NCBI GenBank assembly: GCA_963744405.1
Contig: CAVUTO010000008.1
Location: forward strand, 25,163 to 89,162
Direction: 5' to 3'
DNA: 64,000 nt
Source of the DNA: Vicinamibacterales bacterium
GTDB taxonomy: Bacteria; Acidobacteriota; Vicinamibacteria; Vicinamibacterales; JAMQPK01
Under the pieces are notes generated by a model. That model was not told the DNA's origin. It did not search any database and was given only the letters and a program-made list of their open reading frames with translations. A program made the position numbers and the translations under genes. Position 1 is the first letter of the stretch; every line of letters begins with the position of its first letter. Below, piece after piece: positions 1-64,000 of the stretch.

Positions 1-1135
1 TCGCGTCCCGAGCCGCTTTCGGAGACCGGCGTGCGGCCGAACTCGCCGCCCCACACAACTATCGTCTCATCGAGCTTGCCCCTGCGCTTCAGGTCGCGGA
101 TCAGCGCGGCCGCCGCCTGATCCATGTCGGGGCAGCGCTTGCGGAGGTTGTCGTTGACGTCGCGATGGTCGTCCCAGATCTGTCCGCCGGGGTAGTCGAC
201 GTTGACGTACCGCACACCGGCTTCGACCAGCCGGCGCGCGAGCAGGCACCCCGTTCCAAATGCCCCGTGGCCGTACTCCTCGCGGATATTCTCCGGCTCT
301 TTGCGGATGTCGAACAGCTCCAGCGCCTCGAACTGCATGCGATAGGCCGTCTCCATCGACTTGATGCGGCCCTCGAGGAACGGGTCGGCGCCAAACGACT
401 TCGAGTAGCTCTGGTTGAGACCCAGCAGCGCGTCCATGTCGGCTCGTTGAGCGGCCTCGTCCACCTGTTTGTTGCGCAGATTCGGGATGATCTTCTCGGG
501 ATCCGGATCCGCCACCTGAAAGCCCACACCCTGATACTCGGTCGGCAGGAATGCTGAACGGGTCTGCGGTCCGCTGCCGTTCGAGCCAAGCGCGACGAAC
601 GACGGCAGGTTCTCGTTCTCGCTGCCGAGGCCGTACGAAATCCACGATCCCATCGACGGCCGTGTGGCCAGCACGCTGCCGGTGTGGAACAGGGCGCGCC
701 CCGGCGTGTGCGTCGGGTTGAAGGTGTACATCGATCGAATGACGCAGATGTCGTCGATGACGCTGGCGAGCTGCGGCAGCAGTTCGCTCACCTCGACGCC
801 GTTGCGTCCGTAGCGCTTGAACTCGAACGGCGACGGCAGCAACCCTCCCGTCGTCGCGCTCGGTGCGCAGGTCGACGGCACTCGGACGCTGGCCGGCGTA
901 CTTGAACAGCGCAGGCTTGGGGTCGAACATGTCGAGCTGCGAGGGCCCGCCATTCAGGTAGATCATGATGACGTGCTTCGCCTTCGCCGGCAGCGCCGGG
1001 CCCGGCATAATTTCCAAGCCCCGCTGCATGGACTTTGCTCTGCGATAAGCCGGCAAACACTCCTGCAAGGCCGACGAGGCCGACGCCACCGCCCAGCACT
1101 TCGATCATTTCCCGTCGCGTCAGCTTCAAGTTCAT
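1..1135 (-). CDS. DUF1501 domain-containing protein with Tat-like signal; frameshifted and running off the window edge
   Basis: N-terminus [17 protein letters not shown], then [24 protein letters not shown]. The 3' part reads WDDHRD...[13 protein letters not shown] across frame changes. ATG overlaps the upstream stop (ATGA at 1132-1135). Confidence 0.85.
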
Positions 1136-3673
1136 GGCAGAAAAATCTCCTCGTTTGTCGATAGCAGGACTTGCGCGTAGCGCTGCAGGGTGCCCTTCTG
1201 CAGATATTCCAGCGCGCTCTTCATCTCGGCGGCCGTCGGGTCGCGCGCGAGAATCCGGCGATACAACAGGCCGACCTGTTCGGCTTCTCCAGTCGCCGCC
1301 GCCGCGGTTTTCGCCGCCGCCGCCGCGAGGTTCTGGACGAACTCGCTGTTCATCATGAAAATCTGCTGCAGCGTCGTGATGGTGACTTCGCGACCCGGAG
1401 CCGTCTGCGTGGCTTCGGGGAAGTCGTACAACTGCATCAACTGCGGCATACGCGCGCGGCTGATGCGTCCGTAAATCGAGCGCCTGAAAAACGTGTCGCT
1501 GTCCAGATCGCCAGACACCCCGCCCATCTCTTCGTCGAGCACGCCGGCCGAACGCAAGAGCGTGTCGCGATACGACTCGATATCGAGGCGGCGAGGATTC
1601 TGCCGCCACAAAAGCGCGTTGCCTTCGTCGACCTTCAGCGCGTCTTCCCGCGGCATGCTCGCCTGTTGATAGGCGGCCGACAGCATGATCTCCTTGCTGA
1701 GCCACTTCAGCGACCATCCGTGCTCGATGAAGCGCGCGGCGAGATCGTCGAGCAAGCTGCGGATGTGTCGGCTTGTCGCCTTGCGTGCCGAAATCGCTCG
1801 GCGTGGCGACGAGCGCGCGTCCGAAATGCCAGCCCCACACGCGATTGACGATCACGCGTGCGGCGAGCCCGGTGTGTCGCTGAAGATGCGATCGGCCAGC
1901 TCGAGACGGCCCGGAGCCCCTGCTTGAAAGCCGTATCGCCCTTTGCGAGCACGGCCGGGAAGCCGCGAGGCACGATCTCGCCGGGCGTCGCCACGTTCCC
2001 CGCCTTCAGGAGCGGCATGTCGCGCGGCTCGCCCGCCTTGTAAACAATGAAGGTGTAGCGTCGGGTCGGAGGCATCGACGTACTGCGCCGCTTCGAACAC
2101 GGCGTTGACGTACGGGTCGGTCGAGCCCTGCGGACCGCGGCCCCGCGCAGGGCTGGTGGTTGAACAGCGCGGCGCGGACGGCGGCAGCAGCCGGCTGCCC
2201 GGGACGGCTTCGCGCCAGCTGCGGGTGGCGCTGCTGCAGCAGCAGGCGGCGGTCCGCCTCCTCGACGCGGCGGATTCCAGAATTTCTCCAGACTCTCAAC
2301 GAGCTGCGGATAATCCTTCAGCAGCGCGGTCGCCTCGGCTTTTAAGCTTCCATCTCGGCTTTCCACTTCACCGCTTTCTCGGCGCCGTTCGTGAACGTGG
2401 TGCCTTCGTTTCCGAGCAGGTTGACCGAATACGCCATGTCGAACAGCTGCCGCTGAAGCCACATGTATCGCTGTTCGACCTTGGGATCGACCGGAAACAT
2501 CGGCCGCTCGACCCGCACCGTCGAAGCGAACACGCCCATCAGTGCGTAGTAGTCCTTCTGCGTGATGGGATCGAACTTGTGATCGTGGCACCGCGCGCAG
2601 GCCATCGACACGCCGAGCACGCCGCGCGATACGGCGTCGATCCGCTCATCCCAGTCGTCGGTCAGGAACGTGCCGATGACCTCTCCCGACAGGCGCAGGT
2701 CGTGATGGTACATGGGAGCCGCGCCCACATATCCGAGCGCCCGCATGTCGTCGCGCGTGGTGTTCGGCATCAAATCGGCGGCAATCTGCAGCTTGATGAA
2801 GCGGTCGTACGGCATGTCGGCGTTCAGCGCTTCGATAATCCAGTCGCGATACCGCCAGGCAAACGGGTACGGCGGGTTGGTGGCCTCCGACGTCGAGTTG
2901 TCTTCGGCGTAGCGCGCGACATCCATCCAGTGGCGCGCCCATCGCTCGCCGTAGTGCGGCGAGGCCAGAAGGCGATCGATCGAGCTCTCGTAGGCGTTCG
3001 GCGAACGATCGTTGATGAACGCCTGAATTTCTTCGAAGGTCGGCTTGTAGCCGAGCAGATCGACGTAGGCCCGCGTCGCCAGCGTGCGCCGATCGGCCTG
3101 CGGAGACGGCGCGAGCTTCTTCTCCTGCAGTTTCGCGAGAACGAAATTATCGATCTTGGTTTTCGGCCAGCCGTTCGCTGCTGCCGGCTTTGGGGGCGGG
3201 AACGGCGGCCACCGGCTGAAATGCCCACCACTTGCGCCCCTCTTCGAGCGACATGCCTTTGTATTGAGGGGCCGCCGAGGCAACGGCTGGAGCACCTGCG
3301 CGAGGGTCGGCCGCGCCCGCGCAATCCACTGCTCGAAGTCGGCCAGGACGGCGTCGGGAAGTTTGCCGCTTGGCGGCATCTGTGCCATTGGATCGCTGTA
3401 GCTCAGCGCCTTGATCAGGTCGGCTTTCGGCGGGCTTGCCCGGCACGACCGCCGGACCCGGAGACGCCGCCCTTCAGCAGGCCTTCCTTGGTGTCGAGCA
3501 CCAGGCTGCCTTTCGGCGCGGGCATCTTGGAACTGTGGCAGCCATAGCACTTCTGGACGAGGACCGGCCGGATTTTGGCCTCGAAAAATTCGATGTCCGG
3601 CGTCTGAGCCGATAGCGGCCGTACTCGCAGAAAGAGAGATGATGAGGCCGGCAAAGCCGCGTCGAATCAGCAT
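1132..3673 (-). CDS. PSD1/PSCyt2 (DUF1553/DUF1549) and planctomycete cytochrome c domain protein; several frameshifts
   Basis: Pieces in different frames: [79 protein letters not shown]. This family is typically found next to DUF1501. Confidence 0.85.
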
Positions 3674-3754
3674 GAAATCTCCTGAGCCCGTGGGAACGGC
3701 TATTTTACCGCGAGTGGCCGAAACTGGGCCCGTTCAAGTTTTCGCCCCTCGCAC

Positions 3755-3908
3755 GCGCACAAAAGCGGTTCTCGGTTCTAGGGTTCTGGGGTTCTGGGGT
3801 TCCGGTTCGGGGTTCTTGGTTCTGGTTCTTGGTTCTAGTAGTCGGTTCACGCGAACCGGGAACCTGGAACCGGCACCTCAGAACCCAGAACCTCAGAACC
3901 GAGAACCG
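3755..3908. repeat. Palindromic GGTTCT/AGAACC tandem-unit element, copy 1 (MITE/REP-like)
   Basis: Left arm of GGTTCT-type units, right arm of AGAACC units, and a 14-bp perfect terminal inverted repeat CGGTTCTCGGTTCT...AGAACCGAGAACCG. Confidence 0.8.
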
Positions 3909-3917
3909 ACCTCCACT

Positions 3918-4379
3918 TTATGGTTCGTCCCCACTCGGCCCGTATATCTGCGGCACGGTCGATCCCATCGGACGCAGATAGGTCGTTATCTGGCCGCGGT
4001 GGTGGACGATGTCGAACAGAAAGCTCCACGCCATCGGCGAGGCGGGCCGCTGGCTCCCGAAGAACTCGAGCGTCCCTGTCCAACGCGCGGCCGGCAGGGC
4101 CTGCAGCCGCCGCACGATCTCCGCGCTCTGCTTGTCGTAGGTCTCGCACAACTCCTTCAGCGTCGCCGGAGCGGGCGGAGGAGCCCACGCCGCGGTGCCT
4201 TTCTCGAGCGCATCGATGATCATCTTCTCTTCGTTGACGATCTGCCAGGCGATCTCGCGCGCAGTGCGCGACTTCGGATCGGGCCGGTAGTCTGAGCCTT
4301 CCGGAATGCGCGAGAGTACCTTGCTCGTCGTCTTCGACTCCTTGCTCCAGAACTCTGTAAACAGTGACTTCTCGTCCAT
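3918..4379 (-). CDS. DinB/YfiT-like family protein
   Basis: 153 aa with YRPDPKSRTAREIAWQI and HHRGQITTYLRPMG...P.IYGPS, the typical DinB-family motifs. GGAGGAG RBS upstream. Confidence 0.85.
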   Translation of the reverse strand: MDEKSLFTEFWSKESKTTSKVLSRIPEGSDYRPDPKSRTAREIAWQIVNEEKMIIDALEKGTAAWAPPPAPATLKELCETYDKQSAEIVRRLQALPAARWTGTLEFFGSQRPASPMAWSFLFDIVHHRGQITTYLRPMGSTVPQIYGPSGDEP

Positions 4380-4411
4380 ATGAGCTCCTCCAGTAAAAAA
4401 ACGGCCAGGCA

Positions 4412-4684
4412 GCGCACAAAAGCGGTTCTCGGTTCTAGGGTTCTCGGGTTCTGGGTGCCGGTTCGGGGTTCTTGGTTCTTATTCACGGTTCTGGTTCGTG
4501 GTTCGCGCGACGAGGTACTATGAACACGGAACGCGAACCGGGAACCTAGAACCGTTTTCGTTTGCACGTAGTACGTAGTGTCCGGCTTTAGCCGGACTTC
4601 ACGAGGTCCGCCTGAAGGCGGACACTACGTACATGTGGAAATCGGTCTAGAACCGGCACCTCAGAACCTCAGCACCCAGAACCG
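4412..4684. repeat. Palindromic GGTTCT/AGAACC element, copy 2, interrupted by a REP doublet
   Basis: Starts with the same GCGCACAAAAGCGGTTCTCGGTTCTAGGGTTCT as copy 1. The right arm is split by an insert of about 100 bp. Confidence 0.8.
4575..4628. repeat. GTAG-family REP doublet (inverted pair)
   Basis: GTAGTGTCCGGCTTTAGCCGGAC...GTCCGCCTGAAGGCGGACACTAC, with related copies at 18247, 45224, 50287 and 56873. Confidence 0.85.
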
Positions 4685-4694
4685 CGCAACAAAG

Positions 4695-4730
4695 AAAACG
4701 GCCAGGACGATGATACCGTCCTGGCCGTTT
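4695..4730 (-). terminator. Rho-independent terminator after the TonB-dependent receptor gene
   Basis: AAACGGCCAGGAC-loop-GTCCTGGCCGTTT hairpin with an A-run (U-tail on the minus strand). A second hairpin lies at 4734-4751. Confidence 0.7.
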
Positions 4731-4766
4731 CTCACAGGGCGAACGCCCTGTGCCACCTAAAGTGCC

Positions 4767-7700
4767 TTAGAACGTGAACCGAAGGCCGAAGTTGAAGAAC
4801 CGCATAGCGCCTGCCGCCGAGACCGCCGAGACGACCTTCCCGAAGTTCGTGTTCGTCGGGTCGGTCACCGGATTGCCGAACGCTGCGTAGTTCAGCAGGT
4901 TCTGAATATCGAACCGGGCCTGCAGCGTGCGCCGGCCGCCAACGCCGAAGTTCCGCTGGATGTTGAGGTTCACGTACTGCAGACCGGGACCTCGCAGGCC
5001 GTCGATCTGGAACGGGAACGCGCGCGTGTTGAAAGTGGTCGGCGTCTGCGCGGGATCCCGAACGAAGCCGTCGACGTTGAACCAGTACCTGTTCGGATCG
5101 ATCTGGCCGTTCACGTCGAGGGCGATTTCCGGGTTGTCTTTCTTGATGTTGTTGATGTCGCCGTTGTAGAACGCATTGGTGCCGAAGTCGATCAGCGAGC
5201 CCGGCTGTCTTTCGAACGTCCCGGCCAGCTGCCATCCGCCGGCAAGCGCGGCGAAAACCCCGCCATCGGACAGCCATCGGCGGCTCGCACCGAACGGCAG
5301 TTCGTACACCGCACCGCCCGAGATCCGGTACGGCCGGCTGCTGTTGTCGTCGAGCCAGAGCGTCGGCGTGCGATCGAACTCGTTGACCGTGCGGTTCGAG
5401 CGCGTTTTCGTGAATGACAACGCCAGATTCGCCGTGAAGCCGTTCGCGTATCGGCGATTCACGAGAATCTGAAACGACCGCCCTTTGTTCTCGCCCAGCG
5501 GGAGGTTCTGATACCTAAGTCCATTGCCCGTGTTGTATTGCGAAAACGGCCGGAGCAGACGATTCGCCGGCGCGGTGGTCGAGGTGAAGAACGCATTCGT
5601 CGCCAGCTGCTGATAAAGAGCGGGGTTGGAGGTCTGCAGCGCCGCGAAGTTCGCGATGTTGTAGGGATTTGTCACGTTCGCGACGAGCGCGGCCTGGGCG
5701 GTATTGTTCCGAACGTTGCCCTGAATCCAATACTGCTCGGGCAGAAAGTCCTGACGAATAGTGATCTCGCGCCGATCCGCGTACAATCCGTCGTAGGCGA
5801 GCTCGACCGCGAGGTTGCGCGTGATTTCCCGCTGAACCCCCAGGCGCCACCGTTGAAGCCGCGCGTGCTCGTGATTCTGGTTCTGCGTGTCCAGCGCCAG
5901 GCCGACTCCTGTGTCCACACCGAGCCTGTCGTTGGTGGGCTCGAGGAAGCGAGTACCGCCGGCGCGTACCGGGAACGGATCCGCGAGACTGACGCCGAAC
6001 GTCTGACCGAAGTCCGTGCTGTTGGTGTTGGTCGTCGTCGCGTTGTAGCCCAGGTTGTTCGCGGTGTAGTCGGCGGCGTTCAGCGTGTCGTAGAACATGC
6101 CGTAGCCGAACTTGGCGACGGTCTTTTCACCGAGCTTGTAGGCCGCCGAGACGCGCGGCATGAACATCGTCTGCGGTCTCCAGGATCGGCCATCCTGACC
6201 CGCAGCGGTCGCGTAGATCGGGCCGCCGCGGACACGGAACTGCGATGCCGGCAGCTGAGCGAGAGGCGACCGGGCGTATGCCGCCTCGGCAGCATCGGAA
6301 ATGGAGAGCTTCGCCTCCGGATCGAAGTCGGTCACCATCGCATCGTCGTCTTCGCTGATGCCGTTCTCCCACTCCATCCGGAGACCGACGTTGAGCGTCA
6401 GGTTCTCGTTCACGCGCCACGAGTCCTGGACGAACGAGCCGAAGTACTGGTTGCGATAGGAGAACGGGCGTTGAATCGTCGCGACCGTCGTCGACGGAAC
6501 GCCCAGCATGAACGCCGCCATGGTCAACCCGAGGTTGCTGGGTGTGAGCTGGGCGGTGTCGCTGGCCTGCCGCGTGAATTCATTCGTGAACGTCAGCTGG
6601 CCGGACGGCGTGCCGCCGGCGCTGCGCAGACGCTGAGCTTGCCGGACATCGACGCCGCCACGGAGCGTGTGATTGCTCGTCACCTTCGTGAGGTTCACCG
6701 TTCCCTGCATGTTCCGCGCGCGGTCGAACGAGCTGGCTCCCTGAGAAATGTCCTGATAGGTGTTGTTGCCGGTGAAATCGACGTTCGGCAACATGCAGTT
6801 TTCCTGCGCCGTGCACAGCTGGTCGAGATAAGCCGGCAGGCCCATGTCGGTCGGTTTGTACTCGTGCAACCGCTCGAGCAGGTCGCCCTGGGTGAACCGG
6901 TTCGCTGAGACCTGCGTATCGATCACCATCGTGCCGGTCGTATGCGTCCAGTTGCCAATCATGTTCCACTGGGGACGCGAGCGGTCGATGGAGTGCAGGC
7001 CCTCGAATTCCGGCACCTCATACGTCCAGTCGCCGACTCCCTCGATGAACGTGTTCTTCGAGCCGCGAACGAAGATGCGATCGTTGTTCCCGACGTTGTA
7101 GTCGACGCGAGCGGCGAACAGCGAGCTCTTCGGGATGTCGGGCTCACCGCCGCGATAGTAGTTGGCGAGCGGGTTCGTGCCCTGCTCCACGAAGTTCTGA
7201 TTCGGCTTCGGCACCATCCGCTTGTAGAGGTCGTACAACGGGTTGACGATCCTGTTCGCCGGAATGATGTTGTTGGCGAACGGCGTGCGGATGAAGCGGT
7301 TCGGGTTGGCCGGGTCGCGGCGAACCGTCAGCGGATCGTAAATCTGGTACTGCGCGCCGTTCGGCAGCGCCAGCAGATCCGAGAAATCGCCGCGCAGGTG
7401 CGCCTCGTTCGCCGGCACCGTGCTCGTGCCCTGGTTCTTTCCGGGAATGAAGTCGTTGACGTAGGAGTAGTTGGCGAAGAAGAACATCTTGTTCTGCAGA
7501 ATCGGCCCGCCCAGCGTGAACGCCGTGTTGTGCGAGCGCCCTTCGTCATACAGAGCCTTGCCGGCAGGTGTGAAGGTCGCCTTCTGGCTCGGATTGAGGT
7601 TGTTGATCTTGTTCGTCCAGTACTGATAGCTGCCGGTGCCCCGATACGCGTTGGCGCCCGCTTTGGTCGTCATCGAAATCTGCAGCCCAGTGCCGTGACC

Positions 7701-8387
7701 GATCGACGCGTCGAAGTTCGACGACTCGACGCGCATTTCTTCGACCATGTCGGAGTTCGGCGAGGTCGCGATGCGGCGGTTCGTACTGTTGTTTGCGGCG
7801 CCGTCGATCGAATACGTGTTGCTGCCCACGCCGCCGAACGCCTCGCCGGCGGCCGTCGTCGTGCCATCCACGAAGCCCTGCGAGACGAGGCTCTGACTCG
7901 CGGACGGGTTCACACCGGCGGCGAAGCGCGTCAGCATGATCGGCATATTCGAAAGCATCGGCAGGCTCTCGACCATGCGCGTGTCGAACGTCTGCGCCGA
8001 CGACACCGACGAGGTGTCGAGCAGCGGCGCTTCGCCGGTGACCGTGATGGTCTCGGATATCGCGCCGACCTCCATCATAAACGGAATGTTCATCTGCTGC
8101 GCCACGGCGAGGACGACACCCCGCTGCGTGAGCCGCTTGAACCCGGCGATCTCGACCGAAATTTCATAAGTGCCGGGCTGCATCAGCGGCGCTTCGAAGT
8201 AGCCGCTGGTGTTGGTCGTCAGCTCCTGCTTCGAACCGGTGTCAGTGCTGACGATCGTCACGGTCGCGCCGGGAATGACTCCCGTCGAGTCCCTGACCGT
8301 TCCCGAAATGTTGCCGCGAGTTTCTTGCGCGCTTGCGGGCAGCGCGATGACTAGCAAGACGACGAGAGCCTTGAGGAACGTTCGCAT
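4767..8387 (-). CDS. TonB-dependent receptor with carboxypeptidase regulatory-like N-domain (Oar-like)
   Basis: 1206 aa, signal peptide, GNISGTVRDSTGVIPGATVT, FVQDSWRVNENLTLNVGLRME, C-terminal GLRFTF. Confidence 0.9.
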   Translation of the reverse strand: MRTFLKALVVLLVIALPASAQETRGNISGTVRDSTGVIPGATVTIVSTDTGSKQELTTNTSGYFEAPLMQPGTYEISVEIAGFKRLTQRGVVLAVAQQMNIPFMMEVGAISETITVTGEAPLLDTSSVSSAQTFDTRMVESLPMLSNMPIMLTRFAAGVNPSASQSLVSQGFVDGTTTAAGEAFGGVGSNTYSIDGAANNSTNRRIATSPNSDMVEEMRVESSNFDASIGHGTGLQISMTTKAGANAYRGTGSYQYWTNKINNLNPSQKATFTPAGKALYDEGRSHNTAFTLGGPILQNKMFFFANYSYVNDFIPGKNQGTSTVPANEAHLRGDFSDLLALPNGAQYQIYDPLTVRRDPANPNRFIRTPFANNIIPANRIVNPLYDLYKRMVPKPNQNFVEQGTNPLANYYRGGEPDIPKSSLFAARVDYNVGNNDRIFVRGSKNTFIEGVGDWTYEVPEFEGLHSIDRSRPQWNMIGNWTHTTGTMVIDTQVSANRFTQGDLLERLHEYKPTDMGLPAYLDQLCTAQENCMLPNVDFTGNNTYQDISQGASSFDRARNMQGTVNLTKVTSNHTLRGGVDVRQAQRLRSAGGTPSGQLTFTNEFTRQASDTAQLTPSNLGLTMAAFMLGVPSTTVATIQRPFSYRNQYFGSFVQDSWRVNENLTLNVGLRMEWENGISEDDDAMVTDFDPEAKLSISDAAEAAYARSPLAQLPASQFRVRGGPIYATAAGQDGRSWRPQTMFMPRVSAAYKLGEKTVAKFGYGMFYDTLNAADYTANNLGYNATTTNTNSTDFGQTFGVSLADPFPVRAGGTRFLEPTNDRLGVDTGVGLALDTQNQNHEHARLQRWRLGVQREITRNLAVELAYDGLYADRREITIRQDFLPEQYWIQGNVRNNTAQAALVANVTNPYNIANFAALQTSNPALYQQLATNAFFTSTTAPANRLLRPFSQYNTGNGLRYQNLPLGENKGRSFQILVNRRYANGFTANLALSFTKTRSNRTVNEFDRTPTLWLDDNSSRPYRISGGAVYELPFGASRRWLSDGGVFAALAGGWQLAGTFERQPGSLIDFGTNAFYNGDINNIKKDNPEIALDVNGQIDPNRYWFNVDGFVRDPAQTPTTFNTRAFPFQIDGLRGPGLQYVNLNIQRNFGVGGRRTLQARFDIQNLLNYAAFGNPVTDPTNTNFGKVVSAVSAAGAMRFFNFGLRFTF

Positions 8388-8466
8388 GGTCTACTCCCTT
8401 GGACAGTACAGCCGCGCACGCACGACTGGCCGACTGCGCAAAAAATGACTGGATACTGAGTGGAAA

Positions 8467-8495
8467 ATGCTAAGGGCTGGCCGTGATGCTGTCAA
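8467..8495 (-). promoter_or_regulatory. sigma70-type promoter for the receptor gene
   Basis: Minus strand TTGACA-N17-TAGCAT, about 80 bp upstream of the ATG. Confidence 0.6.
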
Positions 8496-8696
8496 AGCAA
8501 AACTGGACGATCGCGATCCAACGAATCGGATCGGTGTTCACTTTACGAAACGGCGTCTCGCTGTGCGGTTTGGCAGTCTATGAGTTATAGACCTGACGGC
8601 ACCAACCTGTTTCCGGCTCCGCACGAAGGGTGTGCGCATGCCGGCGTTCGAGCAGATCCGCCACCGTCAGGTCAACTGACAACCAGGCAGGAACAG

Positions 8697-9458
8697 CTAT
8701 CGAGCAGTGCGCACGAACGTCATCTGAAACGGAAGCGGAAACGGCTCGGCCACGGTCGCTGGTTTACTACCTGCGCCAAACTTCACCAGCCTTGCCATCC
8801 CCGAATAAGACACGGTCCTGACGATGCTCAAATCGCCGGGGCCCGGAACAATCGTCGCGTTCCCGATCGACTGGACTTCATAAGAAATCGCGGTCGATTT
8901 GTCCTCTGTCGGGCTGGTCGTCAGGAAGTCCACCGGAAACTTCGCGCCTTTAGCGAACAGTGAGCCCATTCGGATTCGCGGGTTCACGCCGCCGGTAATC
9001 TCACAGGGAGCGTTCCACTCCGACGCTTCCGGCAGGTAGTTGTTCGCGCCTAACTCCACACATGCGCTGTTGTTTCTGACCTCGAGCCGGTACTGCCGCT
9101 GGACGCCGACGCCATGCTCATCATTCGGCGTATCACACCGCTGTACGCCGGCATCCCCGTCGAGCTTCCGGTTGAATCGGATGAAGAGGTTGCGGGTGGC
9201 GTCGGCTTCGAGGCAGAAATTCGGGTCGGACTGCTGACCGCTGCCCAAGCGGTAGTCCTTGTAATCGGGAGTTCCAGCGCTATCCGCGACACTCGACACC
9301 GCATTAGGATCATTTGTCACCGGGGTGTCATCGATTGTAAAACTCACCACCCATACCGTTGCCGCCCTTGTAACCGGCGAAAAAACCGCAATACCGAACA
9401 CAATCGCGCATAGTGCGGCCGTGCGCTGCAACGTTGACGAGCGAATCTGTCCTGCCAT
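8697..9458 (-). CDS. Hypothetical secreted beta-rich protein
   Basis: 253 aa, signal-peptide-like N-terminus (AALCAIVFGIAVFSPVTRA), four Cys in the mature part, GAGGAGG RBS. No family recognised. Confidence 0.65.
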   Translation of the reverse strand: MAGQIRSSTLQRTAALCAIVFGIAVFSPVTRAATVWVVSFTIDDTPVTNDPNAVSSVADSAGTPDYKDYRLGSGQQSDPNFCLEADATRNLFIRFNRKLDGDAGVQRCDTPNDEHGVGVQRQYRLEVRNNSACVELGANNYLPEASEWNAPCEITGGVNPRIRMGSLFAKGAKFPVDFLTTSPTEDKSTAISYEVQSIGNATIVPGPGDLSIVRTVSYSGMARLVKFGAGSKPATVAEPFPLPFQMTFVRTAR

Positions 9459-9482
9459 CTTTCATGCCTCCTCGGAGTAAGG

Positions 9483-9510
9483 AAACACTGCAGGTTGCCC
9501 GATCGCACAA
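9483..9510 (-). promoter_or_regulatory. Putative ECF sigma promoter TTGTGCG-N15-GTGTTT, copy 1
   Basis: The same motif with the same spacing recurs at 10123-10150. Confidence 0.55.
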
Positions 9511-9534
9511 AAGAAAATCCTCTATCATCGGGCG

Positions 9535-10122
9535 GTGCGGGAATCGCCCGACGCGACCAAGCCCCCTGACACCACCGGCGACCTCCTCGATCGCGCCCGC
9601 GCGGGCGACGAAGAGGCGCTCAATCAGCTGTTGGAACGCCACGTTCCACAACTGAAACGCTGGGCATCCGGCCGGCTCCCGCGGTGGGCTCGAGACATCG
9701 CTGACACAAGCGACCTCGTGCAGGAAACCATCATCACCACTCTGAAGAATCTCGACCGGTTCGAGCACCGGGGCGACGGAGCGCTCCAGGCGTATCTGCG
9801 CCAGGCGGTCATCAACCGTATTCGCAATGAGTTGCGCAAGCTCGCGTCCCGGGGCCAAGCGGCCACGATCGATTCCGGTATTCCGGATGACGGGACTTCG
9901 CCACTCGAGGCGGCAATTGCGCAGCAGACGCTCGAGGAATACGATGCGGCGCTACAGCGGCTGAAACCCGAGGAGCGCGAGGCGGTCGTCGCGCGTGTAG
10001 AGCTCGGTCTCAGCTACGCCGAGATCGCGGACCTGCTCGGCAAACCGTCCGCGAATGCCGCCCGCATGGCCGTCGTCCGAGCGATCATGCGGCTCGCGGA
10101 GGAAATGAAGCGTACGCCCTAG
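9535..10122 (+). CDS. ECF-type RNA polymerase sigma-70 factor
   Basis: LLDRARAGDEEALNQL, DLVQET, YLRQAVINRIRNELR, region 4 LKPEEREAVVARVELGLSYAEIADLLG. Confidence 0.92.
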   Translation: MRESPDATKPPDTTGDLLDRARAGDEEALNQLLERHVPQLKRWASGRLPRWARDIADTSDLVQETIITTLKNLDRFEHRGDGALQAYLRQAVINRIRNELRKLASRGQAATIDSGIPDDGTSPLEAAIAQQTLEEYDAALQRLKPEEREAVVARVELGLSYAEIADLLGKPSANAARMAVVRAIMRLAEEMKRTP

Positions 10123-10150
10123 TTGTGCGTTTTACCTGGCTTGCGTGTTT
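10123..10150 (+). promoter_or_regulatory. Putative ECF sigma promoter TTGTGCG-N15-GTGTTT, copy 2
   Basis: Lies between the sigma stop codon and the kinase ATG, and matches copy 1. Confidence 0.55.
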
Positions 10151-10182
10151 TAGATTTATCGATCCCTGACGGGCGGAAGCCT

Positions 10183-13100
10183 ATGTTCGTCCCTCAACGC
10201 TTGAGCGATCTCGCCGAATCCGTCGCGGACGGCGCAACCCCCGACTGGGAGTCTGCGGAAAGCAGCGCTTCAGACAGAAGCGATCGCGAGACAATCGCAC
10301 GGCTGCGCGCCGTGGCGTCCGTTGGACGGTTTTTTGCCACGTTGAGCAGCCGCGCGCCAGCGGATAGCAAGGCAAAGGCTCTCCTGGCACCGGGCACCAT
10401 GTGGGGCGCGCTCCGCGTCATCGAGCACGTCGGGTGCGGCAGGTTTGGCGACGTGTACCGCGCGTGGGATGCCGCGCTGGACCGCGAAGTCGCCTTGAAG
10501 ATTCTGCGCGCGAACGTGGAGGATGCGGTCGAAACCGACATCGTGGAAGAGGGTCGGCTGATGGCACGCGTCCGCCATCCGAACGTCGTGACCATTCACG
10601 GCGCACAACGCATCGACGGCGCGACCGGCTTGTGGATGGAGTTCGTGAAAGGGCGCACGCTGGCCGCCGAACTGGCGGAGCGCGGGCCGTTCGGCGCCGA
10701 GGAGCTGGCTCGGGTCGGCGTTCAGTTGTGCCATGCGCTCTCCGCGGTCCACTCGGCGGGCCTCGTGCACCGCGACGTCAAGGCGCAAAACGTGCTGCGC
10801 GATGATGCAGGCCGCGTGGTGCTCGGCGATTTCGGTACCGGCCGCGAGCTCGAAGACGCATCATCCGCACCAGGCGCACTTGCAGGAACTCCTGCGTACG
10901 TTGCCCCTGAGTTGTTTGCCGGGGCGCACGTCACGCCACACAGTGACCTCTACAGTCTCGGCGTACTGCTGTTCCATCTCGCCACGCGCGCGTACCCGGT
11001 CGCCGGCAGGTCTCTGCGCGACCTGCGAGACGCTCACGCGAACAGCAAACGGACGCCGCTCCGCACGCTTCGCCCGGATTTGTCCAAACGGCTCGTGCGC
11101 GCGATCGAAAAGGCACTCGACGCCGATCCGGCCAACCGGTTCGAAAACGCGGAGTCGATGGCGCGTGCGCTCGAGGCCTGCGTCCCAGGTGCACCCGCGA
11201 AGCGCCGACTGCGCGTGCAATTGGCGGGCGTCGCATGCGTATTGGTCCTTGCGGCTGCTGCTTCAGCGTTTACGTGGCATGTCAGTCGAAGGACTCCGGC
11301 GGCCATTCCGTTTGCCGAACGAGATTTAGTGTTGGTCACGGCGTTCGACAATCGCACCGGTGATCCCTCACTCGACGGCGCTCTGGAATATGCACTCGAA
11401 CGAGAGCTCTCCAACTCGTCGTTCGTCAATGTCGTACCTCGTGGGCGCGTGGAAGATACATTGCAGCTGATGCGCAAGCCGACCGGCACGCGCGTTGACC
11501 TGACCATCGGCCGCGAGGTTGCGTTGCGGGATGGCAAGATCCGGGCCCTCATTGCAGGGCGCATCGACAGGGTCGGCGGCGTGTATTCGATGAGCGCGCG
11601 GATCGTGCACCCTGCAGACGAGGCAACTGCGGTGAGCGTGAATGAAGCAGCGATCGCGGCACCCGATCTCCTGCGCGCCGTCGGCCGCATCGCAGCCGGC
11701 ATCCGCGGCCAGCTGGGCGAAGCGCTGCCACCAGTCGACCCGAAAGGCGCTGAGCTTCAGAAGGTGGCCACGCAGTCGATGCGCGCGCTGCAGCTCTACT
11801 CGCAGGCGAAGGCCATGACGAACGACGGTTTCTTTCCCGCCGACCAGCGGACGCCTCGCGCAGTTGAGCTGCTGCTCAAGGACGCCTTGACGGAAGATCC
11901 AGACTTCGTGTGGGCGTATATATTGCTGGCGCACGCTGTTCACATTCAGGGCCGTAAGGGCGAGGTGATCCCATACCTCGAGCGCGCGGTTGCCGCGGCG
12001 GTACCTGGCGTCGATCGCTACATCGCTGAAGCTGAGCTCGATGGGTATCGAGGACAGTTTTCTACCGATGCTGCCGAGCGGACGCAGCACTTTGACAACG
12101 CACTCGCGAAATTCGACGCGGCGCTGCAGCTTCAGCCCGATCACTTCTGGGCTCTCAGCTGTGTGCTGAACATCACCGATGACCTCGGCCGACGAAACCG
12201 ACCCGAGCTCGTCAGACGCTGGGTCGGGCTGCGCCCGAACAATGTCACGGCTCTGAGCTTTGCCGCGCGCATTTCCATGACGGCGGGATATATGGCCGAC
12301 GCCAGGGAATACGCGACACGCGGCCGGGCCATCCTGAACGTTCCCGGTGGCGAACCAAATCCTCCGGGGGCCGAACTACTACGCCTTTTTCCCAGTCGAG
12401 ACGCGTGGGGACAGAAAAACTACCGGCAGGCATTGCTCGAAGCCGATGTCATCTTGAGAGATCCGCGATTTGCGTCGGGCGAGATCGGCAGCGGATACTC
12501 TCTTTTCTATCTCTATCTTCGGTTGGGACGGTGGGACCGTGTTGAAGAGCTTGCGTCGCGGATGCTGCCGCCGGTTACGGGCAGCCGGTTTCTCATCGTC
12601 GCGGCCAGCGAGCGTGGCAGTCGAGACGAGGTGCGCGACCTCATGACGAAACAGATCGCGAAATACGGTGAGGTTATCGGAGGCTCGTCAGTGCTCGCAA
12701 CTGAAGTTCTGTCGGCTCTCGTCGATGCGGGGATGCTCGACGTTGTTCGTCAAACGCAAGCCGCCATCACGAGGTCCGGGCGTCAGGACGGTCCGATGTT
12801 GTCGCAATTTGTCGAAGGGCTTCTCGCCTCAGCAGATGGACGCCTCGCCCACGCCATCCCGTTGTTTGAGCGCTCCATCCAACGACACGGCGCGGGCTCC
12901 TCGGTCGGCGCGCGCGCGTCACTGAAGCTGGCTGAGGCGTGGGTCACGGGCGGTGAGTCCGCTCGCGCGATCGCGGTTCTGGAAGAAGCCGCCAGGCAAG
13001 CCCCCGCGGAGATCTTTGCTTCCTCGCTCAGTCGCGTGCAGGACCAGCTTGCACAGCTCTACCGACGCGTCGGCCGAACCAGCGAGGCAGAGGCCATCGA

Positions 13101-13200
13101 GTCAGATCTCAGACACCTTCTCGCTGTGGCACCAGACGATCATCCGATCAAACGGCGATTGATCCGTACGCCAACACCGATCGTAGCCGTTCGTCACTGA
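10183..13200 (+). CDS. Membrane Ser/Thr protein kinase with extracytoplasmic TPR region
   Basis: GxGxFG, VALK, HRDVKAQN, DFG, GTPAYVAPE, SDLYSLG, a TM helix (LAGVACVLVLAAAASAFTW), then FDNRTGDPSLD and helical TPR-like repeats. Likely start MFVPQRL. Confidence 0.9.
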   Translation: MFVPQRLSDLAESVADGATPDWESAESSASDRSDRETIARLRAVASVGRFFATLSSRAPADSKAKALLAPGTMWGALRVIEHVGCGRFGDVYRAWDAALDREVALKILRANVEDAVETDIVEEGRLMARVRHPNVVTIHGAQRIDGATGLWMEFVKGRTLAAELAERGPFGAEELARVGVQLCHALSAVHSAGLVHRDVKAQNVLRDDAGRVVLGDFGTGRELEDASSAPGALAGTPAYVAPELFAGAHVTPHSDLYSLGVLLFHLATRAYPVAGRSLRDLRDAHANSKRTPLRTLRPDLSKRLVRAIEKALDADPANRFENAESMARALEACVPGAPAKRRLRVQLAGVACVLVLAAAASAFTWHVSRRTPAAIPFAERDLVLVTAFDNRTGDPSLDGALEYALERELSNSSFVNVVPRGRVEDTLQLMRKPTGTRVDLTIGREVALRDGKIRALIAGRIDRVGGVYSMSARIVHPADEATAVSVNEAAIAAPDLLRAVGRIAAGIRGQLGEALPPVDPKGAELQKVATQSMRALQLYSQAKAMTNDGFFPADQRTPRAVELLLKDALTEDPDFVWAYILLAHAVHIQGRKGEVIPYLERAVAAAVPGVDRYIAEAELDGYRGQFSTDAAERTQHFDNALAKFDAALQLQPDHFWALSCVLNITDDLGRRNRPELVRRWVGLRPNNVTALSFAARISMTAGYMADAREYATRGRAILNVPGGEPNPPGAELLRLFPSRDAWGQKNYRQALLEADVILRDPRFASGEIGSGYSLFYLYLRLGRWDRVEELASRMLPPVTGSRFLIVAASERGSRDEVRDLMTKQIAKYGEVIGGSSVLATEVLSALVDAGMLDVVRQTQAAITRSGRQDGPMLSQFVEGLLASADGRLAHAIPLFERSIQRHGAGSSVGARASLKLAEAWVTGGESARAIAVLEEAARQAPAEIFASSLSRVQDQLAQLYRRVGRTSEAEAIESDLRHLLAVAPDDHPIKRRLIRTPTPIVAVRH

Positions 13201-14429
13201 GAGACGAGCGTCGCCGGTACTATGTTGTGGTTTACCATGAACAAATTATCGGGGTCGTACTTGCGCTTGATCGCCGCCAGCCGTTCGTAGTTCTGCCCGT
13301 ACGCGGCACGCACGCGCGTGTCGCCATCGTCCGTGTCAAGGTGGTTGCTGTAGACGCCTCGGGTGAACCGCTCCGCTTCTTTCCAGAAGCTTCGCGCCCA
13401 GCCTATGTGCCGTATGTCCTCGCCCGGCGCCTGCCATTGAGGGATGATGTCGAAATCCCACTGCTCAGCGCGCGCGCCGAACGCGGTCATGTCACTCGCC
13501 GCCCTCGATGCCTTGCCGTGCATATGCAGGATCAAAATCAGCGAGTACGGCGATGTCTTGGCAGCCGCATGCTGGAGAATCACATCGAACAAGTCTTCTG
13601 ACAGCTCGGGGAAGTAACCGGACTTCCAGTAACGGCGCAAACCCGCGGGCACAGCGGAATCGAACATGGTCTGCAGATCGCGGTATGAGATCTGTCCGAT
13701 CAGGTCAGCGACGGGAGACCCGAACTTCCTGAGCGGAGCGAGCTGCTTTTCAGCCTGCTCGGCTGGACCGAACCACGACGCTATGATGGCGACGACGTCG
13801 AGGCCATCAGGCGTCGTCAGGAGGCCGGCGAAGGCAGTCAGGTCGTCCGACGCGTTGTGCGAATAGTCCCGATAGAACCGCAGGACCTCGCGGGCTTGAT
13901 CCATCGGATACAGCACCATTCCTCCCGCAAACGACGGTGCCATCGTATGCAACTGGTACTCGAACGACGTCACAACACCGAAGTTTCCACCGCCGCCGCC
14001 GAGCGCCCAGAAGAGATCCTCGTGTTGCAAGACGTTTGCGGTCAGCAGTCGACCGTCGGCAAGGACTACGTCGGCAGATATCAGGTTGTCGGACGCCAGA
14101 CCGTGGCGGGCCATCTGCCATCCCAGCCCTCCGCCGAGGGTCAAACCCGCAATCCCGGTCGATGAGACCATTCCGCCAGTCGTCGCCAGGCCAAAGGACA
14201 ACGCTTCTCGATCCAGCTCTCCCCATGTGACTCCCGCTTCTGCGCGCACCGTGCGCGCCGCGGCATCTACCCGAATGCCTCGCATCAAAGACAGATCGAT
14301 CGTCAGCCCGCCATCACAGAGCGCCAGGCCGGCGACGTTGTGGCCACCCCCACGCACAGACAGCAGCAACCCATGTTCACGCGCGAAATTTACCGCGGTG
14401 ATGACATCTGCCGCCCCGCGGCTGGAAGT
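13194..14429 (-). pseudogene. FAD-binding oxidoreductase (BBE / 6-hydroxy-D-nicotine oxidase-like), 5'-truncated
   Basis: SVRGGGHNVAG, GLTLGGGLG, GGGGNFGVVT, and BBE tail AYGQNYERLAAIKRKYDPDNLF. An in-frame stop lies just before SRGAADVITAVNFAR, so the usual N-terminal segment is missing. Confidence 0.7.
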
Positions 14430-14453
14430 TCAAATCGCACAAGCAAGACTTAC

Positions 14454-15317
14454 CTATCCCTCCCGGATGGTTCCCGAAAGCGACTCGAGAAAGCGAATCA
14501 GTGACCGTTTCTCTTCGCCGGTGAGGCGCAAAGGCCGAATATCCGGATCGAGGTATGGGTTCTTGCGGCCGCCGTCACTGTAGAACTCAACGACGTTCGC
14601 GAGTGTCGCGAGGCTACCGTCGTGCATGTAGGGCGCCGTGCGCACAACCTCACGCAATGTCGGCGTCTTGAACGTGCCATTCGCGCGTCCCTCGTCCTGT
14701 AGTCTGGAGTTCTGCCATGCAACACCGGTGTTGTGGAAGCGCTCGTCGCTGAATGTCGGCCCGACATGGCAAGCGGTGCAGTTGCCGCGACCGCGAAAGA
14801 TCTGCATGCCGAGCTGCTGTTCGTCCGTCAGCGCGCGTCGAGCGCCGCTGATGAACCGATCGTAAGGTGAGTTTCCCGACAGAATGCTCCGGACGTAGGT
14901 CGCAAGCGCCTGCGAAATCGCGGACGTGCTCAGGCCGACGCGCGCCGACGCCTCGTCGAGTGTGAGATCCATTTCGTTCGGATCCTGTATGGGTTTGAGG
15001 ACCTGTTCTTCGAGCGTCGTGATTCGGCCGTCCCAGAAGAACGAGCGACCGTAGCCTCGATTGATGAGGGCGGGCGCATGCCGCCGCCCGACGCGGCCGA
15101 AGACGCCGACGGCGAGCGGACGGCCGTCGGAGAACGCGCGGTCAGGATCATGACAGCTTGCGCATGCGACGCTGCCGCTGCGCGACAGCCGGCGATCGTT
15201 AAAGAGCTTTCTCCCGAGCGCCAGCTTTGAAGGAGTTATCGGATTGCCCTCTGGGACCGGCATGTACAGATCCAGTCCCAGAGGGATCGTGAGCATAAGG
15301 GCGAGCAACATGACCAT
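14454..15317 (-). CDS. Di-heme cytochrome c peroxidase / MauG family protein
   Basis: LGRKLFND.RLS, CASCH, FWDGR, CTACH, FKTPTLR...TAPYMHDG. Confidence 0.88.
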   Translation of the reverse strand: MVMLLALMLTIPLGLDLYMPVPEGNPITPSKLALGRKLFNDRRLSRSGSVACASCHDPDRAFSDGRPLAVGVFGRVGRRHAPALINRGYGRSFFWDGRITTLEEQVLKPIQDPNEMDLTLDEASARVGLSTSAISQALATYVRSILSGNSPYDRFISGARRALTDEQQLGMQIFRGRGNCTACHVGPTFSDERFHNTGVAWQNSRLQDEGRANGTFKTPTLREVVRTAPYMHDGSLATLANVVEFYSDGGRKNPYLDPDIRPLRLTGEEKRSLIRFLESLSGTIREG

Positions 15318-15353
15318 CAGAGTCCGTTCAGCAAGCGTCAGTCTGAACCGCTT

Positions 15354-15393
15354 CTGTCAGAGCGTGATGGGGTCAGGGTCAGGTTTCTGTCAC
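15354..15393 (-). promoter_or_regulatory. Phased GTCA box array upstream of the peroxidase
   Basis: GTCA at 15356, 15378 and 15389 (spacing 22 and 11). Confidence 0.6.
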
Positions 15394-15397
15394 GAGA

Positions 15398-17467
15398 TCA
15401 TTTCACCGTCGGGGCCGGCAGAAAGTTGTCGAGCACCCAGACCTCGCTCATGGCCTCACCGGTTGCATACGCTATTTGCCGGCCGCTCGGATGGACGCTC
15501 ACAGCTCCAAGCCCGCGGCGATGGATATCGCCCTCTATCGTCCGTGCTGGACCTCCGTCGGTCGGGACCAGCAGCAGTTCGCGTCCGTTCTTTCCTGCTG
15601 CCGTCACTATCAGGTTTCGCCCATCCGGCGCCCAACTCAGTCCCTGGACGGACCAGCCCTCGGTCAGCCGAAGCTCTCGCGATGCTCCGCCATTCGTTGA
15701 AATCAGCACTATTGCCGGGTCGTTCGGTATGCCCTCACGTCTTGCACTCGCAAATAGACTACCGTCCGGAGCGAGCCTCATCACCCGCGGGCCCGGCGCG
15801 CGCAGAATCTCACGCTGCATGCCAGAAGTCAGATCGCCCTCCACGAAGGTCGAGCCTGGGCGGCCAGGGCAGTTGGTCCCCACCCAAAAGTAGATCTTCT
15901 TTCCATCCGGCGACCATTCCGGGGCACCTGCGCAGGCACCCTCTTCGAACGGAAGCCGAGAGACGTGTCCGGTCTCAACGTCGACTTGATAGATTCCGCC
16001 CGCTCCTTTGAGATCCTGGCCCTTCACCAGCAGCGACCGTCCATCTGGCGCCCAATGCATCGGTCCAAAATAGCGCATCGCGACGTTCAGCTCGCGGGTA
16101 TCACCGGTCTCGAGCGTGCGAACAACGATGACACGATTGCGTTCGCTTCCATCTCGACCAGAGATGTACGCCAGATGCTTCCCGTCGCGGGACCACGCCG
16201 GCAGGATATTGCGTCCAACAAAGCTTCGAACGACGCTCGCGGGCGTACCCACCACTTTTCCTGCCGCCAGATCGATTGCGGCGACCTGAACGTCCTGAAC
16301 GCCCACGGTCGCCACCACAAACAACGAGCCGGATCGGCTGATCCCCAATGATGCGGGTGCGATGTCTGACTTGACGAGCACAGGCGCGCCGATGGTCCGT
16401 CCATCCGAGACAGCCACCGACCACAAGCCGGGTGCTCCGCTTCGATCGCTTGAAAAGAGGAGATGTCGCCCGTCTGGCGACCAGCCCATCATGATGTCGC
16501 GACCCGGGTGAACCACGACTGGTGTCTCGCGACTGCCGTCGACTGCCAGCACGAACACGTCGCGTTCGTTTCTTTTCGAATCGTCAAGCGTTAGATCCAT
16601 CCCGATGTATCTACCGTCTGGCGAGAGAAACAACCCGAGCGCACTGCCCCAATCAGTGGTTTTCAGAACCCGCAGAGATCTTTCCTTAACAGAAACCAAG
16701 CCGATCTGTGCGCTGCGATCTTTGCGGAACACCCGCACCAACACCAATTCGCCGTCAGGAGTCCAATCCGACGGCACGATGTAATCGATGTCCTGGCTGT
16801 CGAGAATCGTGCGTGGCTGTGTGTCGGTTGTCTGCAGACCTGTCAAGCGCAGCTCGTAGCCATCTTTTCCATTGAACCATGCGTACGCGACATGTTTTCC
16901 GTCTCGCGAAATGGCCGACCCTTGGGCATACTGGTCTCCGGCCCATCCATTGTTCGTCAGCAATCGGTCGGTCCCCGTCGCAAAGTCGTGAAGGCCAAGA
17001 TCGCCGGTCTCCCAGGCCGGGCACGTGATGTAGCGGCCGTCGAATGAGATGCCGCATTCATCCGAGGAAATATTCGGTCCGGACCATGCCTTTCGATGAG
17101 CCATTGTCTTCGCCGTGCCTGCCTGCTCTTCGCCCAGCCGCGCGCGTGCAATAGACGCAGGTTCCTTCTGATCTGCATAATCACGAACCAGCCGCTCGTA
17201 AATCCTCCGTGACTCCGCATCGCCGAGCTTCTGATAGCACTCGGCCATGCGCAGCAACGCCTGTGCGGTAATCGTCCGATTCGTATCAGCTGCCGCGACG
17301 ATTCGTTGGTACTCCTCGATCGCACCCGGAAGGTCGCCGTCAACCGTCGCTTTGTGATGCGCGCGGGCGAGCTGCTTCTCGAGCTGCGCGGCGCCCTGCT
17401 GTGCTCCCGTCGTCTGCAGCGCCGCGATGAGCAGCGCCGAAACGCACATGACAGACAGTTTGTTCAT
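15398..17467 (-). CDS. Secreted TPR + PD40/TolB-like beta-propeller protein (module 1)
   Basis: Signal peptide MNKLSVMCVSALLIAAL, TPR-like ALLRMAECYQKLGD, many (W)SPDG repeats, C-terminal EVWVLDNFLP. GGAG RBS. Confidence 0.85.
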   Translation of the reverse strand: MNKLSVMCVSALLIAALQTTGAQQGAAQLEKQLARAHHKATVDGDLPGAIEEYQRIVAAADTNRTITAQALLRMAECYQKLGDAESRRIYERLVRDYADQKEPASIARARLGEEQAGTAKTMAHRKAWSGPNISSDECGISFDGRYITCPAWETGDLGLHDFATGTDRLLTNNGWAGDQYAQGSAISRDGKHVAYAWFNGKDGYELRLTGLQTTDTQPRTILDSQDIDYIVPSDWTPDGELVLVRVFRKDRSAQIGLVSVKERSLRVLKTTDWGSALGLFLSPDGRYIGMDLTLDDSKRNERDVFVLAVDGSRETPVVVHPGRDIMMGWSPDGRHLLFSSDRSGAPGLWSVAVSDGRTIGAPVLVKSDIAPASLGISRSGSLFVVATVGVQDVQVAAIDLAAGKVVGTPASVVRSFVGRNILPAWSRDGKHLAYISGRDGSERNRVIVVRTLETGDTRELNVAMRYFGPMHWAPDGRSLLVKGQDLKGAGGIYQVDVETGHVSRLPFEEGACAGAPEWSPDGKKIYFWVGTNCPGRPGSTFVEGDLTSGMQREILRAPGPRVMRLAPDGSLFASARREGIPNDPAIVLISTNGGASRELRLTEGWSVQGLSWAPDGRNLIVTAAGKNGRELLLVPTDGGPARTIEGDIHRRGLGAVSVHPSGRQIAYATGEAMSEVWVLDNFLPAPTVK

Positions 17468-17523
17468 GGTGTCACTCCTCGCGCGAAGACTACCGGACGG
17501 GCATGCGGAATCTCGCTCCACTA

Positions 17524-17541
17524 CTGTCAGCTTTACGTCAG
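17524..17541 (-). promoter_or_regulatory. Phased GTCA box pair upstream of PD40 gene 1
   Basis: CTGTCAG...CGTCAG with GTCA at 17526 and 17537. Confidence 0.55.
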
Positions 17542-17544
17542 GTT

Positions 17545-18222
17545 TCACGCGTCGAACCTGTACCCGAGACCGCGAACGTTGCGCAGATATCGAGGCTCCG
17601 CCGCGTCCGGCTCGAGCTTCTTGCGAAGGCTGCCGATGTGGTTGTCGACCACGCGATCGGAGACGAACGTATTCGGACCCCAGGCGTCCGTAATCAACTG
17701 CTGCCGGGTGAGAATGCGCCCTCGGGCGCGGAGGAATGCCTGCAACAGGCGGAATTCGAGCGGCGTCAGCGGCGTGATCTCTTCTCCGCGTCTGATCTCC
17801 GCGCGATCGAAATCGACCTCGACGTCACCGACATGCACCAGGGGCGCTACAGCGCCGGCCTGGCTTCGACGTAAGAGAGCCGCGATTCGCGCTCTCAACT
17901 CGCGCGCGCTGAAGGGCTTCGTCACATAGTCGTCAGCGCCGGCTTCGAGACCCAGCACTTTCTCGGCTTCCTGGGCCCGCGCGGTGAGCATCAGAATAGG
18001 CGTCCTGATGCCGTTGCGGCGCAGCTCGCGGCACACCTCGAATCCGTCTTTTCCAGGAAGCATCACGTCGAGCAGGATGGCGTCGTAGGGCTGCTCCCGC
18101 GCTTTCCTCGCGGCGGCAAGGCCGTCGCCGATGACCTCGACCTGGTATCCCTCGAGTGTCAGATCGTCCTCGAGCGCCAGGGCAATACCGGGCTCGTCTT
18201 CGACGACGAGAATTTTCGTCAC
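17545..18222 (-). CDS. OmpR/PhoB-family response regulator (module 1)
   Basis: KILVVEDE, LLDVMLPGKDG, GADDYVTKPF, winged helix VVDNHIGSLRKKLE...RGLGYRF. Confidence 0.95.
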   Translation of the reverse strand: MTKILVVEDEPGIALALEDDLTLEGYQVEVIGDGLAAARKAREQPYDAILLDVMLPGKDGFEVCRELRRNGIRTPILMLTARAQEAEKVLGLEAGADDYVTKPFSARELRARIAALLRRSQAGAVAPLVHVGDVEVDFDRAEIRRGEEITPLTPLEFRLLQAFLRARGRILTRQQLITDAWGPNTFVSDRVVDNHIGSLRKKLEPDAAEPRYLRNVRGLGYRFDA

Positions 18223-20144
18223 GAAGACACTCCAGCCTCGTGTCTCGTAGTGCCGACCTTCAGGTCGGCCGTTTCCAGCGGAAGCACCAGCGTAAAGACG
18301 CTGCCACGCTGGATCTCGCTCTCCAGCCGGATTTCCCCGCCATGCGCGAGAGCGATTTCCTGCACCATCGACAGTCCGACGCCGGTCCCCTTGATGTTCG
18401 CCTCAATGGCCGAACGTCCGCGGACAAACTTGCGGAAGATCGCCTGCTGCTCCGAGGGCGGAATGCCGACGCCGCGATCGGCGACGCATATCGCCGCGTG
18501 ATTGTTTTCCGTCTTCCAGTGCACCCGCACCGTCGAATCATTCGGCGAGTACTTGAGGGCGTTGTCGATCAGATTTCGTAGCGCGAGCGCCAGCGCGCCG
18601 GCATCGCCTCGCAATCGAACCTCCGCGTCGGGCCCGTTGATCTCGATGTGTCTGCCGGCTTCGCGCGCATGCGGCTCGATCTCATGAACGACATTTCGCA
18701 CGAGCTCGCCCGCATCGAGGCCCGCGAACTGGTAGCGCACGGCGCCCGCTTCCATACGCCCGAAGTTGAGCAGCGTCTCGACAAGGCGTTGAAGGCGGGC
18801 GGCCTCGCTCGCGATGACGCGGTAATACTTACGCCGCCGCTCTTCGGACGGGAGCCGATCTGTTTCCAGCATCTCGGCCATCTGCCGAACCGTGGTGAGC
18901 GGCGAGCGGAACTCGTGCGAGACGGCAGCAACGAAATCTGACTGCAGGCGCGCCACTTCGGCCTCACGGCGAATCGCACGGGCGATGAAGTACGACGCAC
19001 CCCACACGAACACCAGCATGGCCGCCATCATCGCGAGCAGAACCGTTCGATTGCTGGCGGCATCTCCGAGAGGCTGCGCAGCCGTGCTCCATGTGTGCAC
19101 GGTCCAGGGATATTCCGAATTGCCCAGAATGCGCGCCGCCGACTGCGCTGGTGCCGCTGCGTCTCCCACGATCGCCTCACCGCCGGCGTCCGCGAGCCGC
19201 CAGGTAAGTCCTTCTGGCGCAGAAGCCTTGAAAAACGTGCCCGCAAATGCCGACAGCAGGACGGTCCGATCGCCGCTGGACCGCCACAAGACAAGCACGC
19301 TTCCTCGATCCGTCTTCAACACTCGGTGGCCGCGTGCCGGCAAACGGGCGTTCCCATTGGTGAACGTTTCGTAGAGCGCTTCCGCGAGATGCCAGGAATC
19401 CGGCCGTGGCGACACACCGAGCTCGTCGCGATGAAACTCTGCAAGGCCGCGCGTGATCGGCCATCTTCCGCGATCGAGCTGGGCAACCAGCTCAAAGGCC
19501 ACCCGCGCCGCATTTTCGCGATCTCCCATGGCCAGCAATGTCGCGCGTTGCCCCTCGAGCCCCGCAAGTTCGGCCGGTAGGCCCTCTACCCATATGCCGC
19601 CGGACGAAGCCAGCGCGCGATATGCCTCTTGCGCTCCCGAGAAGTCTCTCGACTTGCGCAACACTCGGCCCAGCCGCAGCAACGCGCCCGCGCGAACATG
19701 AGGGTCTGCATCGCGCGTCAACCTTCGATATCGCTCCGCCACTCCCGGGTTTGCTGGCTCGCCGAACTCAATTGCTTCTATCCTGGAAAACTCGGCTGAA
19801 GGGGCTGCGCTTCGCGGCGAGATGGGCACGTACGGCAGGCCGTTCGGTGGCATCGTCCATGTTTTGTCCCCATCAATCGCAACGAGGACGGCGCCGTCGA
19901 GCGGCTGCAGTGGCGCTGCTGGATCTGAAAGCCATCCGGCAAGCCGTTCGCCTGCCTCTGCGAGTCTGCCGCGTATGCCGGCGGCGATGGCTTCGGCGCG
20001 GTTTTCGAGCTGCTCCCGTTCGCGCTGCCTGTCGATAGTGCGCTGTTGATCCAGCAGCCGCCAGCCAGCCCAGCAGATCGCTACCGTGACGACGAGCGTC
20101 GTCGCCGCGAGCACGGCGAGCAGGCGATGCGGCGGGCGGAACAC
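18219..20144 (-). CDS. Sensor histidine kinase with periplasmic TPR-like domain (module 1)
   Basis: Two TM helices, H-box SHEFRSPL, NLIDNALKYS, DRGVGI, GTGVGL. Confidence 0.93.
   Translation of the reverse strand: MFRPPHRLLAVLAATTLVVTVAICWAGWRLLDQQRTIDRQREREQLENRAEAIAAGIRGRLAEAGERLAGWLSDPAAPLQPLDGAVLVAIDGDKTWTMPPNGLPYVPISPRSAAPSAEFSRIEAIEFGEPANPGVAERYRRLTRDADPHVRAGALLRLGRVLRKSRDFSGAQEAYRALASSGGIWVEGLPAELAGLEGQRATLLAMGDRENAARVAFELVAQLDRGRWPITRGLAEFHRDELGVSPRPDSWHLAEALYETFTNGNARLPARGHRVLKTDRGSVLVLWRSSGDRTVLLSAFAGTFFKASAPEGLTWRLADAGGEAIVGDAAAPAQSAARILGNSEYPWTVHTWSTAAQPLGDAASNRTVLLAMMAAMLVFVWGASYFIARAIRREAEVARLQSDFVAAVSHEFRSPLTTVRQMAEMLETDRLPSEERRRKYYRVIASEAARLQRLVETLLNFGRMEAGAVRYQFAGLDAGELVRNVVHEIEPHAREAGRHIEINGPDAEVRLRGDAGALALALRNLIDNALKYSPNDSTVRVHWKTENNHAAICVADRGVGIPPSEQQAIFRKFVRGRSAIEANIKGTGVGLSMVQEIALAHGGEIRLESEIQRGSVFTLVLPLETADLKVGTTRHEAGVSS
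18247..18269. repeat. Single GTAG REP inside the 3' end of the kinase gene
   Basis: GTAGTGCCGACCTTCAGGTCGGC, encoding ADLKVGTT. Confidence 0.7.
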
Positions 20145-20180
20145 GGGCCACCGTATCTTAGTTGGCTCCTGTGTCCGCCG

Positions 20181-20220
20181 GCGTCAGAGAAGTGTCAGCT
20201 TTGTGTCAGGCCGGCGGTCA
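20181..20220 (-). promoter_or_regulatory. Phased GTCA box array upstream of kinase 1
   Basis: GTCA at 20183, 20194, 20205 and 20217. Confidence 0.65.
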
Positions 20221-20274
20221 CGGCCCAGTTCTTGTGTGCGGATCGTCCTGCGAGACGATGGTAGGATTTGCGAT

Positions 20275-20832
20275 ATGGGTCGCAGCCGCGAGATGTCGGT
20301 GGAGGACCTGTATCAGGTGGGCGAGGACCGGAAGGCCGAGCTGGTCGACGGCAGACTGGTCGTCATGACTCCAGGCGGCGGGTTGCACGGATACGCCTGC
20401 GGCCTCATTTATGCCAGCCTTCTTGACCACGCACGGCGCATGAAGCGCGGCATTGCCCTGCCGGACAACGTCGGCTTCATCGTCAACCTGCCGAATCGTC
20501 GCTCGTTCAGTCCGGACGTGACGTTCTGGACTGGCGGACCGCTGACGTCGAAGTTTGTCGACGGCGCGCCGATCTTCGCGGTTGAGGTGCGCACCGAAAG
20601 CGACCACGGATCGACAAGCGACCTGGCGTTTGCGGCGAAACGCCTCGACTACTTCGCCGCAGGCACGCTGGTCGTGTGGGACGTGGACATCCTGCAAAGG
20701 CAGGTTGTCGATGTCTATCGTTCCACGGCTCCAACTGTGCCGACGACCTATAGCCGGGGAACATATGCGGAAGCCGAACCCGCGGTCCCCGGCTGGTCTA
20801 TGCCGGTCGATGATTTGTTTCCGCCTACTTAG
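20275..20832 (+). CDS. Uma2 family (PD-(D/E)XK-like) endonuclease
   Basis: KAELVDGRLVVMTP, SPDV, APIFAVEVR, KRLDYFAAGTLVVWDVD, EPAVPGW. Confidence 0.88.
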   Translation: MGRSREMSVEDLYQVGEDRKAELVDGRLVVMTPGGGLHGYACGLIYASLLDHARRMKRGIALPDNVGFIVNLPNRRSFSPDVTFWTGGPLTSKFVDGAPIFAVEVRTESDHGSTSDLAFAAKRLDYFAAGTLVVWDVDILQRQVVDVYRSTAPTVPTTYSRGTYAEAEPAVPGWSMPVDDLFPPT

Positions 20833-21099
20833 GCGGCAGCAAGGCCATCAGCCCTTCTGCCAGAGTGGCGCGCCAATGTAACTGGTCATGACCACCTCCG
20901 GTTTCCCGATACGTGAGGACGTAGCCCTCGGCGCGCAACACGTCTCGAAAGTGGCGGTTTCCAATACTGATTGCTCTCTTGAAGCGCAATCTCATCGATG
21001 GGCCGCTGCGCCGACGGGCTCGTACAGTCCCGTCTCGATGTGAAAGCGGATAGGCAGGTGAGGAGACTCTGCGTACATCGCGGCAAGCGAGTTGGGCTC
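20825..21099 (-). pseudogene. C-terminal remnant of an enterochelin-esterase-like alpha/beta hydrolase
   Basis: Hand translation gives PNSLAAMYAESPHLPIRFHIETGLYE, a frameshift, then NRHFRDVLRAEGYVLTYRETGGGHDQLHWRATLAEGLMALL. No N-terminal part is present. Confidence 0.7.
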
Positions 21100-21106
21100 A
21101 GATCTG

Positions 21107-21136
21107 GACGGCCGGCGGTAACAACCGCCGGCCGTC
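21107..21136 (-). terminator. GC-rich hairpin downstream of PD40 gene 2
   Basis: GACGGCCGGCGG-taacaa-CCGCCGGCCGTC. Confidence 0.6.
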
Positions 21137-21146
21137 GCACAGTTCG

Positions 21147-23230
21147 CTAGCGCGGACGCGGCAACAAATTCTTAATCGCCCAGACTTCGCCCTTTGTCTG
21201 CGTCCCCGTGAATGCGAGGTGACGGCCGTCGGGCGAGAGTTCGGCCGTTGTGATCGATTCGAACGTGATGTCCAGTTTTCGCGGCTCGCCTCCGGCGGCG
21301 GGAAACGCCCAGACCCGCCGCATGGAATCCGATTCCTCGACAACACCTAACACGTACTTGCCGTCTCGCGTCCAGAGTCCTGTCTGCGGTGTGGGACGCG
21401 CAGAGTTGCCACGGAATACGATGTGCGGCGCGCCGCCGGCTGTGGGCACAACGACCAGGTGCCGGTCGCCTTTATCGCTGACGTTCACCATGAAAGACAA
21501 ACGGTCTCCCTCAGGTGAAATGGCTAATCCGAAAAGCCCGACGCCAAGCGACTCGGCATGATAGAGCTCAATTTCGTGCCCCGAAACGACATCTCTCTTG
21601 ATGAGGCGTAACAGCCGGCCTGCAGGAGCTCCCGTATCGCGCCGTGTGAAATATAGGAATCGACCATCGGGGGACATCGCGAAGCGCGGATACAGTTTGC
21701 CAAGATCGTCTTGGAACAATGGTCTCACGGCGCCGGTTTCAACGTCGACGTTGTGGATGGTCGTCACGCGCTTCGTATAATCTGCCTCGGGGACGAGGAG
21801 CGATCGGCTGTCCGGAAGCCACTTCGCTCCGAAAGCTCCGGCAGCAAACCCATCCACGAGCTTGAATGGGAGGGTCCGCTCGGTACCATCTGCCAACGAC
21901 CGAATGATAATGGAGCGCTTCAAACGATCCGCGCCGCGGACAAACAGTATGTAGCGTCCGTCTGGCGACCACACTGGAGCGATGTTTGAGCCGACGAACT
22001 GATCGGACAGGCGTTTCGGCTTCGTAAGCACCTCGAGCGTGTCAGGACTCACGTCGGTCACATACACATCCTGAGTCACATTTCTGGTGCCGTAGAAGTA
22101 CGAGCCATCGCGTGTAAAGCCCATACTTAGTATGTTTCCAACGCCCGGTCGTACGATCGCCGGCTCGCCTTGAGGTTTTCCGTCAACGACATCCATAAAC
22201 CATAGATCCTGGTTTCCGGATCTATCGCTGAGAAACGTGACGCCTCGGCCATCGGGCGTCCACACCGGCGATCTATCGTCGGCTGTTCCCCGTACCAGCG
22301 GCGACTCTCGCGAGCCGTCCACGGCTATCGCATAGATGCCGGTGTCGGTGTTCGATCCAACCTTTGAGATTGCATACACCAGGAATCGTCCGTCAGGTGA
22401 GAATGCGCCGAGCATCGGTCCTCGCCACTCCGTAGATTTCAATGTAGTCACGGACCCGCCGGCTGCGTCTATAAGCACAATGCGCCAGGTTCCGTCGCCT
22501 GTGTCGCGCACAACCGCAGCCAGCCGTCTCCCATCGGGCGACCACCGGGCTGATAAGTGGCGTGCGGACCCAGCCGCGCGATGACTCGCGGCGGCCCACC
22601 GTCGACGCCGACCGTCCGAAGCGAAGTTGTGCGCTCGCCGAAGAACATGTAGGCGATTTGCTTTCCGTCAGGCGATATTGCCGGGTCATAGGCATATCCG
22701 TCCGCGCCGGTGGCATTCGTGAGACGCTGGTTTCGCCCGGTCGTCAGGTCCCGGATGGCAACGTTGCCGGTGTCCGAAGAGTTCCAGTCGATGAACGTCA
22801 GGAACTTGCCGTCGGCCGATGGGCTGCCTTCCACGTTCACACCATCCCCGACCCAGACCTGTCGCGCGACAACGTGCGTATCCACTGGTTTGTCCGCCCC
22901 AACAAGGTCATTCAGTCGACTGCGCGCTTCGGCCGCCTGTGGCTGCTCGCCATAATCGCGGATGATGCGCTGGTAGACTGCCCTCGCCTCGGCATCGCCA
23001 AGCTTCTGATAGCACTCGGCCACGCGGAGGAGAGCCCTCACAGCCGCGGCGCGATCGCCGCGCGTGCGATCTGCCGATACTGCTCGATCGCCTTCCTGCA
23101 GATCGCCTTCGACCTCTTCCGCGTGCTGCGCAGCTTTGAACTGCGCCTCGATCGACCGCGGCGCCTGCGCAAGGACGAGCGTCGTCGCGGTCATGCCGAA
23201 TGCCAGCGTGAGCGTGATGAGTCGTGTCAT
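21147..23230 (-). CDS. Secreted TPR + PD40/TolB-like beta-propeller protein (module 2), frameshifted
   Basis: ORFs 22469-23230 and 21147-22511 are consecutive parts: signal peptide, ALLRVAECYQKLGDAEAR, SPDG repeats, EVWAIKNLLP. Paralogue of 15398-17467. Confidence 0.85.
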
Positions 23231-23260
23231 AAATCCTCCAGCGACGAAGGTAGACGCCGC

Positions 23261-23300
23261 TCGTCAGCCCTCAATCGATCCACTGTCACCTGTCTGTCAC
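23261..23300 (-). promoter_or_regulatory. Phased GTCA box array upstream of PD40 gene 2
   Basis: GTCA at 23263, 23285 and 23296 (spacing 22 and 11); CTGTCACCTGTCTGTCAC. Confidence 0.65.
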
Positions 23301-23978
23301 GCCTTCGCCGTCGAACCGGTAACCCAGCCCGCGCAGCGCAATGAGGTAACGCGGACGTTCAGGATCTGGCTCGATTTTCTTGCGCAGGTTCGTCACCTGG
23401 TTGTCGACGACGCGATCGGTCACGTGCGTGTCTGTGCCCCAGACCTCATCGAGCAGTTGCGTGCGCGTGAGAAGACGTCCTTCGCGCTTCACGAATGCCG
23501 AGAGCAGCTTGAATTCGAGCGCGGACAACTCGATCCGCTTGCCGGCGCGGCGCAACTCGCATCGCACGAAGTCGAGCTCGGCATCGCCGAAGCGATACAC
23601 GTCGGGCATTTGCCGAGCCGCCCGCCGCAGATGCGCTTTCACGCGCGCTCGCAGCTCGCGGGCGCTGTAAGGCTTGGTCACGTAATCGTCCGCGCCGACT
23701 TCGAAGCCGAGCACCTTTTCGGCTTCCTGTGCCCGCGCGGTCAGCAGCACGATTGGCGTATCGATGCCGGCGGCCCGCAGCTCTCTGCAAATCTCGAAGC
23801 CGTCCTTCCCGGGCAGCATCACGTCGAGCAGAATCAGGTCGAAGCTTCCGGATCTCCCTCGCTGCGCGGCAGTATCCCCATCGGACGCAAGCTCGGTCTC
23901 ATAGCCTTCGCGCCGAAGGTCGTCCTCCAGTGCCATGGCGATGCTCGGCTCGTCCTCGACGATGAGAATTTTGCTCAT
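23286..23978 (-). CDS. OmpR/PhoB-family response regulator (module 2)
   Basis: MSKILIVEDEPSIAMALEDDL...GADDYVTKPY...VVDNQVTNLRKKIEPD; close paralogue of 17545-18222. Confidence 0.93.
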   Translation of the reverse strand: MSKILIVEDEPSIAMALEDDLRREGYETELASDGDTAAQRGRSGSFDLILLDVMLPGKDGFEICRELRAAGIDTPIVLLTARAQEAEKVLGFEVGADDYVTKPYSARELRARVKAHLRRAARQMPDVYRFGDAELDFVRCELRRAGKRIELSALEFKLLSAFVKREGRLLTRTQLLDEVWGTDTHVTDRVVDNQVTNLRKKIEPDPERPRYLIALRGLGYRFDGEGVTDR

Positions 23979-25931
23979 GTGTGGGTCGGCTGCAGCGGCA
24001 GCAACGTCGTGAAGCGGCTGCCCGCGCCCAGGCTCGCTCGTCAGCTCGAGCGCGTCCGCCATGCGCGCGAACGATTTCCGCGGCCAGCGTCAGCCCGATG
24101 CCCGTGCCTTTGACATTCATCGTTCGTGGCAGCAGCGCCGCGCGTGAACTTGCGGAAGATTTCCTCGGTCTCCGCTTTCGACACGCCAGGGCCTTCGTCG
24201 TCCACGGAAATGCCGACGAAAGGGCCTTCAGGTTTGACCGAAACGGTTACGCTGCCTGAGGCGCGGCGAGTACTTGATGGCGTTGTCGATGAGATTTCTC
24301 AAAGCCACGGCCAGCGCACTCCGATCGATGTGAATCATCAGCGGCGCCGCATTCGACCCGGCGGCGAGACGTCAAATGCAGCCGGCGAGCGTCCTCTGCG
24401 CGGTGCTCTCGAAACTCTCGCACCGTGTCGGTGACGAACGACACGGCATCGATTTCGACCAGCTCGTACGTGCGGCGTCCCGCCTCGATGCGCCCGAAAT
24501 CGAGCAGGCTCTCGACCATCGCGTGCAGCCGCCGGCTCTCCTTCGCGAGCACACGGTGGTACTGCGCGACGCGCCCTGGCGGCGTCTGTCCATCCTCCAG
24601 CAGCTCGGTAAGATGGCACATCGCCGTCAGTGGTGTCCTGAACTCGTGAGAAACCGCGGCGACGAAATCTGACTGAAGTCGAGCGACGCGCGAGCTCTCG
24701 ATTCACCGCTCTGACCACGAAGTAGCTCGATGCGGCAATGACGAGCACCATCAGGCCACAGGCTCGCCGCGAACAGATTTCGGCGGGACGAGAACGTCAG
24801 CGCGACGGCATCCGGCTCGCCCACGGCAAGCTGAATCGTCCAGGGCAGGCCGGTTTCACGAAACGTCTTTGTGAGGGCGATGTCAGCGGCAGGCACGCTT
24901 CCCCACACCTGGCGTCCCGTCGAATCCTCGAGCGACCAGTGAAGAGGGGAGCGCCCTACGGTCTGGCCGCACGCGAGCCACGAAGATGTCGAGATCGGCA
25001 ACCACGGCAGCTGTGCGAGATCCGGTTCGGCGCCAGACGGCAATGAACGCGCCTGACGCGCCGGTCCACTCCGCTCGTCCAGCCGGCGTGGCCTGCAAAT
25101 CGGGCCAGACGGCTCCGACGGCTTCGGCGCGAGAGAGGAGCGGATTGATGGTCGCGGTCATCGCGCCGGACCGCGTCGCCGCCTCTCGATAGAACTCGAA
25201 CGTCGGTCGATCAATGGCAAATCGTCCTCGAGTCGAGCGCTGCGGCGAGATGAGCCGCTTCGCCGAGCAGCAGCCGCGTGATTGCCGAGCGCTTCGTGCA
25301 GCACGATCGCGCTCACGCCTGGCGACGAGCTCGGATGGCGAGCCCGCAACGGTGACACCACCCATGAGCGGCCAGCGAGCCGTACACCTCGAGCGCTTCA
25401 ACTGGGCGGCGCTGTTTGCGCAGCACACGCGCGAGCCGCATCAAAGCGGCCGCGCGAATCGTGGGAACTCCCGTAGTCTGCGGCACGCCTGTAAGCTGCG
25501 GCCGCGTTCGGGAGATCGTCGCGTTGAAACTCCAGAGCTTCTGCGTCTGCAAAGGTTTGCGGCGTGATGATCTCGCTCGAGCGAACTTGCGGCTGGTACG
25601 GAAGACGCGACGCCGTGCTGTTCGACGATGGCATCCCCCTCAAAGAATGAGGAGCGTCGCCTGGGCAGGCGGGCTCGGGTGAACGTCCGTCAGCGGCGTG
25701 CTGAGCGGCCGTCTCCCATGCGGCGAGCTCTCGTTCCAACTCCTGTGTAACGAGGCTGGCGCCGTTCTCCAACCTGTCGCGCAAACGCTGCACCTCGAGA
25801 GCGCGATCCTGTTCCAGCACGCGCCAGCCGAGCCAGCCAAGGGCAATCAGCGGAATGCCGCTCAACAGCACGAACAGCGCCAGCAGCTTTTTGCGGGGAC
25901 GCCAGTCGGTATTTCCACTTAGGAGCGTCAT
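23975..25931 (-). CDS. Sensor histidine kinase (module 2), multiple frameshifts
   Basis: Fragments: N-terminal TM LLALFVLLSGIPLIALGWLGW, AALMRLARVLRK, ELVARRER, VSHEFRTPL, VESLLDFGRIEAG, NVKGTGIGL. Confidence 0.82.
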
Positions 25932-25942
25932 TCTACGCGCGG

Positions 25943-25982
25943 CTGTCAGCCGTGAATCTGCCGTCTGTCACGATTGTGTCAG
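25943..25982 (-). promoter_or_regulatory. Phased GTCA box array upstream of kinase 2
   Basis: GTCA at 25945, 25967 and 25978 (spacing 22 and 11). Confidence 0.65.
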
Positions 25983-26006
25983 TGATGACCTTGCGAGGCC
26001 TGGGTG

Positions 26007-26041
26007 AAAGAAAAAGGGCCGGAATCTGGTGATTCCGGCCC
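26007..26041 (-). terminator. Rho-independent terminator after the second receptor gene
   Basis: GGGCCGGAATC-tggt-GATTCCGGCCC with an adjacent A-run. Confidence 0.8.
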
Positions 26042-26091
26042 GTGAGATCGACTTGTCGCCAAAGCGCGGCGACCGGCTAGTCACGTTCTCT

Positions 26092-29000
26092 CTAGAACAC
26101 GTACTTCAACCCAAGCTGGACCTGGCGAGAATCCATCCTGGTGCTGGTGATGACGCCGTAGTTGGGGTTGTTGTTGTTGCTGTTGTTGAGCTGCGAGCCA
26201 GGCTGACCCCAGATCGCCGCGTTCGGCAGGTTGAACACTTCGATTCGGAATTCCAGGCGATCGTCGCGGATCGCGAAGTTCTTGTTGAACGACATGTCGA
26301 AGCTCTTGATGCCGGGCCCGACGACCGTGTTGCGCTTCACGGTGCCATAGCGGAACCCCGTTCCGTACTCCGGATTTCGGTCGACGAATGCGGCCGTATT
26401 GAACCAGCGTTCCCGGGTTGGATCGTCTAGCTGCCAATCCGGGCTGCCGGGCGCGGGGTCTGGGTAACATCCGCCGCCGCCATTCTGCACGGTGCCTGTG
26501 CTGCAGTTCAGCGTGAACGGGAACCCATCCTGGAACGTCAGGATGCCGCCGAGCTGCCAGCCGCCGAGCACATAGTCGAGGGCGGTATTGGCGTTCATGT
26601 ACTTCCGGTCGCGGCCGAACGGCAGCTCATAAATCCACGACGTCGTCGAGCGCTTGCGGAAATCGAACGCCGATGGCCCGGTCTCGAGCGCGAGGTCGTA
26701 GTTGTTCGACGGCGTCAGCGGATCGCCCACGCTCGTGCGAACGCCGCTGCCATTGTCGGTCGATTTCCCGTACGAGAACGAGCTCAGGAAGCTGAGGCCG
26801 TGCGAGAACCTCTTCTGTGCCTTGAGGTAGAGCGCGTTGTATTCCGAGCTGCTCGGCGCGTTCATAACCTGCATCCCCCCCAGGTCAGGAAACGGCCGTG
26901 AGCGGTTGACGTCCGCCAGACTGCTTGGCTCGCTGTTGTTGTAGGTCTGCAGGCGCCGCAGGTGCACGCCCCTGGATCCGAAGTAGGTCACTTCGGCCGA
27001 TATCGACCCGGGCAACTCCCTCTGGAATCCGAGCGACCACTGCTCGATGTAGGACGAAGGCACGTCGTACTCGGCAGCAAGGATGAACGTCGGCGATCCC
27101 GTGCGTGCGAATGGCTGCTCGAAGCTGAGGTTCGGGCGGAATGTCGCGGCCGGTTCGCTGTTGCGGATCGTGAACGGCGCGTTGCGCACGGTGTCGAACA
27201 CCGCGTTCCCGATATCGCGCACGTAATAGATGCCGCCGCCGGCTCGAACAACGGTCTTGGGGTCCACCGACCAGGCCAGGCCGACCCGCGGGGCGACATC
27301 GTTGTAGTCGGGCTTGTAGGCGCCCCGGCCGAAACGGCCATCGCGCACATATGGAATGGTCCCGAGACTGAACGGCGGGTTGCCCTCATAGGGATCGCCG
27401 GTGCCCGTCCGTACGAAGACCGGTGCGCGGCTGTTGTCCCAGACGTAGTCGATATTGACGATCTTGTCGTCGACGTCGGTGAACGGCTGGTCGTATTCCC
27501 ACCGCAGCCCGAAGTCGACCGTCACGTTCGGTGTCACCTTCCAGTTGTCCTGGACATAAACGGCGTAGTAATTCGACCGGAAGTCCGCGATGGGTGCGCC
27601 GACCTGCGACTCTGAGTTGTTCATGTGTCCCAGCAGGAAGTCCGCGAATGCCGCGCCGCCCCGCTGCGCCGCGGGCAGGAGCGGCTGTTGCGTGTAGCGG
27701 CCGTCGAAATTGAACCGGCCGCGTGTGACGACGCCGCCGATTTGATCGTACAGGACGCGACGCAGCTCGCCGCCGAACTTCACCGAATGGTTGCCGAGAA
27801 TCCACGAGAAGTTGTCGACGAACTGAATAGTCTTGTCATCGTTGATGAACGGGGCGTCGCTCTCCTCGCCGAGTCCGGAGAGGGCGGTGACGCCGATGTT
27901 CGGCACGCCCCAGTAGAGCGGGTTGTCGCTCGGGATGTTGATGCCGAGCTCCTTGACGACGTTCTCCACATTCGCGCGCGGAGAGATATGAGCGTTCTTC
28001 AACTGCCCGTAGCCAATCCGCATGTCGTTGAGCTTGTTCGTGCCAATCGTCTTTGTGTTGCCCAGCACCATCTGCTGTACGTCGGTATCGGTGTTGCTGC
28101 CCATGTCCGGAATGGCGAAGGGATCGTACCCGAGCTCGTGAGAGATGCTGTGGCGGAAGAACCAATTCATCGTCGCGCTCTGGGTGTAATCGATGCGATA
28201 GGTGTACTGGTCCGAGTTGACTTCTCGCGCCTCGCTGTTCACGAAGTTGGCGCCGGTCCGTTCCTGGTCGGGAGTCGGGTAGTACCTGAGAAGCTTCTGC
28301 GAGGCCTGATGAATGCGGTTGGCCGGAATCCTGTTGCCAGGGAACGCGGTCGGGGCGACAACGACGTTCCCGGCCGCATCGAAGACGCGCGTTGCCGGAT
28401 CGTAGATGACGACCGGGTTCCCATTCGTGTCGCGCAGGTTCGAGAAATCGCCGGATTTCCAGGCGGTCAGCGGAAGCGATGCGTTCGACGTGAGCGACTT
28501 CTCTTCGCGCAGCCCTTCCCAATTGAACATGAAGAAGAGCTTGTTGCTGACGACCGGACCGCCGATGGTCGCCCCGAACTGGTTCCGCGAAAACGGCGCA
28601 ATGGGCTTGTCTTTCGGGTCGAAGTAGTTCTTCGAGTCCATCTTGGCGTTCCGCACGAACTCGAACACGGTTCCGTGGAAGGCGTTCGTGCCCGACTTGG
28701 TGCTCGCGTTGATCTGCGCGACGGCGCGTCCGAACTCGGCGCCGAAGATGCCCGACTCGACTTTGAATTCCTCGAGCGCGTCGACTGAGGGCAGCAGCAT
28801 ATAGCTGTTGAAGTTGAGGTCGGTGTTCTCGACGCCGTCGAGCGAGTAGTGGTTGTAGTGGATGCGCTGGCCGGCGACGTTCAGCGAGAAGCTGTTCCGC
28901 TGGCCGCCCATGCGCTGCTGTCCCTGTGCCGACGCCGGACCGTTCGTCGTAGCGCCCGGAATCAGCGACGCCAGCTGCAGGTAGTTGCGGCCGTTCAGCG

Positions 29001-29433
29001 GCAACTCGACGATGCTGCGGTTCTCGATGACCGTGCCGATCGAGGCGTTCTCCGTCTGTATCACGGGCGTGTCGGCGACAACCGACACGACGTCGGTCAA
29101 CGCGCCGATGGCCATCGTGAACGGGAAGCGGTTCGCGCTGCCGACCTGCACGTTGATAGCCGTTTGCTGGGCCGTCGAGAAGCCCTCGAGCTCGACCTTT
29201 AGCGAATAGGTCCCGGGCGGCACCGCCGGAAAGACGTAAACGCCGGTCTCGTTGGTCTGCGTCAGGCGAACAGCATTGGTGCCGGAATTGGTCAGCGTCA
29301 CTCTGACGCCCGGCAGGACCGAGCCGCTCGAATCGACCACGGTACCGCTGATTTCACCGGATGGGGTCTGCGCAGACGCCGGAAGCGCGAGCGCTGTGAG
29401 AAGAACAAGGCCGAGCAGAAATCGATTACACAT
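26092..29433 (-). CDS. TonB-dependent receptor (carboxypeptidase regulatory-like domain)
   Basis: Start MCNRFLLG after GGAGG, LPLNGRNYLQLA, YVQDNWKVTP, C-terminal RQVQLGLKYVF. Confidence 0.92.
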   Translation of the reverse strand: MCNRFLLGLVLLTALALPASAQTPSGEISGTVVDSSGSVLPGVRVTLTNSGTNAVRLTQTNETGVYVFPAVPPGTYSLKVELEGFSTAQQTAINVQVGSANRFPFTMAIGALTDVVSVVADTPVIQTENASIGTVIENRSIVELPLNGRNYLQLASLIPGATTNGPASAQGQQRMGGQRNSFSLNVAGQRIHYNHYSLDGVENTDLNFNSYMLLPSVDALEEFKVESGIFGAEFGRAVAQINASTKSGTNAFHGTVFEFVRNAKMDSKNYFDPKDKPIAPFSRNQFGATIGGPVVSNKLFFMFNWEGLREEKSLTSNASLPLTAWKSGDFSNLRDTNGNPVVIYDPATRVFDAAGNVVVAPTAFPGNRIPANRIHQASQKLLRYYPTPDQERTGANFVNSEAREVNSDQYTYRIDYTQSATMNWFFRHSISHELGYDPFAIPDMGSNTDTDVQQMVLGNTKTIGTNKLNDMRIGYGQLKNAHISPRANVENVVKELGINIPSDNPLYWGVPNIGVTALSGLGEESDAPFINDDKTIQFVDNFSWILGNHSVKFGGELRRVLYDQIGGVVTRGRFNFDGRYTQQPLLPAAQRGGAAFADFLLGHMNNSESQVGAPIADFRSNYYAVYVQDNWKVTPNVTVDFGLRWEYDQPFTDVDDKIVNIDYVWDNSRAPVFVRTGTGDPYEGNPPFSLGTIPYVRDGRFGRGAYKPDYNDVAPRVGLAWSVDPKTVVRAGGGIYYVRDIGNAVFDTVRNAPFTIRNSEPAATFRPNLSFEQPFARTGSPTFILAAEYDVPSSYIEQWSLGFQRELPGSISAEVTYFGSRGVHLRRLQTYNNSEPSSLADVNRSRPFPDLGGMQVMNAPSSSEYNALYLKAQKRFSHGLSFLSSFSYGKSTDNGSGVRTSVGDPLTPSNNYDLALETGPSAFDFRKRSTTSWIYELPFGRDRKYMNANTALDYVLGGWQLGGILTFQDGFPFTLNCSTGTVQNGGGGCYPDPAPGSPDWQLDDPTRERWFNTAAFVDRNPEYGTGFRYGTVKRNTVVGPGIKSFDMSFNKNFAIRDDRLEFRIEVFNLPNAAIWGQPGSQLNNSNNNNPNYGVITSTRMDSRQVQLGLKYVF

Positions 29434-29529
29434 GGCAAACCTCCAAAAATTTGGAGCGCGAGAACCGAGGGAAGTGTGAACTAGTTTCATAGGTGATCGA
29501 CTGGGATGTCAACATGAACGATGCGGCCT

Positions 29530-30270
29530 TTAGGGCAGTTGGCGGGTTTTGATGTTCCTGAACGAAATCGGGTACTGCTGATACTGAAGGCGGATGTGTC
29601 CGTCGGGGAACTTCGCATCGCGAACGTCAAGCGTCGTCTCGCCATTCAGGACGACAACCAGGTGGTCACCGTCGGCGGTGATCTGCAGCTGGTTCCACTG
29701 ATCCGGTTTGAACGCGTAGTCGCGGGCAGTTTTCGCCGTTCCAACGATGGCGCCGGTGTTGTAGCCGGCCGGCTGCTGCTTCCAGATCTGGACCTCGTAG
29801 CCGCCGGCTTCCTTTGGGGATCGCACGAACACGCCGCTGTTGGCTAACTCAGATGTTCTGAACTCGAGTGACAACACGTGATTCTTGAAGCTCTGATCCG
29901 AGTTCAGATATCCCGCGGGTTCGCCGCACGCTGTTAGCGTGCCGTCTACCACTTCCCAATGTGAACTGCCAGCAGGCGTCGATGCCGATTGCTTCGTGAC
30001 GCACGGCTTCGGAGCGGAGCCGACCGCGGGTAACGCACCGGGCGCTGGAGGCGCGGGTGGCGCGCCGTCACGACCCCGGCCTCCACCGCCGCCCGCTCTC
30101 GGCGGAGGCGGCGCCTGCGAATGCCATCCGTTCAGCGTCTTGCCGTCGAACAGAAGTTGCCACCCTTGCGCCTTCTCCTGTGCGTTCAGGGTATTCATCG
30201 CCTGGGCCGACAACGAGATCGACCACACGAGCAGCGGGAGAAATGCGAGCGAGGCGTGCAGTCTCTTCAT
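29530..30270 (-). CDS. DUF1080 (3-keto-disaccharide hydrolase-like) secreted protein
   Basis: EKAQGWQLLFDGKTLNGW, NSGVFVR, YEVQI, GHIRLQ...ISFRNIK. Confidence 0.88.
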   Translation of the reverse strand: MKRLHASLAFLPLLVWSISLSAQAMNTLNAQEKAQGWQLLFDGKTLNGWHSQAPPPPRAGGGGGRGRDGAPPAPPAPGALPAVGSAPKPCVTKQSASTPAGSSHWEVVDGTLTACGEPAGYLNSDQSFKNHVLSLEFRTSELANSGVFVRSPKEAGGYEVQIWKQQPAGYNTGAIVGTAKTARDYAFKPDQWNQLQITADGDHLVVVLNGETTLDVRDAKFPDGHIRLQYQQYPISFRNIKTRQLP

Positions 30271-30342
30271 GGGGCGTTGCCCTCCTTAGTTGGATGGCGC
30301 CGATTATGACTCAAACCACGCCGCGGCGAGAATGATTGTCGA

Positions 30343-31257
30343 ATGCTCCACAGCCTGGCTCTGGCTTCAGCGGTTTTCTACGGCGCGGCCGATTTTCTCG
30401 GAGGCCTGGCCTCGCGCCGCGCGAGTGCGATCACCATCGTTGTCGTTTCACAGCTCGCCGGGCTCCTCGTGCTCGTCGTGATGCTGCCCTTCTTGCCGGC
30501 GTCGTCCCCGACGGGCGACGATTGGCGATGGGGCGCAGCAGCAGGTGTCACCGGCGGAATTGGCGTGGCGCTCCTCTATCATGCGCTCGCCATCGGCTCG
30601 ATGGCTGTCGTCGCGCCGATCACGGCGGTCTGCGCTGTTACCGTGCCTGTCGGCGCGGCGTTCGCGCTTGGAGAGCGGCCGGGCACCGGCGCAACAGTCG
30701 GGATCGCGCTTGCCATCGTGGCCATCGTGCTCGTCAGCCGGCAGAGCAGATCAGCCTCACCGCAACGACGCGACGACGCGGCGAATTCTTTTCTTCGGAA
30801 GGGAACCGTTGCGTCGTGGCGTCGTGGCGGTGAAATCGCTGCTGACTCACGCAGCGCCGCTACTGCATTGGCCTCGGGCGTGGCGATCGGGCTGTTCTTT
30901 CTCACGCTCGCCCAAAGCGGAGCGAATGCCGGGATGTGGCCGCTCGTTGCGGCGAGAGGCGTATCGTTCGTCATGTTTGCCACGCTTGCTCTCCTGACGC
31001 GACGCTCGCTGCGCATGCCTGCAGATGTGGCCGCAATCGCAGTGACGGGCGGGGTTCTCGACATGCTCGCCAACCTCCTGTATCTGATCGCAACGCGACA
31101 TGGCCAGCTCAGTCTCGTGGTGACGCTGGCGTCCCTGTACCCGGCGAGCACAGTCCTTCTGGCGCGCACGGTGCTTGGCGAGCGGCTCAGCGGCGGGCAG
31201 ACGGCGGGAATCGTGTGCGCGCTCGTCGCGGTAGTGCTGATCGTCGGCAGCCAATAG
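30343..31257 (+). CDS. EamA/DMT family transporter
   Basis: YGAADFLGGLASRR, GSMAVVAPIT, LASLYPASTVLLA...LGERL; about 10 TM helices. Confidence 0.88.
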   Translation: MLHSLALASAVFYGAADFLGGLASRRASAITIVVVSQLAGLLVLVVMLPFLPASSPTGDDWRWGAAAGVTGGIGVALLYHALAIGSMAVVAPITAVCAVTVPVGAAFALGERPGTGATVGIALAIVAIVLVSRQSRSASPQRRDDAANSFLRKGTVASWRRGGEIAADSRSAATALASGVAIGLFFLTLAQSGANAGMWPLVAARGVSFVMFATLALLTRRSLRMPADVAAIAVTGGVLDMLANLLYLIATRHGQLSLVVTLASLYPASTVLLARTVLGERLSGGQTAGIVCALVAVVLIVGSQ

Positions 31258-31381
31258 GCACCACGGTGCGCCGACTGGCCACCCGCGCCGATAAGATCGT
31301 CATGAAAGCAACAGCAGGATTTCTCGGCATCGTGCTCGCGCTTGGCGCTGCGTTTTACGTCTACAATGCACAGCTCACAGA

Positions 31382-32212
31382 TTGGCGAACACTGACGATC
31401 TCAATCCTCAGGCGAGAGAAATGGCGGACGAGTCGATGGTCCGCACGCTCGCCGCGCAAGCCGAGGCGATCTGGCCGCAGGAAAAACCGCTCTTCGAGCG
31501 CTATCACCTCCCCGCCGACGCCAGCGTTCTGGATGCCGGCTGCGGTACCGGCGAGATTACACACAGACTGGCGCAGATGTTCTCGCGGGCGCGCGTGCTT
31601 GGCGTCGACATCGTCGACAACCACCTCGTGATGGCCCGGACGAGATGCGCTGCGCTTGGCGAACGCGTGCACTTCGAGAACCGCAGCATCTTCGATCTCG
31701 GCCTTCCGAACGCTCAATACGACCTCGTCGTCTGCCGCCATGTGCTTCAGGCGATTCCCCACGCCGATCGCGCGATTACCGAGCTCGTGCGCGTCACGAA
31801 ACGCGGCGGATGGCTTCACCTGATCGCCGAGGACTATCTGATGATCAACTTCGAGCCGCGACGGCTCGACCCGGATGATTTCTGGCTGGAAGGTCCGCGG
31901 CGGTTTGGAAGCGCCACCGGCACCAACATGCGGATCGGCCGCAGCATGTACGCCATACTGCGGCGCCTCGGGCTGTCGAATATCAGCGTTGACTACGCCA
32001 TCGTCGATCCGCTGCGCGTGCCTCGCGAGACATTTGCCGCAATCTGGAAGGCGTGGCGCGACGGATATGCGGATGCGGTTTCAACGCATACGCCGATCAC
32101 ACGTGAGATGTTCCTGGCGCACTTCGAGGACATGATCGCGACCATCGAGGACCCCGACGGCTACGGCGTGTGGCACGTACCTGTCATCGCGGCTCAGGTC
32201 GGCTCATCCTAG
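31382..32212 (+). CDS. Class I SAM-dependent methyltransferase
   Basis: VLDAGCGTGE, GVDI, YDLVVCRHVLQ, LVRVTKRGG. Confidence 0.88.
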   Translation: MANTDDLNPQAREMADESMVRTLAAQAEAIWPQEKPLFERYHLPADASVLDAGCGTGEITHRLAQMFSRARVLGVDIVDNHLVMARTRCAALGERVHFENRSIFDLGLPNAQYDLVVCRHVLQAIPHADRAITELVRVTKRGGWLHLIAEDYLMINFEPRRLDPDDFWLEGPRRFGSATGTNMRIGRSMYAILRRLGLSNISVDYAIVDPLRVPRETFAAIWKAWRDGYADAVSTHTPITREMFLAHFEDMIATIEDPDGYGVWHVPVIAAQVGSS

Positions 32213-35200
32213 AACCCGACGCGCACACCGAGCTGGAGCCGGCGCTCTCCTCCACCGGTGATGATCCTGCCGAAATTCGCGTCCGTCAGGCTGCTGACGG
32301 GCTCGCCAAACTGGGGTGAGTTGAGCGCGTTCTGCGCCTCGATCCGCAGCTCGATCGTCGACGTCCCCACCTTGTGCAGTCGGCTCAGAAGGAGATCCAG
32401 CCGATTGACTTTGGGTCCGCGCACCTGCGGATAGGTTCGCGTCCCCGTCCCAAACGTGAACGGCGTCGGCTGCGCGAAGGCAGCCGTGTTGAACCATCGA
32501 TCAAGTGTCTTTTCGTCCACTGTCGGATCCCCATTGAGGTTCGCGTGAGCGCCGAGGCCGGTGGACACGCCGTTGCTTGCCGTAACGCCGCCGATCACGA
32601 GCGGTCGCCCGCTTGCCCATGTGCCGACGGCGCTCAGCCTCCAGCCTCCGACGACATGCGACATCCACCCCTCACTTGCCCACCGATGACCCTGACCTAC
32701 GGGAAGTTCCCAGATGAGGTACGACGTCAGCACGTGCGAGCGATCGTCCTCGGCCACTGACCTCGACTTGTCCAAATCATTGGGATCAATTACCGAGCTT
32801 CCACGGCCGCCAAACCGTTCCGGGACGGTGTCCTCTTCGCGGCTGAAGGTGTACGACACCTGATACGTGACGCCGCGCGTGGATCGACGCTCCAGCCGCG
32901 ACGTAAACCCGTTGTACCAGGACTCGCCAATCGAATCGCGGAAGCGCGTGACGCCGACGTATTGCGGATAGGGTTTCAGCAGCTGTGACGCGCGTGTCGT
33001 CGACGCCGTCAGGAGCGAGTCGCCGGTCTGGATGGCTCCGAAGAATGGATTCGGCACCAGCGCGTCCAGCGCCGTCCCCTGCGAAAGGGCACTGGATGGC
33101 GCGGCGTTGCGGGAGATGTTGAGCCACAAATCATGGTGCCGCGTCGCGACGTACGCCACCTCCACGATCATCTGACCTGGCAGCTCCCGCTGAAGGCTGA
33201 GGTTCCACATGTGCGCCTTCGGTGTCTTGAGGTCGCGAAACGCCGTGGTCACCGTTGCGCCAACGGCGGTCGCCGGCGGTTCGAAGTATCCGGAATTGAA
33301 TGGGCTGCTGAGCGACGCGCCCGGCGGCGGGGTATTCGGCGCCGCGGGAGGTGCACCAGAGCCGACAAGATTCACCGGCGTCGCCGTGAGAAAGCCGCCG
33401 CCGCCGAGATCGCTCGGCGCCGATCCGATCCCGCCGCTTCCAGGGTAGTACACGACTCCGTACCCGCCGCGCAGCACCATCGCCTCTGCGAATTGCCACG
33501 CAAAGCCGAGCCTCGGCGCGATGTTGTTCCGATCGGGATCCGTCTGATACCGCGAGCCCCCGTCGCGCCCGACCAGCCGCACAATGCCCTTGCGGCCCGT
33601 CAATGGATCGGTTGCCTCCTCGTCAAAGAACGTCAGCTGATCGTCCTTCTCGACCCACGGCGATTGATAGTCGTAACGCAAGCCAAGCATCAGGGTCAGC
33701 CGGTTCGTCACCTTCCAGTCATCCTGCACGTAGGGCGCAAAATAACTCTGCGAAGCCAGGAAGTGCGGGTCGCCTGTGATCTGACCTCCAGTCGGCTGGC
33801 CGAGCAGAAACGTCGCAAATCCAAAACCGCCGTTCGTCGACGCGACTGCGGGATTGGGACCCTGGGTAAAGCCGTTGCCGAAGACGTACTGACCCGACGG
33901 GTACTCCGGCCGGAACACGTCGAAACCCATGCGTGCGAGCTGGAGGCCGCTCTTGATCGCGTGGGCGCCACGCAACCAGGTCACGTGTGCCTGCAGCTCT
34001 CGCGTACCTTCAAGGTCGTCGATGAGACCGGCGCGATTCATCCCCAGCGAATCGATGCCGCCACCGACATCGATTCTCGGGAACATGGCGATGGCAGAAT
34101 GCGCCTTCAATGCGGGGTCCGCCGCGCCGATGCCGAGGCTCTCGAAATCGAGCCCCAGCGTCGCGGGCGATGTCGTGAAACGGTTGCGTGTGTAGCCGAA
34201 ACGGACCTCGGCGACGACATTTGAGCGAAAAAGAATGGTGTCGCTCAGGACCGACGACAACCGATCGTTGGCGCGCGTCCCGGCCTCGCCGTTCGTTCCC
34301 GGATCCGGAAAGGCAACGCTGATCGTCGGGGACGAATCCTGGCTGTTGCTCTGGCGGTACGAGCCAAAGATCCGGTGGCGGCCCCTCGCGTAATCGACGC
34401 GCGCCACCACGGGCAGCGATGTGCTCGTGCGCGATCGCTCCCGCACGAAATTCTGCGTCGCGTTGTCGTTGGTCGGCGCCGGGTAGTGCTCCAGGATAGC
34501 CTTCGCAATCGAGTCGATGCGGTTGGCCGGAATCACGTTGCCGGGAAACGGATCGCGGATGAACGCCCCAGCCGGGTTGGACCGCGTCGTCAGCGGGTCG
34601 TATATCACGATGAGCTGTCCGTTGCTCGTGCGCGTCTGGGAGAAGTCTCCCGACCGCTGCAGCGTTGTGGGAACCGTGCGAATCACATTGTCGGGCGTGA
34701 GGCTGCTCGATCGCTCGACGTTCACGAAGAAGAACATGCGGTCCCTCATGACCGGCCCGCCCAGCGTGAACCCGTACTGATTGATGTGCTCTTTTCCCTT
34801 CGCGACGCCATTGCGCTTGTTCGTCCAGCTGTTCGCGTTGAACCGGTCGCGGCGCATATAGGCATAACCGCTGCCGTGCAGCGTGTTCGTGCCCGACCGT
34901 GTCGCGGACGTGATGATACCGCCACCGGTGCGGCCGAATTCGGCGGACAGCCCATTGGTCACGACCTTGAACTCCTGCACGCTCTCGAGGGGCGGCGAAT
35001 AATTCAAATCGTTCGTCGTGCTGTTGCGCTGCTCGGCGCCGTCAAGAAGCACTGCCGTCGAGTTCGAGCGCGCGCCGTTGATGATTGGACCCACGCCCGT
35101 GTTTCCGCGATCCACCACGCCAGGGGCGAGCGTCACGAGCGAATATGGATTGCGACCCACGATCGGCAGCTCGATCATCTGCTGCCCAGTGACAACGTTC

Positions 35201-35610
35201 CCGAGCGAGGGACTCTGCAACTCCAGGTGAGTGACGTGAGCGCTGACGGTGACCTCCGCCTGTACCGACCCGACTTTGAGCGTCAGATCGACCGTGGCCG
35301 TCAAGCCCACGCGGATGGTCACGTCGGTCACACGCGCGCCGGTGAATCCGGCAAGCGTCGCGCTGACGTCGTACGTGCCGACGGACAGGTACGGCACGGT
35401 ATATACGCCCGACCCGTTTGTCACCGTCTCGCGGACGATGCCGGTACCGGCCTGTGTGGCGACCACTACCGCGCCCGGGACGACCCCTCCCGCTTCGTCG
35501 ACCACCCTCCCAGTAATACCGCCTTGCTCGACCTGGGCATGAACGTGTCCTGCGGACACGATGACTGCGAGCACCGCCAGACCACAAAGGAACAGGCATT
35601 TTGTCATCAC
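32209..35610 (-). CDS. TonB-dependent receptor (carboxypeptidase regulatory-like domain)
   Basis: 1133 aa, signal peptide, LPIVGRNPYSL, YVQDDWKVT, C-terminal RRLQLGVRVGF. Confidence 0.92.
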   Translation of the reverse strand: MMTKCLFLCGLAVLAVIVSAGHVHAQVEQGGITGRVVDEAGGVVPGAVVVATQAGTGIVRETVTNGSGVYTVPYLSVGTYDVSATLAGFTGARVTDVTIRVGLTATVDLTLKVGSVQAEVTVSAHVTHLELQSPSLGNVVTGQQMIELPIVGRNPYSLVTLAPGVVDRGNTGVGPIINGARSNSTAVLLDGAEQRNSTTNDLNYSPPLESVQEFKVVTNGLSAEFGRTGGGIITSATRSGTNTLHGSGYAYMRRDRFNANSWTNKRNGVAKGKEHINQYGFTLGGPVMRDRMFFFVNVERSSSLTPDNVIRTVPTTLQRSGDFSQTRTSNGQLIVIYDPLTTRSNPAGAFIRDPFPGNVIPANRIDSIAKAILEHYPAPTNDNATQNFVRERSRTSTSLPVVARVDYARGRHRIFGSYRQSNSQDSSPTISVAFPDPGTNGEAGTRANDRLSSVLSDTILFRSNVVAEVRFGYTRNRFTTSPATLGLDFESLGIGAADPALKAHSAIAMFPRIDVGGGIDSLGMNRAGLIDDLEGTRELQAHVTWLRGAHAIKSGLQLARMGFDVFRPEYPSGQYVFGNGFTQGPNPAVASTNGGFGFATFLLGQPTGGQITGDPHFLASQSYFAPYVQDDWKVTNRLTLMLGLRYDYQSPWVEKDDQLTFFDEEATDPLTGRKGIVRLVGRDGGSRYQTDPDRNNIAPRLGFAWQFAEAMVLRGGYGVVYYPGSGGIGSAPSDLGGGGFLTATPVNLVGSGAPPAAPNTPPPGASLSSPFNSGYFEPPATAVGATVTTAFRDLKTPKAHMWNLSLQRELPGQMIVEVAYVATRHHDLWLNISRNAAPSSALSQGTALDALVPNPFFGAIQTGDSLLTASTTRASQLLKPYPQYVGVTRFRDSIGESWYNGFTSRLERRSTRGVTYQVSYTFSREEDTVPERFGGRGSSVIDPNDLDKSRSVAEDDRSHVLTSYLIWELPVGQGHRWASEGWMSHVVGGWRLSAVGTWASGRPLVIGGVTASNGVSTGLGAHANLNGDPTVDEKTLDRWFNTAAFAQPTPFTFGTGTRTYPQVRGPKVNRLDLLLSRLHKVGTSTIELRIEAQNALNSPQFGEPVSSLTDANFGRIITGGGERRLQLGVRVGF

Positions 35611-35739
35611 GACCTCCGGTCCTCAAAAATGGTCGCTGCTGGATTGCTGGTCGCTGAAGGTCGCAGTCTACCGCCACACCTGAGCCAATGCGAGCCTTAA
35701 AGAGATCGCCAGTGGAGCCGCCGTGCAGGTTGATCAGAT

Positions 35740-38178
35740 TTACTCCGTGCGCAGTGCGACGAGTGGATCGACTCTCGACGCTTTTTGTGCCGGGAAGTAA
35801 CAGGCCGCAAGCCCCACCATCCCCATCAACACCACGACGCCGGCGAGCGTGAGCGGATCGTGCGGAGACACGCCGCTCAGCTGAGCCGCGATCAATCGCG
35901 TCGCTCCAAAGCTCGCAAGCAGCCCGATCACCGCGCCGATCGCGATGAGTCGCAGCCCCATCAGCGAGACCATCTGCAGCACATCGCGACGGCCCGCTCC
36001 GAGCGCTATCCGTATGCCGATCTCGCGCGTCTGCCGCGCGACGGTGTACGCGATGACGCTGTAAACGCCGACGGCAACCAGAATGAGCCCGACGGACGCG
36101 AACACGCTGAGCAGCACGAGGCTGAACCTTGGCTCGGAGTGCGAGAACTGCCGGAGATAGCCGGTCAGCGTCCCCGTCAGCGTGATGGCCACGCCGCGGT
36201 CGACCGACCAGATTTCATGGCGCACGGCCGACAGAAGAGCCTCTGGATCGCCATGCGTTCTGACGAGAATGCCTCGCTCGAATGCGCCGGTGACCGTGTA
36301 TGGGATGAACGCTTCGGGACGGATCGGGTCGATGATGCCGGTGTTCTTCGCGTCGGCTATGACGCCGATGACCTCGAACGAAGGATTTTCGATCGCGTTT
36401 CCGTCGGGCAGCTTCTGCATACCCTTCAGGATGATCTGGCGGCCTATCGGATTTTCAGCCGGGAAATACTTGTTCGCGAACGTCTGGTTGATCACCGCGA
36501 CTTTGCGCGCGGTGCTCACTTCGATCGGCGACAGGGTGCGTCCGCGGAGGACCCGCAAGCCAAGTGTCCGGAAGTACCCGTCGCTGCAGAGCTGATAGAT
36601 CGCTTCCCACCGTTCGGTGTGGGTCTTGCCCGGAATGTCGATGTCGGTGCCAATTCCTCCGTAAGGTGGAAGCGATGTGGTCTCGGTCGCCGCGACAACG
36701 CCGGGCAGCGCGTGCAGGCGCGTGAGCAGCGCGTCGAAGAACTGCTGCTTCGCAGCCGCGGTTTTGTACTGCTCGCGCGGCAGAGGCAGCCGGGCCACGA
36801 GAACGTTGTTCGGATCGAAACCGAGATCGATCGTCTGCAGCTTGACGAAGTTGCGTATCAGCAGTCCCGCGCCCGCCAGCAGCACGAGCGACAGCGCGAC
36901 TTCGCAGATGACAAGCGTGCTTCGCAGCTTCCCTCGACGGAAACCGCCGACGATGCCACGCCCCGAGTCCTTCAGCGGATCCGCCATGTTCTTCTTCACC
37001 GTCTGGAGAGCCGGGACAAGGCCGAAGACGATGGCCGTGAAAACCGCAACGCCGAGGCTGAATGCGAGTACAGGCAGGTTCAGCCGGATGTCCGCTTCGC
37101 TGGGAAACAACCCTTGCGGCATCAGACCCTTCACGCCCACGATGCTCGCGTATGCCAGGGCGGACCCGAGCAACGCGCCACCCAGCGCCAGCATCAGGCT
37201 CTCGATGAGAAGTTGACGCACGAGCAGCCAGCGGCCGGCACCGAGAGACGTGCGTATCGCCATCTCCTTCTCGCGAGCGGCTGCGCGCGCGAGGAGCATG
37301 TTCGCGACGTTGGTGCACGCAATGAGCAACAGCACGCCCACCGCCGCGAACAGCGTGTACAGCGTCGTCCTGAATTGCAGCACGAGACCGTCGACCCAGC
37401 TCACGACGTGCACGGTGAACTTTGGCGGGTAATTGTCGGGATAGAGCTTGGCGATTCGGCGCGCGACGATATCCATTTCCGCAGTCGCCCGGTCGAACGT
37501 CACTCCCCTCTTCAATTTTGCCTGGAAGACGACGTAGCGGCGCTGTTGCGCCGGATCGGCGCGATCGAGCGCCATCGGCTTCCAGAGGTCGGCTGCCTGC
37601 TTCGTGAAACGCGGCGGCATCACACCGACGCACGTCGTCGGCACTCCGTTGAGGACGAATGTGCGGCCAACGACCCCGGGATCCATGCTGTGCTGCGCGA
37701 CCCACATCTTGTGCGACATCACGAACACCGGGGGCGCGCCTGGTACGGCGTCCGAGTCGACGATGCCGCGGCCCAGCTGCGGCGGCACGCCGAGGAACCG
37801 AAATGTATTTGGTGTAACGAGGCCGGCCGCAAACTGGAGCGTGCCGTCCTTGGTCGTTAGAAGCGCGTCTTCGAATCCGCCGCCTATGACGTCCTCGAAC
37901 ACCTGGCTCTGTTCCTGGTAGTCGAGGAACTCGGGCACTTGAAAGGCGGTGCGGCCGCCAGGCTGGCTGCGACTCGCATCGCGAATTTGGACATACGCGA
38001 TGCGCTCGACATCAGAGTACGGAGCCGGATCGAGCAGCACGTTCTGAATGACGCTGAAGATCGCAGCCGCGCTCCCGATGCCGAGTGCCAGCGTCAGGAT
38101 GGCGATGACCGTGAACCCGGGCCGCGCGACGAGCCCGCGGAAGCCGTATCGAACGTCCTGCCAGACGTTCTGCAGCAT
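35740..38178 (-). CDS. ADOP-type duplicated ABC permease (MacB/FtsX domains)
   Basis: WQDVRYGFRGL...TLALGIG, LLLIACTNVANMLLAR, REIGIRIALGA, RVDPLVALRTE. Confidence 0.92.
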   Translation of the reverse strand: MLQNVWQDVRYGFRGLVARPGFTVIAILTLALGIGSAAAIFSVIQNVLLDPAPYSDVERIAYVQIRDASRSQPGGRTAFQVPEFLDYQEQSQVFEDVIGGGFEDALLTTKDGTLQFAAGLVTPNTFRFLGVPPQLGRGIVDSDAVPGAPPVFVMSHKMWVAQHSMDPGVVGRTFVLNGVPTTCVGVMPPRFTKQAADLWKPMALDRADPAQQRRYVVFQAKLKRGVTFDRATAEMDIVARRIAKLYPDNYPPKFTVHVVSWVDGLVLQFRTTLYTLFAAVGVLLLIACTNVANMLLARAAAREKEMAIRTSLGAGRWLLVRQLLIESLMLALGGALLGSALAYASIVGVKGLMPQGLFPSEADIRLNLPVLAFSLGVAVFTAIVFGLVPALQTVKKNMADPLKDSGRGIVGGFRRGKLRSTLVICEVALSLVLLAGAGLLIRNFVKLQTIDLGFDPNNVLVARLPLPREQYKTAAAKQQFFDALLTRLHALPGVVAATETTSLPPYGGIGTDIDIPGKTHTERWEAIYQLCSDGYFRTLGLRVLRGRTLSPIEVSTARKVAVINQTFANKYFPAENPIGRQIILKGMQKLPDGNAIENPSFEVIGVIADAKNTGIIDPIRPEAFIPYTVTGAFERGILVRTHGDPEALLSAVRHEIWSVDRGVAITLTGTLTGYLRQFSHSEPRFSLVLLSVFASVGLILVAVGVYSVIAYTVARQTREIGIRIALGAGRRDVLQMVSLMGLRLIAIGAVIGLLASFGATRLIAAQLSGVSPHDPLTLAGVVVLMGMVGLAACYFPAQKASRVDPLVALRTE

Positions 38179-38272
38179 GGTGTCCTCTTAGACGACGGGA
38201 TTCCTCGTAGCGTTGGCTCCCTCACTTAAATACGGTTGGCGGCAGCGAAGGTTGCGTTATCGTTACGGCATC

Positions 38273-39247
38273 ATGCTTACAAGACGTCACGCGATCGTTA
38301 CCGGGCTGATGGCCGGGGCCTCCGGCATACTTCGTTACGACGGGGTCGTTCACGGCGTCGCGTCGCAGCCGCGCACGAAGGTGAGCTTCGACGTTCCGCC
38401 AGGTGCCACCGACTGCGCGGTTCACGTTTACGGCGATGTGAAGCGTCATCCGTATTGGGATGGCCGCACCTACACACCGGAGCCCGCAACGGTCGCGGAA
38501 CTCCGGCAGGTCATGCAGGCGCTTCGCTTCGATCGTGTCGTCATCGTGCAGGCGTCGACGTACGGCACGGACAACTCATGCGTCGTCGACAGTATCCGCG
38601 AGCTTGGCAGCGGCGCGCGCGGGGTCGCGGTGATCGACGACAAAACGACGGAGGCATCGCTCGACGACATGCACCGCGGTGGCGTGCGCGGCATCCGGCT
38701 GAGTCTCGGTAATCAGGGAGTCAGCGATCCCGCCGGTGCGAAACTGCGTTTGAAGACTGCCGCCGACCGGATGAAAAACAGGAAGGGCTGGAGCGTGCTC
38801 ATCTCCGGGAGCCCGGCTACGTGGGACGCGTTGCGTGTCGAGCTCGCGGCCGTCGGCGTGCCGATCGTCATCGATCATTTCGGCGAGCCGCGAGCCGCCG
38901 ATGGCGTGGGACAGCCCGGATTCACGGCAGTGCTCAATCTCGTCAAGTCAGGCAAGGCCTACGTCAAGCTTTCCAATGCCGACACACTCGCAAGGCAGCC
39001 CGACCTGTCGGACGTCACGCCGTATGCGAAGGCGCTGATCGCCGCGAACCCGCAGCGGGTGGTCTGGGGTACGGCGTGGCCGCATCCGAGCGCGGGCGCG
39101 GTGCCTGGCCGCAAATCGACAGACCTCGCCGTGCACCGTCAGGTCGATGACGGGCAGGTGATGAACATGCTGCCCATCTGGGCGCCGGACGCCGCAACGC
39201 GGAAGTTGATCCTCGTCGACAATCCGGCGCGACTGTACGGATTCTAA
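38273..39247 (+). CDS. Amidohydrolase_2 family protein (LigI-like lactonase) with Tat-like signal
   Basis: MLTRRHAI, DCAVHVYG, VQASTYGTDN, VIDHFG, YVKLS, VWGTAWPHP, ILVDNPARLYGF. Confidence 0.85.
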   Translation: MLTRRHAIVTGLMAGASGILRYDGVVHGVASQPRTKVSFDVPPGATDCAVHVYGDVKRHPYWDGRTYTPEPATVAELRQVMQALRFDRVVIVQASTYGTDNSCVVDSIRELGSGARGVAVIDDKTTEASLDDMHRGGVRGIRLSLGNQGVSDPAGAKLRLKTAADRMKNRKGWSVLISGSPATWDALRVELAAVGVPIVIDHFGEPRAADGVGQPGFTAVLNLVKSGKAYVKLSNADTLARQPDLSDVTPYAKALIAANPQRVVWGTAWPHPSAGAVPGRKSTDLAVHRQVDDGQVMNMLPIWAPDAATRKLILVDNPARLYGF

Positions 39248-39260
39248 AGGGGGGTTCAGC

Positions 39261-41459
39261 GTGAGAAGGGCACTCATCGTGAGCATCGTCATCAGCTTCG
39301 GCGCGGCGTCTGCTGCGATCGCGCAAAGTGCGAACGAGGCGCTATTCGAAGCGGCACGCGCCGGCGACGTCCGCGCCATCGAGGCCGCGCTCGCTGCGGG
39401 CGCAAGTGTCAACGCGACCTCGCGGTATGACGTGACGCCGCTGATCTTCGCCGCGAGCAACGGCCGCCTCGACGCGGTCAAGTTGCTGGTCGCGCGGGGC
39501 GCGAATGTCAACGCTCAGGACAGCTTCTATCGATCGAGTGCCGCCGGAATGGCGATCGGCAACGGCCACGTCGATGTCGCGGTTTTTCTTCTCCAGAATG
39601 GCTGGGAAGGCGGCGCCGATTCCCTCGCGATCTTCGGCGTGCAGTCAGACAACGCCGCGCTCGTCAAAACTGCACTGGCGGGCAAGGTCACGCGCCAGGG
39701 TCTGCAATCCGCACTTGGCGCGGCAGAGCGGATGAAAAGAGCGGCACTCGTCCCGATCCTGAAAGCTGCGCTCGATGCGCTGCCGGCCGAACCCGCAGCC
39801 CCCGCGTTCGTGGTGGATCCGGCCATGCTCGGCCGCTACGCAGGAACTTACCGCGCGGGCACAGCGGGAATGACCATGACAGTTACTGTCCAGGAGGGGA
39901 CGCTGACCGCGCAGGTGCCCGGCCAACCGGCTTTTCGTCTCACGCCGTCGGCAGCGGGAGTGTTTCGCGTGCCGGAGGTCGGTGCGACACTCACGTTCAC
40001 CGAGCGAGGTGGGCCCGCTGAATCGATTCAGCTCGTACAAGGTCCGGCAACGATCGTCCTCGCGCGGATCACGCCTGAAGCATCCGCCTCCGCGCCGCCA
40101 TCGCCTAGCGCTACGGCGGACAAGGCGGCCGCACCTGACGCACCTAGCGCACCCAGCGCACCCAGCGCACCCGTCGCACCCAGAAATTGGCCGTCCTTTC
40201 GCGGGGAGAGCGGCGGCGGAAATGCGGACGGCCAGCGCGCGGTCACCGAGTGGGACGTCGCGAGCGGGAGGAACATCAAGTGGAAGACGCCGATACCTGG
40301 CATTGCAAACTCGAGCCCCATCACGTGGGGCAACCGCGTGTTCGTGACGACGGCAATCAGCAAAGCGGGCGATAAGAGCTTTCGAACCGGATTGTATGGC
40401 GACGTGAAGCCGGTTGAGGATCTCTCGGAGCATGAGTGGAAGGTGTACGCGCTCGACAAGGCGACCGGGAAGATCGTATGGGAGCGAACTGCATTTTCGG
40501 GAGTGCCGAAAGTCAAACGGCACACCAAGGGCACTCAGGCGAATTCCACGCCTGTCACGGATGGCCGCCGCATCGTGGCCGCGTTCGGATCGATCGGATT
40601 GCTGGTCGCATGGGATATGGACGGCAAAGAGCTGTGGCGCGCTGACCTCGGCATTCTCGACAGCGGATGGTTCTTCGATCCGGGTGTCCAGTGGGGCCAT
40701 TCGAGCTCGCCAATCATTCATGGAAACTCGGTCATCCTGCAGGCGGACATGCAGAAGGGCTCCTACATCGCCGCGTGGGATCTCGGGACTGGCAAGCAGC
40801 TCTGGAAGACGCCTCGCACGGATGAAATACCTACGTGGGGCACGCCAGCGATCGTGCGCGCACCGTCGGGACGAAGCGAACTCGTCACGAACGGAACGAA
40901 GGTACGCGGCTACGACCCGGCGACCGGTAAGTTGCTGTGGACTCTCGGCCCGAATTCTGAAGTCACGGTCGGCACGCCGGTGACCGGTCACGGACTGGTG
41001 TTCGTGACGGGCGGTTATCCGCCGGTGCGGCCGATTTACGCGATTCGGCCCGGAGCCGGCGGCGATATTTCCCTTCCAAAGGGATCCGAATCGTCCGATG
41101 CCATCGCGTGGAGCAACATGACCGACGGCACTTACATCCCGACGCCGCTCGTGTACGGAGAGTATCTGTTCACGATGAACAACAACGGCATCGTCAATGC
41201 GTACGCGGCGCAGACTGGCCAGCGCGCGTTCCGCGGTCGAATCGGCGAAGGCGGCGCATTCTCTGCGTCACCCGTCGCGGCCGACGGCCGTTTGTATGTG
41301 GCCAGCGAGGATGGCGAGATTCACGTCGTCACGGCCGGGCCTGGTCTCACGCCGATCGCCAAGAACGACATGAAAGAGGTCATCATGGCGACGCCCGCAA
41401 TTTCCGACGGCGTGATCGTCGTGCGGACGTTGGGGCACGTCTACGGGATCGGTCAGTGA
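39261..41459 (+). CDS. Secreted ankyrin-repeat + DUF3471-like + PQQ/BamB-like beta-propeller protein
   Basis: Ankyrin TPLIFAASNGRLDAVKLLV, YAGTY domain, NWPSFRG, NIKWKTPIPG..SSP, SASPVAADGRLY. Confidence 0.85.
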   Translation: MRRALIVSIVISFGAASAAIAQSANEALFEAARAGDVRAIEAALAAGASVNATSRYDVTPLIFAASNGRLDAVKLLVARGANVNAQDSFYRSSAAGMAIGNGHVDVAVFLLQNGWEGGADSLAIFGVQSDNAALVKTALAGKVTRQGLQSALGAAERMKRAALVPILKAALDALPAEPAAPAFVVDPAMLGRYAGTYRAGTAGMTMTVTVQEGTLTAQVPGQPAFRLTPSAAGVFRVPEVGATLTFTERGGPAESIQLVQGPATIVLARITPEASASAPPSPSATADKAAAPDAPSAPSAPSAPVAPRNWPSFRGESGGGNADGQRAVTEWDVASGRNIKWKTPIPGIANSSPITWGNRVFVTTAISKAGDKSFRTGLYGDVKPVEDLSEHEWKVYALDKATGKIVWERTAFSGVPKVKRHTKGTQANSTPVTDGRRIVAAFGSIGLLVAWDMDGKELWRADLGILDSGWFFDPGVQWGHSSSPIIHGNSVILQADMQKGSYIAAWDLGTGKQLWKTPRTDEIPTWGTPAIVRAPSGRSELVTNGTKVRGYDPATGKLLWTLGPNSEVTVGTPVTGHGLVFVTGGYPPVRPIYAIRPGAGGDISLPKGSESSDAIAWSNMTDGTYIPTPLVYGEYLFTMNNNGIVNAYAAQTGQRAFRGRIGEGGAFSASPVAADGRLYVASEDGEIHVVTAGPGLTPIAKNDMKEVIMATPAISDGVIVVRTLGHVYGIGQ
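40095..40181. repeat. Palindrome plus 9-bp tandem repeats encoding the interdomain linker
   Basis: CCGCCATCGCCTAGCGCTACGGCGGACAAG followed by GCACC-based 9-mers, giving PPSPSATADK...APDAPSAPSAPVAP. Confidence 0.6.
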
Positions 41460-43066
41460 AGCTGGTAATCGTGGGGATCGTAGGGATCGTGGGGATTCTC
41501 GCCCACGCCACGCCGGCCGTCGCACAAGGGGTCAGGAGGATTCAGGGCAAGGTTGTCGACGAACAAGGGCAGCCGGTCCAGGGCGCGACGATCGAGGCGG
41601 CGATCCTGGCTATCGCCGACGCCGATCTCGCGATCCGGCGCACCGATCAGACATGGTCAACGCGTACGAACTCGAACGGAAGTTACGTCATCATCGTGCC
41701 GCAGGCGGGCGCGTATCTCGTGACCGCGACGAAAGACGGCATCGGCATCGACCGTGTCAAGGTCACCGTAGGTCGGACTGGTCTCGTCCTCGCCAACCTG
41801 ACGCTGTTGAGGGCTCCAACGTCCGGACGCGCAGCAAAGACGTGCGGGACGAGCCGCTCGATTGGCGCGTTCGCGAGCAGCCCGCGTGCGACCGGCGCGG
41901 CTCCGAGTCTCGCGCGCCTGTTGGGGTGGCTCGAGGCCGTGCAGATTCATACGCCGGGCTGCGGCGATGCGCCGGCGATCGACGTGGCCCAGTGGCCTCC
42001 TCTCGATCTCGTCGCGCTGTTGCGCGATGTGAGAGAGCTCGCGACGTTCCTGAACCGGGCGTACGATGAGCGCCAGGAGCACGGAGGACGAGCGGAGCGC
42101 GATCAGTTAGTCTTCGTTGCCTACGATCGCCGTTTCACACTCGACGAACTGCAGCGCGATTTTTATGGCGGCCGCGAGATGCGGGCAAACGAGGTGCTGC
42201 ACCGCGGCGCAATTCTTCATGCCGACATCGGCATGTTCGTGCCGGGAAATCTGGGCCGCTTTCCACTCGTCGAAGACGGAGGCCGGCGTGGCTGGCGCAG
42301 CGGGTCGTCGCACTGGGAGGCCGGACGTCAGGTGCTCGACAGCATCAGCCCTGCGGCGAGCGCCGACGCCGGCGCTCTGCTCTGGTATCGGGCCGTCTCG
42401 GCGTATCTTTTCCGTGCAGGCAATCTTGCCGAGCTGATGACGCATCTGAATCGAGGTCGGCAAGTCTTCCCGCAGAGTCCTGACCTCTTGTTCGACAGCG
42501 CCTGCCTGCATCAGGAGCTGTCGTCACCGTCGGTGCAGGCATCGGTTCAGCAGCTGCGAGCGGATGACGTGAGCGTGGGCGTCGATTCGCGTCGAGCGGA
42601 GCTGCAGCGCGCGGAGAGATTCTTTCGCGAGGCCCTGATGCGCGCGCCGGATGACGCTGACGGCCGGATTCGATTCGGGCACACGCTCGGGGAACTCGGA
42701 CGGCACAGCGAGGCTGCCGTCGAACTGCGGCGGGCGATCGAAGCCACGGCCGATCGACAGCGCCTGTACCTGGCCGAGCTGTTCCTCGGCCGCGAAGAAG
42801 AAGCGCTCGGCCGCCATGCCGAGGCCAAGCGGTCGTACGAGCGCGCCGGAAACTTGTATCCGAACGCACAGTCGCCGCGGCTCGCGGTGAGCCGGCTCGC
42901 CCGGCAGGTTGGCGATCGGGCGAGCGCACAGCAGGCACTGCGCGGCCTGATCGGCGAAACCGGCGTCGCACGGGTCGACCCATGGTGGGAATTCTACGAG
43001 CACCATAAAGACGACACGGACGCCTTGCTGAAACGCATGTGGGGCACGGCCGACAACACCAGGTGA
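41456..43066 (+). CDS. Carboxypeptidase-regulatory-like domain + TPR protein
   Basis: GTG overlaps the upstream stop; IQGKVVDEQGQPVQGATI, C-terminal TPRs, DPWWEFY. Confidence 0.78.
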   Translation: MKLVIVGIVGIVGILAHATPAVAQGVRRIQGKVVDEQGQPVQGATIEAAILAIADADLAIRRTDQTWSTRTNSNGSYVIIVPQAGAYLVTATKDGIGIDRVKVTVGRTGLVLANLTLLRAPTSGRAAKTCGTSRSIGAFASSPRATGAAPSLARLLGWLEAVQIHTPGCGDAPAIDVAQWPPLDLVALLRDVRELATFLNRAYDERQEHGGRAERDQLVFVAYDRRFTLDELQRDFYGGREMRANEVLHRGAILHADIGMFVPGNLGRFPLVEDGGRRGWRSGSSHWEAGRQVLDSISPAASADAGALLWYRAVSAYLFRAGNLAELMTHLNRGRQVFPQSPDLLFDSACLHQELSSPSVQASVQQLRADDVSVGVDSRRAELQRAERFFREALMRAPDDADGRIRFGHTLGELGRHSEAAVELRRAIEATADRQRLYLAELFLGREEEALGRHAEAKRSYERAGNLYPNAQSPRLAVSRLARQVGDRASAQQALRGLIGETGVARVDPWWEFYEHHKDDTDALLKRMWGTADNTR

Positions 43067-43069
43067 AAA

Positions 43070-44233
43070 ATGATGAAACTCACGCTCATGCGCCGCGCCG
43101 TTGTTCTCTGCTTCTCGGTCACGTTTACCGCGCTCGCCCAGCAGAACATGACCGTCTTCGAAGACCTCACGTCGCTCGTCCTGTCGAACGACAAGATCGC
43201 GCTGACGGTCATCGCCGAAGGCGGCGCCATGGGGCAGATCGTTCTCGCGGATGACAAGGACAAGATCAACCCGCTGTGGAATCCCTATTGGATTGCGCGT
43301 CAGGCGGGACTCCAGCGCCCGACGAGCTTTTTCCGCGGCCACTTCGTCTGCCTCGATGGATTCGGGCCGTCCTCGACCGAAGAGCGCGACGCGGGCATGC
43401 CGTTTCACGGCGAGGCGCCGACGCTGACGTGGCAGCTCCGGACGTACCAGAAAAAAGCCGCTATGCAGAGCGCCGAGTTTTTCGTGACGCTGCCCCTTGC
43501 TCAGGAAACGTTGACGCGCACCTATCACGTCGTCGACGGCGAGAACATCGTGTGGGTCGACAGTGCGCTCACCAGCCTGTTGGCGTTCGACCGTCCCGCA
43601 TTCTGGGGCGAGCATGCGACGATCAGCGCACCCTTCCTCGAGCCGGGCAAGGTCGCCGTCGACATGTCCATATCACGGTCGAGGACAAAGGCCGTTGCTG
43701 CGGAGGCGAAGCCGCCGCGACAACTGCGCTCGTTCGTGGATTTCACCTGGCCCATGGCGCCGATGGTCGACGGCCAGCAATTCGACCTGCGCACCGCGCC
43801 GTTGAAAGCGGGGACGACCGAGCACGTGACCTCGCTCGTCGATCCGTCGAGACGGCTTGGGTTCGCTACCGCGCTTCATCCTGAAAGGCGGCTGCTCATT
43901 GGTTGGGTCTTTCGCCGCGAGGAGTTCCCCTGGGTGCAGACGTGGCTGTCGAATCCGGGACCGAACCGCATGGCTCGCGGCCTCGAGTTCGCCACGCAGC
44001 CATACGATCTGCCGCGCGCGGAGGTGTTGAGAAACGGCCCGCTCTTCGACTCGCCTGTTTTCCGGATTCTGCCGGCGAAGTCCCGGATCACCTCGAGCTT
44101 CCTGATGTTCTACACGCAGGTGCCCGAGGGATTCCTGAAGGTCGATGACGTACAGCTCGGCGACGGCAAGCTCGTCATCGAGGATCGCGCCAACAAGAAG
44201 ACGGTTGCGCTCGCGGCGTCGCGGTCGCTGTAA
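43070..44233 (+). CDS. Secreted hypothetical protein, possible galactose-mutarotase/aldose-epimerase-like fold
   Basis: Signal peptide; GHFVCLDGFGP, PFHGEA, WGEHAT, RGLEF resemble mutarotase-like supersandwich proteins. Confidence 0.6.
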   Translation: MMKLTLMRRAVVLCFSVTFTALAQQNMTVFEDLTSLVLSNDKIALTVIAEGGAMGQIVLADDKDKINPLWNPYWIARQAGLQRPTSFFRGHFVCLDGFGPSSTEERDAGMPFHGEAPTLTWQLRTYQKKAAMQSAEFFVTLPLAQETLTRTYHVVDGENIVWVDSALTSLLAFDRPAFWGEHATISAPFLEPGKVAVDMSISRSRTKAVAAEAKPPRQLRSFVDFTWPMAPMVDGQQFDLRTAPLKAGTTEHVTSLVDPSRRLGFATALHPERRLLIGWVFRREEFPWVQTWLSNPGPNRMARGLEFATQPYDLPRAEVLRNGPLFDSPVFRILPAKSRITSSFLMFYTQVPEGFLKVDDVQLGDGKLVIEDRANKKTVALAASRSL

Positions 44234-44272
44234 TCACTCGCAGATTCTCAACTCTGCGCGTAAAGCTGACGC

Positions 44273-44389
44273 TTATTTCTGGTGGCGTCGCTGCTGTCGG
44301 CGGGCCCACCAGTCGAGCGAGGTGATGACGCCAGCAACGAGTGCAATGCCGCCCAGCATGATGAAAATTCCGACTTCGTTCTCGTTCAT
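44273..44389 (-). CDS. 38-aa single-pass membrane microprotein (absent from the ORF track)
   Basis: MNENEVGIFIMLGGIALVAGVITSLDWWARRQQRRHQK; ATG overlaps the upstream stop (ATGA) with GGAGG before it. Confidence 0.6.
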   Translation of the reverse strand: MNENEVGIFIMLGGIALVAGVITSLDWWARRQQRRHQK

Positions 44390-44586
44390 CTGCGCGATCC
44401 TCCAGCCAGCGCCAGTGAACACCAACCAACGAAAAACCAGATTAGAACGCCTGTGATCGCCAACATGGCCGAAAAAGGCCGCTCGGCGAGAGCCTGACCA
44501 AAGACGAGTGCGCCTGCGGCCACGTTCGCCATATCGGAAAGCTTGTCCGCAGCCAGGGCTCGTTGGCCCTCATTCAAGGGTAGCAT
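44386..44586 (-). CDS. 66-aa two-helix membrane protein
   Basis: LAADKLSDMANVAAGALVFGQ...AMLAITGVLIWFFVGWCSLAL. Confidence 0.62.
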   Translation of the reverse strand: MLPLNEGQRALAADKLSDMANVAAGALVFGQALAERPFSAMLAITGVLIWFFVGWCSLALAGGSRR

Positions 44587-44599
44587 CGTCGCGGGCTTG

Positions 44600-44615
44600 A
44601 GCGAAAACGATGCCA
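44600..44615 (-). promoter_or_regulatory. Putative sigma54 -24/-12 promoter
   Basis: Minus strand TGGCATCGTTTTCGCT (GG-N10-GC); the -12 C is 15 nt from the ATG. Confidence 0.55.
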
Positions 44616-44727
44616 GGGCTCAAGACGGGCAGAATCGAGCGACTGAGCGGCCTCGTGCATTGCTTGCTCGCAGAATTTGACACGCAAAATCTGTGGCCGA
44701 TCGTAGAATCTGCATACTCCCGACACC

Positions 44728-45686
44728 TTGTCCTTAGCGCCCGGCGTTCGACTCGGCGCTTATGAGATTCTCGCCGCTATTGGCGCGGGCGGCATGGGCG
44801 AGGTGTATCGCGCCCGCGATACCAAGCTGGATCGCGACGTCGCCATCAAGGTGCTGCCGGACGTGTTCGCCGGCGATCCCGATCGGGTCGCGCGCTTTCA
44901 GCGCGAAGCCAAGACACTCGCCTCTTTGAATCATCCGCACATCGGCGCCATTTACGGCTTCGAAGATGCAGGCGCCGTCAAGGCGCTCGTGCTCGAGCTC
45001 GTCGAAGGCCCGACGCTCGCGGATCGCATTGCACAGGGATCGATTCCAGTCGACGAAGCGCAGGCGATCGCTCGACAGATCGTCGATGCGCTCGAAGCCG
45101 CGCATGAGCAGGGCATCATCCATCGCGATCTGAAGCCAGCCAACATCAAGCTCCGGCCCGACGGCGCAGTCAAGGTGCTCGACTTCGGCCTCGCAAAGGC
45201 GCTCGATAGCAATGCCGTTTCCGGTAGTGTCCGCCTTCACCCCTCGACTTACGCTCGGGGTGCCCTGAGCCCGGTCGAATGGCAGGCGGACCTCTCTGCC
45301 TCACCCACGATCACGAGTCCGATCGCCATGAGCGGCGTCGGCGTGCTGCTGGGCACCGCTGCGTACATGGCTCCCGAACAGGCACGAGGCAAACCGGTCG
45401 ACAAGCGCGCCGACATCTGGGCGTTCGGCTGCGTGCTGTACCAGATGCTCACGGGCACGCGACCCTTCGATGGCGAGGACGTGTCGCGTTCAGTCCCAGC
45501 ACACCCGAAGTTCTGTTGAGAGGTCCTTACTTCTGGGGCGGCGTCGGAAACGGCAGAAGTTTCGACGTCGCTCCGGATGGTCGTTTTCTCATGATCAAGG
45601 GCGCTGTAGAATCCAGCCAATCGCAAACGATCATGGTCGTACTCAATTGGTTCGAGGAGCTGAAGCGCCTGGTACCAGCAAAGTGA
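44728..45686 (+). pseudogene. Ser/Thr kinase-PD40 protein with a large internal deletion
   Basis: Kinase intact to DIWAFGCVLYQMLTGTRPFDGEDVS, then joined out of frame to the family's extreme C-terminus (FDVAPDGRFLMIK...VVLNWFEELKRLVP). Confidence 0.8.
45224..45291. repeat. GTAG REP containing a 45-bp nested palindromic insert, in frame within the kinase
   Basis: GTAGTGTCCGCCTTCA + CCCCTCGACTTACGCTCGGGGTGCCCTGAGCCCGGTCGAATGGCA + GGCGGAC. Confidence 0.72.
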
Positions 45687-45733
45687 TCGGTTCGCGTAGA
45701 ATTCAGGCGCCTCGAGCGGGGGCGCAATCGACG

Positions 45734-46132
45734 CTACGGCTTCACGCGCATCACTCCGGGAAACCCGTCGAAGCCCGAGTCGAAGCTCATGATCCGCTCG
45801 ACGCCGTGCATCTCCATCACAGCGAGGTGCACCGCATCCCTGGCTGACATTCCCTTCGATCCGAGCACAATCGCCTTCGCCCGATCGAGACCGCCGCGAT
45901 CGATCGAAAACACCTCGTCCACGACTCCGAGGAGCGCATCGAAGGCCGCCTGGATCGCATCACGACGATCGATCGCAACGTAGCGGTGGAGAATCTCCTG
46001 AAGCACTTCGGCGTCAGTGACCAGGCGCTCGCGGGCGGCAACTGCCGCTTCCAGCAATTGCCGGGCGTCGGCCTTATGGGGATGCGCGGCACCGACCAGG
46101 TACATTGGAATGTTCGAGTCGATGAAGATCAT
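45734..46132 (-). CDS. vapC: VapC-family PIN domain toxin
   Basis: [37 protein letters not shown]. Confidence 0.9.
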
Positions 46133-46385
46133 CGCGGGGACGTCCCAGGTACCCCCGTTCAATCTCTTCCAGCATCTGGTCGATGTCGGCGATCGGGAAC
46201 GTGTGACTCGCCGCCGCCCGGATGACGTCGAGCTTCTTGGCGGCGCTGGACCCGGGCGTGCGCGCGCGGGCGGCGCGAAGGGCCTGCCGCACCCACTCGG
46301 CGACCGTGACGCGACTGGCCCGCGCCGCCCGCTGCACTTCGCGCCACTCCGGCTCGTCGAGCAGTACCTGGAGTCGCTTGCTCAT
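46074..46385 (-). CDS. Ribbon-helix-helix antitoxin (VapB-like)
   Basis: [14 protein letters not shown]...[10 protein letters not shown], directly upstream of vapC. The true stop is probably the ATGA overlap near 46129 (suspected 1-nt error). Confidence 0.78.
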
Positions 46386-46458
46386 GAGATGAGTGTATTT
46401 GACTCATGGTGATGAGTCAATCGGCTCGAAGGCAGGCGCTCGCGGTAGTATTGTCGCC

Positions 46459-47175
46459 GTGACCTGGCCGGCGATGGCTGCAGTAACCCTCGTGATGACG
46501 ACCTCCGCCATTCTTCAAGGCGCGGTCGGCTTCGGCCTTGGGCTCATCGCCATTCCGTTTCTGATCTACCTCGACCTGCGATTCGTTCCTGGTCCATTGC
46601 TCGTCGCGGCGTTGACGCTGCACATGCTCGTGCTGCAGCGCGATCGCAGCGGCGTCGACAAGTCCGGGCTGACGATGCTCCTCAGCGGACGCGTGCTCGG
46701 CACGGTTCCCGCCGCGCTGCTGCTCGCATCGCTGCCCCTCGACAGCATGAAGATTCTGCTCGCGGCCGTCGTGCTCGCAGGCGCGTTGATGGGTTTGCTG
46801 CACCCAGGCGGACATCCAACCCGCCGCGTCCTCTTTGTGGCGGGCGCCGCGTCCGGTTTCATGGCCACTGCCGCGGGGCTCGGCGGACCGCCGGTGGCGC
46901 TGGTCTATCAGCGGGAGTCAGGCCTGCGTCTGCGCGGCACGCTCGCCGCGTATTTCATCGTGGGAACCGTGTTATCGCTCGTCGCGCTCGCGTGGGCTGG
47001 ACGATTCGGTTCAGAGGAACTCAGATTGTCGGCTTTTCTGATTCCTGGAACGGTGATCGGCTACTTCATGTCGCGGCCCGCCGCCGCCTACCTCGACGGT
47101 GGTCGCACAAGAGCGGCGGTGCTCGCCGTCTCTATACTTGCGGCGGTCAGCGTCATCGTCACCGTGCTCTTGTGA
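46459..47175 (+). CDS. TauE/SafE family sulfite exporter
   Basis: LQGAVGFGLGLIAIP, GLGGPPVAL, LRGTLAAYF; multi-TM. Start uncertain. Confidence 0.82.
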   Translation: MTWPAMAAVTLVMTTSAILQGAVGFGLGLIAIPFLIYLDLRFVPGPLLVAALTLHMLVLQRDRSGVDKSGLTMLLSGRVLGTVPAALLLASLPLDSMKILLAAVVLAGALMGLLHPGGHPTRRVLFVAGAASGFMATAAGLGGPPVALVYQRESGLRLRGTLAAYFIVGTVLSLVALAWAGRFGSEELRLSAFLIPGTVIGYFMSRPAAAYLDGGRTRAAVLAVSILAAVSVIVTVLL

Positions 47176-47223
47176 GATTCGTTCTCGGCGGCCAACCTCT
47201 CGCGGCGTGCCAGCAGCGCTCGT

Positions 47224-47460
47224 CTACGACTCGGGCATCGAACATGCGCCAGGTCCGCGGGGATCGCCGCAACTTCCGCATGGGGCCGGCGACGAGCGCA
47301 TTCTGGGAGAAGAAGCAGAAGAAGATGCGACGGCGAACGTCGACAGAAGGCGTTCGAGATCGGCGCTGTTACACGCTGGGCATTCCTGTGCCGTCGATCC
47401 GTAGACGATCTTTTCGAATCTGGTTCCACAGCCGCGGCAGGCGTATTCGTAAATCGGCAT
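47224..47460 (-). CDS. FmdB-family zinc ribbon protein
   Basis: MPIYEYACRGCGTRFE...CPACNS..LERLLS...CGSCGDPRGPGAC. Confidence 0.88.
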   Translation of the reverse strand: MPIYEYACRGCGTRFEKIVYGSTAQECPACNSADLERLLSTFAVASSSASSPRMRSSPAPCGSCGDPRGPGACSMPES

Positions 47461-47552
47461 TCTGGTTTCCTCATTATCGGCCCAAAAGCGGGACCCGCTC
47501 AATACAAGTCTGCGTCCCAGCGTCTCCGCGGTGGGGTCGAAAGAAAAAAGGT

Positions 47553-48740
47553 TCAGTTCGCAGTGCGAGTGTCTCGCGCCGCAGCTCGGGGCGGTTTGCG
47601 CGATGACACGTACGCCGCGATCGCCACCAGGTCTTCCCCGTTCAGGTTCGCTATGGCCTGTTTCATCAATTGGACAGCGGGGGCGTTGCGTGTTCCCTGC
47701 TGAATGTCCCAGACCTGCCTGACGATGTAACTTGGCGATCGCCCCGCGATCGGCGGCACGTCTGCGACACCCATCAGGTCGAGCCCATGGCACGTCACGC
47801 ACGGTGTCGTCTTCCCCTGAATGATTTCGTTGCCGACGATGCGCATACCGCCGGTCGTGACGAGGTCGCGTCCTTTCTCGACGCTGCCGGGAGGCACGTA
47901 CGCGATGAATCCCGAGCGCGGACTCCTGAGCGTCTCCGCCTGCTCGACGTCCTCGGGCACTTCGATGATGCGGCCGGCGATGGGTTCGGTCCTTTCCTTC
48001 TCGGTCGGCAGAAAGAGATTTCCGACGATGCGCGTCTTCGGAACCGTGTCGCTCTCGACGACGCGAATCCACGGCGTCCATTTGATCGCGGCAAAATATT
48101 CCGCCGACAGGCGCATTTCTTCGTCGGTCATGACCTTCGCCAGCTCGATCATCGTGTTCGTGTTCGGCTTGCGGGGATCGGCCGATCGCCGCAGGCCATT
48201 ACGGAAGTCCTGGAGCTGCCGCATGAAGTACGCGACGGGCAGCCCCGCCGGCGGCGCGTTCTCCGGACGTCCTTTGCCGTTCGGAAGATGGCACGAGCCG
48301 CATCCTCGCGCGGTGTTGCCGGTGCCGGCAGAGGGGCCGTTCTTGATGATGGGCGGCATCGGCGACGGATGGTCCTGCGGAAACCAGTCGATCACGTTGT
48401 GGCCGTCGCGCACGTCCACGAGCGAGTAGGTCGCGCGGCTGCCGCGCGCCTGGCGGGCCCGCGTCTGCTCGGCAGGATCCTCGTTCGGCCGGAGATCTCT
48501 AGTAGGCGCCGCCTGCGCCGGCGCGATGTCGCCGGCTTTGGCCACGGTTTCAAACCCGTAGGCCCAGAGCGGCTCGCGGTCGAAAGGAATTGCAGGTGGA
48601 GGCGCCGGCTTTGGCGCGGTGGGGGTTTCTGCGACTGCGGGCGGCGCGGCCGCTCGCCGCGAATCGTCGTACCGCTGATATGCGATACCCAATGCAAAGC
48701 CGATCACGCCGACGAGCGCGGTGCCGAGAAATCGCTTCAC
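47553..48740 (-). CDS. Di-heme cytochrome c4/c553-like protein
   Basis: CGSCH and CVTCH heme motifs, GRPENA...YFMRQLQDFRNG, GRSPSYIVRQ; N-terminal signal/anchor. Confidence 0.85.
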   Translation of the reverse strand: MKRFLGTALVGVIGFALGIAYQRYDDSRRAAAPPAVAETPTAPKPAPPPAIPFDREPLWAYGFETVAKAGDIAPAQAAPTRDLRPNEDPAEQTRARQARGSRATYSLVDVRDGHNVIDWFPQDHPSPMPPIIKNGPSAGTGNTARGCGSCHLPNGKGRPENAPPAGLPVAYFMRQLQDFRNGLRRSADPRKPNTNTMIELAKVMTDEEMRLSAEYFAAIKWTPWIRVVESDTVPKTRIVGNLFLPTEKERTEPIAGRIIEVPEDVEQAETLRSPRSGFIAYVPPGSVEKGRDLVTTGGMRIVGNEIIQGKTTPCVTCHGLDLMGVADVPPIAGRSPSYIVRQVWDIQQGTRNAPAVQLMKQAIANLNGEDLVAIAAYVSSRKPPRAAARDTRTAN

Positions 48741-48821
48741 AGTGCCTCCGTGCGGCGTATTCTACCGCGCCCTTCGTTGGCTTCATGGCTTCGCGCTCTT
48801 CGTGTGTTCGTGCCTTCCTGG

Positions 48822-49505
48822 TTACCTGCTCGCTGCGATTCGGTAGACGCACCGGCGGTCACCCGCAACGATGTGCTCGGACCGCTCAACGGCGACGCCC
48901 GGCCCCAGCGCCGAGCGGAAGAGGTCGAGCTCGCTGGCGCAGAAGCCCTGGCACACAGTAGCCGCTGCGCAGATCGGGCAATGGTTCTCGATCAAGAGAA
49001 AGGCGGCGCCGTCCCGCTTGACCTCGGCCATGTAGCCTTCGTCGGCGCGGATTTTCGCGAGCTGCTGCACCTTTTTTCCGAGCGGCGCGGAGGCCGTTAT
49101 CCGCTCGCCGTATTCGGCGCGCTGCCGCGCCACCCGCGCGTCGAGCAGGCGCGCCATGCCCTCGGGACCGAATGCGTCCTGCACCGACGTCATCAGCGCC
49201 GCGTTCAGCTCGGCGTACGCGTCGGGGAACAACCGGTCGGCGTCTTTCGTCAGCTTCCAGAACTTCGCCGGGCGGCCAAGCGGCACCGGCCGCTCTTCCG
49301 CGCTGACGAGCTTTTCCTGCTGCAGCGCATACAGATGTTGCCGCACGGCCATCGCCGTCACCTGCAGCCGCGCTGCGAGCGACGCCGAGTCCATCGCCCC
49401 CTCGGTTTTCAGCAGCTTGACGATGCGCCTGCGGGTTTTTGTCTCGTCCGCCTTCGCGCTTCCCCGCCCATCGCTTCGGCGCGACAGGGCTGCGTATCTG
49501 CCCAT
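48822..49505 (-). CDS. ArsR-like HTH transcriptional regulator (SufR-like, Cys-containing)
   Basis: HTH LAARLQVTAMAVRQHL, GRPAKFWKLT, ENHCPICAAATVCQGFCASEL, GDRRCVY. Confidence 0.85.
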   Translation of the reverse strand: MGRYAALSRRSDGRGSAKADETKTRRRIVKLLKTEGAMDSASLAARLQVTAMAVRQHLYALQQEKLVSAEERPVPLGRPAKFWKLTKDADRLFPDAYAELNAALMTSVQDAFGPEGMARLLDARVARQRAEYGERITASAPLGKKVQQLAKIRADEGYMAEVKRDGAAFLLIENHCPICAAATVCQGFCASELDLFRSALGPGVAVERSEHIVAGDRRCVYRIAASR

Positions 49506-49509
49506 GAAA

Positions 49510-49587
49510 CATTTCTAAAGCAGTTGCTTTACAAAGTCAACGGCCGGGAGTAGACTCCGACTAAGTAAAGGAGATTCTTTAGAAATG
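49510..49587. promoter_or_regulatory. Overlapping divergent sigma70 promoters with two TAAAG-N6-CTTTA operators
   Basis: Minus strand TTGACT-N17-TAGAAA; plus strand TTTACA-N17-TAGACT; palindromes at 49516-49531 and 49566-49581. Confidence 0.72.
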
Positions 49588-50379
49588 CCTTCTACCCCCT
49601 TCACCGGCATCCGCGTCGCTGTCACCGGCGGCACGTCGGGGCTCGGGCTCGCCCTCGTCCATCTCCTGCACGAGCACGGCGCGCGGGTCGCGTTCGTCGC
49701 GCGTGGCCGCGAACGGGTGGAAGAAGTCGCCCGAACACATCCGGGCTCGCACGGCATCGTCGGAGATGTTGCGGCGAAAGACGACATCTATCCAACGGCG
49801 CTGCAGATTCTCGGCGAGCTGGGAGGCCTCGACATCCTCGTCAACAATGCATCGGCTCTCGGTCCGACGCCGCTGGCACTCCTCGGCGACACGCAGTGCG
49901 AAGATTTGGAGCGCGCGCTCGCGACCAACGTCCTCGGTCCGTTCCGTCTCACGAAGGCGCTGCTCGGCGCACTCGCCGCATCGGCACGCGAAGGGCGAGG
50001 AGCGGTTGTCCTGAACGTGTCGAGCGACGCAGCGGTGAATGCGTATCCCACCTGGGGCGCATACGGCGCGAGCAAAGCAGCCCTTCGACACCTGACCCAC
50101 ATCTGGGATGCGGAGCTCTCGGAACACGGGGTGCGTTTCCTGTCCATCGATCCAGGCGACATGGATACGCCGCTGCACGCGCTTGCGGTTCCGGATGCGG
50201 ATCTGTCGACCCTGAAGCGTCCAGACGTCGCCGCGCGCGAGATGCTCGACGCCATCGCGGAAGCGCTAGAACGCTTTCATGTCCGTGTAGTGTCTGGCTT
50301 CAGCCAGACCGTGCTCGGTCCGCCTGAAGGCGGACACTACCGCAAGGACGAGCGGATGGCCCCCACGACAGATCAATGA
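49585..50379 (+). CDS. SDR family oxidoreductase
   Basis: TGGTSGLG, LVNNAS, YGASK, IDPGDMDT. C-terminus partly REP-derived. Confidence 0.9.
   Translation: MPSTPFTGIRVAVTGGTSGLGLALVHLLHEHGARVAFVARGRERVEEVARTHPGSHGIVGDVAAKDDIYPTALQILGELGGLDILVNNASALGPTPLALLGDTQCEDLERALATNVLGPFRLTKALLGALAASAREGRGAVVLNVSSDAAVNAYPTWGAYGASKAALRHLTHIWDAELSEHGVRFLSIDPGDMDTPLHALAVPDADLSTLKRPDVAAREMLDAIAEALERFHVRVVSGFSQTVLGPPEGGHYRKDERMAPTTDQ
50287..50340. repeat. GTAG REP doublet inside the 3' end of the SDR gene
   Basis: GTAGTGTCTGGCTTCAGCCAGAC...GTCCGCCTGAAGGCGGACACTAC. Confidence 0.85.
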
Positions 50380-51392
50380 CTGCCGCCAGGCTGCTTATCG
50401 TCGACCCTCGCCAGGGGCTGCGACACATCCCTCGCGGCCAACTCGTCGACGTGCTGCAGGCCGGCGACCTCGTCGTCGCGAACGACGCGGCGACATTGCC
50501 GGCGAGCCTGCAGGGCACTCATACCCGAACCGGCGAGATGATTGAAGTGCGGCTTGCCGGCCGCGGCTCCATGTCGCCCGACCTCGCAGATTTCTCTGCC
50601 GTCGTCTTCGGCGCCGGTGATTTCCACACCAGAACCGAGAATCGCCCTCTCCCGCCGACGCTCCTACGGGGCGACGCGCTTGCGCTCGGTCCGCTGACGG
50701 CGACGGTGACGGACGTTCTGGGGCACGCGCGCCTGATCTCGCTGCACTTCGACGGAGTCGACAGACGAGATCTGGTCTGGCATCGCGCATCACGGCCGGC
50801 CCGTTCAGTACGCGCACGTGCCCACGCCCCTCGCACTTTGGGACGTATGGACGCGGATTGCCAGCCCGCCGGTTGCCTTCGAGCCGCCATCTGCTGGATT
50901 CGCGCTCGACTGGCAGATGATCGCGGCGCATGCGCACCCGCAACATCGGCTTCGCGACGATCACGCACGCTGCGGGCATCTCTTCGACGGGAGATGCGAG
51001 CTCGACGCACGGCTCCCTCTGGACGAGCCGTATGACGTGCCGGTCTCGACGGCTCGCGCGATCGCGCACGCGCGAGCCAGCGGCGGCCGTGTCGTTGCGA
51101 TTGGTACGACCGTCGTCCGCGCACTGGAGCATTCGGCGATGCGGCGACGGCGCTGTGCACGCGGGCCCGGGCGTCGCGACTGAACGCGTCGGGTCAGAAC
51201 ACGCGCCTGCGCGTGGTCGACGCCATTCTGACGGGCGTCCACGAGCGCGGGACCAGCCACTACGAGCTGCTCCGCGCGTTTGCCGACGACTCGACGTTGT
51301 CTGCAGCTGACGAAGAGCTGGCCGCACACGGATACCGCCCGCACGAATTTGGCGACTCGGTCCTCGTGATACCGCCGCCGCACCATTGGTAG
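50376..51392 (+). CDS. QueA-like S-adenosylmethionine:tRNA ribosyltransferase-isomerase paralogue, frameshifted
   Basis: GDLVVANDAATLPASL, PVQYAH, AFEPPSAG, ITHAAGISS, GRVVAIGTTVVRALE, ILTGVHE, HEFGDS across several frames. Confidence 0.8.
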
Positions 51393-51479
51393 ATTTGTAG
51401 ACTGTAAGAAACGTGCTCCGGCAGTCTGCCAATGCAAGGCAGCTGACTTCCAAGGCTGTGAATGTAGAATACGGCCTTT

Positions 51480-52277
51480 GTGCCTCAGTCAAAATCTGCG
51501 GACTTCCTGAGCTCGCTTTTTTCTCTCGACACCAAGGTCGCGGTCGTCATCGGCGGCACTGGCGAACTGTGCGGCGCGATGGCCGAGGGGCTCGCCGGCG
51601 CCGGCGCGGAGGTCGTCATCGTCGGCCGCAACGAAGAAAAGGCCCGGGCGAGGCTCGCAAAGATCGAAGCGGCTGGCGGCCGAGCATGGTTTCACGCCGC
51701 AGAAGCGACCAGCAAGCCCGAGATCGAAGCGCTGCTCGGCGCCGTCCTGCAGCGCTCCGGGCGTGTGGACATCGTCGTCAACGGCGCCGGCATCAACTCG
51801 GCCACGCCGTTCTTCGATATCGCCGAAGAAGAGTTCGATCGGATCGTGCGCGTGAACCTGAAGGGGGTCTTTTTCGGCTGCCAGGTATTCGGCAGGCATC
51901 TCGTCGACGCGGGCCAGGGCGGATCGATCATCAACATCGGTTCGATGTCCGGTCTCGTGCCGCTCTCGCGCGTCTTCACCTACTCGGCGACCAAGAGCGC
52001 CGTGCACAATCTCTCGCTCAATCTGGCCCGCGAGTGGGCGCCGCATCGCGTGCGCGTCAACGTGCTGGTGCCGGGCTTTTTTCCCGCAGAGCAGAATCGG
52101 AAGATCCTTCAGCCCGAGCGCATCGCGAAGATCATGGCCCACACGCCGATGGATCGCTTCGGCGAGGCCCGCGAGCTCATCGGCGCGACGCTGCTGCTGG
52201 CGAGCGACAGAGCCGGCTCGTTCATTACGGGCGAAGAGCTCATCGTCGACGGCGGATTTCACGCCATGGCCCTTTGA
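51480..52277 (+). CDS. SDR oxidoreductase, UxuB/fructuronate-reductase-like
   Basis: [46 protein letters not shown]. Confidence 0.82.
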
Positions 52278-54141
52278 TGCGACCAGTCAACCGGTTTCTG
52301 CTCGACAACAACCTTCGCATCTCGCACAACCCCTGCATCAGTCCGGACTTCTGCCTCGACTGGCCGGCGCTCGGCGCCAAGCTGACGGATGCCTCTGTGA
52401 AGGAACGTCCCAACACCCGGTTCGAGACCGCAGCCGGACGCTGGACGCTCCTCGAAGACGAGACGACGTGCGACTGCGCGTGGAAGCTGCAGCCGCGCGA
52501 GAAAGGGGCGCGGAAGCAACGCGCTGGCCGATGGCGTGGCTCTGGCCGATGGCGACGTTCGCGTTTCCTGCCACATGGGAGAACCTGCTTCGGCTGAAGA
52601 ACGCGGTGCAGGAGCACGATCCCGACTCGACGATCTTTCCGACGGCCGGCGCCAATCTGGGACGCAGCACGCTGGGAATCGGCGCACGATTCACCACGCT
52701 GCACTGGCCCGCGGTCGAGTGGGCAATGCACGCGCTCAATCTCGGCGTCACGGCCAATCAGAACAGCATTCCCCGCGAGCTGGTATTCGACGTCGACGCG
52801 ATGCTCGAAGGGCGGCTCGATACGGTGCCGTTTCCGTTCATCGGCACGAGCGTGCCCGAAGGGCATCAGGGACAAAGCGTCGAAGGCATGAGCCACGGCT
52901 GCGTGCTGTCGAAGCTGAAGACCGGGTTTCATCGCCGGCGCATCGCGTGGAGCTTCAACGCCGATCACCAGCCCATTGGCGGCAAATTCGACGCGCGGGA
53001 GGACGCGCTGGTGCGCGGGTTGCCTGCTCGCCAGCTACATCACGTTCGATTTGTCGCCGGAGCTCGCGCAGACGCGCCCGCCGGCCGACGCCGCTGTCAT
53101 GGGTGAAGGCGAACGTTCCGTCCGCTCTCGTCGATCGCGTGCGCTCGCGCGTTGCGTCCGTCGGCCTCACCCTCGACGACGCCGAGTTTTCGAAGCTGCT
53201 CGCCTATGTCTGGCCGGCGCTCGAGAAGATGAAGCGCCGCGACGACAAGTACCGCGCCGCGCGGGAAAGGCCTTCACGACAGAGACGGAAGGCGCTATCT
53301 CCGCGAGCTGTCCATCGACGAGCTGCCCGGGTTGACGACTCCCGAAACGACGGCGGCGATGCTCTCGTTGTGCGAGGCGCTCGACATGCGCATCAACTTC
53401 GTGGCGCCGGCGTTCGGCTTTCAGAAAAACACACCGTATCCGGACAACGCCGAGCTGCGATCGCTCATCGAGAGGCAGTGGGCCGTGTGCCGCGCGTTCG
53501 ATTCGAGCATCGGCTTTCATTCCGGATCGGGAAAGTCCGCGGAAAACTATCAGGTGATGGGGTCCGTCACGGGCGGTCACCTCGAGGTCAAGACGAGCGG
53601 ACGCTACACGTACGAGATGGGCGTGGCGCTATCGACGTCGAAAAATGCCGCGGATGCGGCCTTGTGGCGCGACTGGTACCGCTTCACGATTGACATGGCG
53701 ATCGACGGTGCCTTCAGCAGCGACGCCACGGAGCAGAAGATGGCGCGCACGTTCATCTCGACGTCGCTCGCGACCGACCGAGGGCCCGCGCACCTGGGAA
53801 ACCCGTTCGATTCCCCGACGTCATGCCTCAGAGCGCTCGAGGCGCTGCCGCCGAGCCCCGAATACATGTTTTTCTTCGAATACAACTTCCTCTTCGTGCT
53901 CGCTGCTGGCGGCCGGCCCGACAAGACGGCGCTCGGCGACCACTCACCTGCCGGTTACGCGCAGCGCGCGCGGTTCTATTCCATCAGCCCCGAAGCGCGC
54001 CTCAACTTTGCCAGGGCGATCGCCCACTACATCGTCTTCCTGGCCGCGACAACCGGACTGGTCGAGGCCAATCGCTGCGCGACAGCCGCTGCGCGCCTCG
54101 ATCGGTATGGCTCGCTCGAAGAGATGCTGTCCGAGATCTGA
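52277..54141 (+). CDS. Divergent tagaturonate/fructuronate epimerase (UxaE)-like protein, frameshifted
   Basis: TLGIGARF, NQNSIPREL, FNADHQ, ELSIDE..GLTTP, FVAPAF, FHSGSGK, VKTSG occur in the UxaE motif order. Confidence 0.68.
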
Positions 54142-54337
54142 GGGCTGAGGGCTTAGAGCGTTGTTTCAGAATGTTGTAGGCACGCTTCGGTTCCACGTCT
54201 CCGCGTTCCAAACGTTCGAGGTGGGCGGCGGATTCGCGCCTTCATTTCTCGAGAATCCAAAAGAGACGCGCGTCAGCATCCACGGCGTCCACCGCGAACG
54301 AGGACACGCGGAACAGGAACTCGGGCAACCGACGCGA

Positions 54338-54378
54338 CGTTTTTCACAACGCCGGTAACCACAGCGTTGTGGAAAACG
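54338..54378. terminator. Hairpin between convergent genes
   Basis: TTTTCACAACGC...GCGTTGTGGAAAA inverted repeat, flanked by AGGGCT(C/T/G)-type short repeats at 54141-54155 and 54383-54410. Confidence 0.45.
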
Positions 54379-54387
54379 GTCCAGGGC

Positions 54388-56777
54388 TCAGGGCTTAGGG
54401 TTAGGCTCAGCGTTTGAACGGCGGCTGAGTTTCACCTGGATGCCGATCTGAAACGTCCGGTCCGACCCCAAAGTGCGTGCCGCTGAAAGGATTTCCGAAG
54501 TTATACGCAAATCGCTCGCCGGTGATGTTCAGAATCGACCCGCGCAGCGTGAACTCGTGCCCACCGGACCGGAACAGTCTGCGTGCCGGCCATCACGTCG
54601 AACAATTGCCGCGGAAGTACCCGGCCTGTTTCGAAGTTCACGAGCTCGCTGCCCGGCCGCTCCATCAACTCGTCGAGCTCGTCTTCATCCACTTCGAGCG
54701 GCGTGCCGCTCTCGTAGCGGCCGCCGAACGACGCCCAGAAACGGTTCGTCGGATGGTCGTAGCTGACGCCGAACGCCGCAACGTGGCGTTGATCGTGGTC
54801 GGGCGTAAAGGCGGTGCCGTCGGCAATCTCGAGAACTTCGTCCTCGAGGAAGAGCCCTCCGGTTACCGGGCCGTACTGGACGACGCGCGCATTGGTGTAG
54901 CTGACGTAACCGGATGCGCCCCGGCGGCGTGGCAAATCGAACCGGACGTCAAAGCCCTCGGCCTTGCCGCGCGCGATCGCATTCGGCACGATGATCGTCG
55001 TCCCGAACAGCACGTTCGGATCGCCCACGTTCTCGACGCGCCGCAGCCAATACGACATATCCAGCCGCACGCCGTGTGGGAGCGTCTGGTTCACGCCCAG
55101 CTCAGTCGCCCACTGCCGCTCCGGCTCGAGGTCTTCGCCACCGCCGGTCTCGTCGACGAAGGGCGAAAGCTCGCGTGCCTCCTCGGATGATCCGAGCAGG
55201 AGGTTCTCGGCCTGCGGCGGCTGGAAGAACCGGTCGACCGACCCGCGGATCGTCGTTCCGCTGTTGGGCAGGTGGTAAGCGACACCGAGGCGCGGACTCC
55301 ACTGCGATGCCTCAGCGAGCATTCGGACGCGATCGGCTCGAACACCGACGTCGACCGTCAAGCCGCGGCCGAACTGAATCGAATCCTGAATATAGAAGGC
55401 GAACAGCATTGGATGCTCGTGGCCGTTGAACACGAAGGGGTTGTCCTCGTCGTGCTCGAGCGCTCCTTCGCTGAGATCGGCGTCTTCGCCCGCTTCTTCG
55501 TCCGTAACGAAAAACATGAAGTCTTCGCCGAGGCTCAGGCGCGCGGCCTCGACGCCAGCCTTCAGCACGTGTATGCCTCGATTATGCGTCACGCTTCCCA
55601 GCACACCGGTGCGCCGCAGCGTGCGATCGGCGTCGATGTACAACGGCGTGTCGCGTTCGGTGCCAATGAGCCCTGCCGATCCCGACCGGTGGTACCCGGC
55701 GATTTGCGACACCGTGTTGGCCGACCATGCACGCTGCCACGATGCGGTCTGCCACGTCTGCAGGTTTGTCTGACGCTGGTCCTGGCCCGCCGCTTCCTGA
55801 TCTTCGTTGTGCGGCACATCGAAGCTCGATCGCCCGAATCCTCCAACAACAGACAGCGTGCTCAACGGAGAGGCCAGCCACGTGAACTCGCCCGTTCCGT
55901 TGGCGGCATTGCCGCTGTTGTGCAGGTTGTCTGGATGCACCGGATCGAGGAAGCGGTTCGATCTCTGCCCGGAGAAGCCGAGTGTCAGCGCGGTTGAACG
56001 GCCCAACGGACCGCCGAATATCGACGACCCCTGGTGCGTGGCGTCGCTGCCAGTGACTGCCTGCACGTTGCCGAGCCACGAGTCACTGTTGCGCGACGAC
56101 GTCCTCACTTCGATCACTCCGCCCGACTTGAAGCCAAACTCGGGCGGCACATGGCCCACCATGACATTCACCGACTCGACCATCTCCGGATCGGGCGCGA
56201 TGCCGTGCGCGCTGTCCATCCGCTCGTACATCGGCACGCCGTCGACGACGTACAGAAACCCATCGTCGACACCGCGCGCGTGCATCAGGCCGTTGTCTTC
56301 GGTCGCCCATCCGGGCGTCGTGGCAATCGCATCCTGCAAACCGCGGCTGCTGATGCGGATCGGCGCGCGGCGTACGGCATCGCCGGCCAGCGTGGTGCGG
56401 GTTGTCGTGGTGACAGGCTGGTTCGTTTCGGCTATGACATTCAGCTGCTCCGCGAGAGCGGCAGACAATTTCAATTCGAGCGCAATTGGCAGCGCGTCGG
56501 CGACCGTCAGGGTCTGCACCACCGCCTCGAACGGCGCCGCTTCGGCTTTCAGCGAATAGCTGCCGAGCGCCACGTTCGTCATGCGGAACTGACCGTTCGT
56601 CGCCGTGACGGTCGTCACCGCGTTTCCGAGCTGGTCGTAAAGCGTGACTTGCGCGGTGCCGATGGAGGCGCCACCCGGTCCAACGAGCGAACCGACAATC
56701 GTTCCCTGTTGAAGTTGGGCGAGCGACGGCGTCGCGAAGAGACAGAGGCCGAGGGCTATGGCTGCGACCGATTTCAT
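54388..56777 (-). CDS. TonB-dependent receptor; frameshifts near the 3' end, end approximate
   Basis: Signal peptide, PGWATEDNGLMHARG, WSPRLGVAY, TPDHDQR; continues in another frame as NITGERFAYNFGNPFSGTHF. Confidence 0.82.
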
Positions 56778-56804
56778 AGCGTAGCCATAGGATAACGCGT
56801 TGAC

Positions 56805-56940
56805 GCCGGGTCCAAAAAGATGGCGGGTCCAAAGAACCCGCCCTAGTACTTCAATAGGTAGTACTTCAATAGGTAGTGTCCGGCTTTAGCCGGACCGACT
56901 GTGGCCGTCGGCCGAAGGTCCGCCTGAAGGCGGACACTAC
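56805..56940. repeat. REP cluster: GGCGGGTCC-AAA-GAACCCGCC hairpin, 15-bp tandem duplication and GTAG REP doublet
   Basis: TAGTACTTCAATAGG twice (56844-56873), then GTAGTGTCCGGCTTTAGCCGGAC...GTCCGCCTGAAGGCGGACACTAC. Confidence 0.8.
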
Positions 56941-59900
56941 ATATCGCATCCAACCCCAGAGCATGGACGGGCGGAAATCGTCGAGAAACGTGTAGACAAC
57001 CGGCACCACGAGCAGCGAGAGCAGCGTCGATGTGATCAGCCCGCCAATGACCGCGCGCGCCATCGGGGCGCGCATTTCGGCGCCGGCGCCGATCGCAAAT
57101 GCAAGCGGCAGCATACCGAATATCATCGCGAGCGTCGTCATCACGATGGGCCTCAGCCGCGTCGTGCCGGCCTGCAGCAGCGCCTGGTGACGCGACATCC
57201 CCTCGGCTCGCGCCTGGTTCGTGAAGTCGACGAGAAGAATTGCGTTCTTCGTGACGAGCCCCATCAGCATGATGAGGCCGATCATGCTCATGATGTTGAG
57301 CGTGTCGCGCGTGAAATACAGCATCACCGCCACGCCGACCAGCGAGAGCGGCAGCGACAGCATGATCGCCAGCGGATGCGTGAACGAGCCGAACTGCGAC
57401 GCCAGGATCAGATAGATGAAGATGACCGCGAGCAGCAGCGCCTGGAACATGTTGCTGAACATGATCTCGAGCTCTTCGGTATCTCCACCTGCCACGACGT
57501 CGTAGCCCGGCGGCATCGCCAGCTTCGCCGCCGCGGCGTTGATGTCGTTCGAGAGCTCCTGCAGCGGCCGGCCGTCGGTGTTCGCCGACACGCGCACCTC
57601 GCGTACGAGGTCGCGCCGGCGAATCGAGGACGGCCCGGTTCCGGGATATACCGTCGCGATTTCGCTGAGCGGCTTCAGAATCTTGTCGCCGTGCTCGTCG
57701 TCTTTGTCCGTCGCCACGGTCAGCAGGGCAAGATCTTCGGCGAACCGGCGTTGATCGGCACGCAGCCTGACACGAACGTTGTGGTTGTCGCCGATCGAGT
57801 CTTGAATCGTCGTCGCCACGACGCCGACCACACCGGCCTGCATCGTTGACGCGACGACCGACACGGGAATTCCCAGATCGCTCGCGCGCTGGCGATCGAC
57901 GTTGACCCGCAGCTCGGGCTTTGATTTCTCGAGACTGTTCTCGATGTCGGCCGCTCCAGGGATCTGGCGCATGGCGGTCACCAACTCGCGCGACAGCCGG
58001 TCGAGCTCGTCGATGTCGGTGCCGCGCACGCTGATCTGAATCGGTTTCTGGCCAAAGGCGCCCGCTTCGGTCAGCCCGAACGTCAAGCCGGGCACCTGCT
58101 CGAACTTTGTCGCGCGCTGAGCGCAGCACGTCGCTGAACGTACCGCCGGTGTGCGGCTTCAGCTTCACGTAGATTGCGCCTTCGGTGACCGGCCGATATT
58201 GCGAACCCGCTTCGCCGATCGTCGTATAGGTGTACTCGACTGCCGGGCAGCTCGCGCAGCTTCGCGATCGACCTGCTGCGCACGATCGGCCGTCTCTCTC
58301 AGCGTCGCGCCCGGGCGTCGCCTTGATTGCGACCTGATATTCGCCGCGATTGTAGTCGGGCATGAAGTCGCCGCCGAGCATCGGCGAGAATCGGGAACGC
58401 GCTCACGAATGCCACCAGCGCAACGGCCGACACCACCCAGCGATGCCGCAACGACCAGTCGAGCGTCCGCTCGTAGGACCCATGCATGCTGTCGAACCGG
58501 CGGTTGAAGCCCTGCAGTATGCGCCCGACGAACCCGCGCCGCCGATGCTCCTCGACGTCGGGGTCGTACCACCGCGACGAGAGCATCGGATCGAGCGTGA
58601 AGCTGACGAACAACGACACGAGCACGGCCGCGGCGACCGTGATGCCGAACTCGTAGAAGAACTGGCCGACCATGCCGCCCATGAACGCAACAGGGATGAA
58701 CACCGCGATGATGGTGAAGGTCGTCGCCATGACCGCGAGGCCGATTTCCGCCGTTCCCTCACGCGCGGCCTCGAGATGGTCCTTCCCCTTCTGCATGTGG
58801 CGGACGATGTTCTCCCGGACGACGATCGCGTCGTCGATGAGCATCCCGATCGCGAGGGAAAGGCCCATCAGCGTCAGCACGTTCAACGTGAAGCCGAACA
58901 TGCGCATGGCGATGAACGCGGCGACGACGGAAATTGGCAGCGTCAGCCCCGTGATGACCGTCGATCGCCACGAGTTGAGGAACAGGAACACGATGAAGAC
59001 GGTCAGAAGACCGCCGAGAACGAGCGTCACCTGCACGTCTTCGATCGACTCGCGGATGAACGTCGAGTCGTCGCGGACCATCTGCAGCGATACGCCGGGC
59101 GGCAGCTCGGGCTGCATCTTCGCCACTGCTTCACGCACGCCGTCGGCGACGCCGACCGTATTCGCGCCGGCCTGCTTCTGCACGTCGAGCGCGATGGCAG
59201 GCCGCTCGTTGACGAACGCAACGCTTGTCGCCTCTTCAACGCCATCGATCACCTGTGCCACGTCGCGCACGAGAACCGTGCGGTTGCCGAGCTGCTTGAC
59301 CGGAATGTCGCCGATTTGCGCGGCCGACGTTCCCCGCGCCGCAACGCGCACCATCGCCTCGGTTGCGCCGCGATCGGCAGTGCCGACAGGCGCATCGACG
59401 TTCTGTGTGCGAAGGGCATCGACGACCTCGACGAGCGAGAGCCCGTACGACTCGAGCCGCGTCCGATCGGCAACGACCTGAATCTCGCGCTTCGCCTCGC
59501 CGACGAGGTTGACGGCACCAACGCCGGGCACGTTCTCGAGGCGCCGCTTCACGAGCTTGTCGGCAATGTCCGAGACGGCCCGTGGCGTCAGCGTCGGCGC
59601 GTTCACCGCCACAGACACGATCGGCGTCGAAGCGGGGTCAATTCGCAGAATGATCGGTTCGTCAATCTCGCGCGGCAGTTCCCCCCGAATCGCCGCGACC
59701 TTGCCGCGGATGTCCTGCGAGGCGTTCAGCGTCGGCACGCCGACGTTGAACTGCACGACGATGTTCGACAGGCCTTCCTGGGACGTCGACTCGATGTGGC
59801 GTACGCCTTCGACAGTGTTCACCGCTTCTTCGATGAACTTCGTGACGTCTCGCTCGACGGTCTCCGGCGACGCGCCCGTATATCGAGTCGTCACGGTCAC

Positions 59901-60032
59901 GACAGGGAACTCGACGTCCGGGAAAAGGTCGACCTTCAGCGCCTGGTACGACGTGAGGCCGAGGACGGCCAGCGCGGCCATCATCATCGTGGCGAACACC
60001 GGCTGCTTGATTGAGAGATCGCTGAGAAACAT
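56866..60032 (-). CDS. RND efflux permease (AcrB/SwrC-like), frameshifted around 58.1-58.4 kb
   Basis: MFLSDLSIKQPVFA, GMLIDDAIVVRENI, GLVTKNAILLVD, RLRPIVMTT. Confidence 0.9.
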
Positions 60033-60035
60033 GGC

Positions 60036-61146
60036 TTAAGACCCCGCTTTGGTAACCCGCTCGACCTGGACCTGCGTGCCGGGCCCAAGCGCGCTGGGCG
60101 GATCGACGACGACGACCTCGCCGGCCTTCAGGCCGCTGGTCACCTGAACGGCATCGGGCACTTCGACGCCGACGACAACATCGCGCCGGTCCACTTTGTT
60201 GTTCGCAACGACGTACGTCTGTGCCTTCGTGGGATCCGCGCCGTCGCGCAGAAGCGCCGCCGGCGGCACCGTGAGGCTGCCGGGAACGTCGCGCACTTTC
60301 ACCTGCGCGCGGGCGAACAGTCCAGAGACCAGTTCGCGCCTGCCGGGAACGCGAATGATGACCTCGAACGAGCGGCTTCGCGCATCGACCTGCGGCGCGA
60401 TGCGGTTCACCTGCCCTCAGTGACAAATCCCGGGCAGCGCGTCGACGGTGACGACGACGGGCTCGCCGACCTTTACCTTGCCGAAGTCGCCCGAGGCAAC
60501 CGACGAGCGGAATTCGAAAACCGAGTCGTCGACGATCGTGTAGAGCGGAGTCCCGGCCGCAACGATAGTGCCGGCCTCCGCTTGACGCTTCGCGATGCGG
60601 CCGCTGATCGGCGCGGCAATCCGCGACCGGCCCAGCTGCCGCTCGGTGATGGCCAGCTCGCTCGTCGCCTGCGCGTGCGACGCGTCGGCCACCTGCACCG
60701 CGACCTGCGCGGCAAGATGATCCTTGTCGGTGATGCCGCCGGTCTTCACCAGGCTGTCGGCCCGATCTTTCTCGGCGCGCGCATGCGCACGATTCGCCTC
60801 GGCCACGTCGAGGTAGGCCTTCGCGCGATCTCGCGCGAGCCTGAAATCGGCGTCGTCAAGGACGGCGATCAGCTCGCCGCGGGCTGACCCGATCGCCCTC
60901 CGTCTTGAGCACGCGCTCGAGGCGCGCGGTGATCTCCGGCACGACGGTCACCTCCGAGCGCGGATCGAGCGTGCCTGTCAGCGACAGCGTCTCTGCCAGA
61001 TCGCGCGTCTCCACGGTCGCCGTGCGCACCGGAACGCTGCGAACGGTCTCGACCGCCGACGGTGTGTCTGCCTCGGTTCCCGAGCACGCCATTGTTCCGG
61101 CGGCGCCGATTACCAGAATGAGTAGGAGGGTAATTGTCTGCATCAT
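60036..61146 (-). CDS. RND membrane fusion (periplasmic adaptor) protein, frameshifted
   Basis: Lipoprotein-like signal ...TMAC, LTGTLDPRSEVTV, IAAPISGRI, VPPAAL, SGLKAGEVVV. Confidence 0.85.
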
Positions 61147-61153
61147 CGTGGCT

Positions 61154-62526
61154 CTATACGTTCTGCGTGGCTCTATTCGTTTTTCGTTCTTCGTTTTTTC
61201 CGCTTCCTACTCGAGCGGATCCCTTCCCATCACAAACCGCAGGGACGCGCGAGCGTTCGCATGGGTGAAACAGGGACAGGTTGCGGATATTTTCAGCCTG
61301 CCGCAGCGACTGTTGCGCGTCGACCACTTCGAGCTGCGTTGCCGCGCCCAGCTTGTAGTTGGCCTCGGTCATCTCGCTCGCCCGGCGCGCCTGGGTCACG
61401 TTGAGCTCGGCCGCCTGAGTGGGTGCGATCTGGCCAGCGCGAGCGCATCGAACCGCCGATTGCACCTCGAGCCGAACTTGATTCTCGAGCGCAGCAATCC
61501 GCTGCGTCACGGTGTTGCGTTCCGCGCGCGCCTGGGCGACACGGCCGGCCGTTCGCTTTCCGTCGAAGAGCGGTACCTTCAGGTTGAATCCCGCGGTCCA
61601 CCGCGCGTAATTCAGGGTGAAGAGATTTTGTGGACGGCGCACAGCGAACCCGTACGACCCGTTGAACTCGACGCTCGGCTTCATGTCCCCCGCCGTGACA
61701 TCGACGAGCAATGTCTGCACGCGCTCCTGTGTACGCAGCAGCTGGAGTTCGGGCCGCGACGTCAGCGCTTCCTTTACCGCCTCGTCGAAATCGACCTGAA
61801 ACGGGACGACCGCAAGGGTGTCGGTGGGAACGACGGGAGCGGCCGTGGGGCGCACCATCACCGTGTTCAGCAGCGAGCGGGCGGCAGAGACTTCGTTTTC
61901 TGCGCGCAGGGTTTCGGCGCGCGCATTCTCGACATCGACTTCCGCGCGAAGCACCTCGAGCTCGGTGGCCACGCCGGCGGCGCGCCGGTTGCTGCGCGTA
62001 GTCGACGTGCGTCTGCTTCGACTGCAGGTTCGCGCGAATGACGCGCAGCTGCTCGATCGCAAACAGGAGCTGGTTGTACGCGCGAATCGCGTCGAGCGCC
62101 GTCACTTGCCGTGCCCGCTGCATCTCCTGTTCGCCCGCCACGCGCGCCACGCGTGCCGCTTCGAGCGCCTTTCCCAGCTTGAAGCTGAAGATCGTCTGCC
62201 GGATATCTGCCGCCGTCGTGAAGGCATTGCGCAGGAATCGGCGCCAGGGCCTTGCGAAACTCCGGCGGGAACGAGTCGAATCCCGGGCTGTTCAAGAGAG
62301 CCGGGTCGCGCGAGCGCCCGGCGAAGGTGTTCCACGTGATATCGGGAAGCGCGTCGGCTTTCGCTTCGACAATGCGGCCTTCGAGCAGAGCGACCTGTTC
62401 GAGGCTCAGCTTCACGGTGGGGTTTGCCGCCAGCGCCTGCGCAACCGCGTCTGCTCGCGAAAACGACTGCGCCGATGCGACGTTGTGAAACAAGATGCTT
62501 GCGAAAAACGCGAGTGCCGTTCTCAT
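61154..62526 (-). CDS. TolC family outer membrane efflux protein, frameshifted
   Basis: MRTALAFF...AVAQALAANP, GVATELEVLRAEV, ALTSRPEL, NYKLGAATQLEVVDAQ. Confidence 0.85.
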
Positions 62527-62537
62527 AGCGCTGCCAG

Positions 62538-63135
62538 TCATTGCCATCCGTTGAAAATCGTGTCGACTATTTCGTCTGCCAGTTCGGGGGTCAGCTCCGG
62601 CTTTCCCGCAATGACGAACCCCGTAGCGGCCTCGCTGATCGATCCCATCAGAATGAGCATTCGGGCCGCGGTTGGACCAGGCGCAGATTTCTCCGCGCGC
62701 AACCGCTTTCTCCGCCGCGGCTGCCAGCACACCAACCACGCCGTCATAGAACTGCGTGCAGCTCTCTGTCTGAGGTAGCGCCGTGCCTGGCGGCGCCCAG
62801 ATGACGCTGTGTATGAACCGCCAGAAGAGTGGCTTGGTGCTGGCGCTGTGGAAAACCGACCTCGCCAGCACCTTCACGCGATCCTTGAACAATCCCGGCG
62901 TGTCCATCGCAGCGTTCACCATCGCCCGGTACTGCTGGAATCCCGTTTGAACCAACGCCTGGAGCACGCCGTCTTTGCTGCCAAAGAAGTGATACAGCGT
63001 GGGCTTGGTGATGCCGGCCGATTCGCAGATCTCCCGGACCGAGGTCGCGTCGTACCCTTTGATTGCGAAGAGATCGAGGGCCGTGGTCAATATGCGTTCT
63101 GCCGACGTTGTCTGTATACCTACCGGTAAATACAC
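62538..63135 (-). CDS. TetR/AcrR family regulator, one frameshift
   Basis: ERILTTALDLFAIKGYDATSVREICESAGITKPTLYHFFGSKDG; C-terminus EIVDTIFNGWQ lies in another frame. Confidence 0.88.
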
Positions 63136-63363
63136 ACCAGCTTAGACGACGGGACCCCCGTTTCGGTTCCCGACCATATAAATCACTCTAACCTATTGTG
63201 TTTTTTGCGTTTGTGGCTCTGGGATGAGAGAGGAAATTCTAACGACCCTCCCGGTCTCGATGAGACCCACCCGGCCGCGGACGTCAGATGCGACGACAAG
63301 CTTGACGCTGTCCTGAAAACAGGATGCGAGTACGGGCGATGCTCCGGACGTCTACACGTATCG

Positions 63364-63380
63364 TTGGCACGTACTCTGCT
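63364..63380 (+). promoter_or_regulatory. Putative sigma54 -24/-12 promoter
   Basis: TTGGCACGTACTCTGCT (TGGCAC-N5-CTGCT); the -12 C is 15 nt from the ATG. Confidence 0.65.
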
Positions 63381-63393
63381 TTAGACAATCATC

Positions 63394-64000
63394 ATGCTTG
63401 AGCGACTTCATCGACATCCTTCAACGCGCGCGGCAGCGACAGTCGTCGCGCTTTTCACATCCGTCTCCCTCGTCTTCGGCCAAACCAAGGTCGTCGCTCC
63501 CGAAAATAAGTACAAAGTCGAGGACGACGTAAAGGCAGGACGCGAAGCGGCACGCGAAGTTTCCGAACAACTTCCGATGCTTCGTGACGACGGCGTGGAC
63601 GACTACGTCGAGCGCGTCGGTCAACGGCTCGTGCAGAACATCCCGGACGAATTTCGGCACCCGCAGTTCCGTTACACGTTCGATGTCGTCAACGTGAGCG
63701 ACCTCAATGCGTTCGCGCTGCCGGGCGGTCCGATGTATGTCAATCGCGGAATGCTCGAGGCGGCCAGGAACGAAGGCGAGGTCGCCGGCGTGCTCGCGCA
63801 CGAGATTAGCCACGTCGCGCTGCGCCACGGCACCGCGCAGGCAGGCAAGGCAATGCCCTATCAGGTCGGATCCATTCTTGGGCAGATTGCGGGGGCCATG
63901 CTTGGCGGCGTGGCCGGTCAGGCGATCTCCCTCGGCTCTCAGGTTGGCTTTGGAACTGCGTTCCTCCGATACGGCCGCGACTACGAGCGGCAAGCCGACT
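63394..64000 (+). CDS. M48 family metallopeptidase (partial, runs off the window; not in the ORF track)
   Basis: Hand translation: MLERL...FGQTKVVAPENKY...NAFALPGGPMYVNRGM...AGVLAHEISHVALRHG. Confidence 0.9.
   Translation, partial: MLERLHRHPSTRAAATVVALFTSVSLVFGQTKVVAPENKYKVEDDVKAGREAAREVSEQLPMLRDDGVDDYVERVGQRLVQNIPDEFRHPQFRYTFDVVNVSDLNAFALPGGPMYVNRGMLEAARNEGEVAGVLAHEISHVALRHGTAQAGKAMPYQVGSILGQIAGAMLGGVAGQAISLGSQVGFGTAFLRYGRDYERQAD

Follow-up and report, generated by a model that had tools for sequence, protein, structure and literature searches.

A recurrent kinase, regulator and secreted propeller module in Acidobacteriota with putative operators and a predicted docking helix

Acidobacteriota are abundant in soil, and little is known of how they sense their surroundings. 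In a 64,000-nucleotide stretch of a Vicinamibacterales contig (the window), genes for a sensor kinase, an OmpR-type regulator and a secreted TPR and PD40 propeller protein follow one another twice, raising the question of whether the propeller protein takes part in the signaling of the kinase beside it. An earlier note had proposed a conserved envelope-sensing unit in which the propeller protein is both a target of the circuit and an accessory component.

The two tandem copies lie entirely on the minus strand (Table 1), and a third module is found on another contig (C19) of the same genome. The duplication claimed by the earlier note stands as a gene order (20144..15398 and 25931..21147), while module 2 is broken in this assembly, as is the propeller gene of the C19 module. 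The adjacent, overlapping genes of kinase 1 and regulator 1 encode a two-component pair, with HisKA (62.8 bits), HATPase_c (91), Response_reg (101.5) and Trans_reg_C (87) all above the Pfam cut-offs. The regulators are indeed close to each other (61.8% identity over 225 aa), whereas the kinases (30–35%) and the propeller proteins (32–36%) are more diverged. Immediately ahead of module 2, a terminator-like hairpin closes the upstream outer-membrane barrel gene.

Table 1. Genes, putative operator boxes and a hairpin of the two modules
Feature	Position	Strand	Description
Kinase 1	18219..20144	-	641 aa; Pfam HisKA + HATPase_c; homologues found
Regulator 1, OmpR/PhoB family	17545..18222	-	Pfam REC + Trans_reg_C; start overlaps kinase stop by 4 nt
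Secreted protein 1	15398..17467 (ORF 17548..15398)	-	Pfam TPR_6 + PD40
Di-heme gene (MbnH/MauG-like)	14454..15317	-	Pfam CCP_MauG; two CxxCH motifs
Kinase 2	24055..25931	-	Three-frame translation; tblastn frame path
Regulator 2	23286..23978	-	Intact; 61.8% identical to regulator 1
Secreted TPR + PD40 protein 2	21147..23230	-	One frame change between 22604 and 22544
Putative box, kinase 1	20189..20210	-	11-bp units CCTGACACAAA GCTGACACTTC, TCTGAC unit after; PWM dimer 17.4
Putative box, propeller gene 1	17521..17542	-	CCTGACGTAAA GCTGACAGTAG; PWM 18.5 bits
Putative box, di-heme gene	15373..15394	-	CGTGACAGAAA CCTGACCCTGA, extra TCTGACAGAAG unit 22 nt on; PWM 18.5 bits
Putative box, kinase 2	25962..25983	-	ACTGACACAAT CGTGACAGACG; PWM 17.5 bits
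Putative box, propeller gene 2	23280..23301	-	CGTGACAGACA GGTGACAGTGG; PWM 17.0 bits
Terminator-like hairpin	26016..26041	-	11 pairs, 8 G-C, T-rich tail, TTTTTCTTTC

Anchoring the search on regulators, we found a kinase catalytic domain upstream in 29 of 29 cases and a propeller gene downstream in all 28 with enough downstream DNA, the 29th anchor lying too close to its contig end. Starting from the propeller genes in the named genome records, 37 of the 39 TPR-bearing copies had the regulator directly upstream, against only 5 of 34 copies of the TPR-less form linked to a kinase or regulator; the kinase was present too in each of the 38 regulator-linked copies with enough DNA. A sample of 401 genomes of the phylum, partly overlapping the named records, gave a regulator directly upstream of 28 of 33 TPR-including matches. 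The distribution is patchy (33 of 401 genomes), and tandem arrays occur elsewhere with three (G269), four (G366) and at least six (G280) modules. The widespread recurrence of the order and the third module on C19 place the adjacency beyond chance. The neighborhood comparison that the earlier note had suggested, of kinase homologues with TPR-PD40 genes, thus returned consistent adjacency (28/28 and 37/39), and the claim of a conserved unit holds.

The role of target was studied in the upstream regions. At all five expected places there are direct repeats that recur every 11 bp in phase with a –10-like element; they represent putative operators. The box of propeller gene 1 begins 3 nt beyond the stop of regulator 1 and that of propeller gene 2 overlaps the final codons of regulator 2; TAAGAT lies 28 nt past the kinase 1 box dimer and TAGTCT 28 nt past the box of propeller gene 1. 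With a PWM whose training left out the di-heme and kinase 2 boxes, the module promoters made up five of the six window sites scoring at least 13 bits and five of the 22 sites of at least 15 bits across the 5.15-Mb genome. Among 28 regions, self-similarity was elevated at offsets 11 (z = 7.4) and 22 (z = 4.8), TGACA was the 5-mer that most often recurred at a distance of 11 bp (8 regions; shuffle maximum 3), and 22 regions exceeded the 95th percentile of shuffles in a leave-one-out comparison. The motif also precedes 17 of 22 kinase genes. A TAnnnT element followed the box at phase 5–6 (mod 11) in 14 of 22 propeller-side regions, and on the kinase side, where 17 regions gave 18 phase scores, 14 fell in phases 4–6; a sigma-70 consensus scan gave no promoter at the box positions. 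PhoB sites are likewise direct repeats phased with a –10 element. Regulator 1 scored 218 bits with the PhoB and 205 bits with the MtrA model of NCBIfam, both below cut-off, and its PDB matches were RegX3, KdpE and MtrA.

The boxes on the kinase and propeller sides shared 15.08 of 22 bases within a module and 11.30 between modules, a match reached by none of 20,000 permutations, although such counts overstate the significance because the modules are interrelated. As judged from the sequence patterns, the propeller gene is thus a probable target, preceded by OmpR/PhoB-type repeats of the same module-specific variant as the kinase gene, and the matched variants suggest a compact, mostly local putative regulon, all putative outputs identified lying within the module.

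Kinase 1 consists of a first transmembrane segment, an outside domain of ~340 aa and a second transmembrane segment leading straight into HisKA and then HATPase_c, with no match to HAMP. The outside domain matched no Pfam family, nor did its Atlas cluster, and Pfam detected no TPR in the kinase. The structure model (pLDDT 90.3) predicts a Cache-like frame with an inserted TPR domain. The frame aligned (VIA-align) over ~175 residues, each time from model residues 1–5 to 326–331, with the CHASE domain of AHK4 (Z 11.7, 177 aa), KinD (11.6) and the dCache domain of PctA (11.4), and the best Foldseek match was CqsR (E 2e-3). The predicted insert, residues 84–234 of the sensor piece, has stacked helix-turn-helix repeats with a groove and matched the TPR domains of FLU (Z 12.7, rmsd 2.8, 107 aa) and YbgF (Z 12.4, 117 aa), Z values within the range that the tool rates common among helical repeats. 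The label of TPR sensor given to the kinase by the earlier note therefore fails by Pfam and survives through the predicted structure.

The partner, a protein of 690 aa, probably starts at the ATG at 17467, which follows an AGGAG and opens a signal-peptide-like N-terminus. Behind the signal peptide, partner 1 has an N-terminal helix and a short TPR (aa 22–115) and then ~560 aa of all-beta structure, whose Foldseek matches are two-propeller proteins, tricorn and TolB (model pLDDT 90.5). At E up to 0.01, Pfam matches were confined to TPR_6, PD40 and further propeller families, and no lipobox was seen by eye. The N-terminal tag recurs in 1,403 cluster representatives (50% identity) at E 1e-10 or better. 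Identity with TolB was rejected, TIGR02800 reaching 125.4 against an equivalog cut-off of 343.15 and covering propeller repeats only, as was the helical CpxP/Spy family, Pfam giving no such domain and the model consisting of a TPR and an all-beta body.

The role of accessory component was studied in a predicted complex and in the co-variation of the two proteins. Complex prediction on alignments of our own making gave ipSAE values, a measure of model confidence, of 0.67, 0.65 and 0.68 for kinase and partner, against 0.00 for the best control; 116 of 157 solved complexes attain the mark applied, as opposed to 2 of 215 mismatched pairs. At least 75% of the contacts were common to the runs, with partner pLDDT of at least 79. 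The predicted interface joins the TPR insert of the kinase to partner residues 26–46 and 79–82, the first helix of the mature partner sitting in the TPR groove. Across 46 modules, partner aa 22–60 tracked the kinase TPR (r = 0.73) and the regulator (r = 0.76) and the N-terminal 100 residues tracked kinase and regulator at r of 0.61–0.76, while the propeller segments did not (r = 0.14 to 0.33). A partial Mantel test given the regulator left a modest 0.30 for the TPR insert, a signal unspecific to it since the catalytic domain gave 0.25 too. Normalized mutual information was 0.220 for predicted contact pairs compared with 0.155, and 2 of 10,000 random sets reached 0.220; conserved columns were barely enriched at the interface (4 of 32 kinase residues vs. 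2.7 expected, by hand count).

The closest relative carries an apparent natural mosaic in which, at the sequence level, the N-terminus is split from the propellers. Partner 1 aa 22–60 are 82% identical to that relative's partner of the kinase-1 and regulator-1 orthologues and 34% identical to its other partner, whereas the propellers of partner 1 are closer to the other partner (73% and 62% vs. 44% and 39%). Crossover might in addition be favored at a stretch of high conservation, ECYQKLGD. Since the N-terminus adjoins the regulator gene, linkage alone could yield both tracking and mosaic without docking. Taken with the complex prediction above its controls, the tracking and the mosaic nevertheless favor the propeller protein as the accessory component that the earlier note had supposed.

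Our preferred reading, which we hold to be probable by a small measure, is that each module forms a self-contained envelope signaling unit in which the partner helix docks in the kinase TPR domain and the regulator drives its own boxes. As the prediction and the co-variation suggest, the N-terminal helix of the partner would dock into the groove of the TPR insert and, through this docking, modulate the kinase, while contact with the signal or substrate would fall to the propeller body. The phosphorylated OmpR/PhoB-type regulator would bind the tandem 11-bp direct repeats with core TGACA; as the repeats precede the kinase–regulator operon and the propeller gene (and, in module 1, the di-heme gene), the partner would both be made under the control of the circuit and feed back into it. 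With box variants and docking helices of their own, paralogous modules would stay insulated, and propeller bodies would have been exchanged between them. The partner might act as an inhibitor in the way of CpxP or as a ligand-loaded activator in the way of TorT and LuxP, and we lean toward a ligand-presenting co-receptor. If true, the docking model names residues on both proteins, and exchange of the tag or of the propellers could serve to build or rewire sensors.

A more far-reaching version, tentative and in our judgment doubtful, regards the modules as expandable plug-in receptors with a helix tag, a TPR socket, propeller swaps that rewire the input, matched operators and, in some modules, MauG-like sites. 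The short N-terminal helix would serve as an address, seating the secreted double-propeller receptor in the socket of one specific kinase, and the matched operator variants would separate the paralogous circuits. Recombination at the conserved TPR stretch would shuttle propeller bodies between modules, and in some of them a MauG-like enzyme would equip the receptor with a redox or metal site. If true, this would be a natural modular route to new two-component sensory inputs.

The fourth gene of module 1 was called a di-heme peroxidase in the earlier note. The di-heme part stands (CCP_MauG, two CxxCH), while in place of a peroxidase we found an MbnH/MauG-like protein. It scored 205.7 against 362.85 for MbnH (TIGR04039) and 205.1 against 443.85 for MauG (TIGR03791) in NCBIfam, both below cut-off, and its closest solved structure is the "Di-heme enzyme" 6e1c (E 3.9e-38), which we take to be MbnH and with which it shares a conserved Tyr. 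Aligned to the peroxidase 3o5c, the protein has this type of residue, a Tyr, opposite the Met of "NTMAD," presumably a heme ligand. A classical CCP was rejected by the Tyr at the Met ligand position and by the CytoC_perox score of 25.6 against 150 in NCBIfam, two CxxCH motifs being present. Downstream of the propeller gene, 7 of 29 modules carry this gene. In the named genome records it stands there in 8 of 42 modules and likewise behind 4 of 31 propeller copies lacking an upstream regulator; L067, from the sample of the phylum, is a further case. The known partners of MbnH and MauG are absent beside it, the neighbor being the PD40 propeller protein.

Several other explanations of the locus have to be weighed. 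In a plain two-component system, the kinase would sense alone through its Cache/TPR domain and the propeller protein would only be output, acting for instance as a binder, scavenger or chaperone in the periplasm, alone or alongside the di-heme enzyme, and making no contact with the kinase. The boxes ahead of the propeller and di-heme genes would be expected of it, and it agrees with the lack of kinase tracking by the propeller body (r 0.14–0.33) and with the TPR-less propellers that stand without an adjacent kinase or regulator (29 of 34 in the named records; also L064, L073, L081 and L083). We still consider it unlikely, as the predicted complex clears the mark while its controls stay at 0.00, the partner's N-terminal 100 residues vary together with kinase and regulator (r 0.61–0.76), the contact pairs hold more mutual information, and it is the TPR-bearing form that is linked to kinase and regulator (37 of 39 vs. 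5 of 34). The partner could alternatively resemble TolB or CpoB and report envelope assembly instead of an outside ligand, the module then serving cell-wall or outer-membrane homeostasis of the MtrAB-LpqB or Tol-Pal kind. Its TPR_6 and PD40 domains, the match of the kinase insert to the YbgF TPR (Z 12.4) and the MtrA and MtrB models among the top NCBIfam matches point that way, as do the MtrA GTKAYS repeats, which lie 5 nt apart and thus also have an 11-bp period according to the available part of the source (PMC10714768). But the scores stay below the cut-offs (MtrA 205/300, MtrB 157/450, TolB 125/343), Pfam lists neither GerMN nor the LpqB propeller domain for the partner, and many diverged copies per genome with a patchy occurrence (33 of 401) are unlike a housekeeping system; we regard this explanation as very unlikely.

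The di-heme enzyme could also stand at the center, oxidatively modifying the propeller protein, with kinase and regulator controlling the pair in response to an oxidant or metal. The affinity to 6e1c and the MbnH and MauG models, the Tyr where peroxidases have Met, the gene's own box and its recurrence behind propeller genes (7 of 29 and 8 of 42 modules, 4 of 31 regulator-less copies, L067) are compatible with this. Yet most modules lack the gene (22 of 29 and 34 of 42), which therefore fails to account for the core unit, neither family's curated cut-off is reached, and the modified residue is not predictable; such a role for the module as a whole seems distinctly improbable. Least of all do we believe that there is no working unit here, only decaying remnants or an adjacency devoid of functional meaning, a case that we rate as extremely improbable. 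It draws on kinase 2, propeller gene 2 and the C19 propeller gene all being broken, and on broken modules in two further genomes (G280 and G055). The reading path of kinase 2 has at least eight frame changes, with the H, N, G1 and G2 boxes remaining readable, and propeller gene 2 is in two ORFs (23230..22469 and 22511..21147); no homopolymer of four or more bases lies at the frame-change junctions. However, module 1 is intact and complete with boxes, the gene order is preserved over many families, and the breaks may be assembly errors, since broken genes are frequent across the whole assembly: at least 13 of its ~51 OMP_b-brl_4 loci are split or have internal stops (hand count).

The earlier note knew of no described system with this architecture. 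No description of the three-gene unit was found in the literature searched, and to that extent the statement remains valid; it has to be qualified by MtrAB-LpqB, a described and comparable three-component system and the closest precedent. Hoskisson and Hutchings reportedly treated MtrAB-LpqB as a three-component system in 2006. In the available parts of the sources, the actinobacterial system joins a kinase and its OmpR-type regulator to a beta-propeller lipoprotein encoded next to them (PMC2732212, PMC10714768), and the MtrA motif is of GTKAYS repeats 5 nt apart (PMC10714768). On these accounts both systems have a membrane kinase with a regulator of the OmpR family and, encoded beside them, an exported propeller protein that is proposed to modulate the kinase, and the likeness extends to regulator sites of hexamer repeats 5 nt apart with an 11-bp period. 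The gene order differs, being regulator–kinase–LpqB there and kinase–regulator–propeller here. LpqB is a lipoprotein with GerMN and a single GMAD1 propeller, whereas the present partner has a signal peptide, a TPR and a two-propeller-like all-beta body; the predicted TPR insert is a feature of the present kinase; and MtrAB-LpqB occurs once per genome and almost throughout its phylum, while the present modules are patchy, multi-copy and arrayed in tandem. Membership in MtrAB-LpqB was rejected at 204.8 against 300 for MtrA (NF040689) and 157.4 against 450 for MtrB (NF040691, catalytic part only), and an LpqB identity by Pfam finding neither GerMN nor GMAD1 (PF10647) at E up to 0.01. New here are the operator-like boxes, the sensor fold, the predicted docking, the N-terminal tracking with the mosaic, and the MbnH/MauG-like fourth gene.

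TorT–TorS and LuxP–LuxQ are kinases with periplasmic binding-protein co-receptors. The available parts of further sources describe GltB–GtrS, another kinase with such a binding protein (PMC7927077), QseG–QseE, with a periplasmic co-receptor protein (PMC6075780, PMC12691602), and the CpxAR–CpxP envelope stress system of Escherichia coli (PMC4160245). In the first four, a separate periplasmic protein brings ligand or state information to the outside domain of the kinase, as proposed here, though their folds differ from the present parts throughout. To our knowledge, none of them docks via a TPR groove in the kinase or is known as tandem paralogous arrays. CpxP binds the kinase sensor as a periplasmic accessory and is encoded within the regulator's own regulon, giving the feedback that is here predicted; it is, however, a small helical inhibitor, and the 690-aa propeller partner has no CpxP-type domain by Pfam. 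Hybrid two-component sensors of Bacteroides carry Reg_prop propellers within the sensor. They share the use of beta-propellers as periplasmic two-component input and the many paralogues per genome but have the propellers, of another repeat family, inside the kinase polypeptide instead of on a separate, putatively exchangeable protein.

Parallels to the fourth gene come from enzymes acting on a partner. Pre-methylamine dehydrogenase is the substrate that MauG modifies, and MbnP is that of MbnH; in both, as here, a CCP_MauG di-heme enzyme with Tyr at the Met position is encoded beside a periplasmic partner, which is MbnP or a dehydrogenase subunit there and a PD40 propeller protein here, where the scores stay under the cut-offs. 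In hydrazine synthase, a di-heme CCP-like subunit occurs together with propeller subunits. For the latter enzyme we refer, as a comparison, to the available part of PMC12607021. The recurrent pairing of a propeller protein with an MbnH/MauG-like enzyme may represent a new substrate class for such enzymes.

The order of kinase, OmpR-type regulator and secreted TPR-PD40 partner genes occurs twice in tandem, and module 1 additionally encodes a di-heme protein. The likely start of partner 1 is the ATG at 17467, which, judged by eye, is preceded by AGGAG and followed by a signal-peptide-like N-terminus. The regulators of the two modules are 61.8% identical, compared with 30–35% for the kinases and 32–36% for the propeller proteins, in agreement with the earlier note that the regulators had stayed close and the other parts had diverged more. 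A third module, on contig C19, has an intact kinase and a propeller gene in pieces.

Features of the two modules and of their surroundings (window coordinates)
Feature	Coordinates	Strand	Remarks
PSCyt2/PSD1 (DUF1549/DUF1553) gene	788-3673	-	
CarboxypepD_reg plus OMP_b-brl_4 barrel gene	4767-8387	-	
ECF sigma factor and Ser/Thr protein kinase genes	9535-13200	+	
FAD-linked oxidase (FAD_binding_4 plus BBE)	13194-14369	-	
Module 1 CCP_MauG di-heme protein	15317..14454	-	Fourth gene; Pfam
Box upstream of di-heme gene	15373-15394		
Module 1 TPR_6 plus PD40 protein (partner 1)	ORF 17548..15398	-	Pfam
Box upstream of partner 1	17521-17542		
Module 1 OmpR-type regulator	18222..17545	-	4-nt overlap with kinase stop
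Module 1 histidine kinase (kinase 1)	20144..18219	-	641 aa; Pfam HisKA, HATPase_c
Uma2-family gene	20086-20832	+	Probable start near 20272
Box upstream of kinase 1	20189-20210		
Module 2	25931..21147	-	Order as in module 1
Box upstream of partner 2	23280-23301		
Kinase 2	24055-25931	-	
Box upstream of kinase 2	25962-25983		
Terminator-like hairpin	26041..26016		
CarboxypepD_reg plus OMP_b-brl_4 barrel gene	26092-29490	-	
CarboxypepD_reg plus OMP_b-brl_4 barrel gene	32209-35610	-	

The gene order is indeed duplicated in tandem, although module 2 is damaged in this metagenome-type assembly (31 contigs, 82.6% complete), which named homologues assign to Acidobacteriota. Kinase 2 is readable only across at least eight frame changes, with the H, N, G1 and G2 boxes still legible, and propeller gene 2 contains a single frame change. 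The shifts detected in kinase 2 all run in the same direction, from -1 to -2 to -3 and round again. Homopolymer errors were rejected as the cause, as no run of four or more bases was found at the nine junction intervals. Of about 51 OMP_b-brl_4 loci counted by hand in the same genome (G000), at least 13 are split into adjacent frames or contain internal stops and about 24 are whole; broken genes are therefore common in this assembly, which is either error-prone or rich in pseudogenes, and the breaks in module 2 represent either decay or assembly error. The two tandem kinases of the closest relative are each in one frame. The PSCyt2/PSD1 gene of the window, apparently split over three ORFs, is one more sign of frame breaks in the assembly.

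Conservation of the gene order was surveyed from both the kinase and the propeller side. A search with the kinase sensor part gave at least 144 relatives (90% clusters), and the 120 listed are nearly all kinases of 500–668 aa. Of 401 genomes sampled from the phylum, 18 carry this part, in 17 of 228 genera, and a sensor-domain profile recovers 11 of 17 kinases missed by tblastn. Among 20 neighbourhoods with 29 regulator anchors, a kinase catalytic domain lay upstream in 29/29 and a propeller gene downstream in all 28 anchors with enough downstream DNA, the 29th being 204 nt from a contig end. Kinase homologues thus consistently adjoin TPR-PD40 genes, as the earlier note had proposed to check. 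Tandem arrays recur, with three modules in G269, each including a di-heme gene, four in G366 and at least six in G280.

Starting from the propeller protein, we found matches in 33 of the 401 genomes (E ≤ 1e-30, only two candidates scored per genome). A regulator lay directly upstream of 28 of the 33 TPR-including matches; of the others, two had a kinase and a regulator about 3 kb upstream, one had half a regulator, one had a kinase fragment alone and one fell outside the examined set. Among matches to the propellers only, 10 of the 11 examined were without an upstream regulator. Named genome records, a second collection partly overlapping the first, gave a regulator directly upstream in 37/39 TPR-bearing copies versus 5/34 copies without detectable TPR, and a kinase in all 38 regulator-linked copies with enough DNA. 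A TPR-bearing copy from Phycisphaerae (L141) also has a regulator upstream; with less than 1,300 nt of upstream sequence, it was left out of the tally. Linked copies were also seen in metagenome-assembled genomes (MAGs) labelled Bacteroidales, Rikenellaceae, Aminicenantes and Eubacteriales, labels that need care; the named records almost all bear MAG titles, and no carrier in culture was identified among them. Beyond the module nothing was conserved among 63 flanking ORFs at 19 loci, the recurrent exceptions being the di-heme enzyme, some Ser/Thr kinases, outer-membrane barrels and mobile-element genes. In the eleventh of the propellers-only matches examined (L074; G069:C7, about 6670-8928), a weak winged-helix match, corresponding to the regulator C-terminus, sits just upstream of the propeller body, and the propeller match falls within an 818-aa open frame; the locus possibly encodes a membrane-bound regulator of the one-component type to which the same propellers are fused.

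The description of the kinase as a TPR sensor holds by predicted structure but not by sequence profile. Residues 25–375 of kinase 1 gave no match in a Pfam search, and the Atlas cluster of the sensor contains no Pfam family. The structural model (pLDDT 90.3, from a 58-sequence alignment) consists of a long stalk helix, two strands, eight helices (sensor-piece residues 84–234) and a seven-strand sheet. The helical part resembles the TPR domains of FLU (Z 12.7) and YbgF (Z 12.4), and the frame around it resembles the Cache/CHASE sensors AHK4 (Z 11.7 over 177 aa), KinD (11.6) and PctA (11.4); the top Foldseek matches were CqsR (E 2e-3) and the YbgF TPR domain. In the partner model (pLDDT 90.5), a signal helix and a short TPR (aa 46–115) precede approximately 560 aa of beta structure resembling two-propeller proteins: 2ymu (E 1.5e-21), tricorn, Aip1 and TolB. 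Relatives of the partner carry the precomputed Pfam accessions PF26549 and PF26550. The N-terminal part of the partner (aa 22–60, hereafter the tag) gave 1,403 cluster representatives (50% identity, E ≤ 1e-10) for its region and 4,044 matches with E ≤ 0.001. Among the best 150 of these 4,044, the tag lies at about residues 3 to 131, full-size proteins have about 660–760 aa, and no alternative architecture was found behind the tag; shorter matches may be fragments.

We predicted the complex of the kinase 1 sensor piece (residues 1–328) and partner residues 22–689. The runs scored 0.67, 0.65 and 0.68, while each of the three controls gave 0.00; the runs had at least 75% of the contacts in common, with a partner pLDDT of at least 79. 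For calibration, 116 of 157 solved complexes attain the score mark, as do 2 of 215 mismatched pairs, counts that hold only roughly because the alignments were our own. In the predicted interface, the helical TPR insert of the kinase meets partner residues 26–46 and 79–82, comprising the first mature helix, the TVDGDL turn and the QKLG within the conserved ECYQKLGD motif. The models support binding of the partner to the kinase TPR insert. Conserved columns were only slightly enriched in the interface, as counted by hand.

Pairwise identities among 46 non-identical intact modules indicated which parts of the proteins change together. Identity in partner residues 22–60 correlated at r = 0.73 with identity in the kinase TPR insert and at r = 0.76 with regulator identity; for residues 61–118 the correlations were 0.64 and 0.61, respectively, and for the four propeller segments only 0.14 to 0.33. 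Given the regulator, the partial correlation was a modest 0.30 for the TPR insert, and 0.25 for the catalytic domain as well. An earlier Mantel test on 17 modules and the whole partner had given weak results (sensor–partner r = 0.36, reached by 159 of 5,000 permutations; regulator–partner r = 0.18, 911 of 5,000), and splitting the partner into parts and using 46 modules changed how these are read. Normalized mutual information was 0.220 for the 25 best predicted contact pairs, compared with 0.155 for all TPR-by-N-terminus pairs and 0.162 for the same interface residues paired otherwise. The contact-pair value was reached by 2 of 10,000 random sets, although such permutation counts overstate significance because the modules are kin.

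A natural mosaic was seen in the closest relative found, a Vicinamibacterales MAG with two tandem modules, A and B.

Identity of window module 1 proteins to the two modules of the closest relative
Protein or segment	Relative module B	Relative module A
Kinase 1	74%	33.5%
Regulator 1	93%	57%
Di-heme protein	85%	none
Partner 1, aa 22-60	82%	34%
Partner 1, aa 61-118	64%	77%
Partner 1, aa 119-400	44%	73%
Partner 1, aa 401-689	39%	62%

The split of identity along partner 1 implies that the tag stayed with its kinase and the propeller body was exchanged. Linkage could give the same picture for the tag with no constraint from docking: the tag adjoins the regulator gene, and the conserved ECYQKLGD stretch offers a crossover site.

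The sequence around the regulator stop contains phased repeats. Within 100 nt around this stop in 28 modules, self-similarity peaked at offsets of 11 (z = 7.4) and 22 (z = 4.8), with no other offset from 3 to 30 exceeding |z| 3.7. The 5-mer most often repeated at 11 bp was TGACA, in 8 of the 28 regions versus a maximum of 3 over 20 shuffles. With a weight matrix of the 11-bp unit (consensus CTTGACA), 22 of 28 regions exceeded the 95th percentile of shuffles in leave-one-out tests, and 17 of 22 kinase genes, all of them outside the training set, had the motif upstream in coding-strand orientation. The kinase-side and propeller-side boxes of the same module have 15.08 of 22 bases in common, compared with 11.30 for boxes of different modules and 10.69 for different modules within one genome; 0 of 20,000 permutations reached the observed within-module match (13 modules with two good boxes). 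Scanning both strands of the whole window gave six sites of at least 13 bits. Five of them, all on the coding strand, precede the two kinase genes, the two partner genes and the di-heme gene, and three of these five were never in training. These five are also among the 22 sites of at least 15 bits genome-wide. The best-scoring genome site (C4:69962, minus strand, 19.3 bits) is internal to an oligopeptide permease gene in an Opp/Dpp-type operon and may represent chance or an internal promoter; of the sites outside the window's five, it alone was considered, and no output beyond the module was identified.

A TAnnnT element follows the box at phase 5 or 6 (mod 11) in 14 of 22 propeller-side regions, and phases 4–6 account for 14 of 18 phase scores on the kinase side (17 regions). 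This spacing would fit a run of two to four phased units placed immediately ahead of a -10-like element, the arrangement of PhoB sites. A sigma-70 consensus scan of 14000-26400 gave one promoter-like site, away from the boxes, against a shuffle mean of 2.2. From their sequence and placement we infer that the boxes are probably bound by the cognate regulator.

The unit is a two-component system with a probable periplasmic accessory protein. Alongside the observed anatomy, conserved gene order, and repeats with their placement, we propose a mechanism in which the regulator would bind the repeats and drive the partner gene as well as its own operon, together with the di-heme gene in module 1. The partner would dock through its N-terminal tag into the TPR socket of the kinase and modulate it, leaving the propellers as the variable part that would meet the signal or substrate. 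The partner may then be both effector and feedback input, as the earlier note proposed; this interpretation has found partial support, and adjacency is no longer its sole basis. CpxP inhibits its kinase, and TorT and LuxP activate when loaded; by analogy, the partner might act in either way. CpxP–CpxA, QseG–QseE and kinases with binding-protein co-receptors have their logic in common with the present unit but not their folds.

The closest described system is MtrAB-LpqB of Actinobacteria. It combines a kinase and its OmpR-type regulator with an exported beta-propeller protein that is encoded next to them and proposed to modulate the kinase, and its MtrA sites are formed by hexamers 5 nt apart (PMC2732212, PMC10714768). 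On paper, the present unit is alike in having a regulator, a kinase and an exported propeller protein. Membership in that system was rejected, as the proteins do not reach the curated MtrA, MtrB and TolB models; the partner is without a GerMN or LpqB propeller domain in a Pfam search, and the gene order differs. The regulators and kinases fall below every curated NCBIfam equivalog (218 of 296 for PhoB, 205 of 300 for MtrA), and the PhoR and MtrB models match the kinases over the catalytic part only. The full-text literature searched, outside which most subscription journals lie, contained no account of a kinase–regulator pair with a TPR-PD40 partner. The analysis provides matched operators for the module and a docking model specific enough to be tested, and, judging by the relatives of the tag region, the family is large.

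The di-heme protein scores closest to the MbnH-family (205.7 bits) and MauG (205.1 bits) models, below the cut-off of both. Its nearest solved structure is 6e1c, a 'Di-heme enzyme' (E 3.9e-38) that we take to be MbnH. The Met of 'NTMAD' in the peroxidase 3o5c, presumably a heme ligand, aligns with a Tyr in the di-heme protein, and this Tyr is kept in 6e1c. Of 29 modules, 7 have a di-heme gene after the propeller gene; the corresponding figure in the named records is 8 of 42, and the pair also occurs in 4 of 31 copies without an upstream regulator, plus L067. The pairing in the absence of the regulator points to a separate functional tie between the two proteins. Loci with a propeller gene and an MbnH/MauG-like gene but no regulator upstream are L067 (G190:C1), L059 (G069:C9), L103, L113, L149 and L167, and the pair in L059 is preceded by a mere kinase sensor fragment. 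In the window, the FAD-linked oxidase gene has the same orientation as the di-heme gene and starts 84 nt past it; as the FAD domain profile is matched only from position 27 on, the N-terminus of the oxidase may be cut.

Other genes surround the modules. The Uma2-family gene (putative restriction endonuclease fold) separates the two modules and is divergent from kinase 1, and spacers between tandem modules elsewhere contain a PIN-domain gene (L047) or a DUF4143/AAA gene (L045). Transposase genes are found beside or inside modules in L052 and L056. The ECF sigma factor gene of the window is directly followed by that of a TPR-containing Ser/Thr protein kinase of 1,025 aa; Ser/Thr kinases flank modules in L043 (with a TIR domain), L051 and L060, which may be chance in a kinase-rich phylum. 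One of the three outer-membrane barrel genes ends at a strong terminator-like hairpin just before module 2.
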